Below, one piece after another: positions 1-64,000 of a stretch of DNA of 64,000 bases. Both the position numbers and the translations under genes were made by a program. Positions within the stretch are counted from its first letter, which is position 1; every line of letters starts with the position of its first letter. Location of the stretch: positions 484-64,483 of the forward strand of contig JAKACD010000005.1 in NCBI GenBank assembly GCA_021821785.1, read 5' to 3'. This DNA comes from Thermoplasmata archaeon (lineage in GTDB: Archaea; Thermoplasmatota; Thermoplasmata; Lutacidiplasmatales; UBA184). The notes beneath the pieces were generated by a model, which was not told the origin of the DNA, did not search any database, and saw only the letters and a list, made by a program, of their open reading frames with translations.

Positions 1-60
1 TTCGCACTTTCCGAAGAAGTAAGGGGACGCAGAGCCGGGGTCGGCGGAAGGGAGCATATC

Positions 61-624
61 ATGACCAACCGAGGGGCTCGGGCCTCGGGACCGAAGCAAA
101 AATCCCCGGGGCGCAGCATCTCGGAAGTGGACTTGGCGAGGGCGTGGATCCAGTGGCTCGTGGAGACGCGAAAGGGCTACCTGGAGAAGTTGCTGGAGTT
201 GCCGCCGAAGGAACGCCTCCGGGATCGGGGCGCGTCCTTCCCTTCGATTCAGGATATCTTCCTTCACATCCTCGACAACAACGTTTGGTGGCTCGATAGC
301 GTTCCCCGGAATCGCCAGGAATCCCATACCGAGGTGAAGGGAAATCTGTCGCCGTCCGAAATACGGCGAGCGGCGGGTCGCATCGGCCGTGCCAGTCAGG
401 CCCTGGCGAAGTCGCTGACCCCGGCCCGACTCGATCAGAGTTTCGTTGTCCGAGGAGAGCAGGGGAACGGCAAACTGTTTGAAATGAGGTCGAACCTTCG
501 TACTATCATCTGGCACCTGATCGAGGAAGAGCTCCAGCACCGCGGCGAAATGAACGCCCTCTTCTGGCAGATGGATGTCGAGGCTCCGACGCGCGCGTGG
601 TTCAGCAGCGCGTTGGCGGCGTGA
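61..624 (+). CDS. DinB/YfiT-like family protein
   Basis: 187-aa ORF with SIQDIFLHI and HLIEEELQHRGEMNALFWQM, matching the DinB His metal-binding pattern. Confidence 0.8.
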   Translation: MTNRGARASGPKQKSPGRSISEVDLARAWIQWLVETRKGYLEKLLELPPKERLRDRGASFPSIQDIFLHILDNNVWWLDSVPRNRQESHTEVKGNLSPSEIRRAAGRIGRASQALAKSLTPARLDQSFVVRGEQGNGKLFEMRSNLRTIIWHLIEEELQHRGEMNALFWQMDVEAPTRAWFSSALAA

Positions 625-894
625 AGTGGGTCCGCTCTGACGGAGCAGATGATCGATCGAGGAAATCGAGGGAGACCTTGCCGGGTCGAGGCTCGTGGTC
701 GTCTATCGCCCCGATGGCCCAAGGACCCGGGTCGACGCCTCGGGGACATTCAATGCAAGGCGAAACCCCCGGGGCCGCATGCGGGCGGCGGGCCGCCGCG
801 ACATGTTTCCGTACCGTCAAGGAACCGGCGCGGATTAGGATCCCCGACACGGAGGGCTCAGCCGCCGGGGTCTCTCCTTGGAAAGCCGTGGAAA

Positions 895-966
895 TGGACA
901 CGGGGGGATTTGAACCCCCGACCTCTGCTTTGCGAAAGCAGCGATCTTCCGCTGATCTACGTGCCC
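895..966 (-). tRNA. tRNA-Ala (anticodon CGC), no intron, CCA not encoded
   Basis: Reverse complement GGGCACGTAGATCAGCGGAAGATCGCTGCTTTCGCAAAGCAGAGGTCGGGGGTTCAAATCCCCCCGTGTCCA folds as a cloverleaf with the G3:U70 alanine determinant. Confidence 0.95.
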
Positions 967-1032
967 GCGGAAGGCGGGGAGGTCCGGGCTCGCTTAAAGT
1001 TTGGGTCCTCGGCCCGCCGGGCCCGCTCGGGT

Positions 1033-1593
1033 TCAATGCTCGTGCTTCAGCACGCGCGTGAACCGGGCGAGCTCGACCAGGTGGTCACGGATGAACTTTC
1101 GGCTGACCTCGTCCGTCAGACGGCCCTGAGCATCGAACTTCGGGGCGCAGAAGGGGACCATCACTTCGGGCCGATTGATCGGGAACATATTGATGAAGAC
1201 CATCGACTGGCGCAGCTCGTACTGAGCCCGCGCGCCGGCGATCATGCCGGTGGAGGCGCTCATGATCCCCGCCGGCTTTCCGTTCCAGGCGTTGTCGTTG
1301 TGCGGGCGCGAGCACCAGTCGATGACGTTCTTCTCGGCGGCCGAGAGCCCGTAGTTGTGCTCGTTGATCGAGAAGAGGACCGCGTCGGCCGCCCGGACCT
1401 TCTCCTTGAAGCGGCGGACGACCTCGGGCGGGTTCGTCTCGTCGTCCTGGTTGAAGAGCGGGAAGCCGCGGATGTCGGCGATCTCGATATGGACCTCGGA
1501 GGGCGCGAGTTCGGCCGCCGCGTGGAGCAGCCCGAGGCTGTAGGCGTTCTTTCGCAAGCTGCCGGGAACCCCAAGGATCCGAAGCTCGGTCAT
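1033..1593 (-). CDS. NADPH-dependent FMN reductase (ChrR/SsuE-like flavoprotein)
   Basis: Start MTELRILGVPGSLRKNAYS; NEHNYG, KNVIDW, GKPAGIMSAS and GARAQYELRQ motifs. Confidence 0.9.
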   Translation of the reverse strand: MTELRILGVPGSLRKNAYSLGLLHAAAELAPSEVHIEIADIRGFPLFNQDDETNPPEVVRRFKEKVRAADAVLFSINEHNYGLSAAEKNVIDWCSRPHNDNAWNGKPAGIMSASTGMIAGARAQYELRQSMVFINMFPINRPEVMVPFCAPKFDAQGRLTDEVSRKFIRDHLVELARFTRVLKHEH

Positions 1594-1681
1594 GGGCAGG
1601 ACGCCTTCGACAACGCCGCGCGGAGATTTAGCCCCCACGATGCGCGACGCAACGAGGAGGCGCGGGGGCGACCGCGAGCCG

Positions 1682-2305
1682 TTAGGCGTTGATCGAGGCG
1701 AGACCGGCCGTCCGCGAGCCGGGGTCGACCGGGACCGCCTCGGACTTACCGGCCCGTGCGACGGACGGGGCATTGCCGGTCGGGGTCGCCGGCCCGCCCG
1801 ACGGGGGTGGGCGGTTCGCCCCGGGGCGGCTGGAGGGCCGCCGGACCATCACGAGGCGGCGGTGGTCCGTGTCGTAGCGGAAGAGGTCGGCGTACCGCCC
1901 CCAGTTGACGATGTTCTGCACGGCCTCCTCGGCCGGCGCGGTCGTCAGGGAGATGATCTGGCCGAGCTCCTCGTCGGAGAGGCAGTGCTCGGGCGCGCTC
2001 TCGAGCGCCCGCAGGAGCGTCCGGAAGAGCGTGGTCCGCTTGAGCTGGTCTCGCAGGATCGACTTCCGCTCCCGGATTGTGCCGCCCGCGAGCCGCTTTC
2101 CGAGGTCGGTGAAGACGACCCGACCGTCGCTCACCTTCACGAAGTCGAGGACCTCGGCGAACTCGAGCGAGGGGAGGATCTCGTCGATCTCGAGGTCGAG
2201 GTCGTCGGCGAGCAGCGCGACGTCCTCGGCGCCCTTGTGGGAGTTGAGGAGCACCAGGAGCCCCATCATCTCGGTGGGGCTCGCCTTGGGGTATGCGGTC
2301 GGCAC
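1682..2305 (-). CDS. Stand-alone AAA-associated C-terminal domain protein of NitT/TauT-type ABC system
   Basis: LADDLDLEIDEILP...E.LDF and NIVNWGRYADLFRYD motifs; directly downstream of the ATPase. Confidence 0.8.
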   Translation of the reverse strand: MPTAYPKASPTEMMGLLVLLNSHKGAEDVALLADDLDLEIDEILPSLEFAEVLDFVKVSDGRVVFTDLGKRLAGGTIRERKSILRDQLKRTTLFRTLLRALESAPEHCLSDEELGQIISLTTAPAEEAVQNIVNWGRYADLFRYDTDHRRLVMVRRPSSRPGANRPPPSGGPATPTGNAPSVARAGKSEAVPVDPGSRTAGLASINA

Positions 2306-2354
2306 GGTTCGACTCGGGGGAATCCTCCCTACGCGGGGTCCGGACTATAAGCGT

Positions 2355-3161
2355 TTATCCCACGGGGGAGGCCCCTCCGTCCCCCGACGGCCCTCCCGCC
2401 GGTGGACCCCCCTGGGTGATCAGGGAGTAAACCCGGTCGGTGAGGTCGTAGAACGCCGCCGATTTCCGGTCGCGGGGACGGGGGAGATTGACCGCTACCT
2501 CGGCGAGGAGGTGCCCCGGGCGGCGAGAGAGGACGATGACCCGGTCGGCGAGCTCGATCGCCTCTTCGATGTTGTGGGAGACCAGGAGGACCGCTTCGGG
2601 TGGTAGCTGCGGGTCGCGCCAGAGTTGGAGCACCTCGTCCCGGAGGTTCGCGGCCGTGAGCGGATCGAGGGCGCTGAACGGCTCGTCCATGAGCAGCACC
2701 GCCGGCTCCACCGCCAGGGCCCGGGCCAAGCCGACCCGCTGGCGCATCCCCCCCGAGAGCTCCCGCGGATAGGCCTCCTGGAATCCATCGAGCCCGATGA
2801 CGGAGATGTACCGCTCGACCTGCGGGGCGATCCGCTCGGGCGGCCAGCCCAGCGCCTCGAGCCCGAACGCCACGTTCTGGGCGACCGTGAGCCAGGGGTA
2901 GAGGGCGAAGTTCTGGAAGACCATCGCCATCTGGCGGCAGACCTGGTCGACCGCCTGGTCCCGAAAGAAGATCTGTCCCTTCGTGGGCCGGTCAAGGCCC
3001 TGGATCAACCGCAGGAGGGTCGACTTGCCGCACCCCGACGGCCCCACGATCGCAAGGAAGTCCGAGTCCTTGACCGCGAAGCTGATGTCCTGCATGATCG
3101 AGATCGAGGTATGCCGGGACGCGAAGCTCTTCGAGACGTGCTCGACCCGGATCAGCGCCAT
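2355..3161 (-). CDS. NitT/TauT family ABC transporter ATP-binding protein
   Basis: Walker A GPSGCGKST, signature LSGGMRQRV, Walker B LLMDEPFSALD. Confidence 0.93.
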   Translation of the reverse strand: MALIRVEHVSKSFASRHTSISIMQDISFAVKDSDFLAIVGPSGCGKSTLLRLIQGLDRPTKGQIFFRDQAVDQVCRQMAMVFQNFALYPWLTVAQNVAFGLEALGWPPERIAPQVERYISVIGLDGFQEAYPRELSGGMRQRVGLARALAVEPAVLLMDEPFSALDPLTAANLRDEVLQLWRDPQLPPEAVLLVSHNIEEAIELADRVIVLSRRPGHLLAEVAVNLPRPRDRKSAAFYDLTDRVYSLITQGGPPAGGPSGDGGASPVG

Positions 3162-3197
3162 CCTATCCCTCCGCGCGACCGACCTCGTCCCGGCCCC

Positions 3198-4808
3198 TCA
3201 ATCGTACCGGTACTGAGTGACGGCCCGGCGGTAGAGCGGCTTCCATATGACCTCATTGATGGTGATGACCGTCGCGACGAGCGTGAGCAGGGCGACCGCC
3301 ATCAATGCGTAGCCGCTCGACTGAAGTTGCTGGCCGATATCGATCAGCTGCCCGATCCCGAGCACGCTGAGCTGCTGGCCGTTCTCGAGGTTGAGGTACT
3401 CCGCGACGATGAGCGTGTTCCAGCCGCCCCCGAACGCGGTGATCGACCCGGTCACGAGCGCGGGGAAGATACCCGGTAAGAGCACCCGACGATAGAAGCT
3501 CCGCCCTTTGACCCCGTAGGCGTGGGCCGCCTCCACGAGGTCGGGGGGCAGCGCGCGCACTCCCGACAGTAGGTTGAAGAACAGGTACCAGAGCATCCCG
3601 GTCAGCAGCATGAGGACCGAGGCGCCATTCGGCGAAAGGTACGGCACGAGCCCGAAGATGATCACCGGGAAGAGCGCCGTGGCCGGGAACGACGCGACCA
3701 CCTCGATCACGGGCAGGCCGTAGCGGCTCGCCCGGGAGCTTCGCGCCGTGTGGATCGCGAGCGGCAGAGCGATCGCGAGACAGATCGCGTACGCCCCCAC
3801 GACCCGGAGGATCGAAGCTCCCATGGCCAGGGGGACGAGGGCGATCTCCTGACGGGGGTAGGCCTGGATCGGCGCCGTGAAGACGTCAAAGATCGCGACG
3901 ACCATCGTGATGAGCAATAGCCAGATGAGTACGAGCATCGCTCCGAGGGTCACGTAGTAGATGGCCGAGCGACGACGGGGGCTCGGCGTGCGTCCCGGAC
4001 GGACGGTGATCGCGGCGAGCTGGACGAACGGGGTACTGATCCGCGAGACCCCCGTACGGACCCCGCGGGTGACCAGGGTCGTCGCCCGGCGGAAGCGGCC
4101 GGCCTGAAACGGGGCCGCCCCGACCTCGCCGCCCTCGCCCGAGGGGCTCTGGTCGTAGCGGAACCGTTCCGCCCAGCGCCCGAGGGGTCTCCACACGAAG
4201 AAGTCGAGCAGCGCGATGACGAGGACCAGGAGCACGATCCCCGCGAGGAACTCGCTCAGGTTCCCGTGCTGGGCGGAGACGAGGAGGTAGCTCCCGATCC
4301 CCGGGAGCGTGAAGTTCGAGTTGGTCGTGCTGAAGATCTCGGCCTCGACGAGGAAGAACCAGCCCGCCGTCCAGGAAAGCACGGAGTTGTAGACGAGACG
4401 GTTGACCGTGGCGGGGAAGAGCACCCGTCGGAAGAGCAGGTAGCCCCGGAGGCCGAACGTGTCGGCCGCCTCCTTGAGGTCCCCGGGGAGCGTCTTCAGC
4501 GACTCGTAGACGCCGAAGACCATGTTCCAGGCCATCGAGGTGAAGATGAGGAACACCGACGCGAAGTTCGGTCCGAAGAAGCTACCGGGGGTCGCCTCGG
4601 CAAAGATCGCGATCGCGAACGGAAAGAACCCGAGGATTGGGATCGACTGGAGGATGTCCAGCACCGGGATCATCACGCGCTCGCCGCCCCGGTGTGTCGC
4701 TGCGTAGTAGCCGTACGCGAGCGAGAACGCGAGCGAGAGCGCGTACGCGGCGACCATCCGCAGGAACGAGAAGGTGACGTCGACGCTCGCGAGGGGGAGG
4801 AAGTCCAC
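3198..4808 (-). CDS. NitT/TauT family ABC permease with duplicated BPD_transp_1 domain; true start probably further upstream
   Basis: LDILQSIPILGFFP, two EAA loops (DLKEAADTFG, DLVEAAHAYG), GGGWNTLIVAEY; hydrophobic reading frame continues to about 4910. Confidence 0.88.
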   Translation of the reverse strand: MDFLPLASVDVTFSFLRMVAAYALSLAFSLAYGYYAATHRGGERVMIPVLDILQSIPILGFFPFAIAIFAEATPGSFFGPNFASVFLIFTSMAWNMVFGVYESLKTLPGDLKEAADTFGLRGYLLFRRVLFPATVNRLVYNSVLSWTAGWFFLVEAEIFSTTNSNFTLPGIGSYLLVSAQHGNLSEFLAGIVLLVLVIALLDFFVWRPLGRWAERFRYDQSPSGEGGEVGAAPFQAGRFRRATTLVTRGVRTGVSRISTPFVQLAAITVRPGRTPSPRRRSAIYYVTLGAMLVLIWLLLITMVVAIFDVFTAPIQAYPRQEIALVPLAMGASILRVVGAYAICLAIALPLAIHTARSSRASRYGLPVIEVVASFPATALFPVIIFGLVPYLSPNGASVLMLLTGMLWYLFFNLLSGVRALPPDLVEAAHAYGVKGRSFYRRVLLPGIFPALVTGSITAFGGGWNTLIVAEYLNLENGQQLSVLGIGQLIDIGQQLQSSGYALMAVALLTLVATVITINEVIWKPLYRRAVTQYRYD

Positions 4809-5170
4809 GAACCCTCCGAGCGACGAGCCAAGTGAGGCGGCGTAGGCCGCTGCGGCGACCGGGACCGCGAGGTAGATCGCCGCCGACCGCCAGGCGGGGG
4901 GGAACTTCAGGGGGGACCGGACCCGATGCGCGTCGCCCGCGGCCTCCTCGCTCCGGGGGTCAGTGACCCCCGTCGTCGCTCCCGGACCCTCGACCCGGCG
5001 GACCGTAACTCCCCCTCGCCATGCGTTCGGTCGGGCATGGACCGGGGTGCGACGGCGCTGGCATATTTGTGGAGTATGGTGGAATCGGGCGCTCCCTCAG
5101 CCAGAGGAGGCCCGCGCCGCCGCTCCGCCCGCGGCAACGTTTATCAACGGCCCGACGCTGGCCGACGCGT

Positions 5171-5277
5171 AGCCCCGTAGTGTAGTGGCCAATCATGCGA
5201 GACTCTGGATCTCGCGACGCAGGTTCGAACGCCGCGGGTACACGCGGATCCCACGGCCGGAACTCCTGCCGGGGCTA
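5171..5277 (+). tRNA. tRNA-Gln (anticodon CTG) with 34-nt BHB intron in the T-loop (59/60), intron 5230-5263
   Basis: AGCCCCG/CGGGGCT acceptor stem; anticodon arm CGAGA-CTCTGGA-TCTCG; removing 5230-5263 restores GCAGG-TTCGAAT-CCTGC. Confidence 0.92.
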
Positions 5278-5304
5278 CTTTCTGCGACCTCTCCCTCTCA
5301 TCGT

Positions 5305-5449
5305 GCGGGGGTGCTCCAGCTCGGCCAAACCGTTCTCCGAGAACGGGGCCACCGAGGCAGGGCTTAGGACCCTGTTGCCTAGGGCATGCGCCGGTTCAAA
5401 GGGCCGATCGGCGGTCGCCGCCGACGGCCGGGAACTCCGGCCCCCCGCA
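5305..5449 (+). tRNA. tRNA-Leu (anticodon TAG) with two BHB introns: D-arm 21/22 (5329-5352) and T-loop 59/60 (5401-5435)
   Basis: GCGGGGG/CCCCCGC acceptor stem; CAGGG-CTTAGGA-CCCTG anticodon arm; long variable arm; splicing restores D-stem CTC/GAG and GCCGG-TTCAAAT-CCGGC. Confidence 0.9.
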
Positions 5450-5479
5450 CCTGGCTAGTCCTCCCCAGGTCCTTCGAAG

Positions 5480-6385
5480 ATGCACGCGACCGAGGTCCTG
5501 ACGCCCGAGGAGATCCTCGCCCTGGACCCAGAAGGGGCCGACCGTCTGCTCGATGCCCTCGAGCGAACGGTACCGGTACGGTCGCCGCTCCTTCCGATCC
5601 CGTCCCGCCCGAACGCCGAGCTTCTCGTCTTCGGGGATACCCACGGGGACTGGCGTTCGACCCTCGCCGCGGTCGAGATGGCCTCCGCTCCCGGGACCGA
5701 GCGATGGCTGCTCGGCTTGGGCGATTATGTTGACCGGGCTCCGGACGACCTCCCGAACGGCTCGGTTGCGAACGCGCTGCATCTTCTCTCCCTCGCGGCG
5801 CGCTATCCGGAGCGGGTCTACCTGCTCCAAGGGAATCACGAGACCTCCCGCCGGATTCCTTGCTATCCGCACAATTTGCCGGAGGAGGTCGACGACCTCT
5901 GGGGGCCCGAGGCCGAACGGTACCACCGCCTGGTCGGGCTACTCGAGCGGGGTGCGTACGCAGCCGTGACCGAAAGCGGCGCCTACCTCGCCCACGCGGG
6001 GTTTCCCCGCACCCTGCCGTCCGGATCCTGGCGGTCGGCTTTCGAGGCGATGGATGACGACCGCCTTTCCGAGATCGTCTGGGCCGAGTGCGACGCCTCC
6101 CGCATCCGTCGCGGCGCCGCCCCGTCCTGGGGGGCGCAGGCGCTCTCGGAGTTCCTTGGGGTGACCGGCCTCGGGGTCGTCCTTCGAGGTCACGACCCGG
6201 ACGTGGTCGGCCGCCCGCTCTACGACGGGCGGTGCCTCACGCTTCACACGACCCGGATCTACGAACGCTACGGAGGGGTCATTGTGGCGGTAGTCCCACT
6301 CGGCCGTCGGCTCGAGAGCGTGAACGATCTCCGGATCGAGCATCTGCTGACGGAAGGGCGGTCGTACACGGACGACCGGGACTGA
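5480..6385 (+). CDS. PPP-family serine/threonine protein phosphatase (metallophosphoesterase)
   Basis: GDTHGD, LGDYVDR, QGNHE, AHAG and RGHD motifs. Confidence 0.88.
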   Translation: MHATEVLTPEEILALDPEGADRLLDALERTVPVRSPLLPIPSRPNAELLVFGDTHGDWRSTLAAVEMASAPGTERWLLGLGDYVDRAPDDLPNGSVANALHLLSLAARYPERVYLLQGNHETSRRIPCYPHNLPEEVDDLWGPEAERYHRLVGLLERGAYAAVTESGAYLAHAGFPRTLPSGSWRSAFEAMDDDRLSEIVWAECDASRIRRGAAPSWGAQALSEFLGVTGLGVVLRGHDPDVVGRPLYDGRCLTLHTTRIYERYGGVIVAVVPLGRRLESVNDLRIEHLLTEGRSYTDDRD

Positions 6386-6462
6386 GCCCGGTCGTCCGCG
6401 GTGCATTCGGCTCGCACCACCGCCCGGGGAGATGCCCCCGCGCGGACCGAGCGCCTCCTCGC

Positions 6463-7038
6463 CTAAGCCCCTCCGAACAACCGCCGCTCCTCGGCGAGGA
6501 CCGAGGGGGCGCTCCGCGCCCGTTGGTATGCCTCCAGGCGCTCGCGATTGATCTCGAAGAACGCGTTTCCGCCGGGGAAGCCCGCCAGCATCGCCCGTGC
6601 CGACCCCGCCTCGCCGAGCAGGTAGAGCCCGGCGGCGAGCGCCTCCGCCGTGTTGAGCTCGCCCACCCGACCGTAGTGCTGCGGGTTCGCCGCGAGCAGG
6701 AGCGGCAGGCGTCGGTGGACGCCGCCCCTCGGAAGGCCGCGTTCCGAGCCCCCGAACGATCCGCGTTCCGACAGGCGGTTCCAGGAGCAGTCGACCGCGA
6801 GGAGACCTCCCCGCACCGCGGTCGCCCGGTCCCGCGCCGAGAGGGGCGCCGGGGCGAACGGGTCCAGGACGATCGGCGGGAACCCCCGCTCGTTCGTCCG
6901 GTGGAACGGGTCCGCGAGCCCTCGGTAGAGGAGGCGCCGTCCCGTGCAGCGCTTCGGGTGGTCGTCGCCGACGACCAGCACGAGGCGCCGGACGGGCGCC
7001 CTAGGCCGGGGGCTGGGCGTACTCTCGGAAGATCGCAT
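6463..7038 (-). CDS. tsr3: SSU rRNA aminocarboxypropyltransferase Tsr3 (DUF367 family)
   Basis: [41 protein letters not shown] and [12 protein letters not shown] motifs. Confidence 0.9.
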
Positions 7039-7975
7039 GCAGCTCGCGGGTCAGGCGGAGCGCCTCGGCCCGGGGGCGCTGCCAGAGGTTACGGCCGAAG
7101 ATAATCCCGGTGGCGCCGGCGTCCATCGAGGCCCGGACCTTCGCGAGCAGCTCCGTGTCGCCGACCTTCTCGCCCCCCGAGACCAGCACGAGGGTGCGGC
7201 CGGCGCTCTCCACGACCTTGCGGAACGCGTCCCCCGGCGAGAGCCGGAGCGCGTTGTAGGGGGGCGGGCTCTCCGCGTCCTTCTCGGAGGCGACCGGATA
7301 GTTCACCTTCACGATGTCGGCGCCGAGCTCGAGCGCGACCCGCGCCGCATAGTCGACCGCGTAGAGGCTCTCCTTCCCGCCCTTCTTCGCAACGGCCTCC
7401 CCGCGCGGGTACGCCCAGACGACCACCGGCATCCCGAACCGGTCGGCCTCCCGCCGCACCTCCATGAACTGCCGAAAGTCCCGGTCCTGGGCGGGCGAGC
7501 CGACGTAGACCGTGTAGCCGACCGCGTCGGCCCCGAGCCGGACCGCGTCCTCCACGGTCCCGGTCAGCGGGCTGAACGCCTGGTTGTCCGAGGGGATGGT
7601 GGTCTTGCCGTTCAGCTTCAGGATGAGCGGGACGTCCCCCGCGAACTCGTGGCCGTACTTCTCGGCGAGTCCGATGTGGAGGGCGATCGCACTGAACTTC
7701 CCCTCGTGGGCGAGCTCGTACTGGTAGTGAGGGTCGAGCGACTCCGGGTTCGAGAAGAAGTCGATCGGGCCGTGCTCGAGCCCCTGGTCGATCGGAAGGA
7801 CGAGCAGGGTCCCACCCCCCGGGCCGTGGTCGTAGAGGAGGCGCTTCAGTCGGGTGCGCTTCCCGGGGGAAAGCCCGAGCCGGGAGAGCGCGGGTCGGGG
7901 GAATCGGCGGGGGGACACGGGGCCGCCACCGGGGGCGGTGGAAGCCGGAATGGAGCGGAGGCTGGAGTCGCTCAT
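7001..7975 (-). CDS. Class I fructose-bisphosphate aldolase (DhnA/FbaB family)
   Basis: [37 protein letters not shown] (Schiff-base Lys), SGG and IFGRNLWQR. Confidence 0.9.
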
Positions 7976-8110
7976 GGGAGGACCTCGGGCCGAGCACCGG
8001 CTCGCGCGATTTAACAGTTGGTCTCCTCGACCGGTGGGCCGCCCCCGGCCGAGGATTTATCCCCCGCCCTCCCGTAGCACGGAGCGGCAGGAACGGGATC
8101 CCTCGGGTCG

Positions 8111-8995
8111 ATGCGTCCCCAGGTCGTCATCATCGCAACGGTCGTGCTCAACGCGCTGCTGTTCGTGGCGAACCTGATCATCGCTCGCCTCTCGAACAGC
8201 GACGCCGTACTCGCCCAGGCGATTTACACGATCACCGACCTGGTCGGCTCCGCGCTCCTCCTGTGGGGGCTCTATCTCTCCCGCTTGCCGGCCGACTACC
8301 TCTACCCCTTCGGCCGGGGGAAGGAGCGGTTCTTCTGGGCGTTCGCCTCGATCCTCGTCACGTTCACGACCGCGGGGATCATCGCCATCGTCGCGGGCTT
8401 CGACCAGGCGCTTGCCCCGAAGCCGATCTCCCACATCGGCTTCGCGCTCGCGGTGGTCGTCGTCTCGCTCCTCGTCAGCATCGGCGGCATCTCGATCACC
8501 CTGCGCGAGCTGCGGATCGGCCGCCAGACGCTCCGGGCACTCCTCGAGTCGGCGAACCAGGGGCTCAAGTCGATCTTCTACCAGGACCTCGTCACGATCG
8601 CCGGTTGTGCCGTCGCGGTCGGGGGGCTCACGGTCGTCTACCGGACCGGGCTCGACTACGTCGACGGGCTCACTGCGATCCTCGAGGGGTTCCTCCTCGT
8701 CGCGACCGGCTTCGTCCTGACCGCAGAGAGCCGGGAGTATCTCATCGGGCGGGCGCTCGACCCCGGGGTCGCCCGGGAGATCCTGCATCTCGTCGAGCAC
8801 GACGCCCGGGTCGCGCGCGTGCGCAGCCTGCAATCGATGATCCTGGGCCCCGAGGATGCCCTCCTCGCCCTAAGGATCAACTTCCGGGACGGGCTCACGA
8901 CCGACCAGATCGAGCGTACGGTCGATGAGGTCGGGCAGTCGCTGAAGGAGCACTACCCGATGCTCAGGCACATCGTCATCGAACCGGAGTCCTGA
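8111..8995 (+). CDS. Cation diffusion facilitator (CDF) family transporter
   Basis: Six TM segments, YPFGRGKERFFWAF motif, C-terminal dimerisation domain ending HIVIEPES. Confidence 0.88.
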   Translation: MRPQVVIIATVVLNALLFVANLIIARLSNSDAVLAQAIYTITDLVGSALLLWGLYLSRLPADYLYPFGRGKERFFWAFASILVTFTTAGIIAIVAGFDQALAPKPISHIGFALAVVVVSLLVSIGGISITLRELRIGRQTLRALLESANQGLKSIFYQDLVTIAGCAVAVGGLTVVYRTGLDYVDGLTAILEGFLLVATGFVLTAESREYLIGRALDPGVAREILHLVEHDARVARVRSLQSMILGPEDALLALRINFRDGLTTDQIERTVDEVGQSLKEHYPMLRHIVIEPES

Positions 8996-10226
8996 GCGCG
9001 CCCTCCGGCCGAAGGCTGGTTTCCCGGTACCGCAGGATCGTAAGCACGACCAGGGCGACCGCGATCGAGCCGAAGAAGAGGTAGAGCCCCGGGTTCCCGA
9101 AGTACGCGAAGAGCCCGGTGGAGGCGACGAGCCCGAGGACCATCCCCGCGCTGATGGAGAGAGAGTAGATCGCCATCGTCGTCGCGCGGCTGATCTCCAC
9201 GGAGAGGTCGGCGAGCGCTGCGAGCGCGGCCGGGCCGTAGGCGAGGGCGGCCGGGACGCTCACTCCAAGGCCGACCAGGATCTCGACCCGCGCTCCGAAG
9301 GCGACCACGAGCGAGGCGAAGATCATCAGCGAGGTGAAGCCGATGGCCCCGACCGTCATGAGCCGGGTCCGGCCCCAGCGATCGGAGAGCCGACCGAAGT
9401 ACGGCTGGGTGACCACGAGCAGTAGGCCCCCGACCGCGATCACGCCCGCGAGGAGCTCCGTCGGGACCCCCACGCCGCTCGCGGCGGAGCCGAGGAAGAT
9501 GAGCGCGGTGCCGATGAGCATGTAGATGACGAGCCAGGGGAGCGTGACGAGGAGGACGCTGCGCCGGAAGACGTGCCCAAGGACGTCGCGGAAGACGTAG
9601 TTCGCCCCCGCCGCGTGGGGGGGGAGGCCACGGGCAAGGGAGCGGGCCGAGAAGAGGCCGATCGCAAGCACGACGGCCCCGACCGCGAAGACGAACCAGA
9701 GCTCGGAGTTGGGGACCAGCCCGAGGGCGGCAAAGCCGAAGGCGAAGCCTCCGACCCAGCCGAAGAGGTTCATCGCATCGAAGCGGCCCATCTCGAACCC
9801 GCGCTCGTTGGCGCCCGACCAGTCTCCGATGAGCGCGAGGCTCGCGGCGAGGATCGCCCCGCTCGCCACCCCGAAGAGGAGATTGAGGGTGCCGAGGGCG
9901 AGCGGCCACCGGGTCGTGGCCTTCAGCGCGAAGATCACCGCGGACCCCCCGATGCCGGCGAACAGGACGGGGAATCGTCCGTAGCGGTCCGCAACGGCCC
10001 CCGAGAGCAGGACCGTTGCGAGCTCGCCCACGGGGGCCATGGCGCTGACGAGGCCGACGACCCCGACCTCCCCCTGGCCGATCCCGGCGGTCGAGCGGGT
10101 GATGTAGCTCGCGAAGACCGCGGTCGTGATCCCGAAGGCGAACCGAACGAAGAACGTCGACGAGAAGACCGCGAGGAAGGCCCGACGTCGGGACGATGCG
10201 GCCGCCGGTTCGAGCGCGCCGGACAC
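8976..10226 (-). CDS. MFS transporter
   Basis: About 12 TM; motif A copies GAVADRYGR and GRLSDRWGR; GTG start chosen to avoid overlap. Confidence 0.85.
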   Translation of the reverse strand: MSGALEPAAASSRRRAFLAVFSSTFFVRFAFGITTAVFASYITRSTAGIGQGEVGVVGLVSAMAPVGELATVLLSGAVADRYGRFPVLFAGIGGSAVIFALKATTRWPLALGTLNLLFGVASGAILAASLALIGDWSGANERGFEMGRFDAMNLFGWVGGFAFGFAALGLVPNSELWFVFAVGAVVLAIGLFSARSLARGLPPHAAGANYVFRDVLGHVFRRSVLLVTLPWLVIYMLIGTALIFLGSAASGVGVPTELLAGVIAVGGLLLVVTQPYFGRLSDRWGRTRLMTVGAIGFTSLMIFASLVVAFGARVEILVGLGVSVPAALAYGPAALAALADLSVEISRATTMAIYSLSISAGMVLGLVASTGLFAYFGNPGLYLFFGSIAVALVVLTILRYRETSLRPEGALRTPVR

Positions 10227-10236
10227 GATCGGTCCG

Positions 10237-10626
10237 TCAGGCCCCCACCGACGTGGGCTCAATGAGCTCGATCCAGACGTCGTTCGGGTCCAGCAGGAAC
10301 GCGATCCGGGACGACCCCCCCGAGAGGCGGTACGGTTCCTTCGCTACCCGGACGCCTTTCGCGCGAATGCGGGCGAGGAACCCATCCAGGTCCGGAACCT
10401 CGAAGGCGAGATGGTCGAGCTGCTCCCCCGCCTCGAACGACTCCTTCCCGTCCCAGTGCGTGAGCTCGATCCGGGCGCCCGAGGCCGGGTCGCGGACGAA
10501 CGCGATCTCCGCGTGGTTCTCCGGGATCGCGCGGCGGCGCTCGAACTCGAGACCGAGGACGTCCGTGTAGAACGCGAGGCTCTCGTCCATCCGTCGGACC
10601 GTGATCGAGGTATGCAGGAACTTCAT
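10237..10626 (-). CDS. VOC family protein (lactoylglutathione lyase-like)
   Basis: MKFLHTSITV...FYTDVLG, IELTHW, LDHLAFEV, DPNDVWIELIE. Confidence 0.88.
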   Translation of the reverse strand: MKFLHTSITVRRMDESLAFYTDVLGLEFERRRAIPENHAEIAFVRDPASGARIELTHWDGKESFEAGEQLDHLAFEVPDLDGFLARIRAKGVRVAKEPYRLSGGSSRIAFLLDPNDVWIELIEPTSVGA

Positions 10627-10685
10627 CCCTTCTCTCCTCCGCCTTCTCGGGAGCGGTTCCCGAGCCTACTAACGTTTCGCCCGGG

Positions 10686-12416
10686 CTAGGGGTGGCCGTA
10701 GACGACCTTGAGCGGGCCCGCAACGGCCGCGCCGCCGTCCTCGACGCGCACGAAACCGACCCGCTCGAACTGGAAGGTCTCCCGGGGCCGTGCGGCCCGG
10801 AGCGCGGACTCCCCGATCCCGGCCGTGCGCTGGCCATCGATGCCGAGGAGGTCGACCGCCACCGCCTCCCGCTCGCCCACCCACTGGAGGCGGGGGAGCT
10901 TGCGGTTCTCCCGGCTCGTGAACGTGGCGCTCAGAGTCTTGCCCGGCCCCGGCCGCTCCGTCGGGAGCGAGATGTTCACGAGGTCCTTCAACCGAACCTC
11001 TTGTCCCGCGAACCGCTCCACGTCGCCCCGCGCGAGGTAGAACGTCGGACCGGCGAAGGCGGTGCGCACGCCCAGCTCCGCCCGGTCGGGGTGGTTCGGC
11101 AGCGCGACCGAGGCGAGGTCGAACGGGTAGCCCTCGACCGCGACGTGGACCGGGTCCGCGACGAACGAGCGGCGGGCCGTCGTCGCGTCGATCAGCTTGC
11201 GGTTCTCCGCATAGAGCGTCTCGGCCGGGACCTCGATGTCGGCGAGGGACAGTCCGAACGAGAGGGTGAACTCGCGCAGCGCGGCCATCGAGATCCCCCG
11301 CCGGTCGAGCGAGCGGAGCGACCAGGTCCGGGGGTCCGCCCATCCGTCGTACTGCCCGGACTTGACCTCGGCGTACGACTTGCTCTTCGAGACCTTCGCC
11401 TCGCGCACGCGCAGGAGCCCCCAGTGGAGGAACGGCGGCGCCCGGATCCCGAGAAGCTGCCAGATGTACTGCTGCATGCGGTCCTCCATCACGAGGTCCT
11501 TGCCCCGGAGGACGTGCGTGATCCCGAGCTCGATGTCGTCCACCGCCCAGGAGAATTCGAGGAGCGGCCAGACCCGGTAGGTGTGGCCGACGCGGGGATG
11601 ATCCTGCTCGCTGATGCGGAAGAGGACCCGGTCGCGGAAGGCGGGGTCGGGGTCGGTGAGGCTCGTCCGCAGCCGAAGGACCGCTTCCCCCTCCGCGTAC
11701 CCGCCGCTCAGCATCTTCTCCCACTCCGCCAGGGTCTCGGCGACGGTCTGGGCGCGCTCGGGGCACGCCCGTCCCGCGGCCCGGTTCTCCCGCAGGATCT
11801 CGGCCGGGCAGCGACAGACGTAGGCGCCCCCCTTCTCGATCACTCGGACGGCCCAGGGGTAATGGCGCCCGATGCGGTCCGACTTGTAGTAGACCGCATC
11901 CGGGCGGATCCCCGCGAGCTCGAGGTCGCCGAGGATCAGGTCGAAGAACTCCGTCTCGACCCGCTTCGTCTCCGAGCCGATCGTGTCATCGAAGACAAGC
12001 AGAAGGCGGCCGTGGTACCGCTCCCGGTAGTACTGGTTCACGAAGAGCATCCGGCCGTTCCCGATGTGGAGGGCGCCGCTGGGGAACGGGGCCATCCGCA
12101 GGACGACCTGGCCCGGCACCGCGCCGAGGAGCTCGGGGAACCCCTCGGGCGCCGACCGGCTCCCCTTCGGACGCTCGGGCTCGGGTCCGCCGAGCGCCGC
12201 GAGGCGGTCGTCGAGCTCCGCGACGGGGAGGCTCCGGATCTCAGCCACGATCGAAGAGACGAGCGCGCGGAGCTCCGCGGCCTGGGGGCGGAGGGCTGGC
12301 TCGGTCGCGAGGAGTCGGGAGAGTACGGGGCCAGTCTGAGCCTCGCCGTCGTGCGCGACGGCGTTCTCCAGGGCCAGGCGACGCACCCGCCGCTCGGTCT
12401 CGGGGGGAAGCACCAC
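10686..12416 (-). CDS. gltX: Glutamate--tRNA ligase, archaeal type
   Basis: Archaeal N-terminus (ALENAVAHDG), RMAPFPSGALHIGN (HIGH), THVLRGKD, VSKS, GWADPR, FQFERVGF. Confidence 0.95.
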   Translation of the reverse strand: MVLPPETERRVRRLALENAVAHDGEAQTGPVLSRLLATEPALRPQAAELRALVSSIVAEIRSLPVAELDDRLAALGGPEPERPKGSRSAPEGFPELLGAVPGQVVLRMAPFPSGALHIGNGRMLFVNQYYRERYHGRLLLVFDDTIGSETKRVETEFFDLILGDLELAGIRPDAVYYKSDRIGRHYPWAVRVIEKGGAYVCRCPAEILRENRAAGRACPERAQTVAETLAEWEKMLSGGYAEGEAVLRLRTSLTDPDPAFRDRVLFRISEQDHPRVGHTYRVWPLLEFSWAVDDIELGITHVLRGKDLVMEDRMQQYIWQLLGIRAPPFLHWGLLRVREAKVSKSKSYAEVKSGQYDGWADPRTWSLRSLDRRGISMAALREFTLSFGLSLADIEVPAETLYAENRKLIDATTARRSFVADPVHVAVEGYPFDLASVALPNHPDRAELGVRTAFAGPTFYLARGDVERFAGQEVRLKDLVNISLPTERPGPGKTLSATFTSRENRKLPRLQWVGEREAVAVDLLGIDGQRTAGIGESALRAARPRETFQFERVGFVRVEDGGAAVAGPLKVVYGHP

Positions 12417-12438
12417 GGGTCGGCGACCCCGGCTCGGA

Positions 12439-13278
12439 TTATAGCGGTTCGTGCCGGTGCGCCCGACGGCCCGGGGTGGGGGCCGGTGGGAGCAGGCGGG
12501 CCGTCGCCTCGTCGAGCGCCTCGGCCAGGGTGATCTCCCCGCGAAGGACGCGGTGGGCCGACGAACGGGAGATCGTCACCCGCCCGCCGCTTCCCTCTCG
12601 GCTTAACCGTTGCAGGTTCGACACCTCGCCCGGGGTGATCGTTATCTCGAGCGGCGCCCGAACCGAGTGGCCCGGGGTCTGCGCGATCGAGCGGGCCGCC
12701 AGCGCGTCCCGCGGCCGCCGGTGGCCCCGAGGGGTGGTCCCCTGCTCGTCGACGAGCTCGACCGAGCGCTGATGCTCAAGAAGCGCGTTCACGATCCGGT
12801 TGCGCGCGGAGGGGTCTCCGGCACCGACCCGGAAGAGGACGTGGCGGGAGGCAAAGCGGTGGCGCAGATGGCTCGCGAACGGCTCGGCCGCCTCCGGCGA
12901 CTCGAGGATCCCCTCCCCAAGCACGCTCGCGCCGGCCAGGACGGAATAGCCCGGTCGAGGCCCGGGGTCGATCCCGACGATGATCCCCTCCTGGGAATTC
13001 CCTGACTCGAGCGCATGGCGCACGGCGGCCGCGAGCGCCCGGCGGTCGAACTCCTCTCCGACGACCAGGATGTTCGGGTGACTGATGAGGGCGGCCTCGG
13101 CGGGCGAGGTGAGCACGACCGCGACCCGGTCCGGAATCCGTTCCCCCGGTAGCAGGCTCAGGGTCGGCCACCGTCGCTCCCTCAGGAAACCCGCGAGCTC
13201 ATGGTAGAGCGCGGGGTCTCTAGTGACGAGTGCGACCGACCGGGTTCTCACCGTACACCTGACGGTGATATACGCCAT
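12439..13278 (-). CDS. Conserved archaeal hypothetical protein with RNase H-fold (YqgF/RuvC-like) motifs
   Basis: IVGIDPG, RVGAG, LVDEQGTT and DALAARSIA acidic motifs; start taken at MAYITVRC. Confidence 0.6.
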   Translation of the reverse strand: MAYITVRCTVRTRSVALVTRDPALYHELAGFLRERRWPTLSLLPGERIPDRVAVVLTSPAEAALISHPNILVVGEEFDRRALAAAVRHALESGNSQEGIIVGIDPGPRPGYSVLAGASVLGEGILESPEAAEPFASHLRHRFASRHVLFRVGAGDPSARNRIVNALLEHQRSVELVDEQGTTPRGHRRPRDALAARSIAQTPGHSVRAPLEITITPGEVSNLQRLSREGSGGRVTISRSSAHRVLRGEITLAEALDEATARLLPPAPTPGRRAHRHEPL

Positions 13279-13296
13279 TAACCTTGCCCCCCGGCG

Positions 13297-13680
13297 ATGC
13301 CGGTCTGCCTGCACTGCGGCGAGCTCGGCCCGGAGGGGGCGCTCTTCTGCCCCAAATGCGGCTACACCCTCCCCCAGGTCGAATCCACTCCCGCGGCTCC
13401 GGCGACCCCGCCGGCGGGGAGCTCCTCCTCCGCACCGCACCCTCCTCCGGGGGTCATCGCGCCGTCCCCCACGGTCTCGCGCTCCCCTTCGGTGCCCCCG
13501 CCGGGGGTCCCGTACTTCTACCCCGCCGGGGGTCCTCCGGTGGCGTACCTGGCCCCGCTCCCCGCCGGCGCGAGCGGCCCGATCCCCCCTCCCCCGGGGG
13601 GTAAGTACTGCACCCGGTGCCGAACTGTCATCTCCTTCGCCGCGGTCTATTGCCCGGTATGCCAGCAGCCCCAACCGTGA
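13297..13680 (+). CDS. Double zinc-ribbon protein with Pro-rich linker
   Basis: CLHC...CPKC at the N-terminus and CTRC...CPVC at the C-terminus. Confidence 0.8.
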   Translation: MPVCLHCGELGPEGALFCPKCGYTLPQVESTPAAPATPPAGSSSSAPHPPPGVIAPSPTVSRSPSVPPPGVPYFYPAGGPPVAYLAPLPAGASGPIPPPPGGKYCTRCRTVISFAAVYCPVCQQPQP

Positions 13681-14129
13681 GACGGAGCGGCCGGCGCGGC
13701 CGTCGAACGGGCGCGATGGTTCGCATCGCCCAGGAGCGGGTCACCGATCTCTTTGGGCTGGCCCAGCGGGCGGCCCCGGGGGACCACCCCGAGCTCGCCG
13801 ACCGGTACGTTCGGCTCGCCCGGCGGATCGGGATGCGCTACAACGTCCGGCTCCTGCCCGAGTTCCGCGAGCTCTACTGTCGGAGCTGCTCCACTTTCTG
13901 GGTCGAGGGCCGGACGGTTCGCACCCGACTCCGAGACGGCCATCGCGTGAGGACCTGTCTCAACTGCGGGCGGGTCCGCCGGACCCGGGTCGGCCGTTCG
14001 GTTCCGAAAGGACCCGGTGGGATCGAGGCGGACCTGCGTCCTCTCCTTCGGGATGAGGGCGCGCTCATCGACTTTCCTTCGGAGCCACCGAGGGAGGAAC
14101 CTTCCGACGAGGAGACGGAAGAACCATAA
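13677..14129 (+). CDS. rnp4: Ribonuclease P protein component 4 (Rpp21/Rpr2)
   Basis: IAQERVTDLF, LADRYVRLARRIGMRYNVRL, CRSC and CLNCG motifs; GTGA overlap with the upstream gene. Confidence 0.9.
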   Translation: MRRSGRRGRRTGAMVRIAQERVTDLFGLAQRAAPGDHPELADRYVRLARRIGMRYNVRLLPEFRELYCRSCSTFWVEGRTVRTRLRDGHRVRTCLNCGRVRRTRVGRSVPKGPGGIEADLRPLLRDEGALIDFPSEPPREEPSDEETEEP

Positions 14130-14155
14130 GCACCGGTCTCCCCTCGACCCGGTGC

Positions 14156-14238
14156 GCCGGGGTGGCCGAGCGGCCAAAGGCGGCAGACTCAAGATCTGCT
14201 CTCGCAGGAGTTCCCAGGTTCGAATCCTGGCCCCGGCA
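14156..14238 (+). tRNA. tRNA-Leu (anticodon CAA), no intron
   Basis: GCCGGGG/CCCCGGC acceptor stem, GCAGA-CTCAAGA-TCTGC, long variable arm, CCAGG-TTCGAAT-CCTGG. Confidence 0.96.
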
Positions 14239-14400
14239 TGCAGGGTGTCCCGGCCGGTCCGGTTCTGGCAGAGTGCGCTGTCGCAACTTTCGTGATCGAG
14301 GGCCATGAATGGACTTCCCCCGGATTGGGCGGAAGGCAGTCTCCTCCTCGGCCCGGCGGCGATTACAAAGTGCTAAAATCAAACCACGGGATTGAGGGCC

Positions 14401-15525
14401 ATGACAGGGCAAGACTCGGCCGATACATCTTCGGTCGAATCGTGGGTCGTCTCGGCGGGGCGGGACCGACGTCCGGGTTCACCCCTGAACGTGCCGCCTT
14501 GGCCTGCGTCGAACTTCGTGCTGGGCGAGGGCCGCTCGTATGCCCGCGACGACGGCACCCCCGGTTGGGCGGCCCTGGAAACGATCGTCGGCGGCCTCGA
14601 AGGTGGCTCCGCGATCTCCTTCGCCTCCGGCATGGCAGGCATCGCGGCGATATTCAACCAGCTTCCTTCGGGCTCCGTGGTGGCCCTGCCGGACGACTGC
14701 TACCACGGCGTGGCGGAGCTCGCCCACGCCGGAGAGCGCCGAGGCCGATGGACCGTGCATCGCCTCGCCGTGATCGACACTCCGGCCTGGGTCAAGGTGT
14801 GCGGCGAGGCCGACCTGGTCTGGTTGGAGTCGCCTTCGAACCCGCTGCTCACCGTGGCTGACCTGGACGTCATCTGCGCCGCACCGCGGAAGCGCGGCGC
14901 GATCCTGGGGGTGGACAACACTTTCGCTACGCCGCTCAACCAGCGTCCGCTGGCGCTCGGGGCCGATGTATCGGTCCAATCGGTTACGAAGTTCATCGGT
15001 GGACACTCGGACCTCCTTGGCGGGGTCATCACCGTGCGCGACGAGAACCTCTTCGCGGCGTTGCGACGCTCTCGGGAGCTTACGGGGGCCACCCCCGGCA
15101 CGCTCGAGACATTCCTCGCCGTCCGCGGGGCGAGGACGCTCGCCGTGCGGCTGGAGCGGGCGCAGCGCAACGCGATGGCCCTGGCCGAGCGCCTCTCACG
15201 CCATCCCAAGGTCACTCTGACGCGCTATCCGGGACTGGCGAGCCACCCGACTCACGCCGCCGCGAAACGCCAACTCAAGGGCTTCGGCACGATCATCTCG
15301 TTCGACGTACGGGGCGCGGCGTCGGCCGCGGACGCGGTCTGCACCGGACTCCAGCTCATCCAGCACGCCACCAGCCTGGGCGCGGTCGAGTCCACCATCG
15401 AGCGCCGGGCCAGCGTTTCGGGGCAGGAGCACCTCCCGCCGACGCTCCTGCGGCTGAGCGTGGGAATCGAGAATGTCGAGGACCTTTGGACCGACCTGGA
15501 CCGCGCGCTTCGCAATGTGCCGTAG
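14401..15525 (+). CDS. Trans-sulfuration PLP enzyme (cystathionine gamma-synthase/lyase family)
   Basis: FASGMAG, WLESPSNP, VDNTFATP, SVTKFIGGHSD (PLP Lys), TSLGAVES, LRLSVGIE. Confidence 0.9.
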   Translation: MTGQDSADTSSVESWVVSAGRDRRPGSPLNVPPWPASNFVLGEGRSYARDDGTPGWAALETIVGGLEGGSAISFASGMAGIAAIFNQLPSGSVVALPDDCYHGVAELAHAGERRGRWTVHRLAVIDTPAWVKVCGEADLVWLESPSNPLLTVADLDVICAAPRKRGAILGVDNTFATPLNQRPLALGADVSVQSVTKFIGGHSDLLGGVITVRDENLFAALRRSRELTGATPGTLETFLAVRGARTLAVRLERAQRNAMALAERLSRHPKVTLTRYPGLASHPTHAAAKRQLKGFGTIISFDVRGAASAADAVCTGLQLIQHATSLGAVESTIERRASVSGQEHLPPTLLRLSVGIENVEDLWTDLDRALRNVP

Positions 15526-15671
15526 GTCCAGGACGGGTTCTACGCGCGGATCTCGCTGCGCGAAAGATTCCCTCTACCCGGATCGCGGAAGGCCGTCGAT
15601 CGAGGTCCCGCGGTTCGGGACGCCCGGACCTCCGCGTCCGAGTTCGGGGCGTGCGGCTTCGCGCCGCGTCC

Positions 15672-16457
15672 CTATCCGGTAAGGGAGTCAGTGACGACCT
15701 TCGCTTCCGCGCGGCGGAGTAGCTCGGCCACCGTGCTTCGGCTCACGCCGAGGGCGCGGCTCACATCGGAGAGCCGACCCTTCCGGGGAAACGCGTAGTA
15801 TCCCAGGCTCTGCGCCGTCTCGAGGGCGCGGGACTGGCGCTCCGTCATTCCCTTCGAGGGACGGAACGCGCGCATCGGCACGACCTCGCCCCGTGCGGTC
15901 CCGCCCGTCGCGCCGAACGACCGGAGGACCTGCTGCGCGACCGGTCCTTTCGGGAGGACCACCGTCCAGGGTGGCATGCCGGGGGCCGTGCCGGCGAGGA
16001 AGCGGCAGGAGGTGCAGAACGCACCCTCGGAGATCAACCGGGTGCACACCGGGTTCGCCTTCTCCACGGTCCGAGCGAAGAGCTTCGTCGGACCGGCCCG
16101 GACCATCGACAGCTGCCGCAGCTCGGGTCGGTGACGCAGGAAGCGCTCGACCGACGGCATCGCCTCCGGGCGGACCGAGATCTCCGAGACCTGGAGGAGC
16201 CGCCTTCCGTCCCGACCGATCGTACGGCAGCTTCGGAGGCGGATCCGCGCGTCCCATCGGCTCACGAGTTCTCGGGCCCAGTGAGGGTCCCCGGGGTTCG
16301 GGAGGCGGAACTCGAGGAGGGGCGGCTCCCCGCGATGCGCGACCGAAGGACCCGGGGACGGCCGGCCCTCCCGTCGGGACGGCCGCGCGGGCCGTGCACG
16401 GGCGACGGAGCCGCTCGATCGGCGGCCGAGTTGGCGCCTCACGCCCGCCGGCGACAC
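15672..16457 (-). CDS. HTH_10 (bacterio-opsin activator-type) transcriptional regulator with Cys-containing N-terminal domain
   Basis: C-terminal MTERQSRALETAQSLGYYAFPRKGRLSDVSRALGVSRSTVAELLRRAEAK; start uncertain. Confidence 0.82.
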   Translation of the reverse strand: MSPAGVRRQLGRRSSGSVARARPARPSRREGRPSPGPSVAHRGEPPLLEFRLPNPGDPHWARELVSRWDARIRLRSCRTIGRDGRRLLQVSEISVRPEAMPSVERFLRHRPELRQLSMVRAGPTKLFARTVEKANPVCTRLISEGAFCTSCRFLAGTAPGMPPWTVVLPKGPVAQQVLRSFGATGGTARGEVVPMRAFRPSKGMTERQSRALETAQSLGYYAFPRKGRLSDVSRALGVSRSTVAELLRRAEAKVVTDSLTG

Positions 16458-16555
16458 GGCCCCCCGTCAAGAACCCACCGTCGAATCGTTCGAACGAAGC
16501 GTGACGTCTCCGCCGCCGGGCCGTACTCGCGGGGGGTGAACTGTCCCATGGGGCG

Positions 16556-16975
16556 TTACGGCGCGGGAGCGTCTTCGAGCGGGAACGTTCGCGTGAGCGC
16601 GGCGCTCGGAGACGACCGCTTCCGCTTCGAGCGTCGCGGCAGGACCCCCTTTTCCACCGGCGCGGCCAAGGTCTTCTTCGAAGCGCTCGCGACGGAGATG
16701 AACCGGGTCTTCCCCGAAGCCACGGCGGCGGTCACCACCTTCTCCGCCAGCACCGGGTCGCCCCCCAGGTCCTGGGCCCACTCCCGGGCACGCCGACGCA
16801 CCCGCTCCTCCTGTCCTACATCGAGGAGGGGAAGCGATCGACGCTGCTTCCGTTCGAGCAGCTCCCACTGGGCCCGCTCGCGGGCGGCGAGGGCACGGAC
16901 GAGCGAGCGATCGATCCGAGCCAGGCGGCGGCGCAGCCGCCGGACGGTCGGGTCCGTGGGCTCTCCAGAACGCAT
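16556..16975 (-). CDS. Chorismate mutase type II (AroQ-like) domain protein
   Basis: LRRRLARIDRSLVRALAARE...RKQRRSLPLLDVGQEERV pattern. Confidence 0.75.
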   Translation of the reverse strand: MRSGEPTDPTVRRLRRRLARIDRSLVRALAARERAQWELLERKQRRSLPLLDVGQEERVRRRAREWAQDLGGDPVLAEKVVTAAVASGKTRFISVASASKKTLAAPVEKGVLPRRSKRKRSSPSAALTRTFPLEDAPAP

Positions 16976-17061
16976 CGGTTCGACAGCCTCCGAGAGAGCA
17001 TAGGCAGAAGCCCGTACAGGTACGGGTGTCTCCTTACGCCTCAGTCGGGCTCTTCAGGGCG

Positions 17062-18291
17062 ATGGAGCTCGTACTGGCTTCGAACTTCGACGATGCGCTG
17101 ATCCAGGGGACCGCCGCGTTGCCGGTCTCTACCTTCTTCGGGAACTTCCCGGTGGGTCTCACCGGGGGAGGACGGCCTCCCCACATCTTGCCCCAGATCG
17201 ACGATGAGCGCTTCCGCGCCCACGTGCGGACGATCCACGCGCAGGGCCGGAAGTTCTTCGCGACCCTGAACTCGAACGACCTTGGCCTCAAGGAGTACAC
17301 TCCGGGGTTCGAGCGCGCGTTCTTGGACGAGGTCGGCCGGCTCCTCGACCTCGGGGTCGACGGCTTCGTGGTCGCCGTGCCCCTCTTGATCGAGATGATC
17401 CACCGGGCCTATCCCGAGGTTCCGATCTCGGTCTCGACGTTCGCCCGGATCCGGACGGTCACCCAGGGCGAGTTTTTCCTCCGCCTTGGCGCGAGCATCC
17501 TCGTGATCGAGGAAGCGAACCGGGATTTCGCGCTCCTGCGGGGGCTCGTCCGCCGCGGCGCGTCGGTCGAGATCCTGGTGAACCAGACCTGCCTTCAGGG
17601 CTGCCCGTTCCGGGGCCACCACCTCAACACGAGCTCGCTCGCCTCGCAGCCGGGGCAACCTTGCCCGGCCCTCGAGTATCCGATCGCCGAATGCGGATGG
17701 GAGATGGTCCAGGATCCGCGACGGCTGGTCGGCGCGATCTACGTCCGCCCCGAGGACCTCGAAGTGTACGAGGACATCGGGATCTCCCGGTTCAAGGTCT
17801 CCGGGCGCAACAAACCGACCAGCTGGCTCGTGCGGGCCGCGAGCGCCTACGCGCACCGCACCTATTCGGGAGACCTCCTCGACATTCTGAGCTACGTTCA
17901 GGTGCGCGCGCCGCTCCATTACCTGCGATCGATCACTCCTCCCGCGAGCGCGCCGGCGGAGGAGGTCGTCGAGCTCCGCGACGCGTACGGACGCCTCGGG
18001 GAGGTGTCGATCGACAACCGGGCCTATCCCAAGGGATTCCTGCGTCGCATCGCCGCCACCGACTGCGAGCACACGTCGTGCGACGAGTGCGGGTACTGCG
18101 GCACGGTGGCGCAGAAGGTGCTTCGCATCGGAGGAAAGCCGCTCTCCGAGTACCGCCCCCCTACCCGCATCCCGCCGCTCGCGGTGCTCTCCCGGATCGA
18201 GAACGTACCTCCGAACGGGGTTCCGCGCGCTTCGGACGAGACCGGGACCACCGGGGTGGCGCGCGCCGCTCCCGTGCACTCCGCGCACTGA
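17062..18291 (+). CDS. U32 peptidase-family Fe-S protein (putative O2-independent hydroxylase)
   Basis: GGGR, LGVDGFVVA, ISVSTFA, NQTCLQGCPFRGHH, FKVSGR and C-terminal CEHTSCDECGYC. Confidence 0.85.
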   Translation: MELVLASNFDDALIQGTAALPVSTFFGNFPVGLTGGGRPPHILPQIDDERFRAHVRTIHAQGRKFFATLNSNDLGLKEYTPGFERAFLDEVGRLLDLGVDGFVVAVPLLIEMIHRAYPEVPISVSTFARIRTVTQGEFFLRLGASILVIEEANRDFALLRGLVRRGASVEILVNQTCLQGCPFRGHHLNTSSLASQPGQPCPALEYPIAECGWEMVQDPRRLVGAIYVRPEDLEVYEDIGISRFKVSGRNKPTSWLVRAASAYAHRTYSGDLLDILSYVQVRAPLHYLRSITPPASAPAEEVVELRDAYGRLGEVSIDNRAYPKGFLRRIAATDCEHTSCDECGYCGTVAQKVLRIGGKPLSEYRPPTRIPPLAVLSRIENVPPNGVPRASDETGTTGVARAAPVHSAH

Positions 18292-18443
18292 GCGCGTCGA
18301 ACGGTCGCATCGGGCCCCGCCCCGAACTCACCCACAGAATTCGTGGGGGGATCCACAGCCGCCCGCCGTTCGCCGGAACGGCGCGGTTGAGCCATGCAAG
18401 CAATCCCCCCGGTGTCTCGCCGGAAGAAGGGCCGAACGGCGCC

Positions 18444-18494
18444 TTACTTCTTCTTCCCCTTCTTCCCCTTCTTTCCCTTCTTGGCCTTGGGCAT
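18444..18494 (-). CDS. 16-aa basic micro-protein MPKAKKGKKGKKGKKK
   Basis: ATG...TAA with GGAGGT 9 nt upstream and an AT-rich promoter-like tract further upstream; not in the ORF track. Confidence 0.6.
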   Translation of the reverse strand: MPKAKKGKKGKKGKKK

Positions 18495-18744
18495 TGTTCG
18501 GGTACCTCCGGCCGGCGACCGGATTCAATACGACATAGACGTTCGGCTATTTCAAATGCGAGTTTTTTCCTCGGGGCGACCACCCCGAATGGCCCTCACA
18601 ACGCAGAACCCTGCAAAACACCCTCCGACCGCGACCGCCCCAACCCACTGAGCTGTGCTCGACCCCAGGTAAGTCTGAGCTCGCGGATCCGCGGGCCGAA
18701 GGCTCTTTTCCCTGGGGCGACGTGCGGCTCTCTCGAGACGGGAG

Positions 18745-19041
18745 ATGGGTCAGATCCGGATTTGGGCTCGGCCGGGGAGCGCCGAAGAGGCACTCGCGTG
18801 GGACCCCTGGCGCGCGCGCTGGGTCGTCTCGTGCCGTGCGCCCGCCGAATCCGGGGCGGCGAATGCGGCGATCGCTGCGTTCCTCGCAGATAGGATCGGG
18901 GTCGCAGTGACGGAGGTCCGCTGGGTCCATGCCGGTCGATCTCGCGCGAAGCAGCTCGAGGCGGCGGGTCTCTCGGACGAGGAACTGGATCGGCGACTCC
19001 GCCGGGTCGTTCCATCGAGGGACCTAGAGGAGAGTCCCTAG
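18745..19041 (+). CDS. DUF167 / YggU family protein
   Basis: IRIWARPGS, RAPAESGAANAAIAAFLA, GRSRAKQL. Confidence 0.8.
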   Translation: MGQIRIWARPGSAEEALAWDPWRARWVVSCRAPAESGAANAAIAAFLADRIGVAVTEVRWVHAGRSRAKQLEAAGLSDEELDRRLRRVVPSRDLEESP

Positions 19042-19140
19042 GGACCGAACGCCCTCGTCCGCGCGATTCTGGGCGCTCGCTCGCATTTGCGCTCGGCGGT
19101 GCCCGCTCCCTAGATAAGCGGCCGCGCCGTCCGCCGAAAC

Positions 19141-19848
19141 ATGGACTACCGCGATCGATGCGAGCGGTGCCACGCCCCCCTCGAGCTCCTTGCCGAGGCG
19201 TACCTCTGTTCCTATGACTGCACCTTCTGTCCCCACTGCGCCAGCTCGTTCCGGCACACGTGCCCGAACTGCTCCGGAGAGCTCGTACGTCGACCGCGTC
19301 GGTCGGCGCTCGGGGGCGCGGCGATAGGAAGAAGGGAGTCCTCTGAGAAGCGCGAGGGCGTTCCGCTCCCACCGTTCGGACCGGCGGAGCGCATCGGTCC
19401 GGCGGAGGTGGATGAGGTCGCGCCTCTCTTTGACGCCTACCGGCAGTTCTACCGAGAGTCCCCCGATCCCGCCCTGGCGCGGCAGTTCCTCTCGGACCGC
19501 CTTGAGCGAGGGGAGTCCACGATCTACGTCGTGCGGAGCGAGGGGCGGGCGATCGGGTTCTCGCAGCTCTATCCGATGTTCTCGTCGACGGCCTGCACCC
19601 CGCTCTGGGTGCTGAACGACCTCTACGTCGTTCCGGAGCAGAGGGGTCGCGGGGTAGCGACCCTACTGTTGGAACGGGCGAAGTCACTCGCCCGCGAGAC
19701 CGGGGCGAGCGGGGTCATCCTCGACACCGCGGTCGACAACCCCGCCCAGCACCTGTACGAAGCGCACGGCTGGCGGCAGGATCGCGCGTTTCTCCACTAC
19801 GAGTGGATGCGGGACACGGGAGATCGGGACCCGCCTACGCGAGCCTGA
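19141..19848 (+). CDS. DUF1272-GNAT acetyltransferase fusion
   Basis: N-terminal CERC...CSYDCTFC...CPNCSGELVRRPRR; C-terminal LFDAYRQFY, LNDLYVVPEQRGRGVA, TAVDN. Confidence 0.82.
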   Translation: MDYRDRCERCHAPLELLAEAYLCSYDCTFCPHCASSFRHTCPNCSGELVRRPRRSALGGAAIGRRESSEKREGVPLPPFGPAERIGPAEVDEVAPLFDAYRQFYRESPDPALARQFLSDRLERGESTIYVVRSEGRAIGFSQLYPMFSSTACTPLWVLNDLYVVPEQRGRGVATLLLERAKSLARETGASGVILDTAVDNPAQHLYEAHGWRQDRAFLHYEWMRDTGDRDPPTRA

Positions 19849-20383
19849 GCCCCGCCGAGACGAGGACATCGCCGTGCGAACGGGCGAACTCCGCGGGGCG
19901 GAGTGTCCGCGTGTCCACGAACTTGAGCTCCGTCCAGGCCGGCACGTGACCAACCTTCGCCTGGTCGATCTCCCCGTCGAAGAGGAACTCGATGTCCCAG
20001 TGGCCCCCCTGGCCCGAAGCTCGGCCCGGTCCCCAAACTTCCGAGATTACCTGAGGTCCGCTCAGCGGGATCTCCGCAAGGCCAAGCTGCTCGGAAAGGA
20101 CGCGACGCGCCGCAGCCTCCGGCGCCTCGCCGAAGATAAGGTGTGAAGAAGGGATCATCCAGCCCTTTCGATGGGACTCCACGCGCTCTCGATCCATCGC
20201 TCCAATGTGGTCCCACGCGGCGGCGGGGTCCATGTGGCCCAGGAGGACCGCCGAGGGATTCGCGCGAGACCGCAGGATCACGAACGACGAGAGGCAGAAC
20301 CCCTCTTCGGGGATCTGGTTGATGGAAATGGGCGCCACTTTGGGCGAGTTCGCGAACCTGCAGAACTTCCGGTCGGTCGTCAT
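19835..20383 (-). CDS. NUDIX-fold protein with degenerate Nudix box
   Basis: IPSSHLIFGEAPEAAARRVLSEQLG. Confidence 0.7.
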   Translation of the reverse strand: MTTDRKFCRFANSPKVAPISINQIPEEGFCLSSFVILRSRANPSAVLLGHMDPAAAWDHIGAMDRERVESHRKGWMIPSSHLIFGEAPEAAARRVLSEQLGLAEIPLSGPQVISEVWGPGRASGQGGHWDIEFLFDGEIDQAKVGHVPAWTELKFVDTRTLRPAEFARSHGDVLVSAGLRLA

Positions 20384-20658
20384 GTGCGTCGGAACTCGGG
20401 AGAGGATTAGACCTCTGTGGCACCGGACCCGAGGCTCCATGCGCCCCACCCGCGCCTCTCACGCGATCCCGGGCGTCGCTGCATCGACCTCAGGGTCGTG
20501 TCGCCCATGATTCTCAACCCGAAGGACCGGATACGATAAATCGCGGTAGCGGTACGAGTCCGCTCACGAACTCGAGCTCCCGGTCCGCCGCGCCCACGCC
20601 GCTCACTTCCGAGGCCCAAGATCCCCGAAATGCCAGTCGAGGCCTTCGGCTCCTCTTC

Positions 20659-21819
20659 GTGAGCCGACTGGCCCGCGGGATCGCTGCCGGTCTCGTGACC
20701 ATCGGGTTCCCGTACCTCGTCCTCACCGACCTCCGCACCGGCGCCTTTCTGCTCGGGCTCCTCTACGCCTTGGGCGCCTTCTCGACCGCCCTCCTTACCT
20801 ATGCGCTGGGCCGGCTCGGCAGTCGGCGGGCGCTGAGGGGATCGTATCTCGCCAGTCTGACCCTCTTGCCAATCGCGTGCGCATTGCTGGTCCTTCCGCC
20901 GGCGTTCCCGTTGGCGCTCGCGGCGAGCGTGCTGGGAGGGTTCAGCGCCACCGGCTCGCTTGCGGGCGGCGGAGTCGGCGGCGCGGCGATGCCGCTTCAG
21001 TCGGCGGTGCTCAGCGATCTCGTCGACCCGAACGACCGCACTCGCTGGTTCAGCCTCTTCACCTTCTCCGCCGGCGTCTCGGCGTCGTTCGGGGCGCTCC
21101 TGGCAGGCTTTGGGACCCTCACCGATGTGTTTGTGGCCGCCCTCATCCTAAGCCTCTTCTCGGTGCTGGTCGCGATCCCGATCCCTATCCGACCGATCGC
21201 GCGCGGTCGCCGGCCTTCCCGATCGAGCCAGGGCGTGATCCGTCGGTTCACCATCACCGGTATCTTGAACGGATTCTCCCAGGGCCTCCTCACGCCGTTC
21301 CTGATCCCGTTCTTCGTCCTGATCTTTGGCATCCACCGGTCCGAGATGGCGGTCTACACCACCGCCGCCAGCCTGCTGGGGACTTTCTCGGTGCTCGCGG
21401 CCCCCTACCTCAACCGTCGGTGGGGGTTCGTACAAGCGGTCGTCGGCACCCGGGCCGTCGCCGCGGGGGTCGTGCTCGCCATGCCGTTCGTCTCGCTCTA
21501 CCCGGCGCTGATCCTGTACATCCTGCTTCCAGCGTTCCGCGTCGCGGCCCTGCCCGCGCAGTCGGCGGCGCTGATGGACCGGCTACCTCATGCGGACCGC
21601 TCGGAAGGGGCTGGGACGAACCAGGCCGCCCGTGTGGGAGCGGCCAGCGCGGCCACGGCCTTTGGCGGGTTCGCGCTGGAGGACCTCGCCGTCTCCATAC
21701 CTTTCATCGGATACTCGGTCGCCTTGGCCGCGAACGCCTACCTCTACGTACGGTTCTTCGGCTGGCATGGAGAACGCATCCCCAGGACAGAGCAAGGTCG
21801 ACCCTCCTCGGACGGATGA
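20659..21819 (+). CDS. MFS transporter
   Basis: About 12 hydrophobic segments, GRLGSRRA and GGGVGG..MPLQSAVLSD motifs; start may lie slightly upstream. Confidence 0.8.
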   Translation: MSRLARGIAAGLVTIGFPYLVLTDLRTGAFLLGLLYALGAFSTALLTYALGRLGSRRALRGSYLASLTLLPIACALLVLPPAFPLALAASVLGGFSATGSLAGGGVGGAAMPLQSAVLSDLVDPNDRTRWFSLFTFSAGVSASFGALLAGFGTLTDVFVAALILSLFSVLVAIPIPIRPIARGRRPSRSSQGVIRRFTITGILNGFSQGLLTPFLIPFFVLIFGIHRSEMAVYTTAASLLGTFSVLAAPYLNRRWGFVQAVVGTRAVAAGVVLAMPFVSLYPALILYILLPAFRVAALPAQSAALMDRLPHADRSEGAGTNQAARVGAASAATAFGGFALEDLAVSIPFIGYSVALAANAYLYVRFFGWHGERIPRTEQGRPSSDG

Positions 21820-21944
21820 GCCTCGCCCGGGACTCCGCTTCCCCCTGCTCCGGCTTCCGGCCGAGCAGGAGGGTTCTGGACTCGATTCCTGCAGGAGAAA
21901 GATACGGAGGAACGGGTTGGCCAGCGGACCATCACACGGGGGGC

Positions 21945-22517
21945 CTAGCTGCCAGTGACTGTCACGTCGATCCCATCGACGACCGGCTGAGCCGCGTTCA
22001 GCGCCACACCGGTGTCAATGTTGAGCACAACCTGGCAGGTATTGCCGGTGGAGCTCTGCGTAGTGCATCCGATGGCTGCGGAGCTGGTGGTAAAGGTTGT
22101 CGTGGGCGTCGAGGCCGTTCCGAATTCCGACGAGACCACAAACGTGTCGGTGTAGGTCTTGCCGGCGGTGAGGGTGTTGTTCGAAGTGAAGGTGATCTGC
22201 ATGATGTAGTCCAGCGCGCTCCCACAGGCAGTAGGCGACCCGCTGAGCCAAGCCGTCACCACGGTGGTCGTCGTTCCGCTCGTCGCACTGGAGGTCGACC
22301 CGCACGTGTAGGCCGTCGTGGGGTTCCAGAACAGGGTGTCCGTTACCCCATTCCCGTAGATGGTGGTCCCGGCGGTGATAGACGACTGATTCCCATGCAC
22401 CGTCGTGCTCGTAAACCCGCCAAAGAGCCCAGCCGCAAACGTGAACCCGCTGATCACGACCAGCATGCCCACGAGAGTCGCCGCATACACCGTTCTTCGC
22501 TTCAAGAGAGGCTTCAT
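21945..22517 (-). CDS. Secreted Thr/Ser-rich surface protein
   Basis: Basic plus hydrophobic N-terminal signal, four Cys, beta-rich composition, AGGTG SD-like motif and clear TATA box. Confidence 0.75.
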   Translation of the reverse strand: MKPLLKRRTVYAATLVGMLVVISGFTFAAGLFGGFTSTTVHGNQSSITAGTTIYGNGVTDTLFWNPTTAYTCGSTSSATSGTTTTVVTAWLSGSPTACGSALDYIMQITFTSNNTLTAGKTYTDTFVVSSEFGTASTPTTTFTTSSAAIGCTTQSSTGNTCQVVLNIDTGVALNAAQPVVDGIDVTVTGS

Positions 22518-22554
22518 TGCCGCACCTGGTAACGACTAACAGGCCACGAATGTG

Positions 22555-22576
22555 TATTTATACGTATTCAATACGT
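22555..22576 (-). promoter_or_regulatory. TATA box (TATAAATA) with abutting palindrome ACGTATT-C-AATACGT
   Basis: Minus-strand TATAAATA at 22555-22562; perfect 7-1-7 inverted repeat at 22562-22576. Confidence 0.65.
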
Positions 22577-22657
22577 CTTCATAGTCGGTCGATGATGCCC
22601 CATCGAGCGAGGGAAACGGGCCCGTAGATCGGGGCGACGCACGCGGGTGGAAAGGGG

Positions 22658-23245
22658 ATGAACGACCCGGGGGAGGCGCGCGTGCCTCCAGGCACTGGCT
22701 CGCTCGCCGATGGGTTCCGGGAGAGCGTGCCGCTCATTTTGATCTCGTTCGCGTGTTTCGCCGCGGGGATTTACGCGAACGATGAGGACATCACGGTCGG
22801 GGCGGGCCACTACCCGATCGCCGGCGTGCTCATCATTCTCGCCTTCATCTCGGCGATCGGTGCCGTGCTCTCCTGGTTCTTTGCCGGTTCGGCCCGCGAC
22901 GCGGCCCTTCTAGCCTCGCGAAGATACCGAAGCCCTCGCCCCCCTCCGTGGCGCGAGCCCGAAGAGTGGGTCGGCGGGCACCCGCGACCGAGCGTGCGCA
23001 TTGACTCGACTGCCCGAGCTCGAATACCGTACACTTCACGCGAGCCCTGGGATGAGGGTCCCGCGGAAGCCCCTCCTCGCCCCCGACAGGTACGGCCCCG
23101 CCCGGGACCGGCGGCCCGAGAGACCCTCCAGGAGCTGGAGGGGATCCAGGAGGACCTGCTCGCGCACCGCGACGGACAGGGCCCGACAACCGTGACGGTC
23201 CGGCCCCGCCGCCCGCCGCTCGAACCGGAATCTCCCGAGCCCTAG
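22658..23245 (+). CDS. Hypothetical membrane protein (2 TM plus Pro/Arg-rich tail)
   Basis: Two hydrophobic helices followed by a low-complexity tail. Confidence 0.65.
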   Translation: MNDPGEARVPPGTGSLADGFRESVPLILISFACFAAGIYANDEDITVGAGHYPIAGVLIILAFISAIGAVLSWFFAGSARDAALLASRRYRSPRPPPWREPEEWVGGHPRPSVRIDSTARARIPYTSREPWDEGPAEAPPRPRQVRPRPGPAARETLQELEGIQEDLLAHRDGQGPTTVTVRPRRPPLEPESPEP

Positions 23246-23273
23246 GGTGGGACTCGGGATACGCTACCGCGCG

Positions 23274-23393
23274 CTAGTCCTTGATGACGGTGGAGAACGT
23301 GTACTTCGCCGCCTCGGCGTGGGTCATCAGGTGCTCGGTGATCTCGGTCGTCCGTAGGGTCTGGAACCCACAAACTAGGCACCGATAGAGCAT
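23274..23393 (-). CDS. 39-aa C2H2 zinc-finger micro-protein
   Basis: MLYRCLVCGFQTLRTTEITEHLMTHAEAAKYTFSTVIKD has exact C-x2-C-x12-H-x3-H spacing; not in the ORF track. Confidence 0.75.
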   Translation of the reverse strand: MLYRCLVCGFQTLRTTEITEHLMTHAEAAKYTFSTVIKD

Positions 23394-23704
23394 CAGTTCA
23401 CTCGGGCGACCACCCACTGCTCCCGAAAGGGACGATCCGGCCATGGTGGTTCAAGTAAGCGAGGCGAGGTCGAAATAGATTTCCCTGCGCGCGAGGGCCC
23501 GTGCCCCCGCGCGGGAGACACGGTTCTGCCCGAGAGTCGACTGCTTCTCGCCGCGGCCGCTCTCGTGGTCCTTCTCACGGTCCCGACGCGTACCCACCGC
23601 GAGGACAGAGCCACCTCGCGTCGCGACCCGGGGGGCCCGCCCCGAAGTGGGACCCGTCCCTTTCAACATAATATAAATACTTAGATGCAGCTAGAACTCT
23701 CGTC

Positions 23705-24271
23705 ATGCGGCTCGAGGCCAGCCTTCGGCGTGAACCGGGGGAGCGTCCGCTCCCCCGCGCGATGTTGGTCAGCGGGCCGAAGAGCCGGGGCCGGCCCCGC
23801 AAGGAGTACCGGCCTCACGTCCGGGGGCCCGAGGACGTCGAGCGGCTGCGGAAGCATCGTGTCCCCGCCCTGCTGATCACCCCGGAGTGGGTCAGCCAAT
23901 CCGGCTACCCGGTACGGTTCCGTCCCTGGCTGGCGCTGCCAGAGGGGATCTCCAACCAAGTGACGTCGGAGTACCGGATTCTCCCAGTCAAGGACCAGGA
24001 GGCCCTCCGAGAGCCGGGGATCGTGGAGCTGGTGGCGCTCCTCCTGCGCTTCGACCCGCTCGCCGCGCGATTGGTCGCAAAGCGCAACCGGGGGAAGATC
24101 GACCCGAACGAGCTCTACCGCCGGGTGCGTAACGAGGGTCTCGAACGGCCCGCGACGCGGGTCCGGCTCCAGGAGTTCGCTCCGGCGATCCCGGTGTCCG
24201 GCAAGGCACTCCCTCGCGAAGAGCTGCGCTGGATCGAACGGAACAATCCCCGTCTTGAGGAGGCTGGATGA
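23705..24271 (+). CDS. Hypothetical protein, putative antitoxin or regulator partner of the downstream nucleotidyltransferase
   Basis: 188-aa basic protein behind an AT-rich TATA (23671-23680); ATGA overlap with the next gene. Confidence 0.6.
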   Translation: MRLEASLRREPGERPLPRAMLVSGPKSRGRPRKEYRPHVRGPEDVERLRKHRVPALLITPEWVSQSGYPVRFRPWLALPEGISNQVTSEYRILPVKDQEALREPGIVELVALLLRFDPLAARLVAKRNRGKIDPNELYRRVRNEGLERPATRVRLQEFAPAIPVSGKALPREELRWIERNNPRLEEAG

Positions 24272-24846
24272 TCGAGCCCGAGGTCAAGGCCGCGGCCGAG
24301 ATCCTCCGGCGGCACGACATTCGCTACGTGGTCATCGGCGGGCAGGCGATCGCCCGTACCGCGGCGACCGCGACGCACGACATCGACGTCATGGTGGCGA
24401 CAGCCGACTTCAGTTGGACCCTCGCCCGACTGCGGACCGACACGGCGCTCGCGTTCGATTGGGAGGATCATCAGCTCGCGCGCTTTCGTATCAAGCCCGA
24501 AGGGGGGGTCCCGCTCGACGTCATCAACTCCTCGGCGTTCGCGGGCGATGCCAGCGGGGCGGAGTTCTTCCGCTTCCTCTCCGAGGAGGGTTCGACCGAG
24601 AGCGACGGGATCTCCTACGCGACCCCCGAAGTGGTCTGGTACACGCGCCTCCTCACGAAGCGCTGGAAGGCGTACGCGGAGAAAATCGTCACCAACGTGA
24701 TCGATGGCGTGGCCGCGACCCGGCTCGGGCAGGTCGAGGACATCGGGCGACGCTTCGGTATGGAGGCGAAACTCCGGGAGCGCGTGGCGTACGTCCGCGA
24801 GGAGCTCGCCCGGCCCGAGGTCGCGTCACTGGTTCGAGGTCGATAG
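24268..24846 (+). CDS. Pol-beta superfamily nucleotidyltransferase (AbiEii/DUF6036-like)
   Basis: YVVIGGQAI...ATHDIDVMV...PLDVI catalytic signature. Confidence 0.75.
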   Translation: MIEPEVKAAAEILRRHDIRYVVIGGQAIARTAATATHDIDVMVATADFSWTLARLRTDTALAFDWEDHQLARFRIKPEGGVPLDVINSSAFAGDASGAEFFRFLSEEGSTESDGISYATPEVVWYTRLLTKRWKAYAEKIVTNVIDGVAATRLGQVEDIGRRFGMEAKLRERVAYVREELARPEVASLVRGR

Positions 24847-24953
24847 CGGCCGCCCGAGCGGCGGCGAGGTTGAACCCCGGCCCCCGACCGGATCGATCCC
24901 GCGGACCTGGTAGGATCGTCGAGCCCGAAAGTCGAGCGCGGTTTTGGGCCGCT

Positions 24954-26342
24954 TCAGAGAATGATCCGCTCGTTCTGACCCGGTCGGTGGTCCAGTGAGA
25001 GTCGGTCGACGCGGTATACGTGCCCATCGAACAGGCGTGCCTCGGGTTTCCCGTCGAACTTCGCCGTGACGATCCTGCCGATCGAGTCGGCCTTCATGAC
25101 CCCGCTACCGGAATCCCCCGCTGCGAAGAGGATCCCGGCCTCCGTGTCGGCCACTACCGGGAGCCCGTCCGGGCTCACGTGGTAGTAGCCGCCCCAGGAG
25201 CTTTCGAGGCGGAGTCCGCTCGATTCGAGCTTGGGGAGGTACGGGCTGAGGGCCGGGAGGACGTCGGTCGCGAACGCGTCCCGGTCCCCCATGGCCGCCA
25301 TGCTGTAGTCGAGCCGCCCGTCCCGCGCCGGGTCCTCCCGAGTCCCGATCGGATGCGCGACCACGTCGGCGTAGCCGATCCACATCTGGCGCTGGGTGAA
25401 GATCGGTTTCAGGAACGCCCCGGTCGGCAAAATGACGAACGGGAAGCGCGGCGATCCCCCCGGAGCATCGATCGGACGTAGCGCCGGCACCCACCGAAGG
25501 AGTTCCTCGACCGCCGGACCCGAGACCGAAAAGAGGAGTTGAGGGCGGGCGCTGCAGCCGGTCGCGATCCCCAGCGGGTGGAGCAGCCGTTCGGTCCAGC
25601 CCCCCGCCGTCACCACGATCCGGTCGGCGTGGACCGTCCTCCCATCGCCGAGATGGAGGGCCGAAACGCGCAGCCGTCCTCGCATCCGTTCCTGGAATGC
25701 GAAGGGAAGCCCGGACCGCTCGTGGAGCAGGATCTCCTCTCGTCCGTCGAAGGAGAGACGCTGAACGCAGGCGTTGAACTCGAACTCGACGCCCCGCCGC
25801 TTCGCCTCCTCATAGTAGAAGTGCGCGAGCAGGTCCGGGGCGACCGCGCCGCAATTCCTTCCGAAGAGACCGCCGGTGATCGGCTCGGGGGGCGCCGCTC
25901 CGTCCCCCTCGTACCACCGCCGCGGGGCGAGGTCGAGGCCGGGGAGGGTACGCAGCACGTCAAGGTCGACCGACGTCGCATCGATCGAGCCCGCGCTTCC
26001 GGCGACGATCCCTGCGTATTCCGCACGGTGGCTCTCGGGAAGGAGCCAGAGGTAACCGTAGAGGTCGAGCAGGGGGACGGGAGTCCGCAGGTCCTCGCGC
26101 TCCGCCATCAGCGACCGGTAGAACGTGATCGCGCTCTTCGCGAGCCGGTGGTTGTCCGGGGAGCTGAAGACGTCCCGGACCATCGCATTACTCGCGCCCA
26201 TCGAGCCTTCGCCGGGACCGGCGCGAGCCTCGACGACCAGGATCGACAGCTTCGGGTCGCGGACGGCCAGGTGGTAGGCCGACGCGAGGCCCATCGCGCC
26301 CGCGCCGACGATCGCGACGTCGTACCGTCCGCCCTCCCGCAT
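24954..26342 (-). CDS. FAD-dependent oxidoreductase (DAO / sarcosine oxidase beta-like)
   Basis: DVAIVGAGAMGLASAYHL, SWGGYY, SPDGLPV, GDSGSGVMKADSIGR. Confidence 0.88.
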   Translation of the reverse strand: MREGGRYDVAIVGAGAMGLASAYHLAVRDPKLSILVVEARAGPGEGSMGASNAMVRDVFSSPDNHRLAKSAITFYRSLMAEREDLRTPVPLLDLYGYLWLLPESHRAEYAGIVAGSAGSIDATSVDLDVLRTLPGLDLAPRRWYEGDGAAPPEPITGGLFGRNCGAVAPDLLAHFYYEEAKRRGVEFEFNACVQRLSFDGREEILLHERSGLPFAFQERMRGRLRVSALHLGDGRTVHADRIVVTAGGWTERLLHPLGIATGCSARPQLLFSVSGPAVEELLRWVPALRPIDAPGGSPRFPFVILPTGAFLKPIFTQRQMWIGYADVVAHPIGTREDPARDGRLDYSMAAMGDRDAFATDVLPALSPYLPKLESSGLRLESSWGGYYHVSPDGLPVVADTEAGILFAAGDSGSGVMKADSIGRIVTAKFDGKPEARLFDGHVYRVDRLSLDHRPGQNERIIL

Positions 26343-26477
26343 CGAGAGACCCCGCCTCCCCGCCGCGCCGCCGACGATGGGGGTGGAGCGTATGAAGCCC
26401 ACCGCCGGTGGCCGAGTGTCGTCCCTCGCGCGCCCCCCTGGGGGGAGGGTATATCTCGCTCCGTCCTAGGCCGGTTT

Positions 26478-26873
26478 GTGGCGAAGGTCAAGATCGCATT
26501 CGTCTATGCGGGCCTTCGGGTCCGGAACCTCGCGCGGTCGCTCGAGTTCTACCGCCGGCTCGGGTTCCGGGTACACCGACGCGGCAAGATGGGTCACGGA
26601 GGCCTTTGGGTCCATCTCGCGTTCCCCGGGGCGGCCCAGCGCGTGGAGCTCAACTACTACCCCCGCTCCAACCGGTTCTACGAGCCGTTCCGCCGCGGCA
26701 CGGAGTTCGACCACCTCGGTTTCCGGGTCTCGAACGTCGAAGGTTGGGAGAGCGAACTTCGCCGCCGGCGCATGCCGATCGTCGCTCGCATCCGGGAGTC
26801 GGGAGAGAATATCGTCTACACCCGCGATCCGGACGGCAACTGGATCGAGTTCTTCGGTCCGGTCCCCGAATAG
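26478..26873 (+). CDS. VOC family protein
   Basis: GLRVRNLARSLEFY, VELNYY, FDHLGFRV, RDPDGNWIEF. Confidence 0.85.
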   Translation: MAKVKIAFVYAGLRVRNLARSLEFYRRLGFRVHRRGKMGHGGLWVHLAFPGAAQRVELNYYPRSNRFYEPFRRGTEFDHLGFRVSNVEGWESELRRRRMPIVARIRESGENIVYTRDPDGNWIEFFGPVPE

Positions 26874-27033
26874 GGCCCCCGGCGAACGCGACCGACGCCG
26901 CGGCGGTCCACCGGATCAAGGGGGTGGCGCCGGGCGACTGGAGTTGGGTGCGGGGCTCTATCGCTCGGGTTCTGGCCGTACCGTCGCGGAACAGGAGCGC
27001 CCCGTTCAACACACTAAAAATCGCCTAAGGGAT

Positions 27034-27260
27034 TCAGTGGCAACACGTTTCCTGACGAGGATCTCGGGTCAGGTCATAGAGATCCCCTCGGCCGTAGGTG
27101 GGGCAGGGGTACACGGAGGACGGCCGCAACGGCTCCGACAGCTGGTTCCAGTTCCCGAGCAGAACGCCGGCGCCTCCCGACCCGCCGCCGACCCGAAAGT
27201 TGAGTTCGCCGGTCCGCGTCATGGGAGTGCGACAGGGGGGGGCAGGTCGGTGCCGTCGAA
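27034..27260 (-). pseudogene. Decayed small zinc-ribbon protein gene
   Basis: PPCRTPMTRTGELNFRVGG...LGNWNQLSE...VYPCPTYGRGDLYD retains only one Cys of each expected CxxC pair. Confidence 0.4.
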
Positions 27261-27472
27261 GCGGGCGAGACGACGACCGGTTGATCGAGCGGTCAGCCAT
27301 AGCCCGAGCAGTTGGGTGACGAAGCCGGGAGATCGGAGCCACCGTTCGGGCCGGACGCCATCGCGCCTGCTGTCGCCATCGCCCAGGTATCGCTGCGTCT
27401 GACCGTGCGTCAGGTCAATGGACGATACCGTGAAGTAAGTCGTTGTGGGTGCCCGGCCAAGGGCCCCGTTGG

Positions 27473-27885
27473 ATGTCGGTGGTCGGTCCGCTACCGGGCA
27501 GATGCCCTCACTGTAGCGCGCCCCCGCCGGCGCAACCACGTGCCAGTACTGCGCCAGCGCGCTCGCCCCAGCGGGCTCGCCGACGGGGCCGTTCGGCGCG
27601 CCCCCTCCGGGTACCTTCCGTCGGGGAACGCCCTCGCCGTCGGCGAGCCCGCTCGCGGTCCCGCTCCTCATCGGCGGCGTCGTGATGGTATTGATCGGCC
27701 CCACCCTCTTGGCCACGGCGGCGGCGGTCCACCAGTCGGTCTCTTCCTTCAATCAGGCCTGCGCCCAGAACTCGCTCTGTCAGCCGCAGCCCGACCCCAG
27801 CGGAGGCATGACCGCGGGCGGTGTACTGCTCCGGGTCATCGCAGTCCTCCTCGTCGCGGTCGGAGTGTCACGATATCGGTCGTAA
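27473..27885 (+). pseudogene. Frameshifted zinc-ribbon plus 2-TM membrane protein
   Basis: CPHCSAP in one frame continues as AGATTCQYCASALAP in another across the C5 run at 27521-27525; similar to the intact gene at 60682. Confidence 0.7.
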
Positions 27886-28173
27886 TCGGTCCGGGCTTCC
27901 GCCGCGGATGCCGGCGAGAAATACCTCTGGGCGCACTCGACGAACGTCCCGGCTAGCGCGAGCCGCGGGTCCTCTCAGCCCCGAAGCCGTGATCGAACGC
28001 GGCGCCTCGGCCGCGCGCCCGGAAGCGGCCCCGCCGCGGCCGGGCCTATCTTCCGGGGGCGACGGCACACCCTTTAGTCGGGGCGCCGCCTGGCGCTCCA
28101 TGGCGACGGGGGACGCGGTATCCGGTACGGCCAGCGCAACCCCCGGACGTCCCTTACCGAGGAGGAGAGAACG

Positions 28174-28752
28174 ATGGCCGAGATGGGTCGGTTCGGGCGC
28201 TGGGCGGTGAACGTTCTCACCGAGTCCCGAGCCCGTCGGGTTCTCGCCCAGCTGGGCTCCCACCTGGCGGTCCGGGAAGGGGCCCACGTGCTCGAGTTGG
28301 GGATGGGCGGGGGCGGCCTCGTCGCGCTGATCCAGGAGCGGTACCGACCCGCCCGGCTCGTGGGGACCGATTTCGATCCAGCGCAGGTGTCGGCGACGGA
28401 CGCTCGGCTCCGGCGGCGTTGGGGCACGATTCCGGCCGGGGTCGCGACCCAAGTCGCGGACGCCCTCGCCCTGCCGTTCCCCGACGCCTCGTTCGATTTC
28501 GTGTTCGCGATCGCGATGCTCCACCACGTCGAGGCGCACCACACCGAGTACTCGCAGCGGCCTCGCGCGCTTGCCGAGATTCGTCGGGTGCTCCGCCCGG
28601 GCGGCCGTCTCGTCTATTCCGACCTGTTTCGCCGGGAGGAGATCCGCCGATCGCTCGCCGAGCTGGGCTTCCGGGAGGAGTTCCTCCGCTCGGGATTGCG
28701 CCACGATCTCGCCATTTACCGGGCCCCATCCCCGCCCGTGGCGACCTCCTAG
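28174..28752 (+). CDS. Class I SAM-dependent methyltransferase
   Basis: VLELGMGGG, ADALALPFPDASFDFV, EIRRVLRPGGRL. Confidence 0.9.
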   Translation: MAEMGRFGRWAVNVLTESRARRVLAQLGSHLAVREGAHVLELGMGGGGLVALIQERYRPARLVGTDFDPAQVSATDARLRRRWGTIPAGVATQVADALALPFPDASFDFVFAIAMLHHVEAHHTEYSQRPRALAEIRRVLRPGGRLVYSDLFRREEIRRSLAELGFREEFLRSGLRHDLAIYRAPSPPVATS

Positions 28753-28872
28753 CCACGGTCCGTGTCTGGGTGGGCCGGGGGTGAGGTCGCCTCGCGCCCG
28801 CCGCAGTGCGCCGCTCGCCTTGAGATCGCTTCTCCCGAGCGAGAGGCCGTGCCCCGGTCCTCGCGGCGTGGG

Positions 28873-29844
28873 CTACTCCACCCGAGAGAGGACGGTCAAG
28901 GCCCGGAGCGTGATGATCTTACTCGGGCGGCCGACCGTCTCGAACTGGAGCGGCGTCGGCCGGTCGCGGGGGTGGCTCGCATACCACCGGGCCGTCGCCC
29001 CCTCGACATCGGGATGGACCGCGTCGAGGTTCCATCGGCCGTCCCGACGCCGCTTCTTTCGTAGATGCGAGAGCGCGAACTCGAGTCGGGGATCGTCCCC
29101 GTAGCCGAGCTCCGTGAGGACCTCGAGGCCCACGAGGAGGTCATAGTAGTAGTGCACGGGCCAGTGGAAGCGATACCATGGCTCGTAGCGCGGCCCCTGC
29201 AGATGGAGCTGCTTGCCGAGGTAGAACTCCGCTCCCCGCTCGACGCAGTCCTTCATCGCCGGGCTCCACTTCGAGCGGGGATACGCCCCAAAGGCGCTCA
29301 GCCCCTCCCAGGAGTCGAGCGTCCGCGACGGAGCCGGACCGTCTCCGAAAGCCCAGCAGGTCCAGCCGCCCTTCGGATGGGACGTACGGACGAGCCACTC
29401 GAGGGCCTGGCGGACCCGCGGGTCGTCACCGTAGCCGAAGCGAATGAGCGCCCTCGCCATGTTCCCCGTGTAGCAGTGGTGGCCGTTTCCTTTCGACGAC
29501 CCCCCGACTCCCCCGCCCTTGAGGGGAGAGCGTGCGATCCAGAGTTCGCAGGAGTCGCCCACTTCGGGGATCGCTCGGGTCGCTCCGAGATCCGAGAGGG
29601 CGAGCAGGTTCCAGTTCGCGGAAAGGTACTTGGGTGTGTAGAGGCTTTTTTCGTGGATCCACCAGCCCGCGGCATTCCGGCGGGCGAGGATCTCCGCTGC
29701 CCAGCCGACCAACGGGATCCGCGCCTTGGCCGCGCGGACCTCGGGATCCTGTTCCTTCCGTCCCAGTAGTCGGGTCAGCGTCAGGTAACGAATCGACGGT
29801 TGCTCGGGCCCGAGGAGCCAATCCAGGACCTGCTGAGCCAGCAC
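28873..29844 (-). CDS. Prenyltransferase/squalene-cyclase-like alpha-alpha toroid protein
   Basis: LDWLL...PSIRY, YTPKY, GYGDDPR twice, GGWTC, YYYDLL, DGRW and SKIITLRAL motifs. Confidence 0.7.
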   Translation of the reverse strand: MLAQQVLDWLLGPEQPSIRYLTLTRLLGRKEQDPEVRAAKARIPLVGWAAEILARRNAAGWWIHEKSLYTPKYLSANWNLLALSDLGATRAIPEVGDSCELWIARSPLKGGGVGGSSKGNGHHCYTGNMARALIRFGYGDDPRVRQALEWLVRTSHPKGGWTCWAFGDGPAPSRTLDSWEGLSAFGAYPRSKWSPAMKDCVERGAEFYLGKQLHLQGPRYEPWYRFHWPVHYYYDLLVGLEVLTELGYGDDPRLEFALSHLRKKRRRDGRWNLDAVHPDVEGATARWYASHPRDRPTPLQFETVGRPSKIITLRALTVLSRVE

Positions 29845-30092
29845 GAAGACGGGCAGCGCACGGCCACTTATCAGGCGCCGTGGGGGCGACGAAACACCGG
29901 GCGACCCGCCCCTTCGGCGGGAGCATCTGTGAAATGGGGAGCTCCTCGTGGCCCACGGAGGCCCTCGCCGGACCGCCGGCGGAAGGCCGGAGTTCTCGTC
30001 AGGAACAGGGGACCGGGGGAGACTTCGGCGGACCGGCCAAGAGTCGCGCGGGCCGCGTGCGCCGAGTGGGTCATGGTCCGGTCGCGAAGGTC

Positions 30093-30650
30093 TCAGCGCG
30101 GGCGGTCGTTGGGAACCCACCCCTGTCGGGTCAGGTCCCGGAGCAACTGGGCCGCGGACTCCGCCGGGGCGGGCGAGGTGGTGTCGAGGACGATTTCCGG
30201 AGACTCGGGGACCTCATACGGATCGTCGATCCCGGTCATCTCCTTGAGCTCCCCCGCGCGGGCCCGGCGGTACAGCCCTTTCGCGTCGCGGGACTCGCAG
30301 ACTGCGAGCGGCGTGCTCAGGTAGACCTCCACGAAGCGTCCGATCTCCTGCCGTGCCTTCGCCCGGGATCGTTCGTACGGCGAGATGAGGGCGACAATCG
30401 GGACAACCCCGTGCCGGACCAGCGCCTTCGCGAGGAAGACGACCCGCGCGGCGTGGGCCTCCCGCGACGCCCGATCGAAGCCGAGGTCGGCGCTGAGCCC
30501 GCGCCGGATCTCGTCCCCGTCCAGGAGCTCCGTATCGAGTCCCCGCTCGCGCAAGAGAATCTCGACCTCCCTGGCCAGGGTCGTCTTCCCCGAGGAGGGC
30601 AACCCGGTGAACCAGAGACAGAATCCGGGGCCGGGGCGTGCCGTCGACAC
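30093..30650 (-). CDS. cysC: Adenylyl-sulfate kinase
   Basis: WFTGLPSSGKTT, LLDGDEIR, LISPY, RDAKGLY, TGIDDPYE. Confidence 0.93.
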   Translation of the reverse strand: MSTARPGPGFCLWFTGLPSSGKTTLAREVEILLRERGLDTELLDGDEIRRGLSADLGFDRASREAHAARVVFLAKALVRHGVVPIVALISPYERSRAKARQEIGRFVEVYLSTPLAVCESRDAKGLYRRARAGELKEMTGIDDPYEVPESPEIVLDTTSPAPAESAAQLLRDLTRQGWVPNDRPR

Positions 30651-30859
30651 GACCGTACTGGTGGAAGTCGAGTTAAGACCCTTGCGCGGAGGTTCGCTTC
30701 ACCCTCCCGTTCCGCTCCGCACCGTCCGGAGAAGGAGACGTCGAACCAGATGCTCCGGGACCTGCCGCCGTTCGGCCGACGGAGCGGCTCGCCCAACGAG
30801 AATCTCTGCGCGTATCCTGCGAACGCGCCGCACGAGCCGTCGGGGCGCCGGACCGCGAC

Positions 30860-31453
30860 CTACCGCCGTGACGATCTCGCGACCTCGGAGCGATCCGGGG
30901 TCGGCACCGCCTCCGCGACGTCCCGCTCGAAGAAGCGGGTGCCAGGCACCGGATGGGACCAGTAGGCCGGGATGCCCCGGAACCCCATCTCCTGGTAGTA
31001 GGCGATGGCGGCGATCATCGTCGGGATCGCGTCCACGCGGATCCGCTCGTAGCCGAGCTCGCGGGCCCGGTCAAGGAGCGCCCGGATGAGCTTGGGACCA
31101 AACCCCGGTCCCCGGTGGTCGGGACGCACATAGATCCTCTCGATCTGTCCCACGCGCGGCTCCCACTCACGGAGCACTCCGCACGCTGCCCGCTCGCCGT
31201 CTCGCTCGGCAAGGAGGACATCGCCGCGAGGGGGCCCGTACACCCCGGGCAAATCGGCGATCGCGCGATCTACCATCGCGAGTCCCGGGGGGAGAGACGA
31301 GGTTCCCTCGGAAGAGACGCCGGCGTGCTCGGCCAGCCAATCGCGGTACTCGCGGAAGAACTGCGAGACGCTCTCTCGATCTTTCGCCCAGTTGACTCGT
31401 CGTATCTGGGTCGTGGCGTAGTCGTCGGACTCGGAGCGAACTGGAGCGACCAT
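30860..31453 (-). CDS. GNAT acetyltransferase
   Basis: LPGVYGPPRG, ERIYVRPDHRGPGFG, AIAYYQEMGF. Confidence 0.85.
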   Translation of the reverse strand: MVAPVRSESDDYATTQIRRVNWAKDRESVSQFFREYRDWLAEHAGVSSEGTSSLPPGLAMVDRAIADLPGVYGPPRGDVLLAERDGERAACGVLREWEPRVGQIERIYVRPDHRGPGFGPKLIRALLDRARELGYERIRVDAIPTMIAAIAYYQEMGFRGIPAYWSHPVPGTRFFERDVAEAVPTPDRSEVARSSRR

Positions 31454-31556
31454 CTTCCGAACGGGCCACCCGCGCCGGCGGTCGTAGAAAGCCCCCGGGC
31501 GCTAAGAAGGCTCGGACCGCCGTCTTCTCGCGTGCGCGACCGAGCGTTGGAGGTGC

Positions 31557-32426
31557 TCAATAGGTGGCGATAGTGCCATCGACCTTGGTTCGGCGAAGGG
31601 TCGCATGGAAGAGGAAGAGGCCGAGCGGGACCGAGACGAGCGCATAGACGGCCATCCACAGGAGCGGCGCGGCGTTGCTCGCGACGGATCCCCCCTGGAG
31701 GAGGCCCGATCGGAGGGCGTTGAGCCCGAAGGTGAGCGGCACCGAATAGGCAAGGAACTGCACCGCCCCCGGCAGCACGGAGACGGGGAACAGCACTCCG
31801 GCGAAGAACTGGGTGAAGAGCGTGAAGAACGTGGCGACCGGGTTCCCCTGCTTCGTCCACATGATGAACGCCGCGGCGACCAGTCCGAGGCCGGTGCTCG
31901 AGACCGCCAGTAGGACCGTGGCCAGAACGACGGTCGGTAGGCTGACGGCGAAATGGACCCCGAGCACCCCCCACCCCACGCCGAGGATCACGATCGTCGC
32001 GGTCACGTTCAGCACGATGCCGAAGAGCGACGAGTAGGCCAGGACCGCTCCCGGCGACGTGGGCGAAAGGAAGACGTGCTCGAGCGTCCCCATCATCTGC
32101 TCGTTGCGGATCCGCTGCGCCAGCAACCCTACGAGATTGCTGACGAACCCCTGGTACGCCAGGCCGACCACGAAGAAGGCGACGTAGGAGTCCCCGTCCA
32201 GCGCCGCGATCGAGGAACCCGCGGCACCGAGGAAGACGGCCAAGAGGAAGAACAGGAAGACGGGGACCAGCCATCCCACCAGCGTGAGGGCGACCTGAGC
32301 GCGATAGCTTGACCAGACCAGCCAGCCGCGCAGGTAGGTGAAGAGGTACGCCTTCCGCAGCACATTCCGCCACGCCGGCGAGCTCTCGGACGTGGGGGTC
32401 CCGCGGGCCGGCAGAGCGTTAGCCAA
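31557..32426 (-). CDS. ABC-2 type exporter permease
   Basis: IRNEQMMGTLEHVFLSP, FAGVLFPVSVLP, PLTFGLNALR; TTG start overlapping the ATPase stop. Confidence 0.85.
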   Translation of the reverse strand: MANALPARGTPTSESSPAWRNVLRKAYLFTYLRGWLVWSSYRAQVALTLVGWLVPVFLFFLLAVFLGAAGSSIAALDGDSYVAFFVVGLAYQGFVSNLVGLLAQRIRNEQMMGTLEHVFLSPTSPGAVLAYSSLFGIVLNVTATIVILGVGWGVLGVHFAVSLPTVVLATVLLAVSSTGLGLVAAAFIMWTKQGNPVATFFTLFTQFFAGVLFPVSVLPGAVQFLAYSVPLTFGLNALRSGLLQGGSVASNAAPLLWMAVYALVSVPLGLFLFHATLRRTKVDGTIATY

Positions 32427-33444
32427 GGGACGGCGCCTCCTCCGGCTCCGGGCGACTCGCTTCGACCCGCCGGATGAACTCTTCCTCGAGGACGAACGGC
32501 CGCAGGTCGACCTGCTCGACCGCGAGGCCCTCCCGCCAGAGGTGGTCCAACAGGGCCGGGACGACGCGCCGGACATCCGCGGTCTCGGCCCGGATCGCCA
32601 CGATCCCGGCCCGCTCCTCCACTTCCCACTCCGCGGCGAGAGCGCCGATCGGACCAGAGGACAGCCCGCGAACCGCGGCCCGCGCGACGTCACCGGTTCC
32701 TCGAACGAATACGCGGACGGTGCGCTCCACCGCCGCGCCCGTGGGGGCTCCGATCATCTCGAGCCGACCCCGGTGGATGATCGCGACGCGGTCGGCCAAC
32801 CGCTCGACATCCAACAGGTTGTTCGCGCTGAGCAGGACGGTCTGACCTCGTCCGCGGCATTCCGCGGAGATGGCATGTCGGATCTCCTCGGCCGAGACCG
32901 GGTCGAGGCTCGACGTCGGCTCATCCAGGAAGAGGAGCGGCGTCTGGAGGACGAAGGCCCGGGTGAACTGCAGCTTGCGCTGCATCCCGGTCGAATAGGT
33001 CCGGTAATCCCGGCGCAGGATCTCATCGGTCAGTCCGAGGCTTTCGGCCACGGGAGCCACCCGCGACTCGAGTACCTGCGGGGCGATGTTGTACAGGCTC
33101 GCGAAGAATCGCAGATTCTGCCAGCCGCTCAAGCGGTAGTAGAAGCTCCGCTCGGTGTTGGTGACCAGCGCGATCTGCGCGCGGGTCCACGCTTCGTCCG
33201 ACACCACATCGTGGCCCCGGATGTGGGCGCTGCCCGAGCTCGGGAGCAAGAGCGTCGAGAGGATCTTGAGCAGTGTCGTCTTCCCGGCACCGTTCGGCCC
33301 GATGAGGGCAAAGACCTCACCGGGGGCGACCTCGAAGGAGACTCGGTCGAGCGCCACCGTCGCGGGGCGAGGCGGCCGCCACGGGTAGATCCGATCCCCC
33401 GGGAACTGCTTCGACAGGTCCCTGACCTCGATCGCGGAGGGCAC
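32419..33444 (-). CDS. ABC exporter ATP-binding protein
   Basis: GPNGAGKTT, YSTGMQRK, LFLDEPT. Confidence 0.9.
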   Translation of the reverse strand: MPSAIEVRDLSKQFPGDRIYPWRPPRPATVALDRVSFEVAPGEVFALIGPNGAGKTTLLKILSTLLLPSSGSAHIRGHDVVSDEAWTRAQIALVTNTERSFYYRLSGWQNLRFFASLYNIAPQVLESRVAPVAESLGLTDEILRRDYRTYSTGMQRKLQFTRAFVLQTPLLFLDEPTSSLDPVSAEEIRHAISAECRGRGQTVLLSANNLLDVERLADRVAIIHRGRLEMIGAPTGAAVERTVRVFVRGTGDVARAAVRGLSSGPIGALAAEWEVEERAGIVAIRAETADVRRVVPALLDHLWREGLAVEQVDLRPFVLEEEFIRRVEASRPEPEEAPSLG

Positions 33445-33707
33445 GGCCCCTCAGACCGCGCGGCGGCCTTAGCGCTTGGCGCCGGTCAGTGACCTCACCC
33501 CGGTGCCGGACGGTGCACCCGCCCGGCCGATGGCCGGCCAAGGATGCTTGATGGTCAGACCTACCGCGGGAAGGGACGCGTCGCCTTCGCAAAGCACGCA
33601 CGCCAACGTGGTGGGTTCTACGAAACGGTGACTGCCCTCGACTGCGATCGGTCCACCCGACCGCTCTCGAGGCGGTAACTGGCTCGGCGTCGGCTCGGCG
33701 TACCGGC

Positions 33708-34931
33708 TCAGCGCGAGCCGGAGAGCGGGCGAAGCGCGGGGATGTCGGCTCGCGCGATCCCCCCGTTGACTCGACCCGGCTGGACTCCTGGAGACGCGGA
33801 CTCGACCGACTCCGGTGGGACTACGATGGAGCTGCCCGGTCCAATCCGAAGTATAGTTTCGGGTTCGAGCTGCCGGTTGATGGTGATCTCGTTGACCAGC
33901 ACGAGCATCTCGACCGCCATCACGAGATCCCAGGAGACGCGGCGTCTCCGGACCGTGGTGGTCTCCTCCCGGGGCTGGACCCGGCTGTCCGGATGGTCGC
34001 CCGGGCCGTATTGCTGGGAAAGCCATCGATTGATGTCGTTGAGTGTCGCGTTGGCGTTCCAGACCGATGGGCCGATGTAGGCCTCCATGGTCCGCTTCTG
34101 GAAGGAATCGAAATCGTCCAGCATGTGGCTGAGATCGTCCCCGGCCCTCGGTGGAAGGTCCTTTTCGTTGAGGAGCGCCGTCTCGAGCTCGCGACCCACG
34201 TCGGAGAGGAGGTCCCCGATCACCTCCAGCATCTTTGCGACGACGCGACTCCCGATCTGGAACCGATGGCTCGTGACGCCGATGTCCGTGGCGACCCGGA
34301 AGTCGTCCGAGGCGAGCAGCAGCTGGCGTACCATCAGAAGGTAGAACCGATCGATCTCGTCCTCGACGAGGGGGAGCCGGTCGAGGACGGATGGATCCCG
34401 CCGCTCGAGGGCATGGCGATACATCGTGACCTCCTGCTCGAGCAGCCGGGCGATCCGCTGGACCAGGCGGGGGAACTCGTGCTTCCCCGGGTCGACGGAG
34501 ATCTGGACCTCGATCTGATTGGCGGACTCCTCGACCAGCGTCATGCCGAGAACTCGTTTCACCGTGTCGCTGACCTCGGTGCGCTGGGTGTCGGTGAACG
34601 CCTCGCGGGCCAGGAGCAAGACGCGGTCGTAGCCGGTGACGAAGGCACCCACCAGGAGCCGCGCGAGCAGATTCGGGGCCAGGGCGCGAATGTCGATGCG
34701 GAGCGTCTTCTGCCTCGTCCCGGGGGGCCGCCCCACGTCCGCTACCGAGAGCTCGAGCCGCCCTCCCACGAGTTCCTTGAACTCGAGGACGTCCCCCGGG
34801 TGGATGCTCGCGGAGGCGATCCAGGACTGGGGCAATGTCACCGAGAGCGAAGAGTGCCCGCTCCGTTGGACCCGACGCAGGAAGCGGAGCTCGTCCGTGC
34901 GGTCCACGTCCTCCGTAACCTGCTCGGGCAT
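33708..34931 (-). CDS. AbrB/MazE-domain plus PhoU-domain regulator (archaeal phosphate-uptake-regulator family)
   Basis: RRVQRSGHSSLSVTLPQSW N-terminus; EDEIDRFYLLMVRQL and VAKMLEVIGD PhoU repeat. Confidence 0.85.
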   Translation of the reverse strand: MPEQVTEDVDRTDELRFLRRVQRSGHSSLSVTLPQSWIASASIHPGDVLEFKELVGGRLELSVADVGRPPGTRQKTLRIDIRALAPNLLARLLVGAFVTGYDRVLLLAREAFTDTQRTEVSDTVKRVLGMTLVEESANQIEVQISVDPGKHEFPRLVQRIARLLEQEVTMYRHALERRDPSVLDRLPLVEDEIDRFYLLMVRQLLLASDDFRVATDIGVTSHRFQIGSRVVAKMLEVIGDLLSDVGRELETALLNEKDLPPRAGDDLSHMLDDFDSFQKRTMEAYIGPSVWNANATLNDINRWLSQQYGPGDHPDSRVQPREETTTVRRRRVSWDLVMAVEMLVLVNEITINRQLEPETILRIGPGSSIVVPPESVESASPGVQPGRVNGGIARADIPALRPLSGSR

Positions 34932-35087
34932 CTCCCTTCCTTTGAGCCTACTCCGCCGGCGTTTCTCCCACCGTCTTCCGTGCCCCAAGAGCAGGCATGG
35001 TAAGTATGGATGGTGTAATGCGATTCACCTACCGTTCCCGCCGCGCTACCGGCGATCCTCATTGGCGAGGGCTACCTAAGTGACTGG

Positions 35088-35178
35088 CGACAGTACCGTA
35101 CTGACAGTACTGTCGAAATGTCCGTTTCCTATCGATAGCGAGCTCATTTCGTGCATTCTGAACAGACAGACTAGTCTG
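35088..35178. promoter_or_regulatory. Palindrome cluster in divergent intergenic region (putative operators)
   Basis: CGACAGTAC-N10-GTACTGTCG (35088-35115, containing perfect GACAGTACTGTC) and CAGACTAGTCTG (35167-35178). Confidence 0.55.
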
Positions 35179-35412
35179 ACAAGGCACAACGAATAACTTG
35201 CGTCCCACAGTCTCGAACCCGATGGCCTGTTGGCGGTTGTGCGAGGAGAGACCGGACAGACTGGACTGTCTCAACCGGTCCCTCGGACCAACCGTCCCGA
35301 TCGGGAGTGAGGCACGAAGGCGCCTCTCCCGGGCTCGACCGCCCCTCGGCAAGACCGCAGGGTCGGCCACCGGCAGGCTACACCAGGGCGCAATGTATTC
35401 AGAGGTTTGGTG

Positions 35413-36834
35413 ATGTCGGGCAACGCTGAGGGGACGGATTCGCGGTCTGCGCCATTCTTGGATGACGACATTTCCGAGCGTTTGGCTTGGCTCACGCCGC
35501 GTCGGGTCGCCCTGTTCCTCATCTTCTGGGTAACGATGTTCTTCGCGGGCAGCGTGTTCGTCAACAACCCGTTCGTGGGCGGGCCCGGCAACCCGACGTG
35601 GGAGATAGGGGCGGCCTACTCGAGCTACTACTGGGTCGTGATGTACCTGCACGGCCTGAACACCTGCCTCGTGGGTCTGGCCGCCCTGCTGGCCTGCGAT
35701 CTTCTCGAAATCTCCTCACCGCACGTCCGCAAGGGAGTGCTCATCGGCGTGCTGATCGCCGGTATCCTTTCCCCCATCGGCGCGATCTTCAACACCTCGG
35801 CCCCCTGGAACGCGGGAGCGGGGCTGTGGATCCAGGTGACCGGCTTCCTTGCTCTGGACGAAGTGGTGATCCTCCTGCTCTGGGGGATGGTCGGGGTCTG
35901 GCGCGAGGGCAAGCCGATGAGCCAAACGTTGCCCTTCCTCACCGTGGGCCTTGTCGGCCTCACCATGCTGTTCGCGGCGGTCATCGGGCACCTCGCGGGC
36001 ATCATCCTTGGGTTCGGGAACAATCCGTCGATCATCGGATGGTACGCCACCCAACAGCTCGGCGAGACGATCGACGACTTCGCGTTCGACCTCATCGGAG
36101 CCCACGCCTACCTCATGATGTCCGCCGTCCCGGTAGGGGTGGTCTCGCTGGTCGCCATTCGATTCGGCTACTACCGCCTTCAAGGGTGGGTGAAGAACGT
36201 CGCGCGAGTCGGGTTCGTGATGATGGGTCTCGATCTCGTGCTCCAGTCCGGGATGGCGCTCATGTCGGGGTTCGAGACGTTCCCCGGTGACCTTCCCCCG
36301 TTCGTGGCCTCGATGCCGTGGGTCCCGAGCTTCCTCGCGCTGAACGACCTCATCAACTTCCTCTTCCTGATCCTGGGAGGCATACTCGTACTGTTCACCA
36401 TCGCCATCGGGAACGAGCGGGTTCGGGGTTGGAAGCTGCCGGCGGGGCTGCCCTTGCGGATCTTCCCGCTCCTGATGTTCGTCATGTTCACCGTGGTGAC
36501 GACCATCACCGAACCGTCGGCGACGAGCGCGACCAGTGTCGGGACCCCGGAGCAAGCCTGGATCCGGTTGTTCATCGGCTTCTTCCTGACCATGCTGGCC
36601 GTGCTCGTGATCGTGGGCGCGGAACGGCTGTTCGGGTTCGCCCAGCTTGTTCGCGTCGGCTGGACCTCGCTCGCGGGCGCGGCGCTCGTGTTCACCGGGG
36701 TCGGGATCTACATCCAAGAGGGGGCGTACTTCGGAGGCTACCTCGCCGTCGTCGGGATCGTGCTCGTGGGCCTGTCCTGGTTCCTTACGGGCCAGTACGG
36801 CTTGATCGTGCACCCCCGACCCGCGCACCAATAG
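35413..36834 (+). CDS. Polytopic membrane protein with intramembrane His residues (putative heme/copper redox subunit)
   Basis: About 12-13 TM; YLHGLN, IGHLAG and IGAHAYLM motifs; upstream of a cupredoxin gene. Confidence 0.65.
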   Translation: MSGNAEGTDSRSAPFLDDDISERLAWLTPRRVALFLIFWVTMFFAGSVFVNNPFVGGPGNPTWEIGAAYSSYYWVVMYLHGLNTCLVGLAALLACDLLEISSPHVRKGVLIGVLIAGILSPIGAIFNTSAPWNAGAGLWIQVTGFLALDEVVILLLWGMVGVWREGKPMSQTLPFLTVGLVGLTMLFAAVIGHLAGIILGFGNNPSIIGWYATQQLGETIDDFAFDLIGAHAYLMMSAVPVGVVSLVAIRFGYYRLQGWVKNVARVGFVMMGLDLVLQSGMALMSGFETFPGDLPPFVASMPWVPSFLALNDLINFLFLILGGILVLFTIAIGNERVRGWKLPAGLPLRIFPLLMFVMFTVVTTITEPSATSATSVGTPEQAWIRLFIGFFLTMLAVLVIVGAERLFGFAQLVRVGWTSLAGAALVFTGVGIYIQEGAYFGGYLAVVGIVLVGLSWFLTGQYGLIVHPRPAHQ

Positions 36835-36885
36835 CTCGCCCGAGCGCGGGCCGTCCGCGTACGTAGGGGAACGGAGGTGCGAGCG

Positions 36886-37467
36886 ATGGGCCCAAGGGGA
36901 TGGACCGGGGCGGCCCTAGTGGCAGCACTCGTTCTCGTGGTGGTGGTCACCTCGTCGCTCACCTTGGGCTGGCCGCCGTCGCCGCTGGGCGCGACCGGCG
37001 CCGCGGCGAGCTCACTCCCCCCCGCGACTCCCACCGTGTACCGCAACCTCACCATCTCCTTCGCCCCCTCTGTCGGGGGGTTCTCCTATGCCCCGACAGA
37101 ACTGGAGGTTCCCGCCCACGTGGCCGTGGTCTTTACGATCACGAACGACGACCCTTCTGTCGCTACGGTACCAACTCCATCGGACGCCCAGGTCCGTGGA
37201 ACGACGAACGGGGCGATGGTAGTGACGGAGGGCGGCGTGGCCACCACTCTCACCGCGCTGCCGATCGACCAGATCGCGCACACGTTCACGATCTCGGATT
37301 CGTACTACCAGGCCAACGTCCCGATCCTGGCCGCGGAGAATGGGCCGGTGCAGGTCTCGTTCACGATGGTGTTCGACTTCCCCGGCGCCTTCGCCTGGGG
37401 GTGCGTCGTGCTATGCGACGGAGGCATGCCGGGAACCATGTACGGAAGCCTGACCGTCGTTCCGTAG
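36886..37467 (+). CDS. Membrane-anchored cupredoxin-fold protein (oxidase subunit II / CuA-like)
   Basis: N-terminal anchor, LEVPAHVAVVFTITNDD, AHTFTI, WGCVVLCDGGMPGTMYGSL; SD GGAGGTG at 36873-36879. Confidence 0.75.
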   Translation: MGPRGWTGAALVAALVLVVVVTSSLTLGWPPSPLGATGAAASSLPPATPTVYRNLTISFAPSVGGFSYAPTELEVPAHVAVVFTITNDDPSVATVPTPSDAQVRGTTNGAMVVTEGGVATTLTALPIDQIAHTFTISDSYYQANVPILAAENGPVQVSFTMVFDFPGAFAWGCVVLCDGGMPGTMYGSLTVVP

Positions 37468-37534
37468 GAGTTCGTAGGCTCTCGAGCCCGCCCCGAGCTG
37501 AACCAGCTCGAGCTGCCACTAGGGGGGCCGACGA

Positions 37535-38239
37535 TCAACGGGCGAGTTGGATCAGATCGTTCGCCAGCGGCTCCGGCTTCGTTAGCATCGGCCAATGGCC
37601 GGTCTCAAGGATTGTGTGCGGGCCTACCAGCGCCCCCCATTTGCCGGCAACGATCTCGTCCACCGGGTCTCCGCTCAGCGAGCAGAACACGTACGCTTCC
37701 TTGACCGCGTCGTACTGGCTCGACAGCGTGATCGGGTCCTTGGCCATCCGAATCGGCCAGGGCGTCGCGAGAGCCAGCATCCGGCGGCGGCGGGGTCCTT
37801 GCAGATCCTTCCCGATCGTGTCGATGATCGTCTCGGTGAGCGGGACGCCCAGAGCGCCCTCCGGGACCGGTCCGAACTCCTTGGTCGGGTCAAATCCGGC
37901 CTGCGGTTCTCGCACCCGCTCCGGCCGGAACGAATCCACGTAGATCACCTTCCGCACCTTCGGGTGGGCACGGTCGGCGACGGCGGCAGCGACCTTGCCG
38001 GCGAAGCTGTGCCCGACCAGCACTACCTCTTCCTCGAGTTCGCCGTACCGCATGAGATTCAGGACATCGTGGAACGCGGTTTCCATGCCGACGTCCGGGC
38101 CGGCCAGATGGACCCGTTCTCCCATGCCGGTGAGCGTGACGGGGTACGCCTCATGACCCGCTCTTTCGAGGTGGCGGGCCACGTCCTTCCACGCCCACGC
38201 TCCTAGCCACGCCCCTGGGATCAAGACGAAACGCGTCAT
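37535..38239 (-). CDS. Alpha/beta hydrolase (methylesterase-like)
   Basis: FVLIPGAWLGAWAW, LVGHSFAG nucleophile elbow, TGHWPM. Confidence 0.9.
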   Translation of the reverse strand: MTRFVLIPGAWLGAWAWKDVARHLERAGHEAYPVTLTGMGERVHLAGPDVGMETAFHDVLNLMRYGELEEEVVLVGHSFAGKVAAAVADRAHPKVRKVIYVDSFRPERVREPQAGFDPTKEFGPVPEGALGVPLTETIIDTIGKDLQGPRRRRMLALATPWPIRMAKDPITLSSQYDAVKEAYVFCSLSGDPVDEIVAGKWGALVGPHTILETGHWPMLTKPEPLANDLIQLAR

Positions 38240-38515
38240 CGTGCCGACGGGATTCTTCCCCTCGATTATACGCGACCGGGGAGGTCATGAAACACGTCCG
38301 GTCCGGCCGTTCCTCGGGCGGCCCTCGAGGCGCCTCTTGCTCCGTGTGGTCTTCGTGCCTCAACACCCCCTGGATCGAATCCCCGCGCCTCGACCGGGCG
38401 CCGTAGCCCCACGCCCTCGCGAGGTACGGTCATCGCGCCGGGCTCGCCGCCGCATCGGACAGGTCTTAGGCCCGCTGGGAATGGCTGTCTCGGGTTAGAG
38501 AGGCGAGCATCGAAG

Positions 38516-38722
38516 ATGGACCCGAATTGCCCCGAATGTGGCCCGCCGATGGCGGCCGGTAGCCTCGGCTCCATGTCCTTCCTGGGCGGAGCCCAGTGGT
38601 ATGCGCATCGCTCTCTCCTCCCGCTGGACGGCGAGAAGATCTCCACCAAGCCGCCCGGCGGGATGATCTGACTCGACGGATTCCGTTGCCCGAACTGTCG
38701 CATCTTGGTACTCAAGCACTGA
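38516..38722 (+). pseudogene. Disrupted small zinc-ribbon protein (DUF6487-like)
   Basis: MDPNCP/xCGPPMAAG...GGMI*LDGFRCPNCRILVLKH: 1-nt frameshift near 38535 plus in-frame TGA at 38669-38671. Confidence 0.65.
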
Positions 38723-38878
38723 TCCCCTCCGACCCGGTCGTGGGCATGCCCACCTGCGGGTAGCCCCGAAGGAGAGGGGGCCTCCGTCCCCGGCGGGTCG
38801 ATGCCCGTTCTCTCGTTGGTACCGAAGGTCCGAAGGCAACGGGATTCCCTTATCTGCGGTCCGGGCCGGGTTGAGGGC

Positions 38879-39511
38879 ATGAACATCTTCGCCAGCTCCT
38901 CCTCCCCGGAGCGCTCGGCGCGGGCGCTCGACGACCGCCGGGTCCTCAAGATGGCGGTCGAGTCAGCCCAGCTGCTCTCGACGGCCATGCACCAGCGTGG
39001 CCTCGTCGCCCCCTACCGCCCAACCCATACGGCCCATCCCGCGGTAAAGTGGACCGGGACGTGCCAGGGCAACTTTCGCTGGGTCCTCCGCCACTTCGAC
39101 GCGCTCACGTCCGAATACACTCGACGCTTCGGCCGTCGCCACGCCTGCGCGCGCTGGTCGAGGACGTTCTGGGAAGCGCTCGACCAGATCCCGCCGGGCC
39201 GGCGGCAGACCTTCGTGAACCTCTCCGGCCACCCCCGAGTTGTGCCGGCCACGGAAGCCTACCGTCGGGGTCTCAGAGACAAATGGCGACTCTCGAAATA
39301 CCCACCCCGCTGGACCCGCGCCCGGCCGCCCCGCTGGACCCGCGCGACGCGGCACGTTCGTCGCGCCGTCAACTCGTCTTCCGTTTCTTCTCGTTCTCAA
39401 GGATCCGCTGGAGCTCCCGAACGTTCGTCCTCAGATACACAAGGTCGGAGTGGAACAGCGCGACCCCCTTCTTCAGGCGGGAGAACTCGCCCGAGAACTT
39501 CGGGGAAGTGA
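38879..39511 (+). CDS. Pyrimidine dimer DNA glycosylase / T4 endonuclease V-like family protein
   Basis: MNIF...LDDRRVLKMAVESAQLLST...YRPTHTAHPAVKW...EYTRRFGRRH; C-terminal tail overlaps the opposite ORF. Confidence 0.8.
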   Translation: MNIFASSSSPERSARALDDRRVLKMAVESAQLLSTAMHQRGLVAPYRPTHTAHPAVKWTGTCQGNFRWVLRHFDALTSEYTRRFGRRHACARWSRTFWEALDQIPPGRRQTFVNLSGHPRVVPATEAYRRGLRDKWRLSKYPPRWTRARPPRWTRATRHVRRAVNSSSVSSRSQGSAGAPERSSSDTQGRSGTARPPSSGGRTRPRTSGK

Positions 39512-39665
39512 GCAATCGTTCCAGCTCTCGGGCGTGCTTGCGTAGCGGATCGACTCGCAGGCGTACCCAGTCGGTGGGAGTGCGGAGCTTGGAGAACTCC
39601 CCGCGCAACCGTTCGATCGATTTCCTCAGTTCGGGGACCCCGCCCTTGTACACCCGATCCACCAT
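39369..39665 (-). CDS. Hypothetical basic helical protein
   Basis: 98-aa amphipathic helical ORF with protein-like composition. Confidence 0.6.
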   Translation of the reverse strand: MVDRVYKGGVPELRKSIERLRGEFSKLRTPTDWVRLRVDPLRKHARELERLLTSPKFSGEFSRLKKGVALFHSDLVYLRTNVRELQRILENEKKRKTS

Positions 39666-39783
39666 GCGCACCGTCAAACGGGCATGGGAGTCGACCTTTT
39701 CTACTTACGCGAAGCCGGCCCCCGCTCGGCGGGGACCCCGCTGAGAGATGGTGTGGTACCAAGGCCGAGGCGGTCCGGTGTTC

Positions 39784-40704
39784 CTATTCCCGTGCGGGTC
39801 CTGCGCGACGTGCCCGGGGCGCCCGAAAGGTCGCGCCCAGCCACACCACGGCGCCCACGATCAGGGCGCCGCCGAAGTACTGTGCGGGCGTCAGCACTAC
39901 GCCGAGGACAACGAATCCGGCAATCGCCGCGACGATCGGTTCCAGCGAACCGGCGAGCGCGGTCTCGGTGGCCCTCAGGTCCCGGAGCCCCCAGATATAC
40001 AGTGTGTAGGCGAGCAGGGTCCCTCCCACGACGACGAAGAGGATGAGCCCGACCAAGAGGCCGTCGTGGGCGATCGACGTGGGCCAAGAGTAGCGGCTGA
40101 GGCCCCACGCGCCCAGGGGTGCCGTGACGACCCCTCCGAGCAGGAACCCCCAGGTCGTCACCCACGGCGCGCTCTCGGCGTGGACGAACCGACGCGAGCC
40201 GAGCAAGTAGTAGGCGCCGCTCGCCGCCGAGAGGAGACCGAAGGCAAGACCCAGCGGAGTCACCGCCACGGAGATCCCGTGGACGGTGAACGTCCCCACC
40301 AACAGTACCGTACCCACCGTTACGAGGAAGAGCAGGGCCGCCCACTGAGCCGTCCATCGCAACGCGCCGGTCGCGAGCTCGAACACGGCCACGATCGGGA
40401 GCGTCAGGAACTGGAGGAGGGTCGCCGTGGTGACCCCCGTGTAGAAGATCGCTTCCAGATAGGTCGCCTGGGAACCGGCCAGGCCGAAAACCGCGAGGGA
40501 GGCGAAGGGGAGCGTCCACGGCCGCGGCCACTTCGGCCGGAGGACCACGAAGAGGAGGAGCGAGGCGCCCAGCATCCGGATCGTGACAAGTCCCCATACC
40601 GGGAATCCCGACCCCTCAAAGATCACCTGAGCCGCGGTGCCCGAGAGTCCCCAGAGCGAAGAACCGGTGACCGCCGCGAGGAACCCGGCCCGCGACGCTT
40701 TCAC
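39784..40704 (-). CDS. EamA/DMT family transporter
   Basis: LWGLSGTAAQ, TATLLQFLTLP and SLEPIVAA motifs; 10 TM. Confidence 0.88.
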   Translation of the reverse strand: MKASRAGFLAAVTGSSLWGLSGTAAQVIFEGSGFPVWGLVTIRMLGASLLLFVVLRPKWPRPWTLPFASLAVFGLAGSQATYLEAIFYTGVTTATLLQFLTLPIVAVFELATGALRWTAQWAALLFLVTVGTVLLVGTFTVHGISVAVTPLGLAFGLLSAASGAYYLLGSRRFVHAESAPWVTTWGFLLGGVVTAPLGAWGLSRYSWPTSIAHDGLLVGLILFVVVGGTLLAYTLYIWGLRDLRATETALAGSLEPIVAAIAGFVVLGVVLTPAQYFGGALIVGAVVWLGATFRAPRARRAGPARE

Positions 40705-40959
40705 ACCCCTATCGGGCCGTCCGGCCTTATCACGGTATTTCCGGGGGAAGGTCCGGCCTTCCGATGGGGTCGGTCGCATCCCGCCCGCGAGCCGCCTCGC
40801 TGGGCAACGTGGTTTCCTCGGCGTCTCCAAGCCCTTATATGCTAACTTTCCGACACCTGATATCGAAATGAAAGCGAATGCGGCACTCGCCCGTACCGAG
40901 GGCACGAGACCGAAGCGCGTGACGAACGAACTCCCCGATGCCCCGGGGGCGACGACCCA

Positions 40960-41529
40960 ATGATCCGCGTCGGTATCATCCTCGGTAGCACCCGGCCCGG
41001 CCGCCTCGGCGAGGCCGTGGCCCACTGGGTCTACGAACACGCCAAGACCCGCACGGACGCGGAGTTCGAGATCGTCGACCTCAAGGACTATCACCTTTCC
41101 CTGCTCGACGAGCCGATCCCCGCCTCCGCCGGCCAGTATTCCCAGGAGCACACCAAGACCTGGGCGAAGAAGATCGCCTCGCTCGATGCGTTCGTGTTCG
41201 TCACTCCGGAGTACAACCACAGCACTTCGGGCGCGCTCAAGAACGCGATCGACTTCGTGTACGCGGAGTGGAACAACAAGGCGGCCGGCTTCGTTAGCTA
41301 CGGGAGCGCGGGCGGGGTCCGCGCGGTGGAGCATCTTCGCCTGATCATGGCCGAGGTCCAGGTCGCGGACGTGCGGGCCCAGGTAGCGTTCTCTCTCTTC
41401 ACGGAGTTCGAGAACTACCGCACGTTCCGGCCCGACCCGTCGAAGGTCCAGTCGCTCACCACGATGCTGGACCAGCTGGTCGCCTGGGGCACCGCGCTGA
41501 AGACGGTGCGAGCCGCGAAGGCGCACTAG
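40960..41529 (+). CDS. NADPH-dependent FMN reductase
   Basis: GSTRPGRLG, FVTPEYNHS, LKNAIDF, KAAGFVSYG, GGVRAVEHLR. Confidence 0.93.
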   Translation: MIRVGIILGSTRPGRLGEAVAHWVYEHAKTRTDAEFEIVDLKDYHLSLLDEPIPASAGQYSQEHTKTWAKKIASLDAFVFVTPEYNHSTSGALKNAIDFVYAEWNNKAAGFVSYGSAGGVRAVEHLRLIMAEVQVADVRAQVAFSLFTEFENYRTFRPDPSKVQSLTTMLDQLVAWGTALKTVRAAKAH

Positions 41530-41671
41530 GTCGCTCTCGACCCAGCCGCGCCCCGCCTGAACCTCTTCCGCCTTCTCCCTCGCGCGACGGACAGGTTGGT
41601 CCGCACGGGGCTCTCATCGAGCGCGCTTGGGGGAAGAGCCGTTATCTCTGCGGGAGCCAGTGGTAAAGCCG

Positions 41672-42445
41672 ATGGAGTCGAAGAGGCGCCCCGCGCCGAA
41701 GCGACCTCCGCGGTCGACCGGTAAGGCCCGCGGGAAGGGGACGGAGCTCTCCCCCGCCGAAGCCTCGCCGGGACTCCCGGAACTTCCGCTCATGGAGATC
41801 GATGTCGACGCCGGCCCCTCCACCCACTGGATCCGTGAGGTGATCGACCGCTGGCACCTTCGGGTCCGCATCGACGTCTGCCGGTCCACGGGCGCGGACG
41901 GCTCCTCGCTCCTGCAGGTCGTCGAGCTCATGGGCAACCCGGGCGATCTCGGCGCCGCGGAACGATTCCTCCGCCACCGTGGCGACATCCAGTCGCTCAC
42001 GGTCATGTCGCCCTCTCCGTCCCGCCGCTTCGTGCGTGCGGTGATGGCGTTGCCCGACGCCTGCCGACGCGTATTCGAGGTCGGGGCGATCTGCGGCAAC
42101 TGCAAGTTCGCGCCGACGTCGCGGCCGAACAGCCCGGCCGCGCGATGGACCCTGGTCGTCCCCCGTACGCCCGACTCGCTGCGCGCGGTGGCGCGCGCCC
42201 AGTCGGGCCCGAGCAGCCCTCCGGCGCCGATCCTTCGGATGCGGCGTTTCGTACCTCCCCGGACCCTCACCCCCCGGCAGACGGCCGCGCTCGAGACCGC
42301 GTATCGTCTCGGCTTCTACGCGTTCCCCCGCCGTTCGAACCTCCGGGAGATCTCTCGTATTCTCGGAGTGAGCCGATCCACGACCGCCGAGCTCCTGCGT
42401 CGGGCCGAGGGCAAGATGCTCGCCCAGCAGATCGGCGAGACCTGA
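41672..42445 (+). CDS. HTH_10 transcriptional regulator, paralogue of 15672-16457
   Basis: LTPRQTAALETAYRLGFYAFPRRSNLREISRILGVSRSTTAELLRRAEGK; shared Cys pattern. Confidence 0.85.
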   Translation: MESKRRPAPKRPPRSTGKARGKGTELSPAEASPGLPELPLMEIDVDAGPSTHWIREVIDRWHLRVRIDVCRSTGADGSSLLQVVELMGNPGDLGAAERFLRHRGDIQSLTVMSPSPSRRFVRAVMALPDACRRVFEVGAICGNCKFAPTSRPNSPAARWTLVVPRTPDSLRAVARAQSGPSSPPAPILRMRRFVPPRTLTPRQTAALETAYRLGFYAFPRRSNLREISRILGVSRSTTAELLRRAEGKMLAQQIGET

Positions 42446-42493
42446 CACTCCTGGGCCGCCGCGCTGCGACATCGCGCCGGTCGTGAACGGGGG

Positions 42494-43279
42494 CTAGCGG
42501 CTCCGTCGCTTCGACTTCTTCGCGAAGCCGCTCACCGCGGCCCGATTCTCGTCGCTCCCCCGAAGGGGCTCCGCGAGATCCTGCTCGAGCTGTAGCCCAT
42601 CGACGAGCGCCAGATCGAGACCTCGGCGGATCGACTCCCGCGCGTGGCGAACCGCCCGGGGCGGATGTGTGGCGATCCGGGTCGCAACCGCGAACGCCTC
42701 GGACCTCAGACGGTCGAGGGGCACGATCCGGTTGATGAGCCCGATCTCGTAGGCCCGCGCGGCGGGGATCGGCTCTCCGGTCAGGATCATCTCGAGGGCG
42801 AGGTTCGGCGCGATCGCTCGGGGCAGCCGCTGCGTGCCGCCCTGACCGGGGATGATGCCCCACCGGACCTCGGGGAGACCGAAGATCGCGTTCGGACTGG
42901 CCAGGCGTACATCGCATGCGAGGGCGAGCTCGAGTCCAAGACCGAGACAGTAGCCGTTGATCGCCGCGACGACCGGCTTACCTGTGTCGAGATTGCGGGT
43001 AAGGCCCCCGATGCCCGGCTCGCGGGCCCAGCGCGCCCGCCGCTCGCCCGGCTGGGATTCCGCGTAGAACTCCGAAAGGTGCTTGAGGTCGATCCCGGCC
43101 GAGAAGGCCCGGTCGCCCGCCCCGGTGAGGAGGCCCACCCGCAGCCGGTCATCCTCCCGGAGCCGCTTCCAGGCTGCGAGCAGCTGCGCGTGCGAGGCGG
43201 GGTCGATCGCGTTGAGCGCCTCGGGACGGTCGAGTGTGATGGTCAGTACCGGTCCTCGCGCGCGTACTCGCACCGGCAC
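42494..43279 (-). CDS. Enoyl-CoA hydratase/isomerase family protein
   Basis: LDRPEALNAI, AFSAGIDL, AAINGYCLGLGLELALACD, FGLPEVRWG. Confidence 0.9.
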   Translation of the reverse strand: MPVRVRARGPVLTITLDRPEALNAIDPASHAQLLAAWKRLREDDRLRVGLLTGAGDRAFSAGIDLKHLSEFYAESQPGERRARWAREPGIGGLTRNLDTGKPVVAAINGYCLGLGLELALACDVRLASPNAIFGLPEVRWGIIPGQGGTQRLPRAIAPNLALEMILTGEPIPAARAYEIGLINRIVPLDRLRSEAFAVATRIATHPPRAVRHARESIRRGLDLALVDGLQLEQDLAEPLRGSDENRAAVSGFAKKSKRRSR

Positions 43280-43522
43280 GGGGCTCGCGAGCGGCCCGGG
43301 GTTCTTGTGATTATCCCCGTGTCCGGTCCCGGGTCTCGAGCCCAGGGGCCCGAACGACCCGGTCAGGGGAGGGTCCACCCGCACCGGTCAGGCCGGGACT
43401 AGAAAATAATCCGGCGCTGGCGCGCCCCGACTTTCGGCGCCTCGGGGAGGGCTCACGGGAATCCCTTACAGGTACGGGGGAATGGACTTCGCGGCTCTTC
43501 CTGATAGCGCCGCGAGGGAGTC

Positions 43523-44635
43523 TTGTCGGCGCGCACCCGTCCCACCGCGGTCCGAGAGTCGGAGGACGAGGCAGCGGCCGACCCAATCACCCCGCTCGAG
43601 CCGGAGTCCGCCACGTTCCACGACGTTCTCCTCGAGCGGTCCGGGGGCATCGCCCGCATCACGCTGAACCGGCCGGAGGCGTACAACGCCTACAGCACAC
43701 GCACACTCCGCGAGCTCGCCCGAGCGACGTGGGAAGCGGCGGTCGACGACCACGTCGGGGTCATCGTCCTTACCGGGGCCGGGACCCGCGCCTTCTGCAC
43801 CGGCGGCGACGTGAAGGAGTATGCCCGTCGGTTCCTCAAGCGACCGCACGACTACTGGAAGTACATGGCCGTCTTCCGAGAGGCGGTCGAAGCGCTCCTG
43901 CGGTGCGGGAAGCCCGTGATCGCGCGCCTCAACGGGATGGCCGTTGGGGGCGGCAACGAACTCCACCTCGCCTGCGACATGTCCGTGGCCGCGTCCCACA
44001 TCTACATCGGCCAAGTCGGGGTCGGCGTCGGCTCGGTCGCTGCCGGCGGGGCGACCCAGTGGCTTCCGCTCGTCGTCGGGGACCGCAGGGCCCGCCAGAT
44101 GCTGTTCCTGAACGAGCGGATCCCCGCCGCCCGCGCGGAGGAGTGGGGGCTCGTGACCGCCACGGCACCCTCGGTCGTTCGAAACGGAGAGTGGGTGGCC
44201 TCCCCGACTGCGGAGGAGATCGGCTGGGCCCAGAAGGAGGAGCGAGGGTATCGCATCGACCTTCGGAAGCTCGACGATGCCGTCGACGGCCTCGCGAAGC
44301 GCCTTCTCGGAATGTTCCCCGAGTGCCTCCGGTACACGAAGGCCCAGACCAATTACTGGAAGGAGCTCGTCTGGAACCAGACGGTCCCGCATGCCCAGGA
44401 GTGGCTCGCGCTCCACTTCGCCACCGCCGAGCCGTTCGAAGGGATGCACGCGTTCGTCGACAAGCGGCCGGCCCGGGTCGCTGAGCTCCGCCAGCGGATC
44501 GCCAAGGACGGCAGCGGCGACTACCTCCACGGCAGTCCATCGCGATCGTGCGGCAGCTGCGGCGAGACCGGGCTCGCCGAGCAGTTCCGGTACTGCGGCC
44601 GCTGCGGTTCTCCGTTGGCCCCCGAGGGCGGCTAA
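43523..44635 (+). CDS. oah: 6-oxocyclohex-1-ene-1-carbonyl-CoA hydrolase (Oah/BamA-like) with C-terminal zinc ribbon
   Basis: Crotonase fold with YNAYST, AFCTGGDVKEYA, GSVAAGGATQWLP, FPECLRYTK...YWK, EWLALH; operon context. Confidence 0.82.
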   Translation: MSARTRPTAVRESEDEAAADPITPLEPESATFHDVLLERSGGIARITLNRPEAYNAYSTRTLRELARATWEAAVDDHVGVIVLTGAGTRAFCTGGDVKEYARRFLKRPHDYWKYMAVFREAVEALLRCGKPVIARLNGMAVGGGNELHLACDMSVAASHIYIGQVGVGVGSVAAGGATQWLPLVVGDRRARQMLFLNERIPAARAEEWGLVTATAPSVVRNGEWVASPTAEEIGWAQKEERGYRIDLRKLDDAVDGLAKRLLGMFPECLRYTKAQTNYWKELVWNQTVPHAQEWLALHFATAEPFEGMHAFVDKRPARVAELRQRIAKDGSGDYLHGSPSRSCGSCGETGLAEQFRYCGRCGSPLAPEGG

Positions 44636-44676
44636 CGGCGTCGGGCCGGTAGGGGTCGGAAGGAGGTCTTGGGTCG

Positions 44677-45954
44677 ATGGCAGCAGCGAAACCCGAGCCC
44701 GCATTCCTCACGACCGCGCGCGACCGCCAGCGCGAGATGGTGGAGCAGTACTACTCGGATCTCGCGAGCGCCGGCGGTCCGAAGCGGCCCGTCGCGTACA
44801 TGCTCGTGGGCGGGAACCTCACCGAGATCGTACGGTCGTTCGGCTTCGAGGTCGTCTTCCCGGAGATCGTCGCGCTGAACTGCGCGATCAAGCACGTTTC
44901 GCTCCCCAACATCCTGCATGCCGAATCCCAGGGGTACGGGCTCGACGTCTGCGGCTATGTGAAGAACGACCTCGGGCTCCAGGAGCTCGGGGGCCAGACC
45001 CCGTTCGGCCGGATCCCGCCGCCCGACCTGCTCGTCTGTAGCTTCTCGGGCTGCTATGTCTACGTGAAGTGGTGGGAGGCGCTCGCCGAGAAGTACGGCT
45101 GTCCCCTGTTCATGCTGGACGTCCCGTACATGCGGGACGCCGAGCCCCAGGCCGAGGACATCCAGTACCTCGTCACCCAGCTGAACGAGTTCATCGCGCT
45201 CCTCGAGAAGATCACGGGCCGTTCGTTCGACCTGGCCGAGCTGCGCAAGACCCTCGCGCGCTCCCGGAAGGCCGAACAGGGGTGGGTCGACTACCTCGCC
45301 TCCGGTAAGCATCGACCGTCGCCGATCGAGGCGTACTTCGAGGCGGTGTTCTACATGTTCCCGATCAACGTCCTGCGCGGGACCGACGTCGCGGCCGACT
45401 TCTACGCCACGGTGAACGAGGAGGTGCGGGCGCGGATCGCGGAGGGGCACTACCCCGTCCCGGAAGAGAAGTTCCGTCTCGTCGTCGAGGGGGTGCCCCC
45501 GTACCCGAGCTACCGGACCTTCTGGGACTTCTTCCGCAAGTGGGGGGCGGTCTCGGTCGCCGCTACCTACCCGAAGGTGGGGGGACTGTTCGACCGGGGC
45601 TTCCTGCACGACCCGGCGCGGCCGCTCGAAAGCATCGCCGAGTACTCCCTCGGCGCCTACGTCAACCAGTCCTGGCCGCTACGTCGCCAGATCATCGGGG
45701 AGTACATCCGCGACTTCGAGGCCGATGCCGTGCTCATTCACGGGATCAAGTCGTGCCGATCGTTCACGGCCGGTCAGGGCGACCTGCGTGACCGGCTGAT
45801 CCACGACCACGGGATCCCCACCCTGTACATCGAGTCGGACCACGAGGACCCCCGCTACTTCGCCCCGGCGCAGATCAAGAACCGGATGGACGCGTTCTTC
45901 GAGTCGCTCGACCGACGCCGCGGGTCCGTCCCGCTCCCGGTGGTGAACGCATGA
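44677..45954 (+). CDS. bcrB: Class I benzoyl-CoA reductase subunit B
   Basis: GNLTE...PEIVAL, DVCGYVKND, PDLLV..FSGC...KWWE, YPKVGGLFD, IHGIKSCRSF, DPRYF..AQIKNRMDAFFE. Confidence 0.85.
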   Translation: MAAAKPEPAFLTTARDRQREMVEQYYSDLASAGGPKRPVAYMLVGGNLTEIVRSFGFEVVFPEIVALNCAIKHVSLPNILHAESQGYGLDVCGYVKNDLGLQELGGQTPFGRIPPPDLLVCSFSGCYVYVKWWEALAEKYGCPLFMLDVPYMRDAEPQAEDIQYLVTQLNEFIALLEKITGRSFDLAELRKTLARSRKAEQGWVDYLASGKHRPSPIEAYFEAVFYMFPINVLRGTDVAADFYATVNEEVRARIAEGHYPVPEEKFRLVVEGVPPYPSYRTFWDFFRKWGAVSVAATYPKVGGLFDRGFLHDPARPLESIAEYSLGAYVNQSWPLRRQIIGEYIRDFEADAVLIHGIKSCRSFTAGQGDLRDRLIHDHGIPTLYIESDHEDPRYFAPAQIKNRMDAFFESLDRRRGSVPLPVVNA

Positions 45955-46739
45955 CGCTGGTCGCCGGGGTCGACATCGGCTCGACGACGGCGAAGTGCGC
46001 CCTCCTCGAGGCCGGCGAGGTCGTGGGAAAGTCGCTCGCCCCTGTCGGCGTCGAGCTCGTCAAGGACGCGGAGCGGGCCCTCGAGCAGGCGCTCGCCGAA
46101 GCCGGTCGCGAGCGGCGCGAGGTGGCGGTGGTGACCGGGACCGGCTACGGCCGCTTCAAGGTGAAGTTCGGGCAGTTTGCGGTGACGGAGATCGGGTGCC
46201 ACGCGAAGGGGGCCCACTACCTGTTCCCGGCCACCCACCTGGTGCTCGACATCGGGGGCCAGGACACGAAGGCGATCAAGGTCGACGCGCAGGGCGAGGT
46301 GGTCGACTTCGCGATGAACGACAAGTGCGCGGCGGGAACGGGGCGGTTCCTCGACGTCTGCGCCGCGGCGCTCGGCTACGACGTGAGCGAGATCGGGACC
46401 CTCTCGCAGGGCGCGCGTCGCCCGGTGAAGGTCACGAACACCTGCACGGTGTTCGCCGAGTCGGAGGTCACCTCCTACGTGGCCCGCGGCAAGGACCCGC
46501 GCGACATCCTGGCGGGGCTCTACGCGGGGATCGTCAGCCGATCGCTCTCGCTGATGCAGCGGGTCGGGGTCGAGCCCGAGGTCACCTTCACCGGCGGGGT
46601 CTCGAAGAACGAGGGGATGGTGCGGACCCTCGAGCAGCGGCTCGGCTTCAAGGTGAACGTGAGTCCGCTCTCCCAGTACGTCGGGGCGATCGGAGCGGCC
46701 CTCTACGGGCTCGAGCGCACGGAGGGCACCAGCGCATGA
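45951..46739 (+). CDS. Benzoyl-CoA reductase ATP-binding activase subunit (BcrA/BcrD family)
   Basis: GVDIGSTTAK, TGYGR, DIGGQDTK, MNDKCAAGTGRF, TCTVFAESEV. Confidence 0.88.
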   Translation: MTLVAGVDIGSTTAKCALLEAGEVVGKSLAPVGVELVKDAERALEQALAEAGRERREVAVVTGTGYGRFKVKFGQFAVTEIGCHAKGAHYLFPATHLVLDIGGQDTKAIKVDAQGEVVDFAMNDKCAAGTGRFLDVCAAALGYDVSEIGTLSQGARRPVKVTNTCTVFAESEVTSYVARGKDPRDILAGLYAGIVSRSLSLMQRVGVEPEVTFTGGVSKNEGMVRTLEQRLGFKVNVSPLSQYVGAIGAALYGLERTEGTSA

Positions 46740-47554
46740 TCACCTGCGGGCTCGACCTCGGCGCGGGGACGACGAAGGGGGTCCTCCTCGAGGACGGCCG
46801 CACCCTCCTGACGTCCGGCCTCGTCCCGACCCGTGGCAACCCGGTCGAGGCGGGGCGCACGGTCCTCGAACGGATGGTCGAGGACATCAACCTCCTTCCC
46901 GACGAGGTCGACTACCTCTGCACGACCGGGGGGGCGCGGTACACGTACCCCGACCGGCACCTCCAGGTGAGCGACATCACCGCCTCGGGCCGAGGCGCGG
47001 TCTTCCTCTTCCCGAACACCCGGCACGTGGTGGACATCGGCAACCAGTCGTCCCGCGCGATGTCGGTCACCGAGACCGGGCGGGTCGTTCGGTTCAAGAT
47101 GAACGAGAAGTGCGCCGCGGGGGCGGGGCGCTTCGTGGACCGCTGCGCGAAGTACCTCCAGGTCCCGCTCGACGAGATGGCGCCGAAGGCGCTCACCGCC
47201 GCCCACCCGAAGACGATCTCGAGCGTCTGCGCGGTGCTCGCCGAGACGGAGATCATCAACAACGTGGCCGAGGAGGTCCCGTTGCCGGACATCCTGATGG
47301 GGGTCTTCCTCTCCCTGGCCCAGCGCGCCTACATCCTGATGCGCAATGTCGGGATCCAGCCTGAGGTCTCGCTCGTGGGCGGCCTCGTGCAGAGCGAGGC
47401 GATGGTGCGGGCTCTCGAGCAGACCGCCCACGTTACGATCAACGCCGATCGTCGAGCGCAGCACGCCGCGGCGATCGGGGCGGCGATGCTCGGCTACGCC
47501 CGGCTCCAGAAGCTCGGCACCCGACCGACCCCGTTACCGGCGGCGGTGGCGTAG
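46736..47554 (+). CDS. Second benzoyl-CoA reductase activase subunit (BcrD-like)
   Basis: MITCGLDLGAGTTK, TTGG, MNEKCAAGAGRF, SSVCAVLAETEIIN; ATGA overlap with the previous gene. Confidence 0.85.
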   Translation: MITCGLDLGAGTTKGVLLEDGRTLLTSGLVPTRGNPVEAGRTVLERMVEDINLLPDEVDYLCTTGGARYTYPDRHLQVSDITASGRGAVFLFPNTRHVVDIGNQSSRAMSVTETGRVVRFKMNEKCAAGAGRFVDRCAKYLQVPLDEMAPKALTAAHPKTISSVCAVLAETEIINNVAEEVPLPDILMGVFLSLAQRAYILMRNVGIQPEVSLVGGLVQSEAMVRALEQTAHVTINADRRAQHAAAIGAAMLGYARLQKLGTRPTPLPAAVA

Positions 47555-47557
47555 CCG

Positions 47558-48793
47558 ATGGCGGCGTCACCGGCCCTGGAGTCCTCCGCGTCCCTCGACT
47601 CGCCGCCTTCCCTCGAGCTGAGCGACTCGTTCGAGGAGTTCCGCCGCGCGGCCTCGATCGATGCGATCACCCGACTCGCCCGAGAGGTGCTGCTCGACCC
47701 GACGTATCCGACCGTCCGGGCCTGGACCCGCGCGGGGCGGGGCGCCGTGGGCTGCTTCCCGGTCTACACTCCGCAGGAGCTCATCCACTCGATGGGCCTG
47801 CTTCCCGTCTCGCTGCACGGCGGCGGCGAGAGCGTGGAGATCAGCCACGCCGACGCGCCGCTCGGCTCGTTCCTCTGCTCGATCAGCAAGTCGACGCTCG
47901 AGCTCGCCATGACGGGGCTCATGGCCCCGTTCCGGGCGTTCGTGTTCCCGTACATCTGCGACGTGAGCCGGAACCTCGAGGGGATCTTCTCCCGGGCGGT
48001 TCCGAACGCGACGACCCACATGCTCCACCTTCCCCAGAACTTCCAGTCGAAGGCCTCCGTGCCGTTCCTCGTCGCCGAGTACCGCCGCCTGATCGCGAAG
48101 CTCGAGAAGGCGGGCGGCGAGCCGTACCGGCCCGAGCGCCTCGTGGAGTCGATCGAGCTGTTCAACCGGCAGCGGGCCGAGATCGCCCAGCTCACCGCGA
48201 CCCAGCGCGCGGAGCCGGGGAAGCTCACGCTCACCGAGTCCTACCTTATCCGTCGGCTCGGCGGGCTCCTCCCCCGGGAGGTCCATCTCGAGCTGCTCGG
48301 GCGCGTCCGGAAGGAGCTCGGGGCGCGACCGAACCGGAGGAAGGACGCGATCCGGGTCCTGCTCGTCGGATCGTTCTGCGAGCAGCCGACCCTCGACCTC
48401 ATCGACCTCATCGAGCAGGTCGGCTGTTACGTGGTCGACGATGAGCTGCTCCAGCTCCACCGCTGGTACGACCGTGTCGAGCCCTCCGGCGATCCGCTCG
48501 AGAACCTCGCGGCGACCTACGTGAGGAGCCCCGTCGATATCGGGGTCCGGGCCGCGCCGACCACCAAGGCCGCGGCGATACGACAACGCGTGGATGCGGC
48601 CGATGCCCAGGGCGTGATCTTCCTCACGGCGAAGTTCTGCGAGCCGGCGCTCGAGGACGTGGTGCTGTACCGGAAGGCCCTCGACGAGCGGAAGATCCCG
48701 TACCTGCATCTCGAGTTCGAGGAGCGTTCGGCCGCGTACGAGCAGTCCCGCCTGCAGCTCGAGACGTTCGTCGAATCGATCCTGTTCGACTGA
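47558..48793 (+). CDS. bcrC: Class I benzoyl-CoA reductase subunit C
   Basis: GCFPVYTPQELIH, SFLCSISKSTLEL, FPYICDVSRNL, GSFCEQP, KFCEPAL, QLETFVESI. Confidence 0.85.
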   Translation: MAASPALESSASLDSPPSLELSDSFEEFRRAASIDAITRLAREVLLDPTYPTVRAWTRAGRGAVGCFPVYTPQELIHSMGLLPVSLHGGGESVEISHADAPLGSFLCSISKSTLELAMTGLMAPFRAFVFPYICDVSRNLEGIFSRAVPNATTHMLHLPQNFQSKASVPFLVAEYRRLIAKLEKAGGEPYRPERLVESIELFNRQRAEIAQLTATQRAEPGKLTLTESYLIRRLGGLLPREVHLELLGRVRKELGARPNRRKDAIRVLLVGSFCEQPTLDLIDLIEQVGCYVVDDELLQLHRWYDRVEPSGDPLENLAATYVRSPVDIGVRAAPTTKAAAIRQRVDAADAQGVIFLTAKFCEPALEDVVLYRKALDERKIPYLHLEFEERSAAYEQSRLQLETFVESILFD

Positions 48794-48807
48794 GGAGGTC
48801 GATCGAG

Positions 48808-49575
48808 GTGGCCCCGGGAACGGTGACCGTCGCGCGAGAGGGCCCGCGCGCGAGCGTGACGTGGGACCGGCCGCCCCTCAATGTCTTCGACATCCCCCTT
48901 CTCACGGAGCTCGCGGCGGCGCTCCGCAGCGAGCCGGTCCGCTCGGCGCACGTCGTGGTCGTCGGCGGGGCCCGCCATCGGTGGAGCGCGGGCTTCTCCG
49001 TCGAGGACCACATGGCCGACCGGGTCCATCCGATGTTCGCCGCGTTCCGCGATGTGCTGACCGCGTTCTCGGAGCTCCCGCCCCCCATCGTGGCCCGGGT
49101 CGAGGGTCCGTGCCTCGGAGGCGGGCTCGAGATGCTGCTCGCCTGCGACCTCGCGATCGCCGGGGCGTCCGCGACCTTCGGGCAGCCCGAGATCCGTCTC
49201 GGCGTCTTCCCTCCCTTCGCGGCCGCGGTGATGGAGTCGGCCGTGGGGCCCCAGCGGGCCGCGGAGCTCCTCCTCCTCGGGGAGACGCTGGGTGCGGAGC
49301 GGGCGGCGGCGATCGGGCTCGTCTCCCGGGTCGTGCCCGAGGAGGCGCTCGAGGCCGAGGTGGATCGGACCGCGACCCGCCTTTGCGGGCTCCGGCGCGA
49401 GGCGCTCGTTCTCCTCAAGAGCGCGATGCGACGGGAGGGTTCTTCCGTCGCGAGCCGTCTCGCCCGGGCCGAGAAGATCTACCTCGAGGAGCTGATGCGC
49501 CTACCGTCCGCCGAAGAGGGACTCCGGGCCTTTCTCGAGAAGCGCGAGCCGGTCTGGCCGGCCGGGGGACCGTGA
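48808..49575 (+). CDS. dch: Cyclohexa-1,5-diene-1-carbonyl-CoA hydratase
   Basis: RPPLNVFD, SAGFSVEDH, GPCLGGGLE, GQPEIRLGVFPP, EKIYLEELM...EGLRAFLEKR. Confidence 0.82.
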   Translation: MAPGTVTVAREGPRASVTWDRPPLNVFDIPLLTELAAALRSEPVRSAHVVVVGGARHRWSAGFSVEDHMADRVHPMFAAFRDVLTAFSELPPPIVARVEGPCLGGGLEMLLACDLAIAGASATFGQPEIRLGVFPPFAAAVMESAVGPQRAAELLLLGETLGAERAAAIGLVSRVVPEEALEAEVDRTATRLCGLRREALVLLKSAMRREGSSVASRLARAEKIYLEELMRLPSAEEGLRAFLEKREPVWPAGGP

Positions 49576-50606
49576 GCGCGACGATGCGGGCCGCGGTCCT
49601 TCCGGCGCTCGGCGAGAAGCTCCGTCTCGCGGAGATCCCGAAGCCGGAGCCTGGCCCGGGCGAGGCCCGCGTGGCCGTGATCGCCTGCGGGTTCTGTCAC
49701 ACCGACCTCCACTACCTCGACCATGGGGTCGCGACGGCCAAGGCCCCTCCTATCGTCCTGGGCCACGAGATCTCCGGACGGGTCGACGCCCTCGGTCCCG
49801 CGGCCGAGGGGGTCGCGATCGGGGACCGGGTCCTGGTCCCCGCAGTGCTTCCGTGCGGGTCCTGCGAGTACTGCCGGACCGGGCGCGAGAACATCTGCCC
49901 GAAGATGCGGATGGTCGGGAACCACATCGATGGCGGCTTCGCGGAGTTCGTCGTGGTGCCCGCGAAGGACCTCATTCGCCTCCCCTCGGAGATCGACCCG
50001 GTCACGGGCTGCGTCATCTCCGACGCGCTCACGACGCCGTACCACGCGGTGGTGAATCGAGCGCAGGTCCGCGCGGGCGAGCGGGTGGTGGTCGTGGGAT
50101 GCGGGGGGGTCGGGATCAACGCGGTCCAGTTCGCCCGGGTGGCGGGAGCGGAGGTCATCGCGGTCGACCTCAACGACCGCAAGCTCGAGGTGGCCCGCAC
50201 CCTCGGGGCCACGGAGACGGTCAACCCGACCCGCGTCGACGACGTCGGGAAGGCGGTCCGTAAGCTCTGGGTCGACGGGGCCGACGCGACGATCGAGGCG
50301 GTCGGCAGCCCCACGACGATCGCCACCGCCTTCTCGACCTTGCGCCGGGGGGGGCGTCTCTGCCTCCTCGGGTACAGCAGTGCGCCCGCGGTCCTGCCGG
50401 CCCCCCGCGTGATGTTCCTCGAGTACTCCGTCATCGGGTCGCTGGGCTGCCGCCCCGGCGACTATCCCCGGGTCGTCGAGCTCGTTCGGCAGGGTCGCGT
50501 CCGTCTCGACCCGGTCGTGACCGGGCGCGTTCCGCTCGAGGAGATCGAATCGGCGGCCGCCCTCCTTCGCAAGGGAGAGGGCTTCCGTACCGTAGTCCAA
50601 CCATAG
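49572..50606 (+). CDS. had: 6-hydroxycyclohex-1-ene-1-carbonyl-CoA dehydrogenase (Zn-dependent ADH family)
   Basis: CGFCHTDLHY, LGHEISG, VPAVLPCGSCEYC, GNHIDGGFA, DALTTPYHAV; operon context. Confidence 0.8.
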   Translation: MSATMRAAVLPALGEKLRLAEIPKPEPGPGEARVAVIACGFCHTDLHYLDHGVATAKAPPIVLGHEISGRVDALGPAAEGVAIGDRVLVPAVLPCGSCEYCRTGRENICPKMRMVGNHIDGGFAEFVVVPAKDLIRLPSEIDPVTGCVISDALTTPYHAVVNRAQVRAGERVVVVGCGGVGINAVQFARVAGAEVIAVDLNDRKLEVARTLGATETVNPTRVDDVGKAVRKLWVDGADATIEAVGSPTTIATAFSTLRRGGRLCLLGYSSAPAVLPAPRVMFLEYSVIGSLGCRPGDYPRVVELVRQGRVRLDPVVTGRVPLEEIESAAALLRKGEGFRTVVQP

Positions 50607-50676
50607 CGGGATCCCGACGCGGACCCGCTCCGGAGCGGAACCCGCGGGCGAGGCTCGAACGCTCGCCGAGGCCCCC

Positions 50677-51555
50677 TCACGGGGTCGCGGGGGTCGCTTC
50701 CAGGATCGATCGCGTGAGCGTCAGCACGGCCGACTCGACCTCGAGGGGGTAGTGCCAGCGGTTCGCCTTCGCCACCTCCTGGGCGAGGTCGGAGTAGAGC
50801 CGCCCCGTCTCGTCGAGCCCCCTCTGGAGGTCGTGAAGCTCGTACCGGCAGAAAGTGGAAGGGAACCGGGCGAGCGCGGGGGGTTCGGCCCACCGCTCGA
50901 GGAACCGACCCGCGTGCCAGGTGTCCACGTCCTCGCCCTTCTGCGCGGCGGCGTGCCAGCCGATCATCTCGACCAGGAGTCGCTTGAGATAGCCATCGAT
51001 GGCCTGCTTGGCCGTCCAGAGCTCGCCGCGCCGCAGCTTCTTCGCCGCCCACGGCACGTGATACCAGAAGTCGGCGACCGAGGCCTGGAACTTCGCTTCG
51101 CTCGGCCGGAGAAGGGGTGCGACCGCCACCGGCGGGACCGGATGGGGGTCGCCCGGGAACCGATGATCCTTGTCGACGAGGACCCGGTACCCCCGCCCGA
51201 GGACGGCGAGGCCCTCGGGGCTCTCCCCGATCTGCCGGGTCGCCTCCGCCGGAAAGACCGCGAAATCGACGTCCCGGCCCTCCGCGTAGAGGACCCGTCG
51301 CTCCCGGCCCCCCAGGACCGCGGTCGGCTCGACTATCGTGAGGACCACCGAACCGAACTGGCGGATCCAGTCGGTCGAGCCAATGAGCCGCTCGGGCGCG
51401 GTGTGAAAGATCACGATATCGAGGTCGGACCACTCGTCCGCGGGTACGACCGTGCGCGCCTGCGAGCCCACGATCAGGGCCGCCCGGACGGCGGGTTCTT
51501 CGGCGGCCCATGCCCGGAACCGCTCCACGAGCGGGCCGACCCAGGCCGGCGGCAT
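50677..51555 (-). CDS. Aminoglycoside 6-adenylyltransferase (AadK/ANT(6))-like nucleotidyltransferase
   Basis: VRAALIVGSQAR...DEWSDLDIV, YRVLVDKD, DFWY...AKKLRRGELW, DTWHAGRFLERW. Confidence 0.8.
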   Translation of the reverse strand: MPPAWVGPLVERFRAWAAEEPAVRAALIVGSQARTVVPADEWSDLDIVIFHTAPERLIGSTDWIRQFGSVVLTIVEPTAVLGGRERRVLYAEGRDVDFAVFPAEATRQIGESPEGLAVLGRGYRVLVDKDHRFPGDPHPVPPVAVAPLLRPSEAKFQASVADFWYHVPWAAKKLRRGELWTAKQAIDGYLKRLLVEMIGWHAAAQKGEDVDTWHAGRFLERWAEPPALARFPSTFCRYELHDLQRGLDETGRLYSDLAQEVAKANRWHYPLEVESAVLTLTRSILEATPATP

Positions 51556-51706
51556 CGCCCGCGGAACCTGGGCGCAGATATACGCAGCACCCTTCCGCGG
51601 CCGGATTCGCCCCCCGGCACGACGTCGTCCGGCCTCCGAGAAGCGGGAGCGCGGCGTCCCGGGGGCGGTCGAGGCTATCTAATCCGTCCCGCCTACGCGG
51701 GGGATC

Positions 51707-52186
51707 ATGATCCGACTCGTTCCGATGGACGAGAACGATTTCGCCCGCTATCTGGCCCGCGCGATACCTCGCCGGGCCGAACGATACGTTGCCCGGGGGG
51801 TCTGGAAGGAGGAGCGCGCCCTGGAGACGAGCCGTCAGCTCTACGCCCAACTCCTCCCCCAGGGCGCCTCGACCCCGCACCAGCACTTCGTGCGGATCGT
51901 GGAAAGCGCTACCGAGACGAGCGTGGGCGAGGCCTGGTACCACACCGAGGAGGTGGGCGGGGTGGTCCAGTTTTGGATCGAATGGATCACCATCGAGCCC
52001 GAGCATCGTCGGAAAGGGTACGCCTCGGCCGCCCTAGATCTCCTCGAACAGGAAGCGCGGCGGCTCGGCGCCACGCGGACCGGGCTCGACGTCTGGTCCG
52101 ACAACCCCGGGGCGTTCGAGCTCTATCGAAAGCAGGGCTACCGGACGATCCGCCAGAGCCTGGTCAAGCCGCTCGACGACAAGTGA
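51707..52186 (+). CDS. GNAT acetyltransferase
   Basis: IEPEHRRKGYA, LDVWSDNPGAFELYRKQGY. Confidence 0.88.
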   Translation: MIRLVPMDENDFARYLARAIPRRAERYVARGVWKEERALETSRQLYAQLLPQGASTPHQHFVRIVESATETSVGEAWYHTEEVGGVVQFWIEWITIEPEHRRKGYASAALDLLEQEARRLGATRTGLDVWSDNPGAFELYRKQGYRTIRQSLVKPLDDK

Positions 52187-52198
52187 GAGCCGCTTCGC

Positions 52199-52630
52199 CT
52201 ACGCTTCCGAGAGGCACTTGTAGAGGTGGCCGGCGACCCCCCAGCTCTTCCCCATCGCCCGCCCCTCCAGCTCGGCGAGGAGGTAGGTCTCCGTCCACGG
52301 GCGGAGCCGCGCGTGGGCCGACCAGAGCGTGATCCCGCACGTGACGATCCGGCGAGCCGGGTGGGCGCTCGGGTCCTTGATCGAGATCCCGTCCATCGTG
52401 AAGAACATCTTCTCGCCCTCGTGGGTGGTGAGGATCCCGCGCAAGGTCGGAGTGAACCCTCCGTCCGGCCGCTGGCGGGCCAGGTTCGTGGCGTGCACGG
52501 TACCGCGGAGGCCATCGGCCTCCAAGTTCCCTGTCAACAGGCCGTACACTTGTCCCCCCTCGGCGTAGGGGAACTCCTCGTCGACCTCGGTATAGGTCAG
52601 TTCCAGGCGTCCCGTCTTCTCGAGCTTCAT
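52199..52630 (-). CDS. Hypothetical beta-barrel protein (DUF3237-like)
   Basis: GNLEADGLRG...N.ARQRPDG.FTPTLRG.LTTHEG pattern. Confidence 0.55.
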   Translation of the reverse strand: MKLEKTGRLELTYTEVDEEFPYAEGGQVYGLLTGNLEADGLRGTVHATNLARQRPDGGFTPTLRGILTTHEGEKMFFTMDGISIKDPSAHPARRIVTCGITLWSAHARLRPWTETYLLAELEGRAMGKSWGVAGHLYKCLSEA

Positions 52631-52800
52631 GGCGACCCGCTTCGGCGCCAGGCGAAGCCGGGTTGTCAACCCATCGGTCGGCGCGGATTTCTGCCCTCTC
52701 GACGGGCATGCTTCTGCTGAGACCCCGCTCCATCGGGAGCCGCGGGCCTCGGTCCCTCGACCGAACTGTTTAAATGGCTCATCCAGCGCTGATTACGGCA

Positions 52801-53709
52801 ATGTCCGCTACGCCGACTCCGGCTCCGAGTGCGTCCGCGAATCCCCCCCCGCCGGCCCAGGTAGGGTCGCTTCCCCCTCTTCGCCGGCCGAACCGGAAGC
52901 CGATCTACATCGGGATCGCGGTGGCCGTCGTGGTGATCCTGCTCCTGTTGGTGTTCGTGCTCCCGGGCAACGGTGGCTCGGGAGGGAGCGCGGGGGCCAT
53001 ACCGTACTCCAAAGCGGCGCCCGCCGCGGCGAACGCGATCTCGAACTATCAGGGTACGAGCTGGGCCCTCTTCGTCGCGGTCGGTCTCACCAGTCCCACC
53101 GCCGTTTCTGTCCCGTTGAACACCTCCACCACGAGCAGCTCCAACTGCACGGTGACCCCGGCTCCTGGGGTATCGGGGAATCTTTCGTTCTCGGCCTATA
53201 CGGGGAACCAGAGCGCGGGCGTCGCCTCGCTGTGGGAGTTCCTGTTCCGCGACGCCGGGGGAGCGATCGCGATCGTGACCGTGACGAACGGGGCGTCGAC
53301 CGTCTTCGGCACACTCACGGGTTCCTGCGCGGCGTTCTTCGGCCTCCTCCAGCCCGTCCCGGCCAACGTCATCGACAGCACTCAGGCGGCGGCCGCGGTA
53401 GAGCCCGATGCCGCGAGCTTCCTCGCCCAGCATCCGAACGCCTCGTCCGGGTTTGGTCTCATCGGGGGCATCTCGTTCCTCGGCAAAACGATCGGGGCGG
53501 AATGGACCGTGGCCTACTCGACCTGCCCGGTGGCCGTAGCCAATTCCACGGCGACCGGCGCGGAGTTCAATGCCACTGTCAACGCCACCACCGGTCAGGT
53601 GATCTACTCGCAGAACCAGACCTCCGTGACCTGCGGATCGAGCGGGACCCTGATCCTGGCCCACGCCGCCGGACCGGCCCGGCTCAACCTGCTGCTCGCA
53701 CGACCGTAG
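52801..53709 (+). CDS. Membrane-anchored extracellular Ser/Thr-rich protein
   Basis: Pro-rich N-terminus, one TM, two internal repeats with W.F/W.V.Y and VNATTGQVI (PepSY-like). Confidence 0.7.
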   Translation: MSATPTPAPSASANPPPPAQVGSLPPLRRPNRKPIYIGIAVAVVVILLLLVFVLPGNGGSGGSAGAIPYSKAAPAAANAISNYQGTSWALFVAVGLTSPTAVSVPLNTSTTSSSNCTVTPAPGVSGNLSFSAYTGNQSAGVASLWEFLFRDAGGAIAIVTVTNGASTVFGTLTGSCAAFFGLLQPVPANVIDSTQAAAAVEPDAASFLAQHPNASSGFGLIGGISFLGKTIGAEWTVAYSTCPVAVANSTATGAEFNATVNATTGQVIYSQNQTSVTCGSSGTLILAHAAGPARLNLLLARP

Positions 53710-53788
53710 CCCGCTTCGGCAGGCCGTTCGGCCGCTTCGGCGCGAAGCGGCCGACGACCATTTTGACCTCGGGGGTTATCCCGGGGTC

Positions 53789-54178
53789 ATGAGCGAGGTC
53801 ATTGCAGGTCTCCACTCCGTGACCCTCCACATCCGGGACGTCACGGCCGCGAGCTCGTTCTACCGAGAGGTACTCGGGCTCCGGGAGCTCCTCGTCGACT
53901 CGCGGCAAGGTCGCGCCGTCTACGCGATCCCCGGTACTTCCACGCTCCTCACTATGCACGTTCAGCGGCCGGGCGAAGGCGGGCGGGAGCCCGGTACGGT
54001 CTCGGGGCTCGTGTTCCATCACCCGGACCCGGCGGCCGCCTGCGCCGAGATCCGGCGGCGGGGAGGAACGATCACGATGGAGCCGGTCGAGTTCGAGACG
54101 TCGATCGGTAAGTTCGTCCGGGCCGTCATCGCCGACCCGGACGGGAACGAGTTCATCATCTCGAACCGCACCGATTGA
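53789..54178 (+). CDS. VOC family protein
   Basis: LHSVTLHIRD...FYREVLGL, ADPDGNEF. Confidence 0.85.
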   Translation: MSEVIAGLHSVTLHIRDVTAASSFYREVLGLRELLVDSRQGRAVYAIPGTSTLLTMHVQRPGEGGREPGTVSGLVFHHPDPAAACAEIRRRGGTITMEPVEFETSIGKFVRAVIADPDGNEFIISNRTD

Positions 54179-54197
54179 TGGGCGGACGGGCGCGCGA

Positions 54198-54428
54198 CTA
54201 CGATCGGCGCAGGGACCGTCTTCGTCGGTGGAGGCCCACGATCAGCAGGGTGACGCCGGCGACCCCGAAGCCCGTCTCCTCCGCGAGGCCGAGCACCAAG
54301 AGGCTGGACCAGGAACCGAAGAGGACGGCGAACAGAATCCCCGCGAGGAGGCAGGCCGCCCCGACGGTGATGTACAGCTCCCACGGGGCCGTGGGCCGGC
54401 GGCCGCCGAGAAGCCCGTACCGTATCAT
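54198..54428 (-). CDS. Small 2-TM membrane protein
   Basis: 76-aa ORF with two hydrophobic helices and a basic tail. Confidence 0.5.
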   Translation of the reverse strand: MIRYGLLGGRRPTAPWELYITVGAACLLAGILFAVLFGSWSSLLVLGLAEETGFGVAGVTLLIVGLHRRRRSLRRS

Positions 54429-54520
54429 CCGACCCTAGAAGGGGCCCTCTCCGTAATCAAGGATGCCGCGGCCACGGGCCGGGCCTTCGAGGAGAGGGAG
54501 TGACCGCGGGCCCCCGCCGC

Positions 54521-55348
54521 TCAGCGGGCCGGAGGGGTCGGCGGAGGAGCCTGGATCGGCAGGGGATTCCCGCAGGTATCGCAGAAGCGGGCCCCAAACC
54601 GATTGGGGACCCCGCAGCTCGGACACGCGCGTCCGAGCGGCTGGGACCGGAGCAGGAGGAGGGTGGTCCCGAGGGTGGCCACCGCACCGAGATCGAGGAA
54701 CCAGCCGATGTCCGGGTACCAGCTCAGGTTCGTCTGGACGCACGTGCCCTGCTGGCAGCCGACCCCACTCGCGTAGCCGAAGAAACTGTTGCACGGGGTC
54801 GACGAGGCGTTGTAGCCCGTGCACTGTCCGAGATCGTTGAGCGCCGGGCCCTGGAGGACCGGCAACGATACCGCTCCCGCGGCCGCGACCGCGAGCGCGA
54901 GGATCACGAGTAGAACGAACGCCCGCTGGCTTCGACGCGCCCGCATCCTTCCCCCGAAACCCGAGAGGAACACCGCGATACCGGTGACCGAGAGGACGGC
55001 GAGCGCGACCGTGGCACCGAGCAGCCAGAGGTAGAGCTCCGACAGCACCTCCGAGCCGCTGCCGGTCGAGTACGGGTACCCGACGTTGCCGCAAGCCGTG
55101 AAATGGCCCGTGTAGTAGGTGATGCAGGAGGAGGTGTACCCGGCCGGTCCCGGAGTGAAGTACACGACGTAGGTGGTGCTGATGTTCGGTTGCGAGATCG
55201 TTCCGCCCTGCGCGTACCACGGGGTGACGGCCGAGAACGCCGCGAGGACCGCCGCGGCCACCACCAGACCGAGGATGGCGTAGAGCCGCCGGGGGACCGG
55301 CGCCGCCCCCTCCTCCTTGGCGATCTCGATGTACGCCTTGTACGACAT
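54521..55348 (-). CDS. 4-TM membrane protein with Cys-rich loops and C-terminal zinc ribbon
   Basis: TPWY after TM1, WYPDIGW, CPSCG...FCDTCG. Confidence 0.75.
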   Translation of the reverse strand: MSYKAYIEIAKEEGAAPVPRRLYAILGLVVAAAVLAAFSAVTPWYAQGGTISQPNISTTYVVYFTPGPAGYTSSCITYYTGHFTACGNVGYPYSTGSGSEVLSELYLWLLGATVALAVLSVTGIAVFLSGFGGRMRARRSQRAFVLLVILALAVAAAGAVSLPVLQGPALNDLGQCTGYNASSTPCNSFFGYASGVGCQQGTCVQTNLSWYPDIGWFLDLGAVATLGTTLLLLRSQPLGRACPSCGVPNRFGARFCDTCGNPLPIQAPPPTPPAR

Positions 55349-55585
55349 GGGCCGGTCCGTAACAACTGCTCCTCGTCAGCGAATCGCGCCGCTTAAGCCC
55401 CTCGGCCGCGGACGCGGACCCCGCGGCGGGTCGTCGGTTCCGTGGGGAAGGGGTGGGTTCCCGTGGCCTCGCCTCGTTGCCAAGGCCGCTCAAGTGGCAA
55501 ACGTGGGGCCGCTTCCATCGCTATAGATAACAATGCTAAAAGTCTAGGCGGGTATTGGTGTACGTACCCAAGGCCCGAGCCGCTC

Positions 55586-56166
55586 ATGCGCGGCTACGCA
55601 CCTACTCCTGTCGTCGGCCTGGTCGTCGCCGGGGCGCTGCTCATCCTCCGTGAAGGGGCGTTCGAGGTCGCGGCATCCGATGCGGTAGTACAGGTCGGGC
55701 TACCCGTACCCGGCGCTTTCGCGGTGGTTCCCGCGCTGACGATCTTTCTCGGCATCGTATTGCTCTTCGCAGCGTGGAGCTACACGGCGGTGCCTTCGTG
55801 GGGGTGGGAGTGCTCTTCCTCATCCTCGGGGGCCTGAGCTTCCTTCTGGGGGGCGGCTTCCTCGTGGGCGGGGTTCTGATCCTCATCGGCGGTGGGCTGG
55901 CCTGCTTCGCCGAATCGGTCGACCCTTCTCTGGGAGTTCAGCTTCTTCGCGGTGATCTCGCTGGCCGTGGTCCTTCCGGGGGTCGCGAGGATGGGCCGGA
56001 CCTACGAGCTTTGGCTCACCGACCACCGCTCGGTACCCCGTGCGGTTCCCCGGGTCGGCGTGACGACTGCCTCGTCGCTCCCGAGCCCGGCGGCTCGGGA
56101 AACGCCCCTGGGGAGCGCGGCGCCCGCCCCCCCCATCGGCGAACGGCTTATCCCCGCGCTCGATAG
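55586..56166 (+). pseudogene. Frameshifted membrane protein (DUF6114-like)
   Basis: Hydrophobic coding signal switches frame near 55800 (G-run) and again near 55925; LSFLLGGGFLVGGVLILIGG motif; end approximate. Confidence 0.55.
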
Positions 56167-56192
56167 GAACCCGACCGAAGGGAGTCGTTGGG

Positions 56193-56708
56193 ATGGCCGA
56201 GGACGAGGCGGTTTCACCCGCGCTCCGAGCTTCCCGTTGGATCCCCCACGCGCCCGCTCGCGTATGGACCGCCTGCACCACGAAGCAAGCCCTCGAACTA
56301 TGGTGGAGTCCCGAGGACCTTCGGACCACCGTCCGCAAGCTCGAGGTCCGCCCGGGCGGCGGGGTCGACCTCCACGTTCGCTACGTTCCCGCCCTCCTCG
56401 GTCCGGCCAGCGCCGAGGCGTTCCAAGCGGCACGGATTCCGATCGCCTTTGACCTGCGGGGACGACTGTCCGAGGTCGAGGAGGAACGCCTCCTTACGTT
56501 CGACCTGGCGCTCGAGATCGGAAAGGGAGGCGCGAGCGTCGAGATGGTCACCACGCTTGAACTGATCCCCGAGAACTCCGGCACCCGGGTCAACCTGATC
56601 GGGCGAGGAGAGAAGACGCCGCATTGGGTCGCGCTCGGCCAGAAGAACCTCGAGGCCCAGCTGGAACGGCTGGCCCTGGCCGTCGAACTCTCCTCCTCGT
56701 CGCCGTAG
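56193..56708 (+). CDS. SRPBCC/AHSA1 domain protein
   Basis: APARVWTACT...LELWWSP, LEVRPGG, C-terminal helix LEAQLERL. Confidence 0.82.
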   Translation: MAEDEAVSPALRASRWIPHAPARVWTACTTKQALELWWSPEDLRTTVRKLEVRPGGGVDLHVRYVPALLGPASAEAFQAARIPIAFDLRGRLSEVEEERLLTFDLALEIGKGGASVEMVTTLELIPENSGTRVNLIGRGEKTPHWVALGQKNLEAQLERLALAVELSSSSP

Positions 56709-56847
56709 GTCCTCAGAGCCGCGACGGAATCCGCTCGCTCGTGTGGTCCGCCGGCCGTCCGATCTCCCCCCCTTCGGCGATCCTTCCTGTCGGGGCCTTC
56801 CTCGCCGGTCAGAAAACTCTTTGACGGAAGGGGGCCCTCACCCCCTC

Positions 56848-57153
56848 GTGGAAGGGTCGGTTCCTCCTCCGCAAGAGCCGCCGGTCTCGGTCGCGAGCGT
56901 CCACCTGGAACGGACGATCCGATTCACCGCGTATCTCCTCGGCGGCATCCTGGCCCTGAGCTCGGGGATCCTCAGCTTTGCGGCCGGCATGGGAGCAACG
57001 CTCAACTGCATCTTCCGAACGCCGGCCTGTCCGTCCGATGGGACCTACTTTGAGTATGACATCCTGCCGACCGCCCTGGCGGGGGCGACCCTCATCGTGG
57101 TCGCGGTCGTTCTGCTTCTCTTGGCGCGTCGGGCTCACCGGTCGCCGAACTAA
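56848..57153 (+). CDS. Small 2-TM membrane protein
   Basis: Two hydrophobic helices flanking a Cys-pair loop; start uncertain. Confidence 0.55.
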   Translation: MEGSVPPPQEPPVSVASVHLERTIRFTAYLLGGILALSSGILSFAAGMGATLNCIFRTPACPSDGTYFEYDILPTALAGATLIVVAVVLLLLARRAHRSPN

Positions 57154-57408
57154 CGCGGCCAGTGGATCCTGTCTCTAGGGGCCCCCCGCAAGCCGACTCG
57201 CCCTAGGGTTGCTTCTCTGGGCATCGGGCCGGCGGCGTCTTCCGCTCCGATGGCAGGCCGTTTCGCCCGCGTATCCTCGCCGCCGTGCCCCGTACGGATG
57301 GTTCCCACCGCGCCGCGCGGTTCGTTCGTTGCGGTCGAGACTCGGCAGCGGGCCTTCGCTCCTCGCTCGATAGAAACCCGGCCCAGCAATCGAGGTGCGG
57401 CGGATCCC

Positions 57409-58479
57409 TCACGTCCCGGGAGGGGAGAACGGCCCATACGGAGTGGAGGCTGGGCTCCCGAACACGCCGTGGGGGAGCGGTCCGACCGATACGGGAACGC
57501 CTCCCACGGGGACCGTCGGATCGGGGCGGGCGATGAGGTCGTAGGCGACGGCGGAAAGGATCACGAGCCAGGAGGCGGTGATCGCGTTCGCGAGCGTGAC
57601 GAGTATGACCGTCAGTAACCCGGCCCCGACCAACGAACCCGGGATCGCCATTCCCTCCTCGATCGCCGAGCTCACAATGCCGACCACCAGGATCGCCCCG
57701 AACAGCGACAGCCGATGCCCCTTCGTGAGGCGCCAGCTCCGCTCGAGCCCGCCGATCGCGGTGGTATTCTCCATCATGATCGCCGGGGCGAAGAGGCAGA
57801 GGGCCAAGCCAAGGTATACCGCGAGAACGAGGGCGACCATGAGGCCGACAAAGAAGAGCGGCAAGAAAGGGAACGCCGGTCCTCCCAGTGCGAGGCGAAA
57901 GATGAGGAGGATCGGGAAGACGAGCAATCCTCCCACGATGAGATAGACCAGCAGCGTGGCACCGAGTATGCTCGGGAACTTTGCGACCCCGCGCCGGAGC
58001 GCGTCCCCGACCCGCATCGCCTCGCCGCGAAAGCGGCGAACCGAGTACTCGGCCATTCCCCCGGTCACGGCCGCGGTGAGGACGGCCGTGGCGAGCAGCA
58101 CCGCCAGCGAGTAGAGCAGTGCCTCTCCCGCAGTCGGAGCCGGTAGCGAGACCCCCACGGGCAATCCTCCGAACCCGCCGGCGACCACGTAGTTCAGGAG
58201 CAGCAAACCGAACACCACGGAGATCGCCGCCAGGATCAGGTTGAGGACCAAGTACACCCCGATGTAGCTCCGTAGGTTGTCCCACCAGGTTCGGAATAGG
58301 CCCGAGAGGATGGTGCCGGCATCCGCTCGACGGAGGAAGAGAGGGGGCGGAGCGTACGACCCGGGAACCCCCGGCGTCCCCGCCGGAAGCAGGGAGAGCG
58401 GACTTCCGCAGTGCGTACAGTACGTTGCACCGGGGACGCGAGGGGTTCCGCACGCCGAGCAATATCCCGCAGAACTCAT
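57409..58479 (-). CDS. Zinc-ribbon plus multi-TM membrane protein
   Basis: YCSACG...YCTHCG; APAIMMEN...LERSWRLTKG membrane-domain motif. Confidence 0.78.
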   Translation of the reverse strand: MSSAGYCSACGTPRVPGATYCTHCGSPLSLLPAGTPGVPGSYAPPPLFLRRADAGTILSGLFRTWWDNLRSYIGVYLVLNLILAAISVVFGLLLLNYVVAGGFGGLPVGVSLPAPTAGEALLYSLAVLLATAVLTAAVTGGMAEYSVRRFRGEAMRVGDALRRGVAKFPSILGATLLVYLIVGGLLVFPILLIFRLALGGPAFPFLPLFFVGLMVALVLAVYLGLALCLFAPAIMMENTTAIGGLERSWRLTKGHRLSLFGAILVVGIVSSAIEEGMAIPGSLVGAGLLTVILVTLANAITASWLVILSAVAYDLIARPDPTVPVGGVPVSVGPLPHGVFGSPASTPYGPFSPPGT

Positions 58480-58805
58480 GCGGTCCACGTTCCCCGTTGG
58501 GTTCGTCGGCACGTCACAGGGCTCGCCCTCCCCGTCGTAGGGTCTCGCCGGTGCCCGACAAGAACCCGCGCGCGATTTACCCCTTCCCCACCGGTGGGCC
58601 ATCTCTCCGGTCACGGTGGTTCACTCGTAGAGCCCCGGTCTCCCCTGTCGGGGACGGGGTGGCCGGAAGACTCACCGCCACCTCCGGTGCGAGCCGGAGA
58701 TAGTACCTACCCCCCTCGGCTCTCGGTCGGCCCGTCCTCGGGGCGGTGCTCGCGGCGATAGGGTAGGTCCGTCCGGCTTCGCGGCGCATGCCGTCCTTGC
58801 CCTCG

Positions 58806-59699
58806 TCAGGTGAACAGATCCTCGAGCGGGTTCTCCATCTCGCGAACCTCACGGAGACGGACTCCCTGCGACTCGAGCTCGTGGATGAGCCCCGGGACCG
58901 CCCCCGGTCCCGAGAGCTCCCGCAGGTAGTAGTCTCCGCTCCGCTCCCACCCCTCGGGCGCCGGGCTCAGCGGGAGCGTTCGGATCCCGATCACGTAGTG
59001 GGCAGCCCGTACATTCTCCATCCGCTCGAACAGGGTGAGCGCGCCGCCCTTGAGCGCGATCACGTGGCGACCGATCTCCCGAGCCTCGAAGAGGTTGTGC
59101 GAGGAATAGAGCACGATCCGGTTCCGGCTCAGGTTGAGGATGAGCGTTCGGATCTCGCGGGCCACCTTCGGATCCAGGTTCGCCGTCGGCTCGTCCAGAA
59201 GATAGATCTCGCGCTCGCGAAGGAACACCCTCGCGATCGACGCGCGCTTGCGCTGGCCCGCGCTCAGCTTCGAGATGAACGTGTCCCGGAACTCCCGAAT
59301 CTCGAGCTGGTCGAGGACCCGTTCCACGTCGGCGGTCGAGGCCCGCTCCACCCTCGCGTAGAAGTCGAGGCACTCCCGCACCGTCAGGCCATCCGGCATG
59401 CCGTCCATGTGGGAGAGATAGTGGAGGCGGTCCCGCGAGGTCTGCTGGTCGATGGGGACGCCGTCGATCAGCACCGCACCGGCCGTGGGCCGAAGGATCC
59501 CGGCGATCGTCCGGAAGAGCGTGGTCTTGCCGGCGCCGTTCGGCCCGAGGACGACGTAGACGGACGGTTCGTCGATGGTGAACGAGATGTCGCGCAGCAC
59601 CGGCGTCTTCGCGTACCCCGAGTGCAGGGCGCGACAGCTCACGGAGACCGGGCCGTCACGGGGGGCGCTCGGAAGCGCCGTGGAACTCCCTCCTAGCAT
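58806..59699 (-). CDS. ABC transporter ATP-binding protein
   Basis: GPNGAGKTT, LSAGQRKR, LLDEPTANLD. Confidence 0.9.
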   Translation of the reverse strand: MLGGSSTALPSAPRDGPVSVSCRALHSGYAKTPVLRDISFTIDEPSVYVVLGPNGAGKTTLFRTIAGILRPTAGAVLIDGVPIDQQTSRDRLHYLSHMDGMPDGLTVRECLDFYARVERASTADVERVLDQLEIREFRDTFISKLSAGQRKRASIARVFLREREIYLLDEPTANLDPKVAREIRTLILNLSRNRIVLYSSHNLFEAREIGRHVIALKGGALTLFERMENVRAAHYVIGIRTLPLSPAPEGWERSGDYYLRELSGPGAVPGLIHELESQGVRLREVREMENPLEDLFT

Positions 59700-59718
59700 G
59701 GCCTCGAGTCCTCCCCGG

Positions 59719-60417
59719 CTACGCCGGCGACAAGAGCCGTTCCGTGGGCATGAACCGGTCGGTCCGTGCGAGCAGGGAGGCGAGCAGGACGAAGACGACC
59801 AGCTCGCCCACGAGGAGTACCCGGGACGCTTCGGCACCCAGGGCGATGGCGACGATCATGAGGAGCGTGGTCGGGAGGACTCCGATGAGAGGGAGGACCC
59901 CGAGGGGGCTGTTGAGCCCGGACCGCGGTGACGAAAGGGAGGTCCAGAAGACCCCTATCGTCGTCATCAAGGTCACGGAGAGGTAGCTCATCGGGAAGGT
60001 GTACCCGAGCAGGATCTCGGGAAGGGTGGATGTCAGGGCGTTGCCGCTGAGCAGGTAGGCGGTGAGTCCGGCGGCCAAGCCGACGCCGAGAATGATGGTG
60101 ACCTGAACGATCCCGGCGATGAGCGCGTTGGCCAGGATCCGCCGGGGGGAGATGCCGTAGGCGACCAGATATTCGAGGACTCCCTTCGTCCGGTCATTCG
60201 TGAAGACCAGGGCCCCACCTATCCCTCCCGAGACCGCAAAGACCGGGAGAATGACCGTGCCCACGCTGACGAACAACGGCCCTGCGATACCAAAGAGGGC
60301 GGAGTAGAACACAACCATGCCTCCGCCAATAACGAGCGACATACGCCCCACTACCATCGAGCGGCGGAGGGTGATGCCCAGCAGGGTGGGCAAGCGCGGG
60401 TCGGTCCCCGATTCCAT
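59719..60417 (-). CDS. ABC-2 type permease
   Basis: NDRTKGVLEYLVAYG motif, 6 TM, upstream of the ATPase; start uncertain. Confidence 0.78.
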   Translation of the reverse strand: MESGTDPRLPTLLGITLRRSMVVGRMSLVIGGGMVVFYSALFGIAGPLFVSVGTVILPVFAVSGGIGGALVFTNDRTKGVLEYLVAYGISPRRILANALIAGIVQVTIILGVGLAAGLTAYLLSGNALTSTLPEILLGYTFPMSYLSVTLMTTIGVFWTSLSSPRSGLNSPLGVLPLIGVLPTTLLMIVAIALGAEASRVLLVGELVVFVLLASLLARTDRFMPTERLLSPA

Positions 60418-60681
60418 GGGCCCCACCCGGGTAGACACGTCCTCCTCACCTTCAGGGAGATACTTAGCCCGAGTGACGCTCATGGCACAATGCGGCCTGC
60501 CGTGACAGTGCCAACGCCGGGTCGTGCGGATCCTTTGGCCCCGGTGGCTCCGGCACCTTCCCACCGGTGCGGGGTCTCGGAGACCTTAGCGGGGCGGCCG
60601 GAACGGCAAGCGACGTCGGGATCCTAGGCTGTACGGGCCAAGTCAACCCAGGCTGTAGTGACTGAGCGCCCTTTCAGGACC

Positions 60682-61251
60682 ATGCCTTCCGACTGCCCGC
60701 GGTGTGGCGGACCCAATCTCCCGGGAGCCACGATGTGCCAGTGGTGCAGCTCGGCGCTTCCGAGACCCCGGGCCCCGACCGCTCCTCCCGTCCCCTCGCA
60801 AGGCCCTCTCCCGACCCCGGTGTCGATTCCCGCGGGCCGAACCTCCTCGGCAGCGCTGATCGGTGGGATCGTGCTCGTGGCGGTGAGGGTCGTGATCGCA
60901 GTCGCCTTCGTGTCCGTAGCCTCCAATCCGCCATCCACCCCTCCCCCCGGCGCATCCGTCGACATCACTGGCGTTCACCTGGTCTCTTTGGACACTGCTT
61001 GCGGGCTTAACGGCGATAGCTCCGGGACCGTGACCCTTCATCCGCCCCGCGGATTTCCATTCATCATTTGGGGCGTGCCGGGACCGAGCGGGAGCGTGCC
61101 GTGCACGGTTCAGAGCGTTACAACGAACACACCGGGGTTCGAGCGGTTCGCCAGTTTTCCCGTCAACGTGACCCGGGCCCCCGGCGTGCTCCTGGTTTCG
61201 ATGCTCCCTCCCCCCTCGTTCGTCGGCGTGCTGAATGTGACCTTCACCTAG
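60682..61251 (+). CDS. Zinc-ribbon, single-TM protein with extracellular beta domain
   Basis: CPRCGG...CQWC, Pro-rich linker, TM, beta-rich C-terminus. Confidence 0.7.
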   Translation: MPSDCPRCGGPNLPGATMCQWCSSALPRPRAPTAPPVPSQGPLPTPVSIPAGRTSSAALIGGIVLVAVRVVIAVAFVSVASNPPSTPPPGASVDITGVHLVSLDTACGLNGDSSGTVTLHPPRGFPFIIWGVPGPSGSVPCTVQSVTTNTPGFERFASFPVNVTRAPGVLLVSMLPPPSFVGVLNVTFT

Positions 61252-61429
61252 CCCGCTGTCGGCAAATAGCGGACTCCTGCCGAACTTGATCCACCGGGCA
61301 GCTGTCTCTACCTCGGCAGGGGAGAAGGGCTGTCCGTCCCCGAAACGACACTAACTCCGTCGACCCGACCCCGGGCGGGTGACGCAGTCTTATGGAACTC
61401 TTGCCCTGCGCTTCCGAGAGGCAACACCC

Positions 61430-61900
61430 ATGAAGTGGGTAACTCGCGAGAAGGCAAGGGTGGATCGGATCGCGTGCCCGTGGCTCATCCAACGTTTCGT
61501 GGATCCGAAGGCAGAGTTCCTCTACGTTCCTCGGGACCGAGTGCTGGAGGTGGCGAAGAAGGAAGGCGCGACGGCGTTCGACACGCCGGGAGCCGAGCTC
61601 TTCCATTTCGAAGAAGGCGGCGAGGAGTTCGTGACCTTCGACGCGGTCATCCGCCGGTTCCAGCTCAAGGACCCCGCCCTGCTCGAGCTCGCCAAGATCG
61701 TTCGAGTTGCCGACGGGGGCTCCGGCAAGGCCGCGGAGGCCGCTGGATTGGAGGCGGCCGCCACGGGATTCCGAGTGATCGCGAAGGATGACCTCGAGAA
61801 CCAGCGCCTTCAGTTCCCGTTGTACGACGCCCTCTACGCCTACTGCAAGTGGCGGGTGGAAGAGGGCGGTCATTTGGAGCATACGGGTGGACCCGCCTGA
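61430..61900 (+). CDS. Chromate resistance ChrB C-terminal domain protein (ChrF-like)
   Basis: MKWVTREKARVDRIACPWLIQRFVDPKAEFLYV, LAKIVRVAD, LYDALYAYC. Confidence 0.88.
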   Translation: MKWVTREKARVDRIACPWLIQRFVDPKAEFLYVPRDRVLEVAKKEGATAFDTPGAELFHFEEGGEEFVTFDAVIRRFQLKDPALLELAKIVRVADGGSGKAAEAAGLEAAATGFRVIAKDDLENQRLQFPLYDALYAYCKWRVEEGGHLEHTGGPA

Positions 61901-61921
61901 ACGAGGGATCGGGGCGGTCGC

Positions 61922-62866
61922 ATGACGCTCCAGAAGGTCGCCTCCATCCCGCTGCCGGTCCACCGCGGGGAGAGCGGGTTCGACCATGCCGCCGTCGACG
62001 CGGCCAGCGCGAAACTCTTCGTCGCCCACACCGCGAACGATGCGGTCGACGTGATCGACCTAGCCGCGCGAAAGTACGAACGCTCGATTTCAGGTTTGAC
62101 CGGCGTGGCCGGAGTGTGGACCGCGGGCTCCGAGCCCCTCTTGTTCACGTCGAACCGCGGGGAAGACACTGCGAGCATCTTCCGTCTACCCCTCGGGGAG
62201 GAACTCTTCCGGGTGGCCACCGGTTCCCGACCGAACGGAATGGCGTTCGACCCCAACCACAAGGTGCTGCTCGTCGCGGGAGTAGGGAACGCGGAGCGGC
62301 ACCGACCTCCGACCGCGACGCTGTTCGACGTGCGGACGGGCGAGCTCGTCCGGCAACTCGAGCTCTCCGGCCGGACCCGGTGGGCGGTCTACAACCCGTA
62401 CCTGAAGGCGTTTCTCGTGAACATCGCGCGCCCTGCGCAGATCGCGGTGGTGCCTCTCCAGGGCCCCGAGCGTCCCGCTGACTTCATTGAGGTCCCCGCC
62501 TCGGGCCCCCATGGGCTCGAGCAGAGCCCGGACGGGCGCACCCTCTATTGTGCGTGCGACGACGCGAAGCTCGTGACGGTGGATCTCCCCGCTCGGAAAG
62601 CCAAGGTCGTGGCCGAGCTGGCGGGACCGCCGGACGTGCTTTGGATGCACTCGCGCCTGAGCCAGCTCTACGTCGCGATCGGCGATCCCGGTGTGGTCCA
62701 AATGTATCGGACGGACTCCGACCAGCTCGCGGATACCCTTCCCACCGCGGAGGGTGCCCACACCCTGACGGTCGACCCGAGCCGAAACGAGGTGCACGTG
62801 TTTCTGCCGGACACCCACGAAGACCTCGTTCTCCGGGCTCTGCCGGACCCCGAAGAAAACCGTTAG
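61922..62866 (+). CDS. YncE/YVTN-type beta-propeller protein
   Basis: GFDHAAVD...LFVAHT, RPNGMAFDP, PHGL, GAHTLTVDP blades. Confidence 0.82.
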   Translation: MTLQKVASIPLPVHRGESGFDHAAVDAASAKLFVAHTANDAVDVIDLAARKYERSISGLTGVAGVWTAGSEPLLFTSNRGEDTASIFRLPLGEELFRVATGSRPNGMAFDPNHKVLLVAGVGNAERHRPPTATLFDVRTGELVRQLELSGRTRWAVYNPYLKAFLVNIARPAQIAVVPLQGPERPADFIEVPASGPHGLEQSPDGRTLYCACDDAKLVTVDLPARKAKVVAELAGPPDVLWMHSRLSQLYVAIGDPGVVQMYRTDSDQLADTLPTAEGAHTLTVDPSRNEVHVFLPDTHEDLVLRALPDPEENR

Positions 62867-63125
62867 GGGCTAGGGCCGAGCGCCGCCCGGGGGCGGTGGA
62901 AGTGAGCGCGTCGAGCTACGGGTCCAGGGCGATCGACCCGACGAGTGCTCGCAGGAGGCTGGACCCTCTCGCAAACAGCCAGCCTGACTCGACCAGCGTG
63001 CAGCGTCGTCCGAAGCAACACCGCGGTTCTCGCGGTCGCAACAGTCCCTGCACCTGCGCCCGCGCATTCCGACAGGTGCCGTAAGCTAGTCCATCTGAGT
63101 CCAGCGCGATTTGGCATGGCGTAGG

Positions 63126-63180
63126 TTGACCCCCACAATTTCACAGAATAGATAAATTTACACAATCATGTGGGGGTCAA
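63126..63180. repeat. 12-bp perfect inverted repeat around a 31-bp AT-rich core
   Basis: TTGACCCCCACA (63126-63137) and TGTGGGGGTCAA (63169-63180). Confidence 0.85.
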
Positions 63181-63208
63181 ATGGCGAGCGTCAAGGTCGG
63201 GACGTCGC

Positions 63209-63490
63209 TCATGCCGCCTTGATCTGCTCTCGTGCCGCCGTGTGAGATCGCCAGGCCAAATACAGAAGAGACAACCCCACTAGAACGAACACGACCGACA
63301 CAAAGGCCGAGACACCCACGTCCACCCAGAAATGAGAGCCCGGGCCGGGCGCTGGGCCAGGCACGAATGTATCGTAGAGGGAAAGTAAAACGCTGACGAG
63401 TGCTTGAAACCCAAGAAGGCCAATCACCAGGCCACCTACGAGGTAGATCGCCCGTTCGACGCGAACCGAGCTCAGATTCCCGTCCGGCAT
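63209..63490 (-). CDS. Small 2-TM membrane protein in a lower-GC patch
   Basis: Two hydrophobic helices; codons less GC-biased than in neighbouring genes. Confidence 0.55.
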   Translation of the reverse strand: MPDGNLSSVRVERAIYLVGGLVIGLLGFQALVSVLLSLYDTFVPGPAPGPGSHFWVDVGVSAFVSVVFVLVGLSLLYLAWRSHTAAREQIKAA

Positions 63491-64000
63491 GACGGCGGGA
63501 AGCTGGCAGGCAGGATTAGAATTGTGGTACGCCACTCATCGGTCCTGAGCTGGTAAGGCGCCTCAGTGAAAGGGGGCTCGCACCTCCCACCAAAAGCGGC
63601 CCACTGGCCGTCCTTGAGGGGGTAGGGTAAGGGATCGACGCGTCACAAGGCCAGAGTCCCAAACGCAGCCGAAACGGGCCAAAATCGTCAGGTTTGAAGC
63701 CTGCTGGGTAGGAATCCGACTGGGCCCACTTTTCGTCAGGGGATGCCCACCCCGGGGCCGAATCGTGAACTCCCCCTCGACAATCGTCCTCGATCCATTC
63801 GCACCAACGAGTGCAGGAACACCGGTCCCTTCGAATCGTCGCGGAGGCTGGCCTCGGGGTTCGCGCGTGAGGTCTGGCGACCGTCAACGACTGACCGACC
63901 AGCGGAAAACGAGGCGCACTCCTCGAACCCGTGGCGGGGGCGGAGACGGTGACCGGGGCGCTTCCTGCTCAGGGACTCGGAGGCGGGTGCCGCCGCAGGT

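What the first reader, a model, noticed from the sequence alone, without database searches (positions are those of the whole stretch)
5305..5449. tRNA-Leu(UAG) broken by two non-canonical BHB introns (D-arm 21/22 and T-loop 59/60)
Seen in sequence: intron 1 (5329-5352) forms a strict BHB with outer helix CTC/GAG, central helix GGCC/GGCC, bulges AAA and ACC, and inner helix CCGTTCT/AGAACGG. Intron 2 (5401-5435) forms a relaxed BHB with central helix TTCA/GGGA (one A.G mismatch), bulges AAG and ACT, and inner helix GGCCG/CGGCC. Cutting after the second base of each bulge gives a normal Leu cloverleaf. Established: multi-intron tRNAs with introns outside 37/38 are typical of Thermoproteales and some DPANN archaea, which have broad-specificity (alpha-beta)2 or epsilon2 splicing endonucleases, and are rare in euryarchaeal-type lineages. 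Inference: this Thermoplasmata-like host has an expanded tRNA-intron system and probably a relaxed-specificity EndA. Default tRNA finders may miss this gene.
Basis: partly seen in the sequence, partly recalled or inferred. Interest (0 to 1): 0.88.

Follow-up and report, generated by a model that had tools for sequence, protein, structure and literature searches.

The report
Two-intron leucine tRNA gene
This is a real leucine tRNA gene broken by two short introns in unusual places, in a soil and mine-water archaeon where over a third of tRNA genes found are broken this way, although its cutting enzyme is a type reported to handle only standard introns.

Summary
Window 5305-5449 encodes pre-tRNA-Leu(UAG) with a 24-nt intron at D-loop 21/22 (strict BHB) and a 35-nt intron at T-loop 59/60 (BHB with one A.G mismatch in the central helix). 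ARAGORN and Rfam miss the gene unspliced. Removing both introns gives tRNA-Leu(tag); removing only one gives nothing.

In 19 same-genus genomes the locus has the same layout. Exons are 98.7% identical, introns 55-63%, and the intron helices keep pairing through compensatory changes. No intron-less copy was found.

Genome-wide, 15 of 41 tRNA species found carry non-canonical introns: 11 T-loop only, 3 D-loop only, and Leu(UAG) with both.

The host is a 70% GC Thermoplasmata, close to Lutacidiplasmatales. It has one EndA gene, of the alpha'2 type. Its catalytic unit is collinear with M. jannaschii EndA and has no specificity loop. So the intron system is expanded, but the predicted (alpha-beta)2 or epsilon2 enzyme is not there. 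No splicing evidence at RNA level was obtained.

The parts
5140..5147 (+). TATA-like box (TTTATCAA) about 28 nt before the 5' end of tRNA-Gln; probable promoter of a Gln-Leu transcript
   Evidence: Read from the sequence. The same word stands before the Gln exon in two relatives' contigs (loose ends). The promoter role is inferred.
5171..5229 (+). tRNA-Gln(CUG) exon 1 (positions 1-59)
   Evidence: Rfam tRNA hit below cut-off, 24.9 bits. Spliced form is called tRNA-Gln(ctg). Nearly invariant in 20 of 20 sequences.
5230..5263 (+). tRNA-Gln(CUG) T-loop intron at 59/60, 34 nt, strict BHB
   Evidence: Central helix 4 of 4, inner helix 4 bp, outer helix 5 bp. Variable in sequence among 20 sequences.
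5264..5277 (+). tRNA-Gln(CUG) exon 2 (positions 60-73)
   Evidence: 20 of 20 sequences give Gln(ctg) after the intron columns are removed.
5278..5304 (+). Spacer between the two tRNA genes, with no A/T-rich box
   Evidence: For 5279-5304, mean pairwise identity among 20 sequences is 39.7%.
5305..5328 (+). tRNA-Leu(UAG) exon 1 (positions 1-21)
   Evidence: Only one variable column (C/U at D-loop position 16, which still pairs with G in the BHB outer helix).
5329..5352 (+). Intron 1, 24 nt, D-loop 21/22, strict hBHBh' motif
   Evidence: RNAalifold predicts this BHB on its own. 4 of the 5 inner-helix pairs counted show changes on both sides.
5353..5400 (+). tRNA-Leu(UAG) exon 2 (positions 22-59: D-stem 3' strand, anticodon arm with UAG, variable arm, T-stem 5' strand, T-loop 54-59)
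5401..5435 (+). Intron 2, 35 nt, T-loop 59/60, BHB with an A57.G mismatch in the central helix
   Evidence: The A.G mismatch is present in 20 of 20 sequences. The central helix is not predicted by RNAalifold.
5436..5449 (+). tRNA-Leu(UAG) exon 3 (positions 60-73), followed by CC at 5450-5451

Best explanation
Window 5305-5449 is the only gene for tRNA-Leu(UAG) in this genome, and it is functional. It is probably transcribed together with the upstream tRNA-Gln(CUG) from a TATA-like box at 5140-5147.

The precursor folds so that each intron-exon boundary forms a bulge-helix-bulge motif. Intron 1 uses D-loop bases 16-17a, paired with 23-25, as a temporary outer helix. Intron 2 uses the T stem as its outer helix, so the T loop copies the geometry of an anticodon-loop intron (54-57 stand for 32-35, and 59/60 for 37/38).

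The single alpha'2 EndA homodimer cuts after the second base of each 3-nt bulge. RtcB joins the three exons into an 86-nt class II tRNA. The D stem then forms in place of the temporary helix.

Shown here: the motifs, the cloverleaf after removal, selection on exons and on intron pairing, and the presence of EndA and RtcB genes.

Inferred: transcription, cleavage, ligation, and which enzyme does the cutting.
For: - ARAGORN calls tRNA-Leu(tag) only when both introns are removed. The same holds for 20 of 20 aligned sequences, the window plus 19 same-genus genomes.
- 21 of 24 same-genus genomes hold the full locus.
- Exons are 98.7% identical pairwise, with 4 of 86 columns variable. Intron 1 is 54.5% identical, intron 2 62.8%, and the spacer 39.7%.
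- On the named structure 94.3% of cells pair. 9 pairs have changes on both sides, all in the intron inner helices. 0 of 500 shuffles reach the covariation score, and partners slid by one column pair in 53.5-56.5% of cells.
- RNAalifold predicts BHB 1 exactly.
- No second Leu(UAG): ARAGORN, Rfam at E<=1 and BLAST of the spliced form find none. No genus genome has a second match to exon 2.
- EndA is one gene. RtcB is present, E 7e-173.
- 14 further tRNA species in the genome have the same kinds of intron.
Against: - There is no RNA evidence. The four metatranscriptome runs laid gave two contigs. These cover only Gln exon 1 and run on into a relative's intron and upstream DNA, so they show no splice.
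- The central helix of BHB 2 has one invariant A.G mismatch and was not predicted by RNAalifold.
- The literature read says alpha'2 enzymes are narrow in specificity (PMC5829648 and PMC6379350, passages read).
- The assembly is 91% complete, so a copy in the missing part is not excluded for this genome alone.
- ARAGORN is permissive: most hits of my intron-removal scans were false.
- tRNAscan-SE was not available.
Confidence: 0.88

Rival explanations
1. The gene is real and spliced, but the plain alpha'2 EndA alone does not cut intron 2 or the other relaxed motifs of this genome. It needs a helper protein, prior removal of intron 1, the folded mature domain, or a different nuclease.
For: - BHB 2 has an invariant A.G mismatch next to the 5' bulge.
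- The A. fulgidus alpha'2 enzyme cut a D-loop HBh' intron poorly in vitro (PMC5829648, passages read).
- It removed a BHL intron only in a full-length precursor (PMC6379350, passage read).
- No specificity loop is present in this EndA.
Against: - Only one locus with EndA domains was found at E<=10.
- The T stem (5 bp) and inner helix (at least 5 bp) flank the weak central helix and should hold the two bulges in register.
- 5 of 12 T-loop introns in the genome have a perfect 4-bp central helix.
Confidence: 0.07
2. The locus is a decaying tRNA pseudogene with two insertions, and it is not spliced.
For: Standard finders do not call it. No RNA evidence of splicing was obtained.
Against: - Exons are nearly invariant across 20 sequences while the introns and spacer diverge.
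- Compensatory changes keep the intron helices paired.
- No other Leu(UAG) gene was found in this genome or in the genus genomes searched.
- 14 other tRNA species, among them the only initiator tRNA found, have the same kind of interruption.
Confidence: 0.03
3. The inserts are scars of mobile elements that integrated into the tRNA gene, not introns.
For: tRNA genes are common integration sites (general knowledge, recalled). In relative G038 a Gln(CUG) 5' part is followed by about 110 nt and an imperfect 3' part.
Against: - The inserts are 24 and 35 nt and fold into hairpins.
- They carry no repeated tRNA 3' part.
- They sit exactly where removal restores the cloverleaf, and they keep BHB geometry in 20 of 20 sequences.
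Confidence: 0.02

Closest known systems
Methanopyrus kandleri pre-tRNA-Glu(UUC): D-loop 20b/21 intron plus a canonical intron (PMC5829648, passages read)
   Same: A euryarchaeal-type host, a multi-intron tRNA, one intron in the D loop next to position 21, and an EndA without a specificity loop.
   Different: There the D-loop motif is a relaxed HBh', the enzyme is (alpha-beta)2, and it is the only non-canonical intron reported for that genome. Here the D-loop motif of Leu(UAG) is a strict hBHBh', the second intron lies at 59/60 and not at 37/38, the enzyme is alpha'2, and 15 of 41 tRNA species found are affected.
ARMAN-2 (Ca. [quoted passage not shown]
   Same: A T-loop 59/60 intron position, two introns in one tRNA, and many interrupted tRNA genes in the genome.
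   Different: ARMAN-2 has the three-unit epsilon2 EndA with the ASL loop. This genome has a two-unit alpha'2 EndA without any insert. The ARMAN Cys motif is hBH (BHL); here both bulges are formed.
Multi-intron tRNAs of Thermoproteales (described in PMC8450103, passages read; the original surveys are recalled, not read)
   Same: BHB introns at several non-canonical positions, up to several per gene, and more non-canonical than canonical introns in the genome.
   Different: Those hosts have (alpha-beta)2 EndA with the crenarchaeal loop, and their intron positions are widely scattered. Here 12 of 16 non-canonical introns sit at one position (59/60) and the other 4 in the D loop.

Membership tests
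Archaeal EndA-dependent BHB tRNA intron | Two 3-nt bulges on opposite strands, separated by a 4-bp helix and flanked by an outer and an inner helix (hBHBh') | tested here: met
   Intron 1 has all elements, and 20 of 20 sequences pair at all 7 outer and central positions. Intron 2 has bulges, outer helix and inner helix, but its central helix is 3 of 4 with an invariant A.G, so intron 2 meets the motif in relaxed form only.
Archaeal EndA-dependent BHB tRNA intron | Cutting in the bulges and joining the exons restores a standard cloverleaf | tested here: met
   ARAGORN calls tRNA-Leu(tag) on the doubly spliced form only. 20 of 20 sequences do the same.
Archaeal EndA-dependent BHB tRNA intron | The host encodes the splicing endonuclease and the RtcB ligase | tested here: met
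   EndA at G000:C98 matches PF01974 (two stretches) and PF02778 (two stretches). RtcB at G000:C62 matches PF01139 with E 7e-173.
Archaeal EndA-dependent BHB tRNA intron | The spliced RNA and the excised or circular intron are observed | tested here: inconclusive
   Four metatranscriptome runs were laid. Two contigs cover only Gln exon 1 and continue into an intron, and none covers the Leu gene.
Intron-rich tRNA sets coupled to a broad-specificity EndA ((alpha-beta)2, epsilon2, or alpha4 with the L3 loop) | EndA of (alpha-beta)2 or epsilon2 subunit architecture | tested here: not met
   There is a single 364-aa ORF with two N-terminal and two catalytic domains, which is alpha'2. No second locus was found at E<=10.
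Intron-rich tRNA sets coupled to a broad-specificity EndA ((alpha-beta)2, epsilon2, or alpha4 with the L3 loop) | A specific loop insert (L1/CSL, L2/ASL or L3) in the catalytic unit | tested here: not met
   The catalytic unit aligns to M. jannaschii EndA 4-171 end to end, with one 1-residue and one 2-residue gap. The alignment to A. pernix alpha starts only at its residue 47; my recall, not a call, places the CSL with its conserved lysine just before that point. The protein is collinear with 9 of 10 other Thermoplasmata EndAs.
Intron-rich tRNA sets coupled to a broad-specificity EndA ((alpha-beta)2, epsilon2, or alpha4 with the L3 loop) | Many tRNA genes with introns outside 37/38, some with several | tested here: met
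   15 of 41 tRNA species found carry 16 non-canonical introns, and 3 carry a canonical intron only.
tRNA pseudogene | Relaxed selection on the exon sequence, and a functional copy elsewhere | tested here: not met
   Exons are 98.7% identical against 40-63% for introns and spacer. No other copy was found.

The most novel reading that the evidence does not exclude
A whole order-level branch of soil and mine-water Thermoplasmata keeps a third or more of its tRNA genes interrupted at T-loop 59/60 and in the D loop, and splices them with an ordinary-looking alpha'2 EndA that has none of the known specificity loops.

Some of these motifs are relaxed:
- The only initiator tRNA found has a D-loop intron with no outer helix beside its 3' bulge. 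This holds in 22 of 24 genus genomes (one copy cut by a contig end) and in one genome of another order.
- 7 of 12 T-loop introns have mismatches in the central helix.
- AT-rich relatives carry 10-14 nt mini-introns with no inner helix.

If so, broad substrate use either evolved here by an unknown route or does not need the loops at all. That would break the published rule that only (alpha-beta)2 and epsilon2 enzymes cut non-canonical introns.
Probability: 0.45. Interest if true: 0.75.

Novelty: new member of a known kind. Interest (0 to 1): 0.6.

Why it matters
tRNA introns outside 37/38, and several per gene, are tied in the literature to hosts whose splicing endonuclease carries a specificity loop (PMC5829648 and PMC6379350, passages read). 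This gene and its genome do not fit that pairing. They combine an intron-rich tRNA set with a loop-less alpha'2 enzyme, in a Thermoplasmata lineage found in soil, peat and mine drainage.

The case gives a natural test of what sets EndA substrate range. One recombinant enzyme can be tried on a few natural substrates that run from strict (Leu intron 1, Gln) to relaxed (Leu intron 2, initiator tRNA).

It also has a practical side. ARAGORN and Rfam miss these genes, so tRNA counts for such genomes come out too low. Only 24 strong Rfam hits were found here, against 41 species found by hand. That can be misread as incompleteness.

Tried and rejected
- **RNA evidence.** The look-up of sequencing runs listed 6 RNA runs with small shares. 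Four were laid. Two gave nothing. Two gave one contig each, over Gln exon 1 only, running on into a relative's intron and into upstream DNA. This shows neither splicing nor its absence. The Leu gene had no cover.
- **ARAGORN with long introns allowed.** It gave 79 predictions, many with introns of hundreds to thousands of bases. I treated these as noise and did not count them.
- **BHB-guided single removal and double removal.** Single removal gave 163 hits and double removal 72, and most were false. A 'Leu(tag)' hit on C24 lacks a T loop and lies in 437-438 aa open frames, so I rejected it. A double-intron 'Ser(gct)' hit on C39 was rejected likewise. Trp on C24, Ser(cga) on C76, Arg(tcg) on C70 and Ala(cgc) on C36 were judged by eye not to be tRNAs.
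- **Missing tRNAs.** Glu(CUC), Ile(GAU), Ile2(CAU), Lys(UUU) and Thr(UGU) were not found, also not by BLAST with isoacceptors. They may lie in the missing 9% of the genome or be more heavily broken.
- **Pro(CGG) on C26.** ARAGORN calls it, but it has an odd T loop and no Rfam hit. I counted it as probable.
- **A lineage-specific EndA insert.** None was found in the catalytic unit. The only large inserts are in G039 (between the units) and G031 (C-terminal), both genomes with about 41 strong tRNA hits.
- **Relatedness of the T-loop introns to one another.** I did not test this. Introns change too fast within the genus (55-63% identity) for it to be informative.
- **Literature.** Searches found no paper that reports non-canonical tRNA introns in Thermoplasmata. 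The Lutacidiplasmatales paper PMC9287336 has 0 occurrences of 'intron'. The Asgard preprint 10.64898/2026.10.13.758758 has 0 occurrences of my five terms. Tables there (tRNAscan-SE 2.0 Table S7, the data behind Figure 7 of PMC5829648, the Supplementary Data of PMC9287336) could list such introns, and I could not see them.

Full report
**What is there.** ARAGORN on the window finds only tRNA-Ala(cgc) at 895-966 and tRNA-Leu(caa) at 14156-14238. Rfam at gathering score finds the same two. At E<=10 on 5250-5500, Rfam gives two chance matches and no tRNA. I built four test sequences by coordinates in a script. With both 5329-5352 and 5401-5435 removed, ARAGORN calls an 86-nt class II tRNA-Leu(tag). 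With only one of them removed, or neither, it calls nothing.

**The two motifs.** Intron 1 has a 3-bp outer helix (5320-5322 with 5354-5356) and a 4-bp central helix (5323-5326 with 5347-5350). It has two 3-nt bulges and a 7-bp inner helix. This is a strict hBHBh' motif. Its outer helix uses D-loop bases that are single-stranded in the mature tRNA, so the D stem must form after splicing. Intron 2 uses the T stem as outer helix. T-loop bases 54-57 form the 5' strand of the central helix (U-A, U-G, C-G, A.G), and 58-59 plus the first intron base form the 5' bulge. It has a 5-bp inner helix followed by a 7-bp hairpin. The layout is the same as that of an anticodon-loop intron, moved to the T arm. 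The minimum-energy fold of the precursor is -82.5 kcal/mol (z = -2.8). Its centroid shows BHB 1 whole and BHB 2 in part.

**Is it more than chance?** I scanned both strands of the genome for BHB-like geometry, which gave 686,329 loose candidates. I removed them singly and in 638,905 pairs and ran ARAGORN on each product. Of the 72 double-removal hits, two loci passed a cloverleaf filter. One is this locus. The other is a false hit in coding-like sequence. The same geometry recovers the canonical Leu(UAA) intron of this genome, which serves as an internal control of the cut rule.

**Conservation.**
- The window is G000:C75:484-64483. The genome has 1.69 Mb in 99 contigs, 70% GC, and is 91% complete.
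- A DNA search with 5150-5480 found the full locus in 21 of 24 same-genus genomes. G009 had no match, G004 a piece at a contig end, and G014 only a Gln-like piece.
- I aligned the window with the 19 genomes for which loci were returned (alignment A1).
- Exons are 98.7% identical pairwise, with 4 of 86 columns variable. Intron 1 is 54.5% identical, intron 2 62.8%, and the spacer 39.7%.
- On the structure I named, 94.3% of cells pair. 9 pairs have changes on both sides, all in the inner helices of the two introns. 0 of 500 shuffles reach the covariation score. Sliding the partners by one column drops pairing to 53.5-56.5%. The sequences are related, so the shuffle count is not a probability.
- RNAalifold predicts BHB 1 exactly. 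For intron 2 it predicts the T stem and inner helix but not the weak central helix.
- Removing the intron columns gives tRNA-Leu(tag) in 20 of 20 sequences.
- One of the 19 loci (L016) is from G019, which is flagged unpublished. The result is the same without it.

**No spare copy.** ARAGORN, Rfam at E<=1 and BLAST of the spliced form find no other Leu(UAG) gene in the assembly. In the genus genomes, exon 2 matches only at this locus. A pseudogene reading is therefore unlikely.

- tRNA-Gln(CUG) lies 26 nt upstream, at 5171-5277. It has a 34-nt intron at 59/60 (5230-5263) with a perfect BHB: central helix 4 of 4, inner helix 4 bp, outer helix 5 bp.
- It is conserved in the same 20 sequences, and 20 of 20 splice to Gln(ctg).
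- A TATA-like word at 5140-5147 stands about 28 nt before its 5' end. No such box stands before Leu, so one Gln-Leu transcript is likely. This is inference from the sequence.
- The pair sits between an ABC-transporter permease gene (3198-4808, minus strand) and a metallophosphoesterase gene (5480-6385, plus strand).

**Genome-wide picture.** Rfam finds only 27 tRNAs over its cut-off in this genome. I combined ARAGORN, the weak Rfam hits and a T-loop scan that does not use the BHB motif (7,719 candidate deletions). I added a scan for intact T arm plus acceptor pairing (39 candidates) and inspection by eye. This gave 41 tRNA species:
- 23 are without intron. One of these, Pro(CGG), is only probable.
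- 3 have a canonical intron only: Tyr(GUA), Leu(UAA), Trp(CCA).
- 11 have one 59/60 intron of 29-35 nt: Asp(GUC), Ala(GGC), Arg(UCU), Arg(UCG), Gly(UCC), Ser(GGA), Ser(GCU), Ser(CGA), Gln(CUG), His(GUG), Asn(GUU).
- 3 have a D-loop intron: initiator Met, Arg(GCG), Pro(UGG).
- Leu(UAG) has both kinds.
- Five species were not found.

Among the 12 T-loop introns the central helix is 4 of 4 in five, 3 of 4 in six and 2 of 4 in one, Asn (for the eleven single-intron genes; for Leu). In the six 3-of-4 cases the mismatch is always at A57.

The initiator tRNA intron has a 4-bp central helix and a good inner helix, but no helix next to its 3' bulge, so it is HBh'-like. It is present in the 22 of 24 genus genomes that gave a match (one copy is cut by a contig end). 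It is also present in G032, of another order. It is absent from the six genomes of families f2 and f3.

**Spread among relatives.**
- Leu(UAG) is intron-less in four f2 genomes of the same order and in G031, G032 and G039 of other orders.
- In the two AT-rich f3 genomes it has only a 10-13 nt insert at 59/60. That insert has a perfect central helix and no inner helix.
- Gln(CUG) in f3 has a canonical intron plus a 13-14 nt insert at 59/60. In the three f2 genomes fetched it has a long intron at the canonical position.
- Strong Rfam tRNA hits number 20-28 in genus genomes at least 88% complete and 23-31 in f2 and f3. They number 37-42 in five genomes of other orders, but 24-25 in G032, G038 and G040. 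This count is a proxy only.

**The enzyme.**
- One locus holds EndA domains: G000:C98, a 364-aa ORF. Pfam finds two N-terminal and two catalytic domains, which is the alpha'2 type.
- The catalytic unit aligns to M. jannaschii EndA residues 4-171 with one 1-residue and one 2-residue gap. It aligns to A. fulgidus EndA without any insert on our side.
- Ten other Thermoplasmata genomes each have one homologue. Nine are collinear with ours, whether their Rfam tRNA count is high or low. G039 carries a large insert between the units and G031 a 10-residue C-terminal insert.
- RtcB is present.
- The papers read state that only (alpha-beta)2 and epsilon2 enzymes cut non-canonical, relaxed introns, by means of inserted loops, and that alpha'2 enzymes are narrow (PMC5829648, abstract, passages and section 16; PMC6379350, passages; PMC3239211, passages).
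- For the Leu gene this causes little conflict. Intron 1 is strict, and archaeal enzymes recognise the motif wherever it lies. Intron 2 departs from the strict form by one mismatch. For the initiator tRNA the conflict is sharper.

**Host.** 79 of the 80 listed EndA-relative records are titled Thermoplasmata, Thermoplasmatales or Lutacidiplasmatales archaeon. Among them are UBA184 (75% identity) and one Candidatus Lutacidiplasmatales MAG (70%). That paper does not contain the word 'intron'. I did not place the genome on a tree.

**Verdict.** The lineage has an expanded, conserved set of T-loop and D-loop introns that I could not find described in print. The predicted enzyme type is wrong. Splicing itself remains inferred.

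Noticed in passing
window 5171-5277: tRNA-Gln(CUG) with a 34-nt strict-BHB intron at T-loop 59/60 (5230-5263), 26 nt upstream of the Leu gene. ARAGORN misses it and Rfam scores it below cut-off (24.9 bits). It is conserved in 20 of 20 aligned sequences.
   Followed up: yes
window 5140-5147: A TATA-like word about 28 nt before the Gln 5' end. There is none before Leu, which suggests one Gln-Leu transcript. The same word appears in two relatives' contigs.
   Followed up: partly
G000:C36:39371-39473 (minus strand); L140, L143-L172: The only initiator tRNA-Met found has a 28-nt D-loop intron (about 20a/21). It has a 4-bp central helix but no outer helix beside the 3' bulge. The same is seen in the 22 of 24 genus genomes that gave a match (one copy cut by a contig end) and in G032 of another order. 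The gene is intron-less in families f2 and f3.
   Followed up: partly
G000 contigs C23, C31, C33, C36, C39, C44, C53, C56, C92, C97: Ten further tRNA species with a single 29-33 nt intron at 59/60 (Gln is the eleventh), and two more (Arg GCG, Pro UGG) with similar D-loop introns at the same site. In all, 15 of 41 tRNA species found are interrupted outside 37/38.
   Followed up: partly
L105, L106, L113, L119, L133, L134 (G026, G028): AT-rich relatives of the same order carry 10-14 nt mini-inserts at 59/60, with a perfect central helix and no inner helix, in Leu(UAG), Leu(UAA) and Gln(CUG). By eye, G026 Leu(UAA) looks interrupted at three places.
   Followed up: partly
L135, L136 (G038:C8:70910-71355): An intact Gln(CUG) gene next to a copy whose T-loop 5' half is followed by about 110 nt and an imperfect 3' end. 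This may be an integration scar.
   Followed up: no
G000:C70:68233-68392: tRNA-Trp(CCA) with an 87-nt canonical intron that holds C/D-box-like words. Archaeal Trp introns are known, from recall, to encode a guide RNA.
   Followed up: no
G000:C26:19143-19219 (minus strand): A probable tRNA-Pro(CGG) whose T loop reads UCCAAAU, with C at position 55. ARAGORN calls it; the Rfam search does not list it.
   Followed up: partly
G000 whole genome: tRNA species for Glu(CUC), Ile(GAU), Ile2(CAU), Lys(UUU) and Thr(UGU) were not found by any scan. They may be in the unassembled part or more heavily broken.
   Followed up: partly
G025-G040: Strong Rfam tRNA hits are low (24-25) in three genomes of other orders of the class (G032, G038, G040), as in this order. 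Five others have 37-42. Hidden tRNA genes may be wider spread in Thermoplasmata.
   Followed up: no

Follow-up and report, generated by a model that had tools for sequence, protein, structure and literature searches.

A divergent operon predicted to encode an aryl-CoA reductase for oxygen-free aromatic-acid breakdown in a Lutacidiplasmatales-type archaeon

Enzymes that reduce aromatic rings activated as CoA thioesters fall into a few described types. With benzoyl-CoA, the defining reaction is an ATP-dependent two-electron reduction that yields cyclohexa-1,5-diene-1-carbonyl-CoA. The Thauera aromatica-type system combines the reductase BcrCBAD, built of two HGD-D subunits and two ATPases, with the ring-processing enzymes Dch, Had, and Oah (TIGR02259-02263, TIGR03189, TIGR03200, TIGR03201). 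A second type is the 3-methylbenzoyl-CoA reductase MbdONQP (MBR type; PDB 9g87, 9gai, 9gal, 9gba), and a third is BzdNOPQ of Aromatoleum sp. CIB (PDB 8s02; PMC11971306), which belongs to the same BCR/HAD radical enzyme family. The fold family also includes the (R)-2-hydroxyisocaproyl-CoA dehydratase HadBC and its activator HadI (PDB 3o3m, 4eht); here, a single homodimeric activator uses ATP catalytically.

In archaea, bcrABCD together with Dch, Had, and Oah has been inferred from metagenome-assembled genomes (MAGs), Thermoplasmatota included. In the accessible portions of these reports, predicted clusters are assigned to Hermodarchaeota, Ca. Yaplasmales, and the Thermoplasmata and Bathyarchaeota of seep sediments (PMC8163825, PMC9239135). 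A type I reductase is described for Ferroglobus placidus in the accessible portion of a further paper (PMC6500515). The settings given in these portions are marine or hot and anoxic, whereas the locus described here comes from a high-GC, aerobic or facultative soil order, the Lutacidiplasmatales. The words benzoyl, aromatic, and benzoate are absent from the main text of the paper describing this order, and two of its supplementary files hold a BoxB-like match only.

We analyzed a 64-kb stretch of DNA (the window) in which seven same-strand genes span positions 43523-50606; their content, order, and coordinates were confirmed (Table 1). Judged from sequence, the region is probably an operon with which a Thermoplasmata archaeon of Lutacidiplasmatales type would carry out the central steps of oxygen-free aromatic-acid breakdown. 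The cassette represents a divergent form of a known pathway, which earlier work had predicted in such genomes. An earlier note on this DNA had described seven tightly coupled genes, and the junctions, read directly, bear this out: 3 of the 6 overlap, by ATGA at B/Q and at Q/P and by GTGA at ech2/adh. The remaining gaps measure 3 nt (P/C), 14 nt (C/ech2, with GGAGG preceding ech2), and 41 nt (ech1/B, with AGGAGG preceding B). All seven reading frames are intact and show high third-position GC, as do real genes in 68% GC DNA. The TTG start codon of ech1 is uncertain. The "Thermoplasmata-like" label given earlier also fits: the nearest homologues lie in Thermoplasmata archaeon MAGs, and a Candidatus Lutacidiplasmatales archaeon MAG belongs to the same GTDB genus as the host genome.

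Table 1. Features of the cluster and its upstream flank (positions in the window).
Feature	Position	Strand	Length, domain, or remark
HTH_10 (bacterio-opsin-activator type) transcription regulator	41672..42442	+	Pfam HTH_10, 62.3 bits
ech0, divergently transcribed generic enoyl-CoA hydratase (crotonase)	42497..43273	-	Pfam ECH_1, 195 bits
16-bp near-palindrome CCCTTACAGGTACGGG	43463..43478		about 45-60 nt upstream of ech1
ech1, Oah-like crotonase with zinc ribbon	43523..44635	+	370 aa; Pfam ECH_1
B, catalytic beta-like subunit (BcrB/MbdO type)	44677..45954	+	425 aa; Pfam HGD-D
Q, first ATPase (alpha-like, MbdQ type), short form	45951..46739	+	262 aa; Pfam BcrAD_BadFG
P, second ATPase (delta-like, MbdP type)	46736..47554	+	272 aa; Pfam BcrAD_BadFG
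C, gamma-like subunit (BcrC/MbdN type), predicted electron-transfer Fe-S role	47558..48793	+	411 aa; Pfam HGD-D
ech2, Dch-like crotonase, dienoyl-CoA hydratase candidate	48808..49575	+	255 aa; Pfam ECH_1
adh, Had-like Zn-dependent dehydrogenase, 6-hydroxycyclohex-1-ene-1-carbonyl-CoA dehydrogenase candidate	49572..50606	+	344 aa; Pfam ADH_N+ADH_zinc_N

For all seven proteins, a benzoyl-CoA dearomatisation model is the best or near-best NCBIfam match; all seven fall below the curated equivalog cut-offs, so none is a certified orthologue. Among equivalog-type models, the BCR model ranks first for each of the four reductase subunits, over dehydratase, Bzd, and double-cubane models, and matches of these subunits to solved chains reach E-values of 1e-49 to 1e-83. 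JGI annotates the proteins as benzoyl-CoA reductase subunits. Thauera-type models are the best NCBIfam matches of B, C, and the Oah-like and Had-like proteins. B and C had been likened to the Thauera BcrB/BcrC type by their motifs, and the scores agree: B reaches 358.8 bits with TIGR02260 (BcrB; cut-off 486.55) against 174.9 for HadB and 113.3 for the BzdO model, and C reaches 239.8 bits with TIGR02263 (BcrC; cut-off 421.15) against 180 for HadC, 128 for the double-cubane model, and 74 for BzdN. Among solved structures in the PDB, all four subunits match MbdONQP best (B to MbdO, 232.8 bits; C to MbdN, 255.7; Q to MbdQ, 283.5; P to MbdP, 171.8); for B and C, HadBC ranks next. Scores against the BZD type are far lower (BzdO, 111.9 bits; BzdN, 78.1). 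The F. placidus enzyme is of this Azoarcus/Bzd type.

Trees were built for B, and C, Q, and P were placed by model and PDB score ranks. The careful tree has 44 rows, 12 of them dehydratase-like representatives, and the quick tree has 68 rows, 44 of them dehydratase-like; rows were labelled by their NCBIfam scores rather than by reference to named sequences. B lies on the reductase side in both: the dehydratase-like group splits off at 100/100 in the careful tree, and B is separated from such rows at 100 SH-aLRT in the quick tree. B thus does not branch with the HgdAB/FldBC/HadBC-type dehydratases, one of the outcomes that the earlier note had named as fatal to its reading. Instead, it shares a 24-row group (83/89) with the BcrB equivalogs, including both representatives over the BcrB cut-off (P0125, 814.6 bits; P0126, 630.1 bits), to which it is 43-45% identical. 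The 7-row MBR-like clade (100/100), which holds a sequence scoring 479.6 bits to MbdO (P0137), excludes it. Within its group, B sits in an archaeal clade (99/97) to which neither canonical BcrB nor the MBR clade belongs. The proposal of a distinct archaeal BCR variant is sound insofar as the clade is separate, but it was overstated, as the sister is an Acidobacteria clade (94/83).

The ligands of the active-site [4Fe-4S] cluster are described for BzdO (PMC11971306), and B keeps the three cysteines, the tyrosine beside the first of them, and the nearby glutamate. Cys92, Cys126, and Cys360 of B align with BzdO Cys95, Cys128, and Cys380, and Glu63, within an FPE motif, stands two residues off the column of BzdO Glu65. 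These four residues and Tyr94 are invariant in 71/71 homologues; such counts for Fe-S cysteines, Glu63, and Tyr94 cover 62-71 homologues, down to 42-44% identity. The three cysteines and the glutamate are common to dehydratases, and are necessary but not sufficient for a reductase. From this pattern, B would hold the substrate site and an active-site three-Cys [4Fe-4S] cluster. Two features set it apart from the BZD type: Tyr129 occupies the column of BzdO His131, the neighbour of the water ligand, a position that is aromatic (Phe/Tyr) in both MbdO and B, and the BzdO pocket residues Ser44-Ala45-Trp46 are replaced by Val-Gly-Gly. Subunit C departs from that type as well. It lacks the [8Fe-9S] Cys pattern of BzdN/DCCP, including the "ddqC" Cys, and carries five invariant cysteines, not six, at partly different positions (Cys107, 134, 274, and 361 in 62/62 homologues; Cys290 in 61/62). 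All five are common to MbdN.

The two ATPases also resemble the MBR type. Q matches the BcrA model over positions 229-429 of 432 only (186.2 bits; cut-off 578) and is without the roughly 228-position N-terminal part of Thauera BcrA; P reaches 146.8 bits with the BcrD model (cut-off 312.85). The lengths of 262 and 272 aa, and the missing N-terminal part, are as the earlier note reported, but its view of them as unusual does not hold: MbdQ and MbdP have 269 and 273 aa, and short ATPases also occur at the related Terriglobia and Methanomassiliicoccales-labelled loci. Outside the canonical Thauera/Rhodopseudomonas type, they are the norm. Q and P are only 36% identical to each other; two unlike ATPase genes are the arrangement of four-subunit reductases, and we read the enzyme as such. 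Cys126 and Cys165 are invariant in 69/69 homologues in both Q and P, and we take them to be the ligand positions of HgdC. The canonical DIGGQDTKA motif of Q is kept in 60/69 homologues. In P, the phosphate-2 motif reads DIGNQSSRA where MbdP has DIGGQTMKA, and it is degenerate across the clade (D[IV]G[TSAN]Q[AS][ST]R).

The ring-opening trio is of the kind that combines a Zn-dependent dehydrogenase with a long crotonase, as in Thauera, and not of the BadH/BadI kind. For ech1, the best NCBIfam match is dearomat_oah (TIGR03200; 200.7 bits, cut-off 464.45), followed by MenB (150) and BadI (146); its best PDB matches are MenB, confined to residues 31-217. A zinc-ribbon tail, found in 56/58 homologues, distinguishes it from the Thauera-type enzyme. 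For adh, dearomat_had ranks first (TIGR03201; 247.4 bits, cut-off 338.65, next 200.4). PDB scores do not discriminate, with generic Zn-ADHs at 185 bits and the solved Had (7quy/7qul) at 177/176, and the Had assignment is weakly discriminated. For ech2, dienoyl_CoA_hyt (TIGR03189; 131.5 bits, cut-off 292.5) is in a near tie with the generic hydratase EchA19 (134.3), and the weak suggestion of a Dch-like enzyme comes mainly from gene position. The full seven-gene order, with ech2 in its place, recurs in 36/75 related loci, and the ring-processing trio is also present in distant loci of C-B-Q-P order (L053, L054, L057, L064). Thauera-type clusters have the order C-B-A-D, as opposed to B-Q-P-C here. 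The placement of bcrC after the activases had been thought unusual; it is in fact a lineage trait, with B-Q-P-C in 46/75 related loci.

Ligand residues, family placement, conservation, and gene content and order are observations; the scheme that they suggest is predicted in its cofactors, electron path, direction, and, most of all, its substrate. B, C, Q, and P would form a heterotetrameric class I aryl-CoA reductase. Q and P would bridge one [4Fe-4S] cluster, with two cysteines from each, and accept an electron from reduced ferredoxin; ATP hydrolysis would drive this electron to very low potential. From Q/P, the electron would pass to an Fe-S cluster of C and on to the three-Cys [4Fe-4S] cluster of B. 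This subunit would reduce a thioester of the benzoyl-CoA type to a cyclic dienoyl-CoA, the invariant Glu63 acting as putative proton donor. The Dch-like hydratase would then add water, the Had-like Zn-dehydrogenase would oxidize the alcohol, and the Oah-like crotonase, related to MenB/BadI, would open the ring by hydrolysis and so yield a product of the 3-hydroxypimelyl-CoA type. The ech0 product, whose best NCBIfam match is EchA19 (225 bits, under the cut-off), probably serves lower beta-oxidation; together with the beta-oxidation genes of the genome, it may take the ring-opened product further.

Partner functions were sought across the host genome, which is 91% complete, so that absences are soft. 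The earlier note found no CoA ligase or ferredoxin gene in the window, and the contig indeed lacks an AMP-binding ligase and the ferredoxin motif CxxCxxCxxxCP. Unlike the Thauera type, the cluster has no ferredoxin gene; elsewhere, the genome encodes three 2-oxoacid:ferredoxin oxidoreductase alpha subunits, small 2x[4Fe-4S] ferredoxin ORFs, 7 acyl-CoA dehydrogenases, and a haem-copper oxidase. No benzoate-CoA ligase in the genome exceeds the model cut-off (best match 228 against 375, resembling FadD/PimA; others are an acetate-CoA ligase and a generic ligase), nor does any PaaK match exceed its own. For the aerobic benzoyl-CoA route, the only BoxB match was a partial one of 79.8 bits, to a PaaA/PaaC-family protein. 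The operon can therefore be called complete, as it had been, for ring reduction and ring opening, but not beyond, given that the genome shows no dedicated benzoate-CoA ligase. With no such ligase over its cut-off, the substrate is a prediction: that it is some aryl-CoA seems likely; that it is benzoyl-CoA itself is a tentative assignment, which we hold at slightly short of an even chance.

The flank contains a candidate pathway regulator and a candidate operator or promoter element. A homologue of the HTH_10 gene lies within 41 related loci and directly adjoins ech0 in 10 of these (51-72% identity), and the full eight-gene order including ech0 is seen in 28/75. The near-palindrome conforms to a consensus, CCCTTACCGGTAAGGG, that is matched upstream of ech1 in 43/54 loci (<=3 mismatches, within 260 nt), mostly 53-62 nt from the start, and in 0/54 control windows. 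A genome-wide search at <=3 mismatches returned 16 matches, compared with 6-10 in 5 shuffles; besides the two reductase clusters of the bin, the neighbours are an adenylate kinase, a MoxR ATPase region, and a dienelactone hydrolase, with no coherent regulon and no ligase among them.

The second of these clusters is a diverged copy on another contig (C4). It has the palindrome upstream and an HTH_10 gene downstream, and it may be mis-binned. Part of C4 was compared with the contigs of four runs, which show presence, not absence. X1, the likely source run, covers it fully; X5 holds 0.86 of the words of the window's cluster but only 18-19 nt pieces on C4; the pieces from X7 are of low depth, and X9 yields nothing but short ones. 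At best, this pattern hints weakly that C4 comes from another population. Across the order, the cluster occurs in 64/186 genomes (one of them, G167, unpublished) and in 35/72 high-quality ones.

The same machinery could act on an aryl-CoA that bears a substituent (methyl-, hydroxy-, amino-, or halo-benzoyl-CoA) or on a thioester whose ring is partly reduced or bicyclic, with the partner trio processing the corresponding substituted dienoyl-CoA. The position of B outside both the MBR clade and canonical BcrB, the model scores under their cut-offs, the lack of a benzoate-CoA ligase orthologue among the genes found, the exchanged pocket residues and Tyr129, and a nearest solved enzyme that specializes in methylbenzoyl-CoA all point in this direction; should the C4 copy be real, it would be consistent with two substrate ranges. 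We nonetheless consider this unlikely: the downstream trio best matches the plain benzoyl-CoA route, two full close-type B matches occur in only 2/64 positive genomes (G000, G045), and no sequence feature indicates a particular substituent. More doubtful still is a fourth aryl-CoA reductase subtype, centered on archaea (Thermoplasmata, Heimdall-type Asgard, and Methanobacteriota-labelled MAGs), in an aerobic or facultative order of soil and mine drainage for which aromatic catabolism is not known, possibly with a non-benzoyl aryl-CoA substrate. In such a subtype, the degenerate P motif and the five-Cys C may mean less ATP per electron pair or a different electron-storage cluster, and the aryl-CoA may be made without a classical benzoate-CoA ligase.

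The patchy distribution, and the contrast between a host haem-copper oxidase and an oxygen-labile enzyme class, could suggest that the cassette is an accessory island, be it silent, reversed, or in decay, that plays no part in aromatic catabolism today. The public runs listed for the 7-kb stretch include no RNA run, which speaks neither for nor against expression. A role as such an island is very improbable, as the intact frames and the ligand residues, gene order, and cis-element conserved over dozens of species at 58-88% identity indicate purifying selection, and class I enzymes typically belong to facultative anaerobes (PMC11971306). A 2-hydroxyacyl-CoA dehydratase system of amino-acid fermentation (HgdAB/HadBC type) with a duplicated activator, which would agree with the NCBI pipeline name "2-hydroxyacyl-CoA dehydratase family protein", the HadB and HadC scores, and the closeness of HadI (169-216 bits) and HgdC to both ATPases, is hardly credible in view of the 100/100 split, the well higher BcrB and BcrC scores, the two unlike ATPases in place of one homodimeric activator, and partner genes of ring-pathway types (Oah-like, Had-like) rather than CoA-transferase or enoate enzymes.

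Earlier publications already cover the pathway, the enzyme family, and the occurrence of that family in archaeal MAGs. For the specialist, an aryl-CoA reductase operon in this order is less a surprise than a confirmation; the details that it adds are the zinc ribbon of ech1, the degenerate ATP motif of P, the conserved upstream palindrome, and the C4 copy. If active, the operon would allow a widespread archaeal order of soil, peat, and mine drainage to break benzene rings at anoxic microsites, and about a third of the order's species genomes, and half of the high-quality ones, carry the cassette. Archaea would thereby join the organisms by which aromatics, whether lignin-derived or pollutant, are turned over on land. 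An active enzyme would also be the first archaeal class I reductase of the BCR/MBR group open to biochemistry, for which the compact, short-ATPase, single-operon form may be convenient to express.

The window carries a compact operon of seven plus-strand genes, encoding proteins of 370, 425, 262, 272, 411, 255, and 344 aa: ech1 (Oah-like), B (a BcrB/MbdO-type catalytic subunit), Q and P (the first, alpha-like, and second, delta-like, ATPases), C (a BcrC/MbdN-type, gamma-like subunit), ech2 (Dch-like), and adh (Had-like). GC content is 64-73% across the window (2-kb steps), so most long open reading frames (ORFs) are spurious; genes were chosen among them by third-position GC, with one gene per stretch. 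ATGA overlaps join B to Q and Q to P, a GTGA overlap joins ech2 to adh, and the remaining gaps are 3, 14, and 41 nt, with GGAGG-like sites preceding the start at two of the three. The Pfam domains run, in gene order, ECH_1, HGD-D, BcrAD_BadFG, BcrAD_BadFG, HGD-D, ECH_1, and Zn-ADH. The ORF coordinates, tight junctions, and domains bear out the co-directional seven-gene operon described in the earlier note. We read it as a real, conserved, and divergent operon for a class I aryl-CoA reductase of the BCR/MBR group and the predicted enzymes of ring opening, carried by an archaeon of the Lutacidiplasmatales type; a benzoyl-CoA-type thioester is the putative substrate.

Coordinates of the operon, its neighbors, and related features (C3, C4, and C36 are other contigs of the source genome; L-numbers are related loci)
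Feature	Sequence	Position	Strand	Remark
Palindrome copy, 2 mismatches	window	15670-15685		across 3' end of second HTH_10 gene
Second HTH_10 gene	window	15675-16265	-	
HTH_10 regulator	window	41672-42442	+	upstream, beyond ech0
ech0, crotonase	window	42497-43273	-	divergent, directly upstream of operon
16-bp near-palindrome	window	43463-43478		upstream of ech1
Seven-gene operon	window	43523-50606	+	ech1 to adh
Zinc ribbon of ech1	window	44500-44632		C-terminal ~45 residues
Phosphate-2 motif of P	window	47033-47059		residues 100-108
Streptomycin-adenylyltransferase-family gene (PF04439)	window	50680-51555	-	just 3' of operon
GNAT acetyltransferase gene	window	51707-52183	+	3' of operon
Second cassette	C4 (L002, L085)	488-10107		
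Hemerythrin gene	C4	1424-1951		between ech0 and ech1
HTH_10 gene	C4	9151-10107	-	downstream of cassette
Palindrome copy, 2 mismatches	C3 (L082)	~38369 (L082 2970)		22 nt upstream of next entry
Dienelactone-hydrolase-family gene	L082	2992-3741		
Di-iron protein and crotonase	C36 (L084)	~198600-200860 (L084 2099-4362)		

For all four reductase subunits, the best match in the PDB is 3-methylbenzoyl-CoA reductase (MBR, MbdONQP; PDB 9g87), followed by 2-hydroxyisocaproyl-CoA dehydratase and its activator (HadBC/HadI), BzdNO, and the double-cubane protein. Because the NCBIfam scores fall below curated cut-offs, the seven proteins are, by these models, relatives of the benzoyl-CoA dearomatization equivalogs and not certified orthologues; the JGI label for these proteins is "benzoyl-CoA reductase subunit B." The earlier note had singled out the short ATPases as unusual, a view that does not hold: MbdQ and MbdP, at 269 and 273 aa, are similarly short, as are the ATPases of related Terriglobia and Methanomassiliicoccales-labelled loci, so the short form is a known MBR-type state.

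Best matches of the operon proteins (bits; NCBIfam cut-offs in parentheses)
Protein	Best NCBIfam model	Next	Best PDB chain
ech1	Oah 200.7 (464.45)	MenB 150, BadI 146	
B	BcrB 358.8 (486.55)	HadB 174.9, BzdO 113.3	MbdO 232.8
Q			MbdQ 283.5
P			MbdP 171.8
C	BcrC 239.8 (421.15)	HadC 180, double-cubane 128.3, BzdN 74.4	MbdN 255.7
ech2	EchA19 134.3	Dch 131.5 (292.5)	
adh	Had 247.4 (338.65)	200.4	

Descent was traced through B. Representatives at 50% identity were searched exhaustively (E ≤0.001), which yielded 1813 relatives, and 60 full-length representatives were labelled via NCBIfam at E ≤1e-60: two pass the BcrB cut-off (P0125, 814.6 bits; P0126, 630.1 bits), nine match BcrB best but below cut-off, 36 match HadB best, each below cut-off, and 13 have no match at that threshold. 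The representative P0137, with 479.6 bits to MbdO, marks the MBR clade. Trees were made of B only, one quick (68 rows) and one careful (44 rows, including 10 derived from loci and an outgroup of 12 chosen dehydratase-like rows); clades in both are labelled by model score instead of by named sequences, and the two trees are concordant. The earlier note had named branching with the amino-acid-fermentation dehydratases (HgdAB, FldBC, HadBC) as one outcome that would speak against a reductase. Since the careful tree splits the dehydratase-like group from B at 100/100, the B trees place the subunit outside those enzymes. The MBR-like clade (100/100) and the canonical BcrB group (100/99) are likewise recovered in the careful tree. 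Window B lies within a clade of Thermoplasmata, Heimdall, and Methanobacteriota-labelled sequences (99/97), to which an Acidobacteria clade is sister (94/83), and these join canonical BcrB in one group (83/89). By these trees, the enzyme is closer by descent to the Thauera type than to the MBR type, though only MBR is solved.

Residues around the predicted active site were compared with those of BzdNO, where Cys95, Cys128, Cys380, and a water bind the [4Fe-4S] cluster, Glu65 and His131 flank it, Tyr97 lies at the thioester, and BzdN holds an [8Fe-9S] cluster on six Cys (PMC11971306); that study produced BzdNO anaerobically in E. coli MC4100. In HMMER alignments, Cys92, Cys126, Cys360, and Tyr94 of B occupy the columns of BzdO Cys95, Cys128, Cys380, and Tyr97; Glu63, in an FPE motif common to MbdO and HadB, sits two residues off the Glu65 column. 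All five residues are invariant in 71 related-locus homologues of 44-88% identity. The His131 column differs: it holds Tyr129 in window B and Phe in MbdO. In C, Cys107, 134, 274, and 361 are invariant (62/62) and Cys290 nearly so (61/62), all five being common to MbdN; Cys66 is kept in just 37/62, and the Cys that follows the "dd" strand in BzdN and the double-cubane protein is missing. C is a putative Fe-S subunit that may hold either a [4Fe-4S] or an [8Fe-9S] cluster. For each ATPase, Cys126 and Cys165 are present in 69/69 homologues. The Q motif DIGGQDTKA is retained in 60/69, and its counterpart in P, the phosphate-2 motif, is degenerate (DIGNQSSRA); the P clade consensus D[IV]G[TSAN]Q[AS][ST]R indicates that the degeneracy is systematic, which hints at unequal nucleotide sites.

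Two details are new: a zinc ribbon on the Oah-like protein and a near-palindrome upstream of its gene. The ribbon, CxxC-(17-18 residues)-CxxC, is found in 56/58 homologues; of the two without it, one is a fragment with a frameshift and the other a crotonase from Acidobacteria that is unrelated. The ribbon lies outside every solved crotonase match, the PDB matches of ech1 (MenB) ending near residue 217. Of the 54 loci whose upstream DNA is long enough, 43 contain the palindrome (consensus CCCTTACCGGTAAGGG), mostly 53-62 nt 5' of ech1; it is present in 0/54 control windows. The element may serve as an operator for the adjacent HTH_10 regulator or as a promoter element. Half-site-like repeats (AACCGGTnAGG) occur upstream in some loci, and further palindrome copies are tabulated.

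The source genome (1.69 Mb, 99 contigs, 91% complete, 0.19% contamination) encodes candidates for part of the surrounding pathway. Of the partners that the earlier note proposed to seek, three 2-oxoacid:ferredoxin oxidoreductases and small 2x[4Fe-4S] ferredoxin ORFs on contigs C19 and C36 were found, and these candidate sources could deliver electrons to the reductase. A benzoate-CoA ligase was not: no protein of the 91%-complete genome passes the model (best 228.1 bits vs 375.25), and that best match resembles a FadD/PimA-type ligase. The other two AMP-binding genes encode an acetate-CoA ligase and a generic ligase ended by a contig edge, and no PaaK was found in the same assembly; these absences are soft because 9% of the genome is missing. 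Two family III CoA-transferases are candidate alternative activators, and seven acyl-CoA dehydrogenases are encoded. Separately, C36 encodes a PaaA/PaaC-family di-iron protein (weak BoxB match, 79.8 bits) and, next to it, a crotonase of 469 aa whose N-terminal extension is long; the pair may form an aerobic module of the aryl- or phenylacetyl-CoA epoxidase type.

A second cassette, on the 11.3-kb contig C4, repeats all eight genes (ech0 included) without a change of order, its proteins being 59-77% identical to those of the window. Could it be a true paralogue? Two full close-type B matches occur within the order in only the source genome and one other (G045), and 5/5 other genomes checked have a single copy. 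The B protein of C4 shares 90% identity with its counterpart on a closed Thermoplasmata chromosome that has a single copy, and the public run X5, in which most of the window cluster is present, yielded only 18-19-nt pieces on C4. We lean, short of proof, toward mis-binning: C4 would come from a relative living alongside the source organism.

Related archaeal systems have been reported. Ferroglobus placidus has a type I reductase (PMC6500515); bcrABCD with Dch/Had/Oah genes was inferred in Hermodarchaeota (PMC8163825, which also refers to composite seep-sediment genomes of Thermoplasmata and Bathyarchaeota); and Ca. Yaplasmales was presented as the first group of Thermoplasmatota to show a potential for anaerobic use of aromatics (PMC9239135). 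The paper that named Lutacidiplasmatales describes them as acidic-soil archaea with an aerobic or facultatively anaerobic lifestyle, ~69% GC, and genomes of ~2.1 Mb (PMC9287336). The main text of that paper lacks the words benzoyl, aromatic, benzoate, and dehydratase; in two supplementary files the sole match is "Benzoyl-CoA oxygenase component B," and its other supplements may bear on the point. The source genome encodes haem-copper oxidase subunit I (478 bits), and the public DNA runs in which the 7-kb operon stretch occurs carry the labels mine drainage, sediment, and wastewater.

The closest B homologues (100-70% identity) come from MAGs labelled Thermoplasmata, Euryarchaeota, or Thermoplasmatota archaeon, followed at ~60% by sequences of Heimdall-type Asgard MAGs. 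A single scan across species genomes gave 75 related loci: 65 archaeal-type (one labelled "bacterium," one Halobacteriales) and 10 from Acidobacteria/Terriglobia. Gene order was scored via tblastn with at least 60% query coverage per gene. The order B-Q-P-C occurs in 46/75, every one archaeal-type; the full seven-gene order in 36/75, and with the divergent crotonase in 28/75. The classical order C-B-Q-P occurs in 14 (5 distant archaeal-labelled and 9 Acidobacteria), and the remaining loci are interrupted by contig ends or frameshifts. Neither the PF04439 nor the GNAT gene is kept beside the cassette in related loci. The sister bacterial clade (L068-L077, Terriglobia/Acidobacteria) shows C-B-Q-P with short ATPases; upstream in L068 is a BadH-like SDR (271.7 bits, cut-off 431.2), a partner in the style of Rhodopseudomonas and not of the Had type. 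Within the order, a B match (E ≤1e-80) is present in 64 of 186 genomes, in 35 of the 72 with at least 90% completeness and at most 5% contamination, and in 7 of 10 genera. The source genome and an unpublished one (G167) are among those counted. Within the order, the cassette is therefore a common yet accessory trait.
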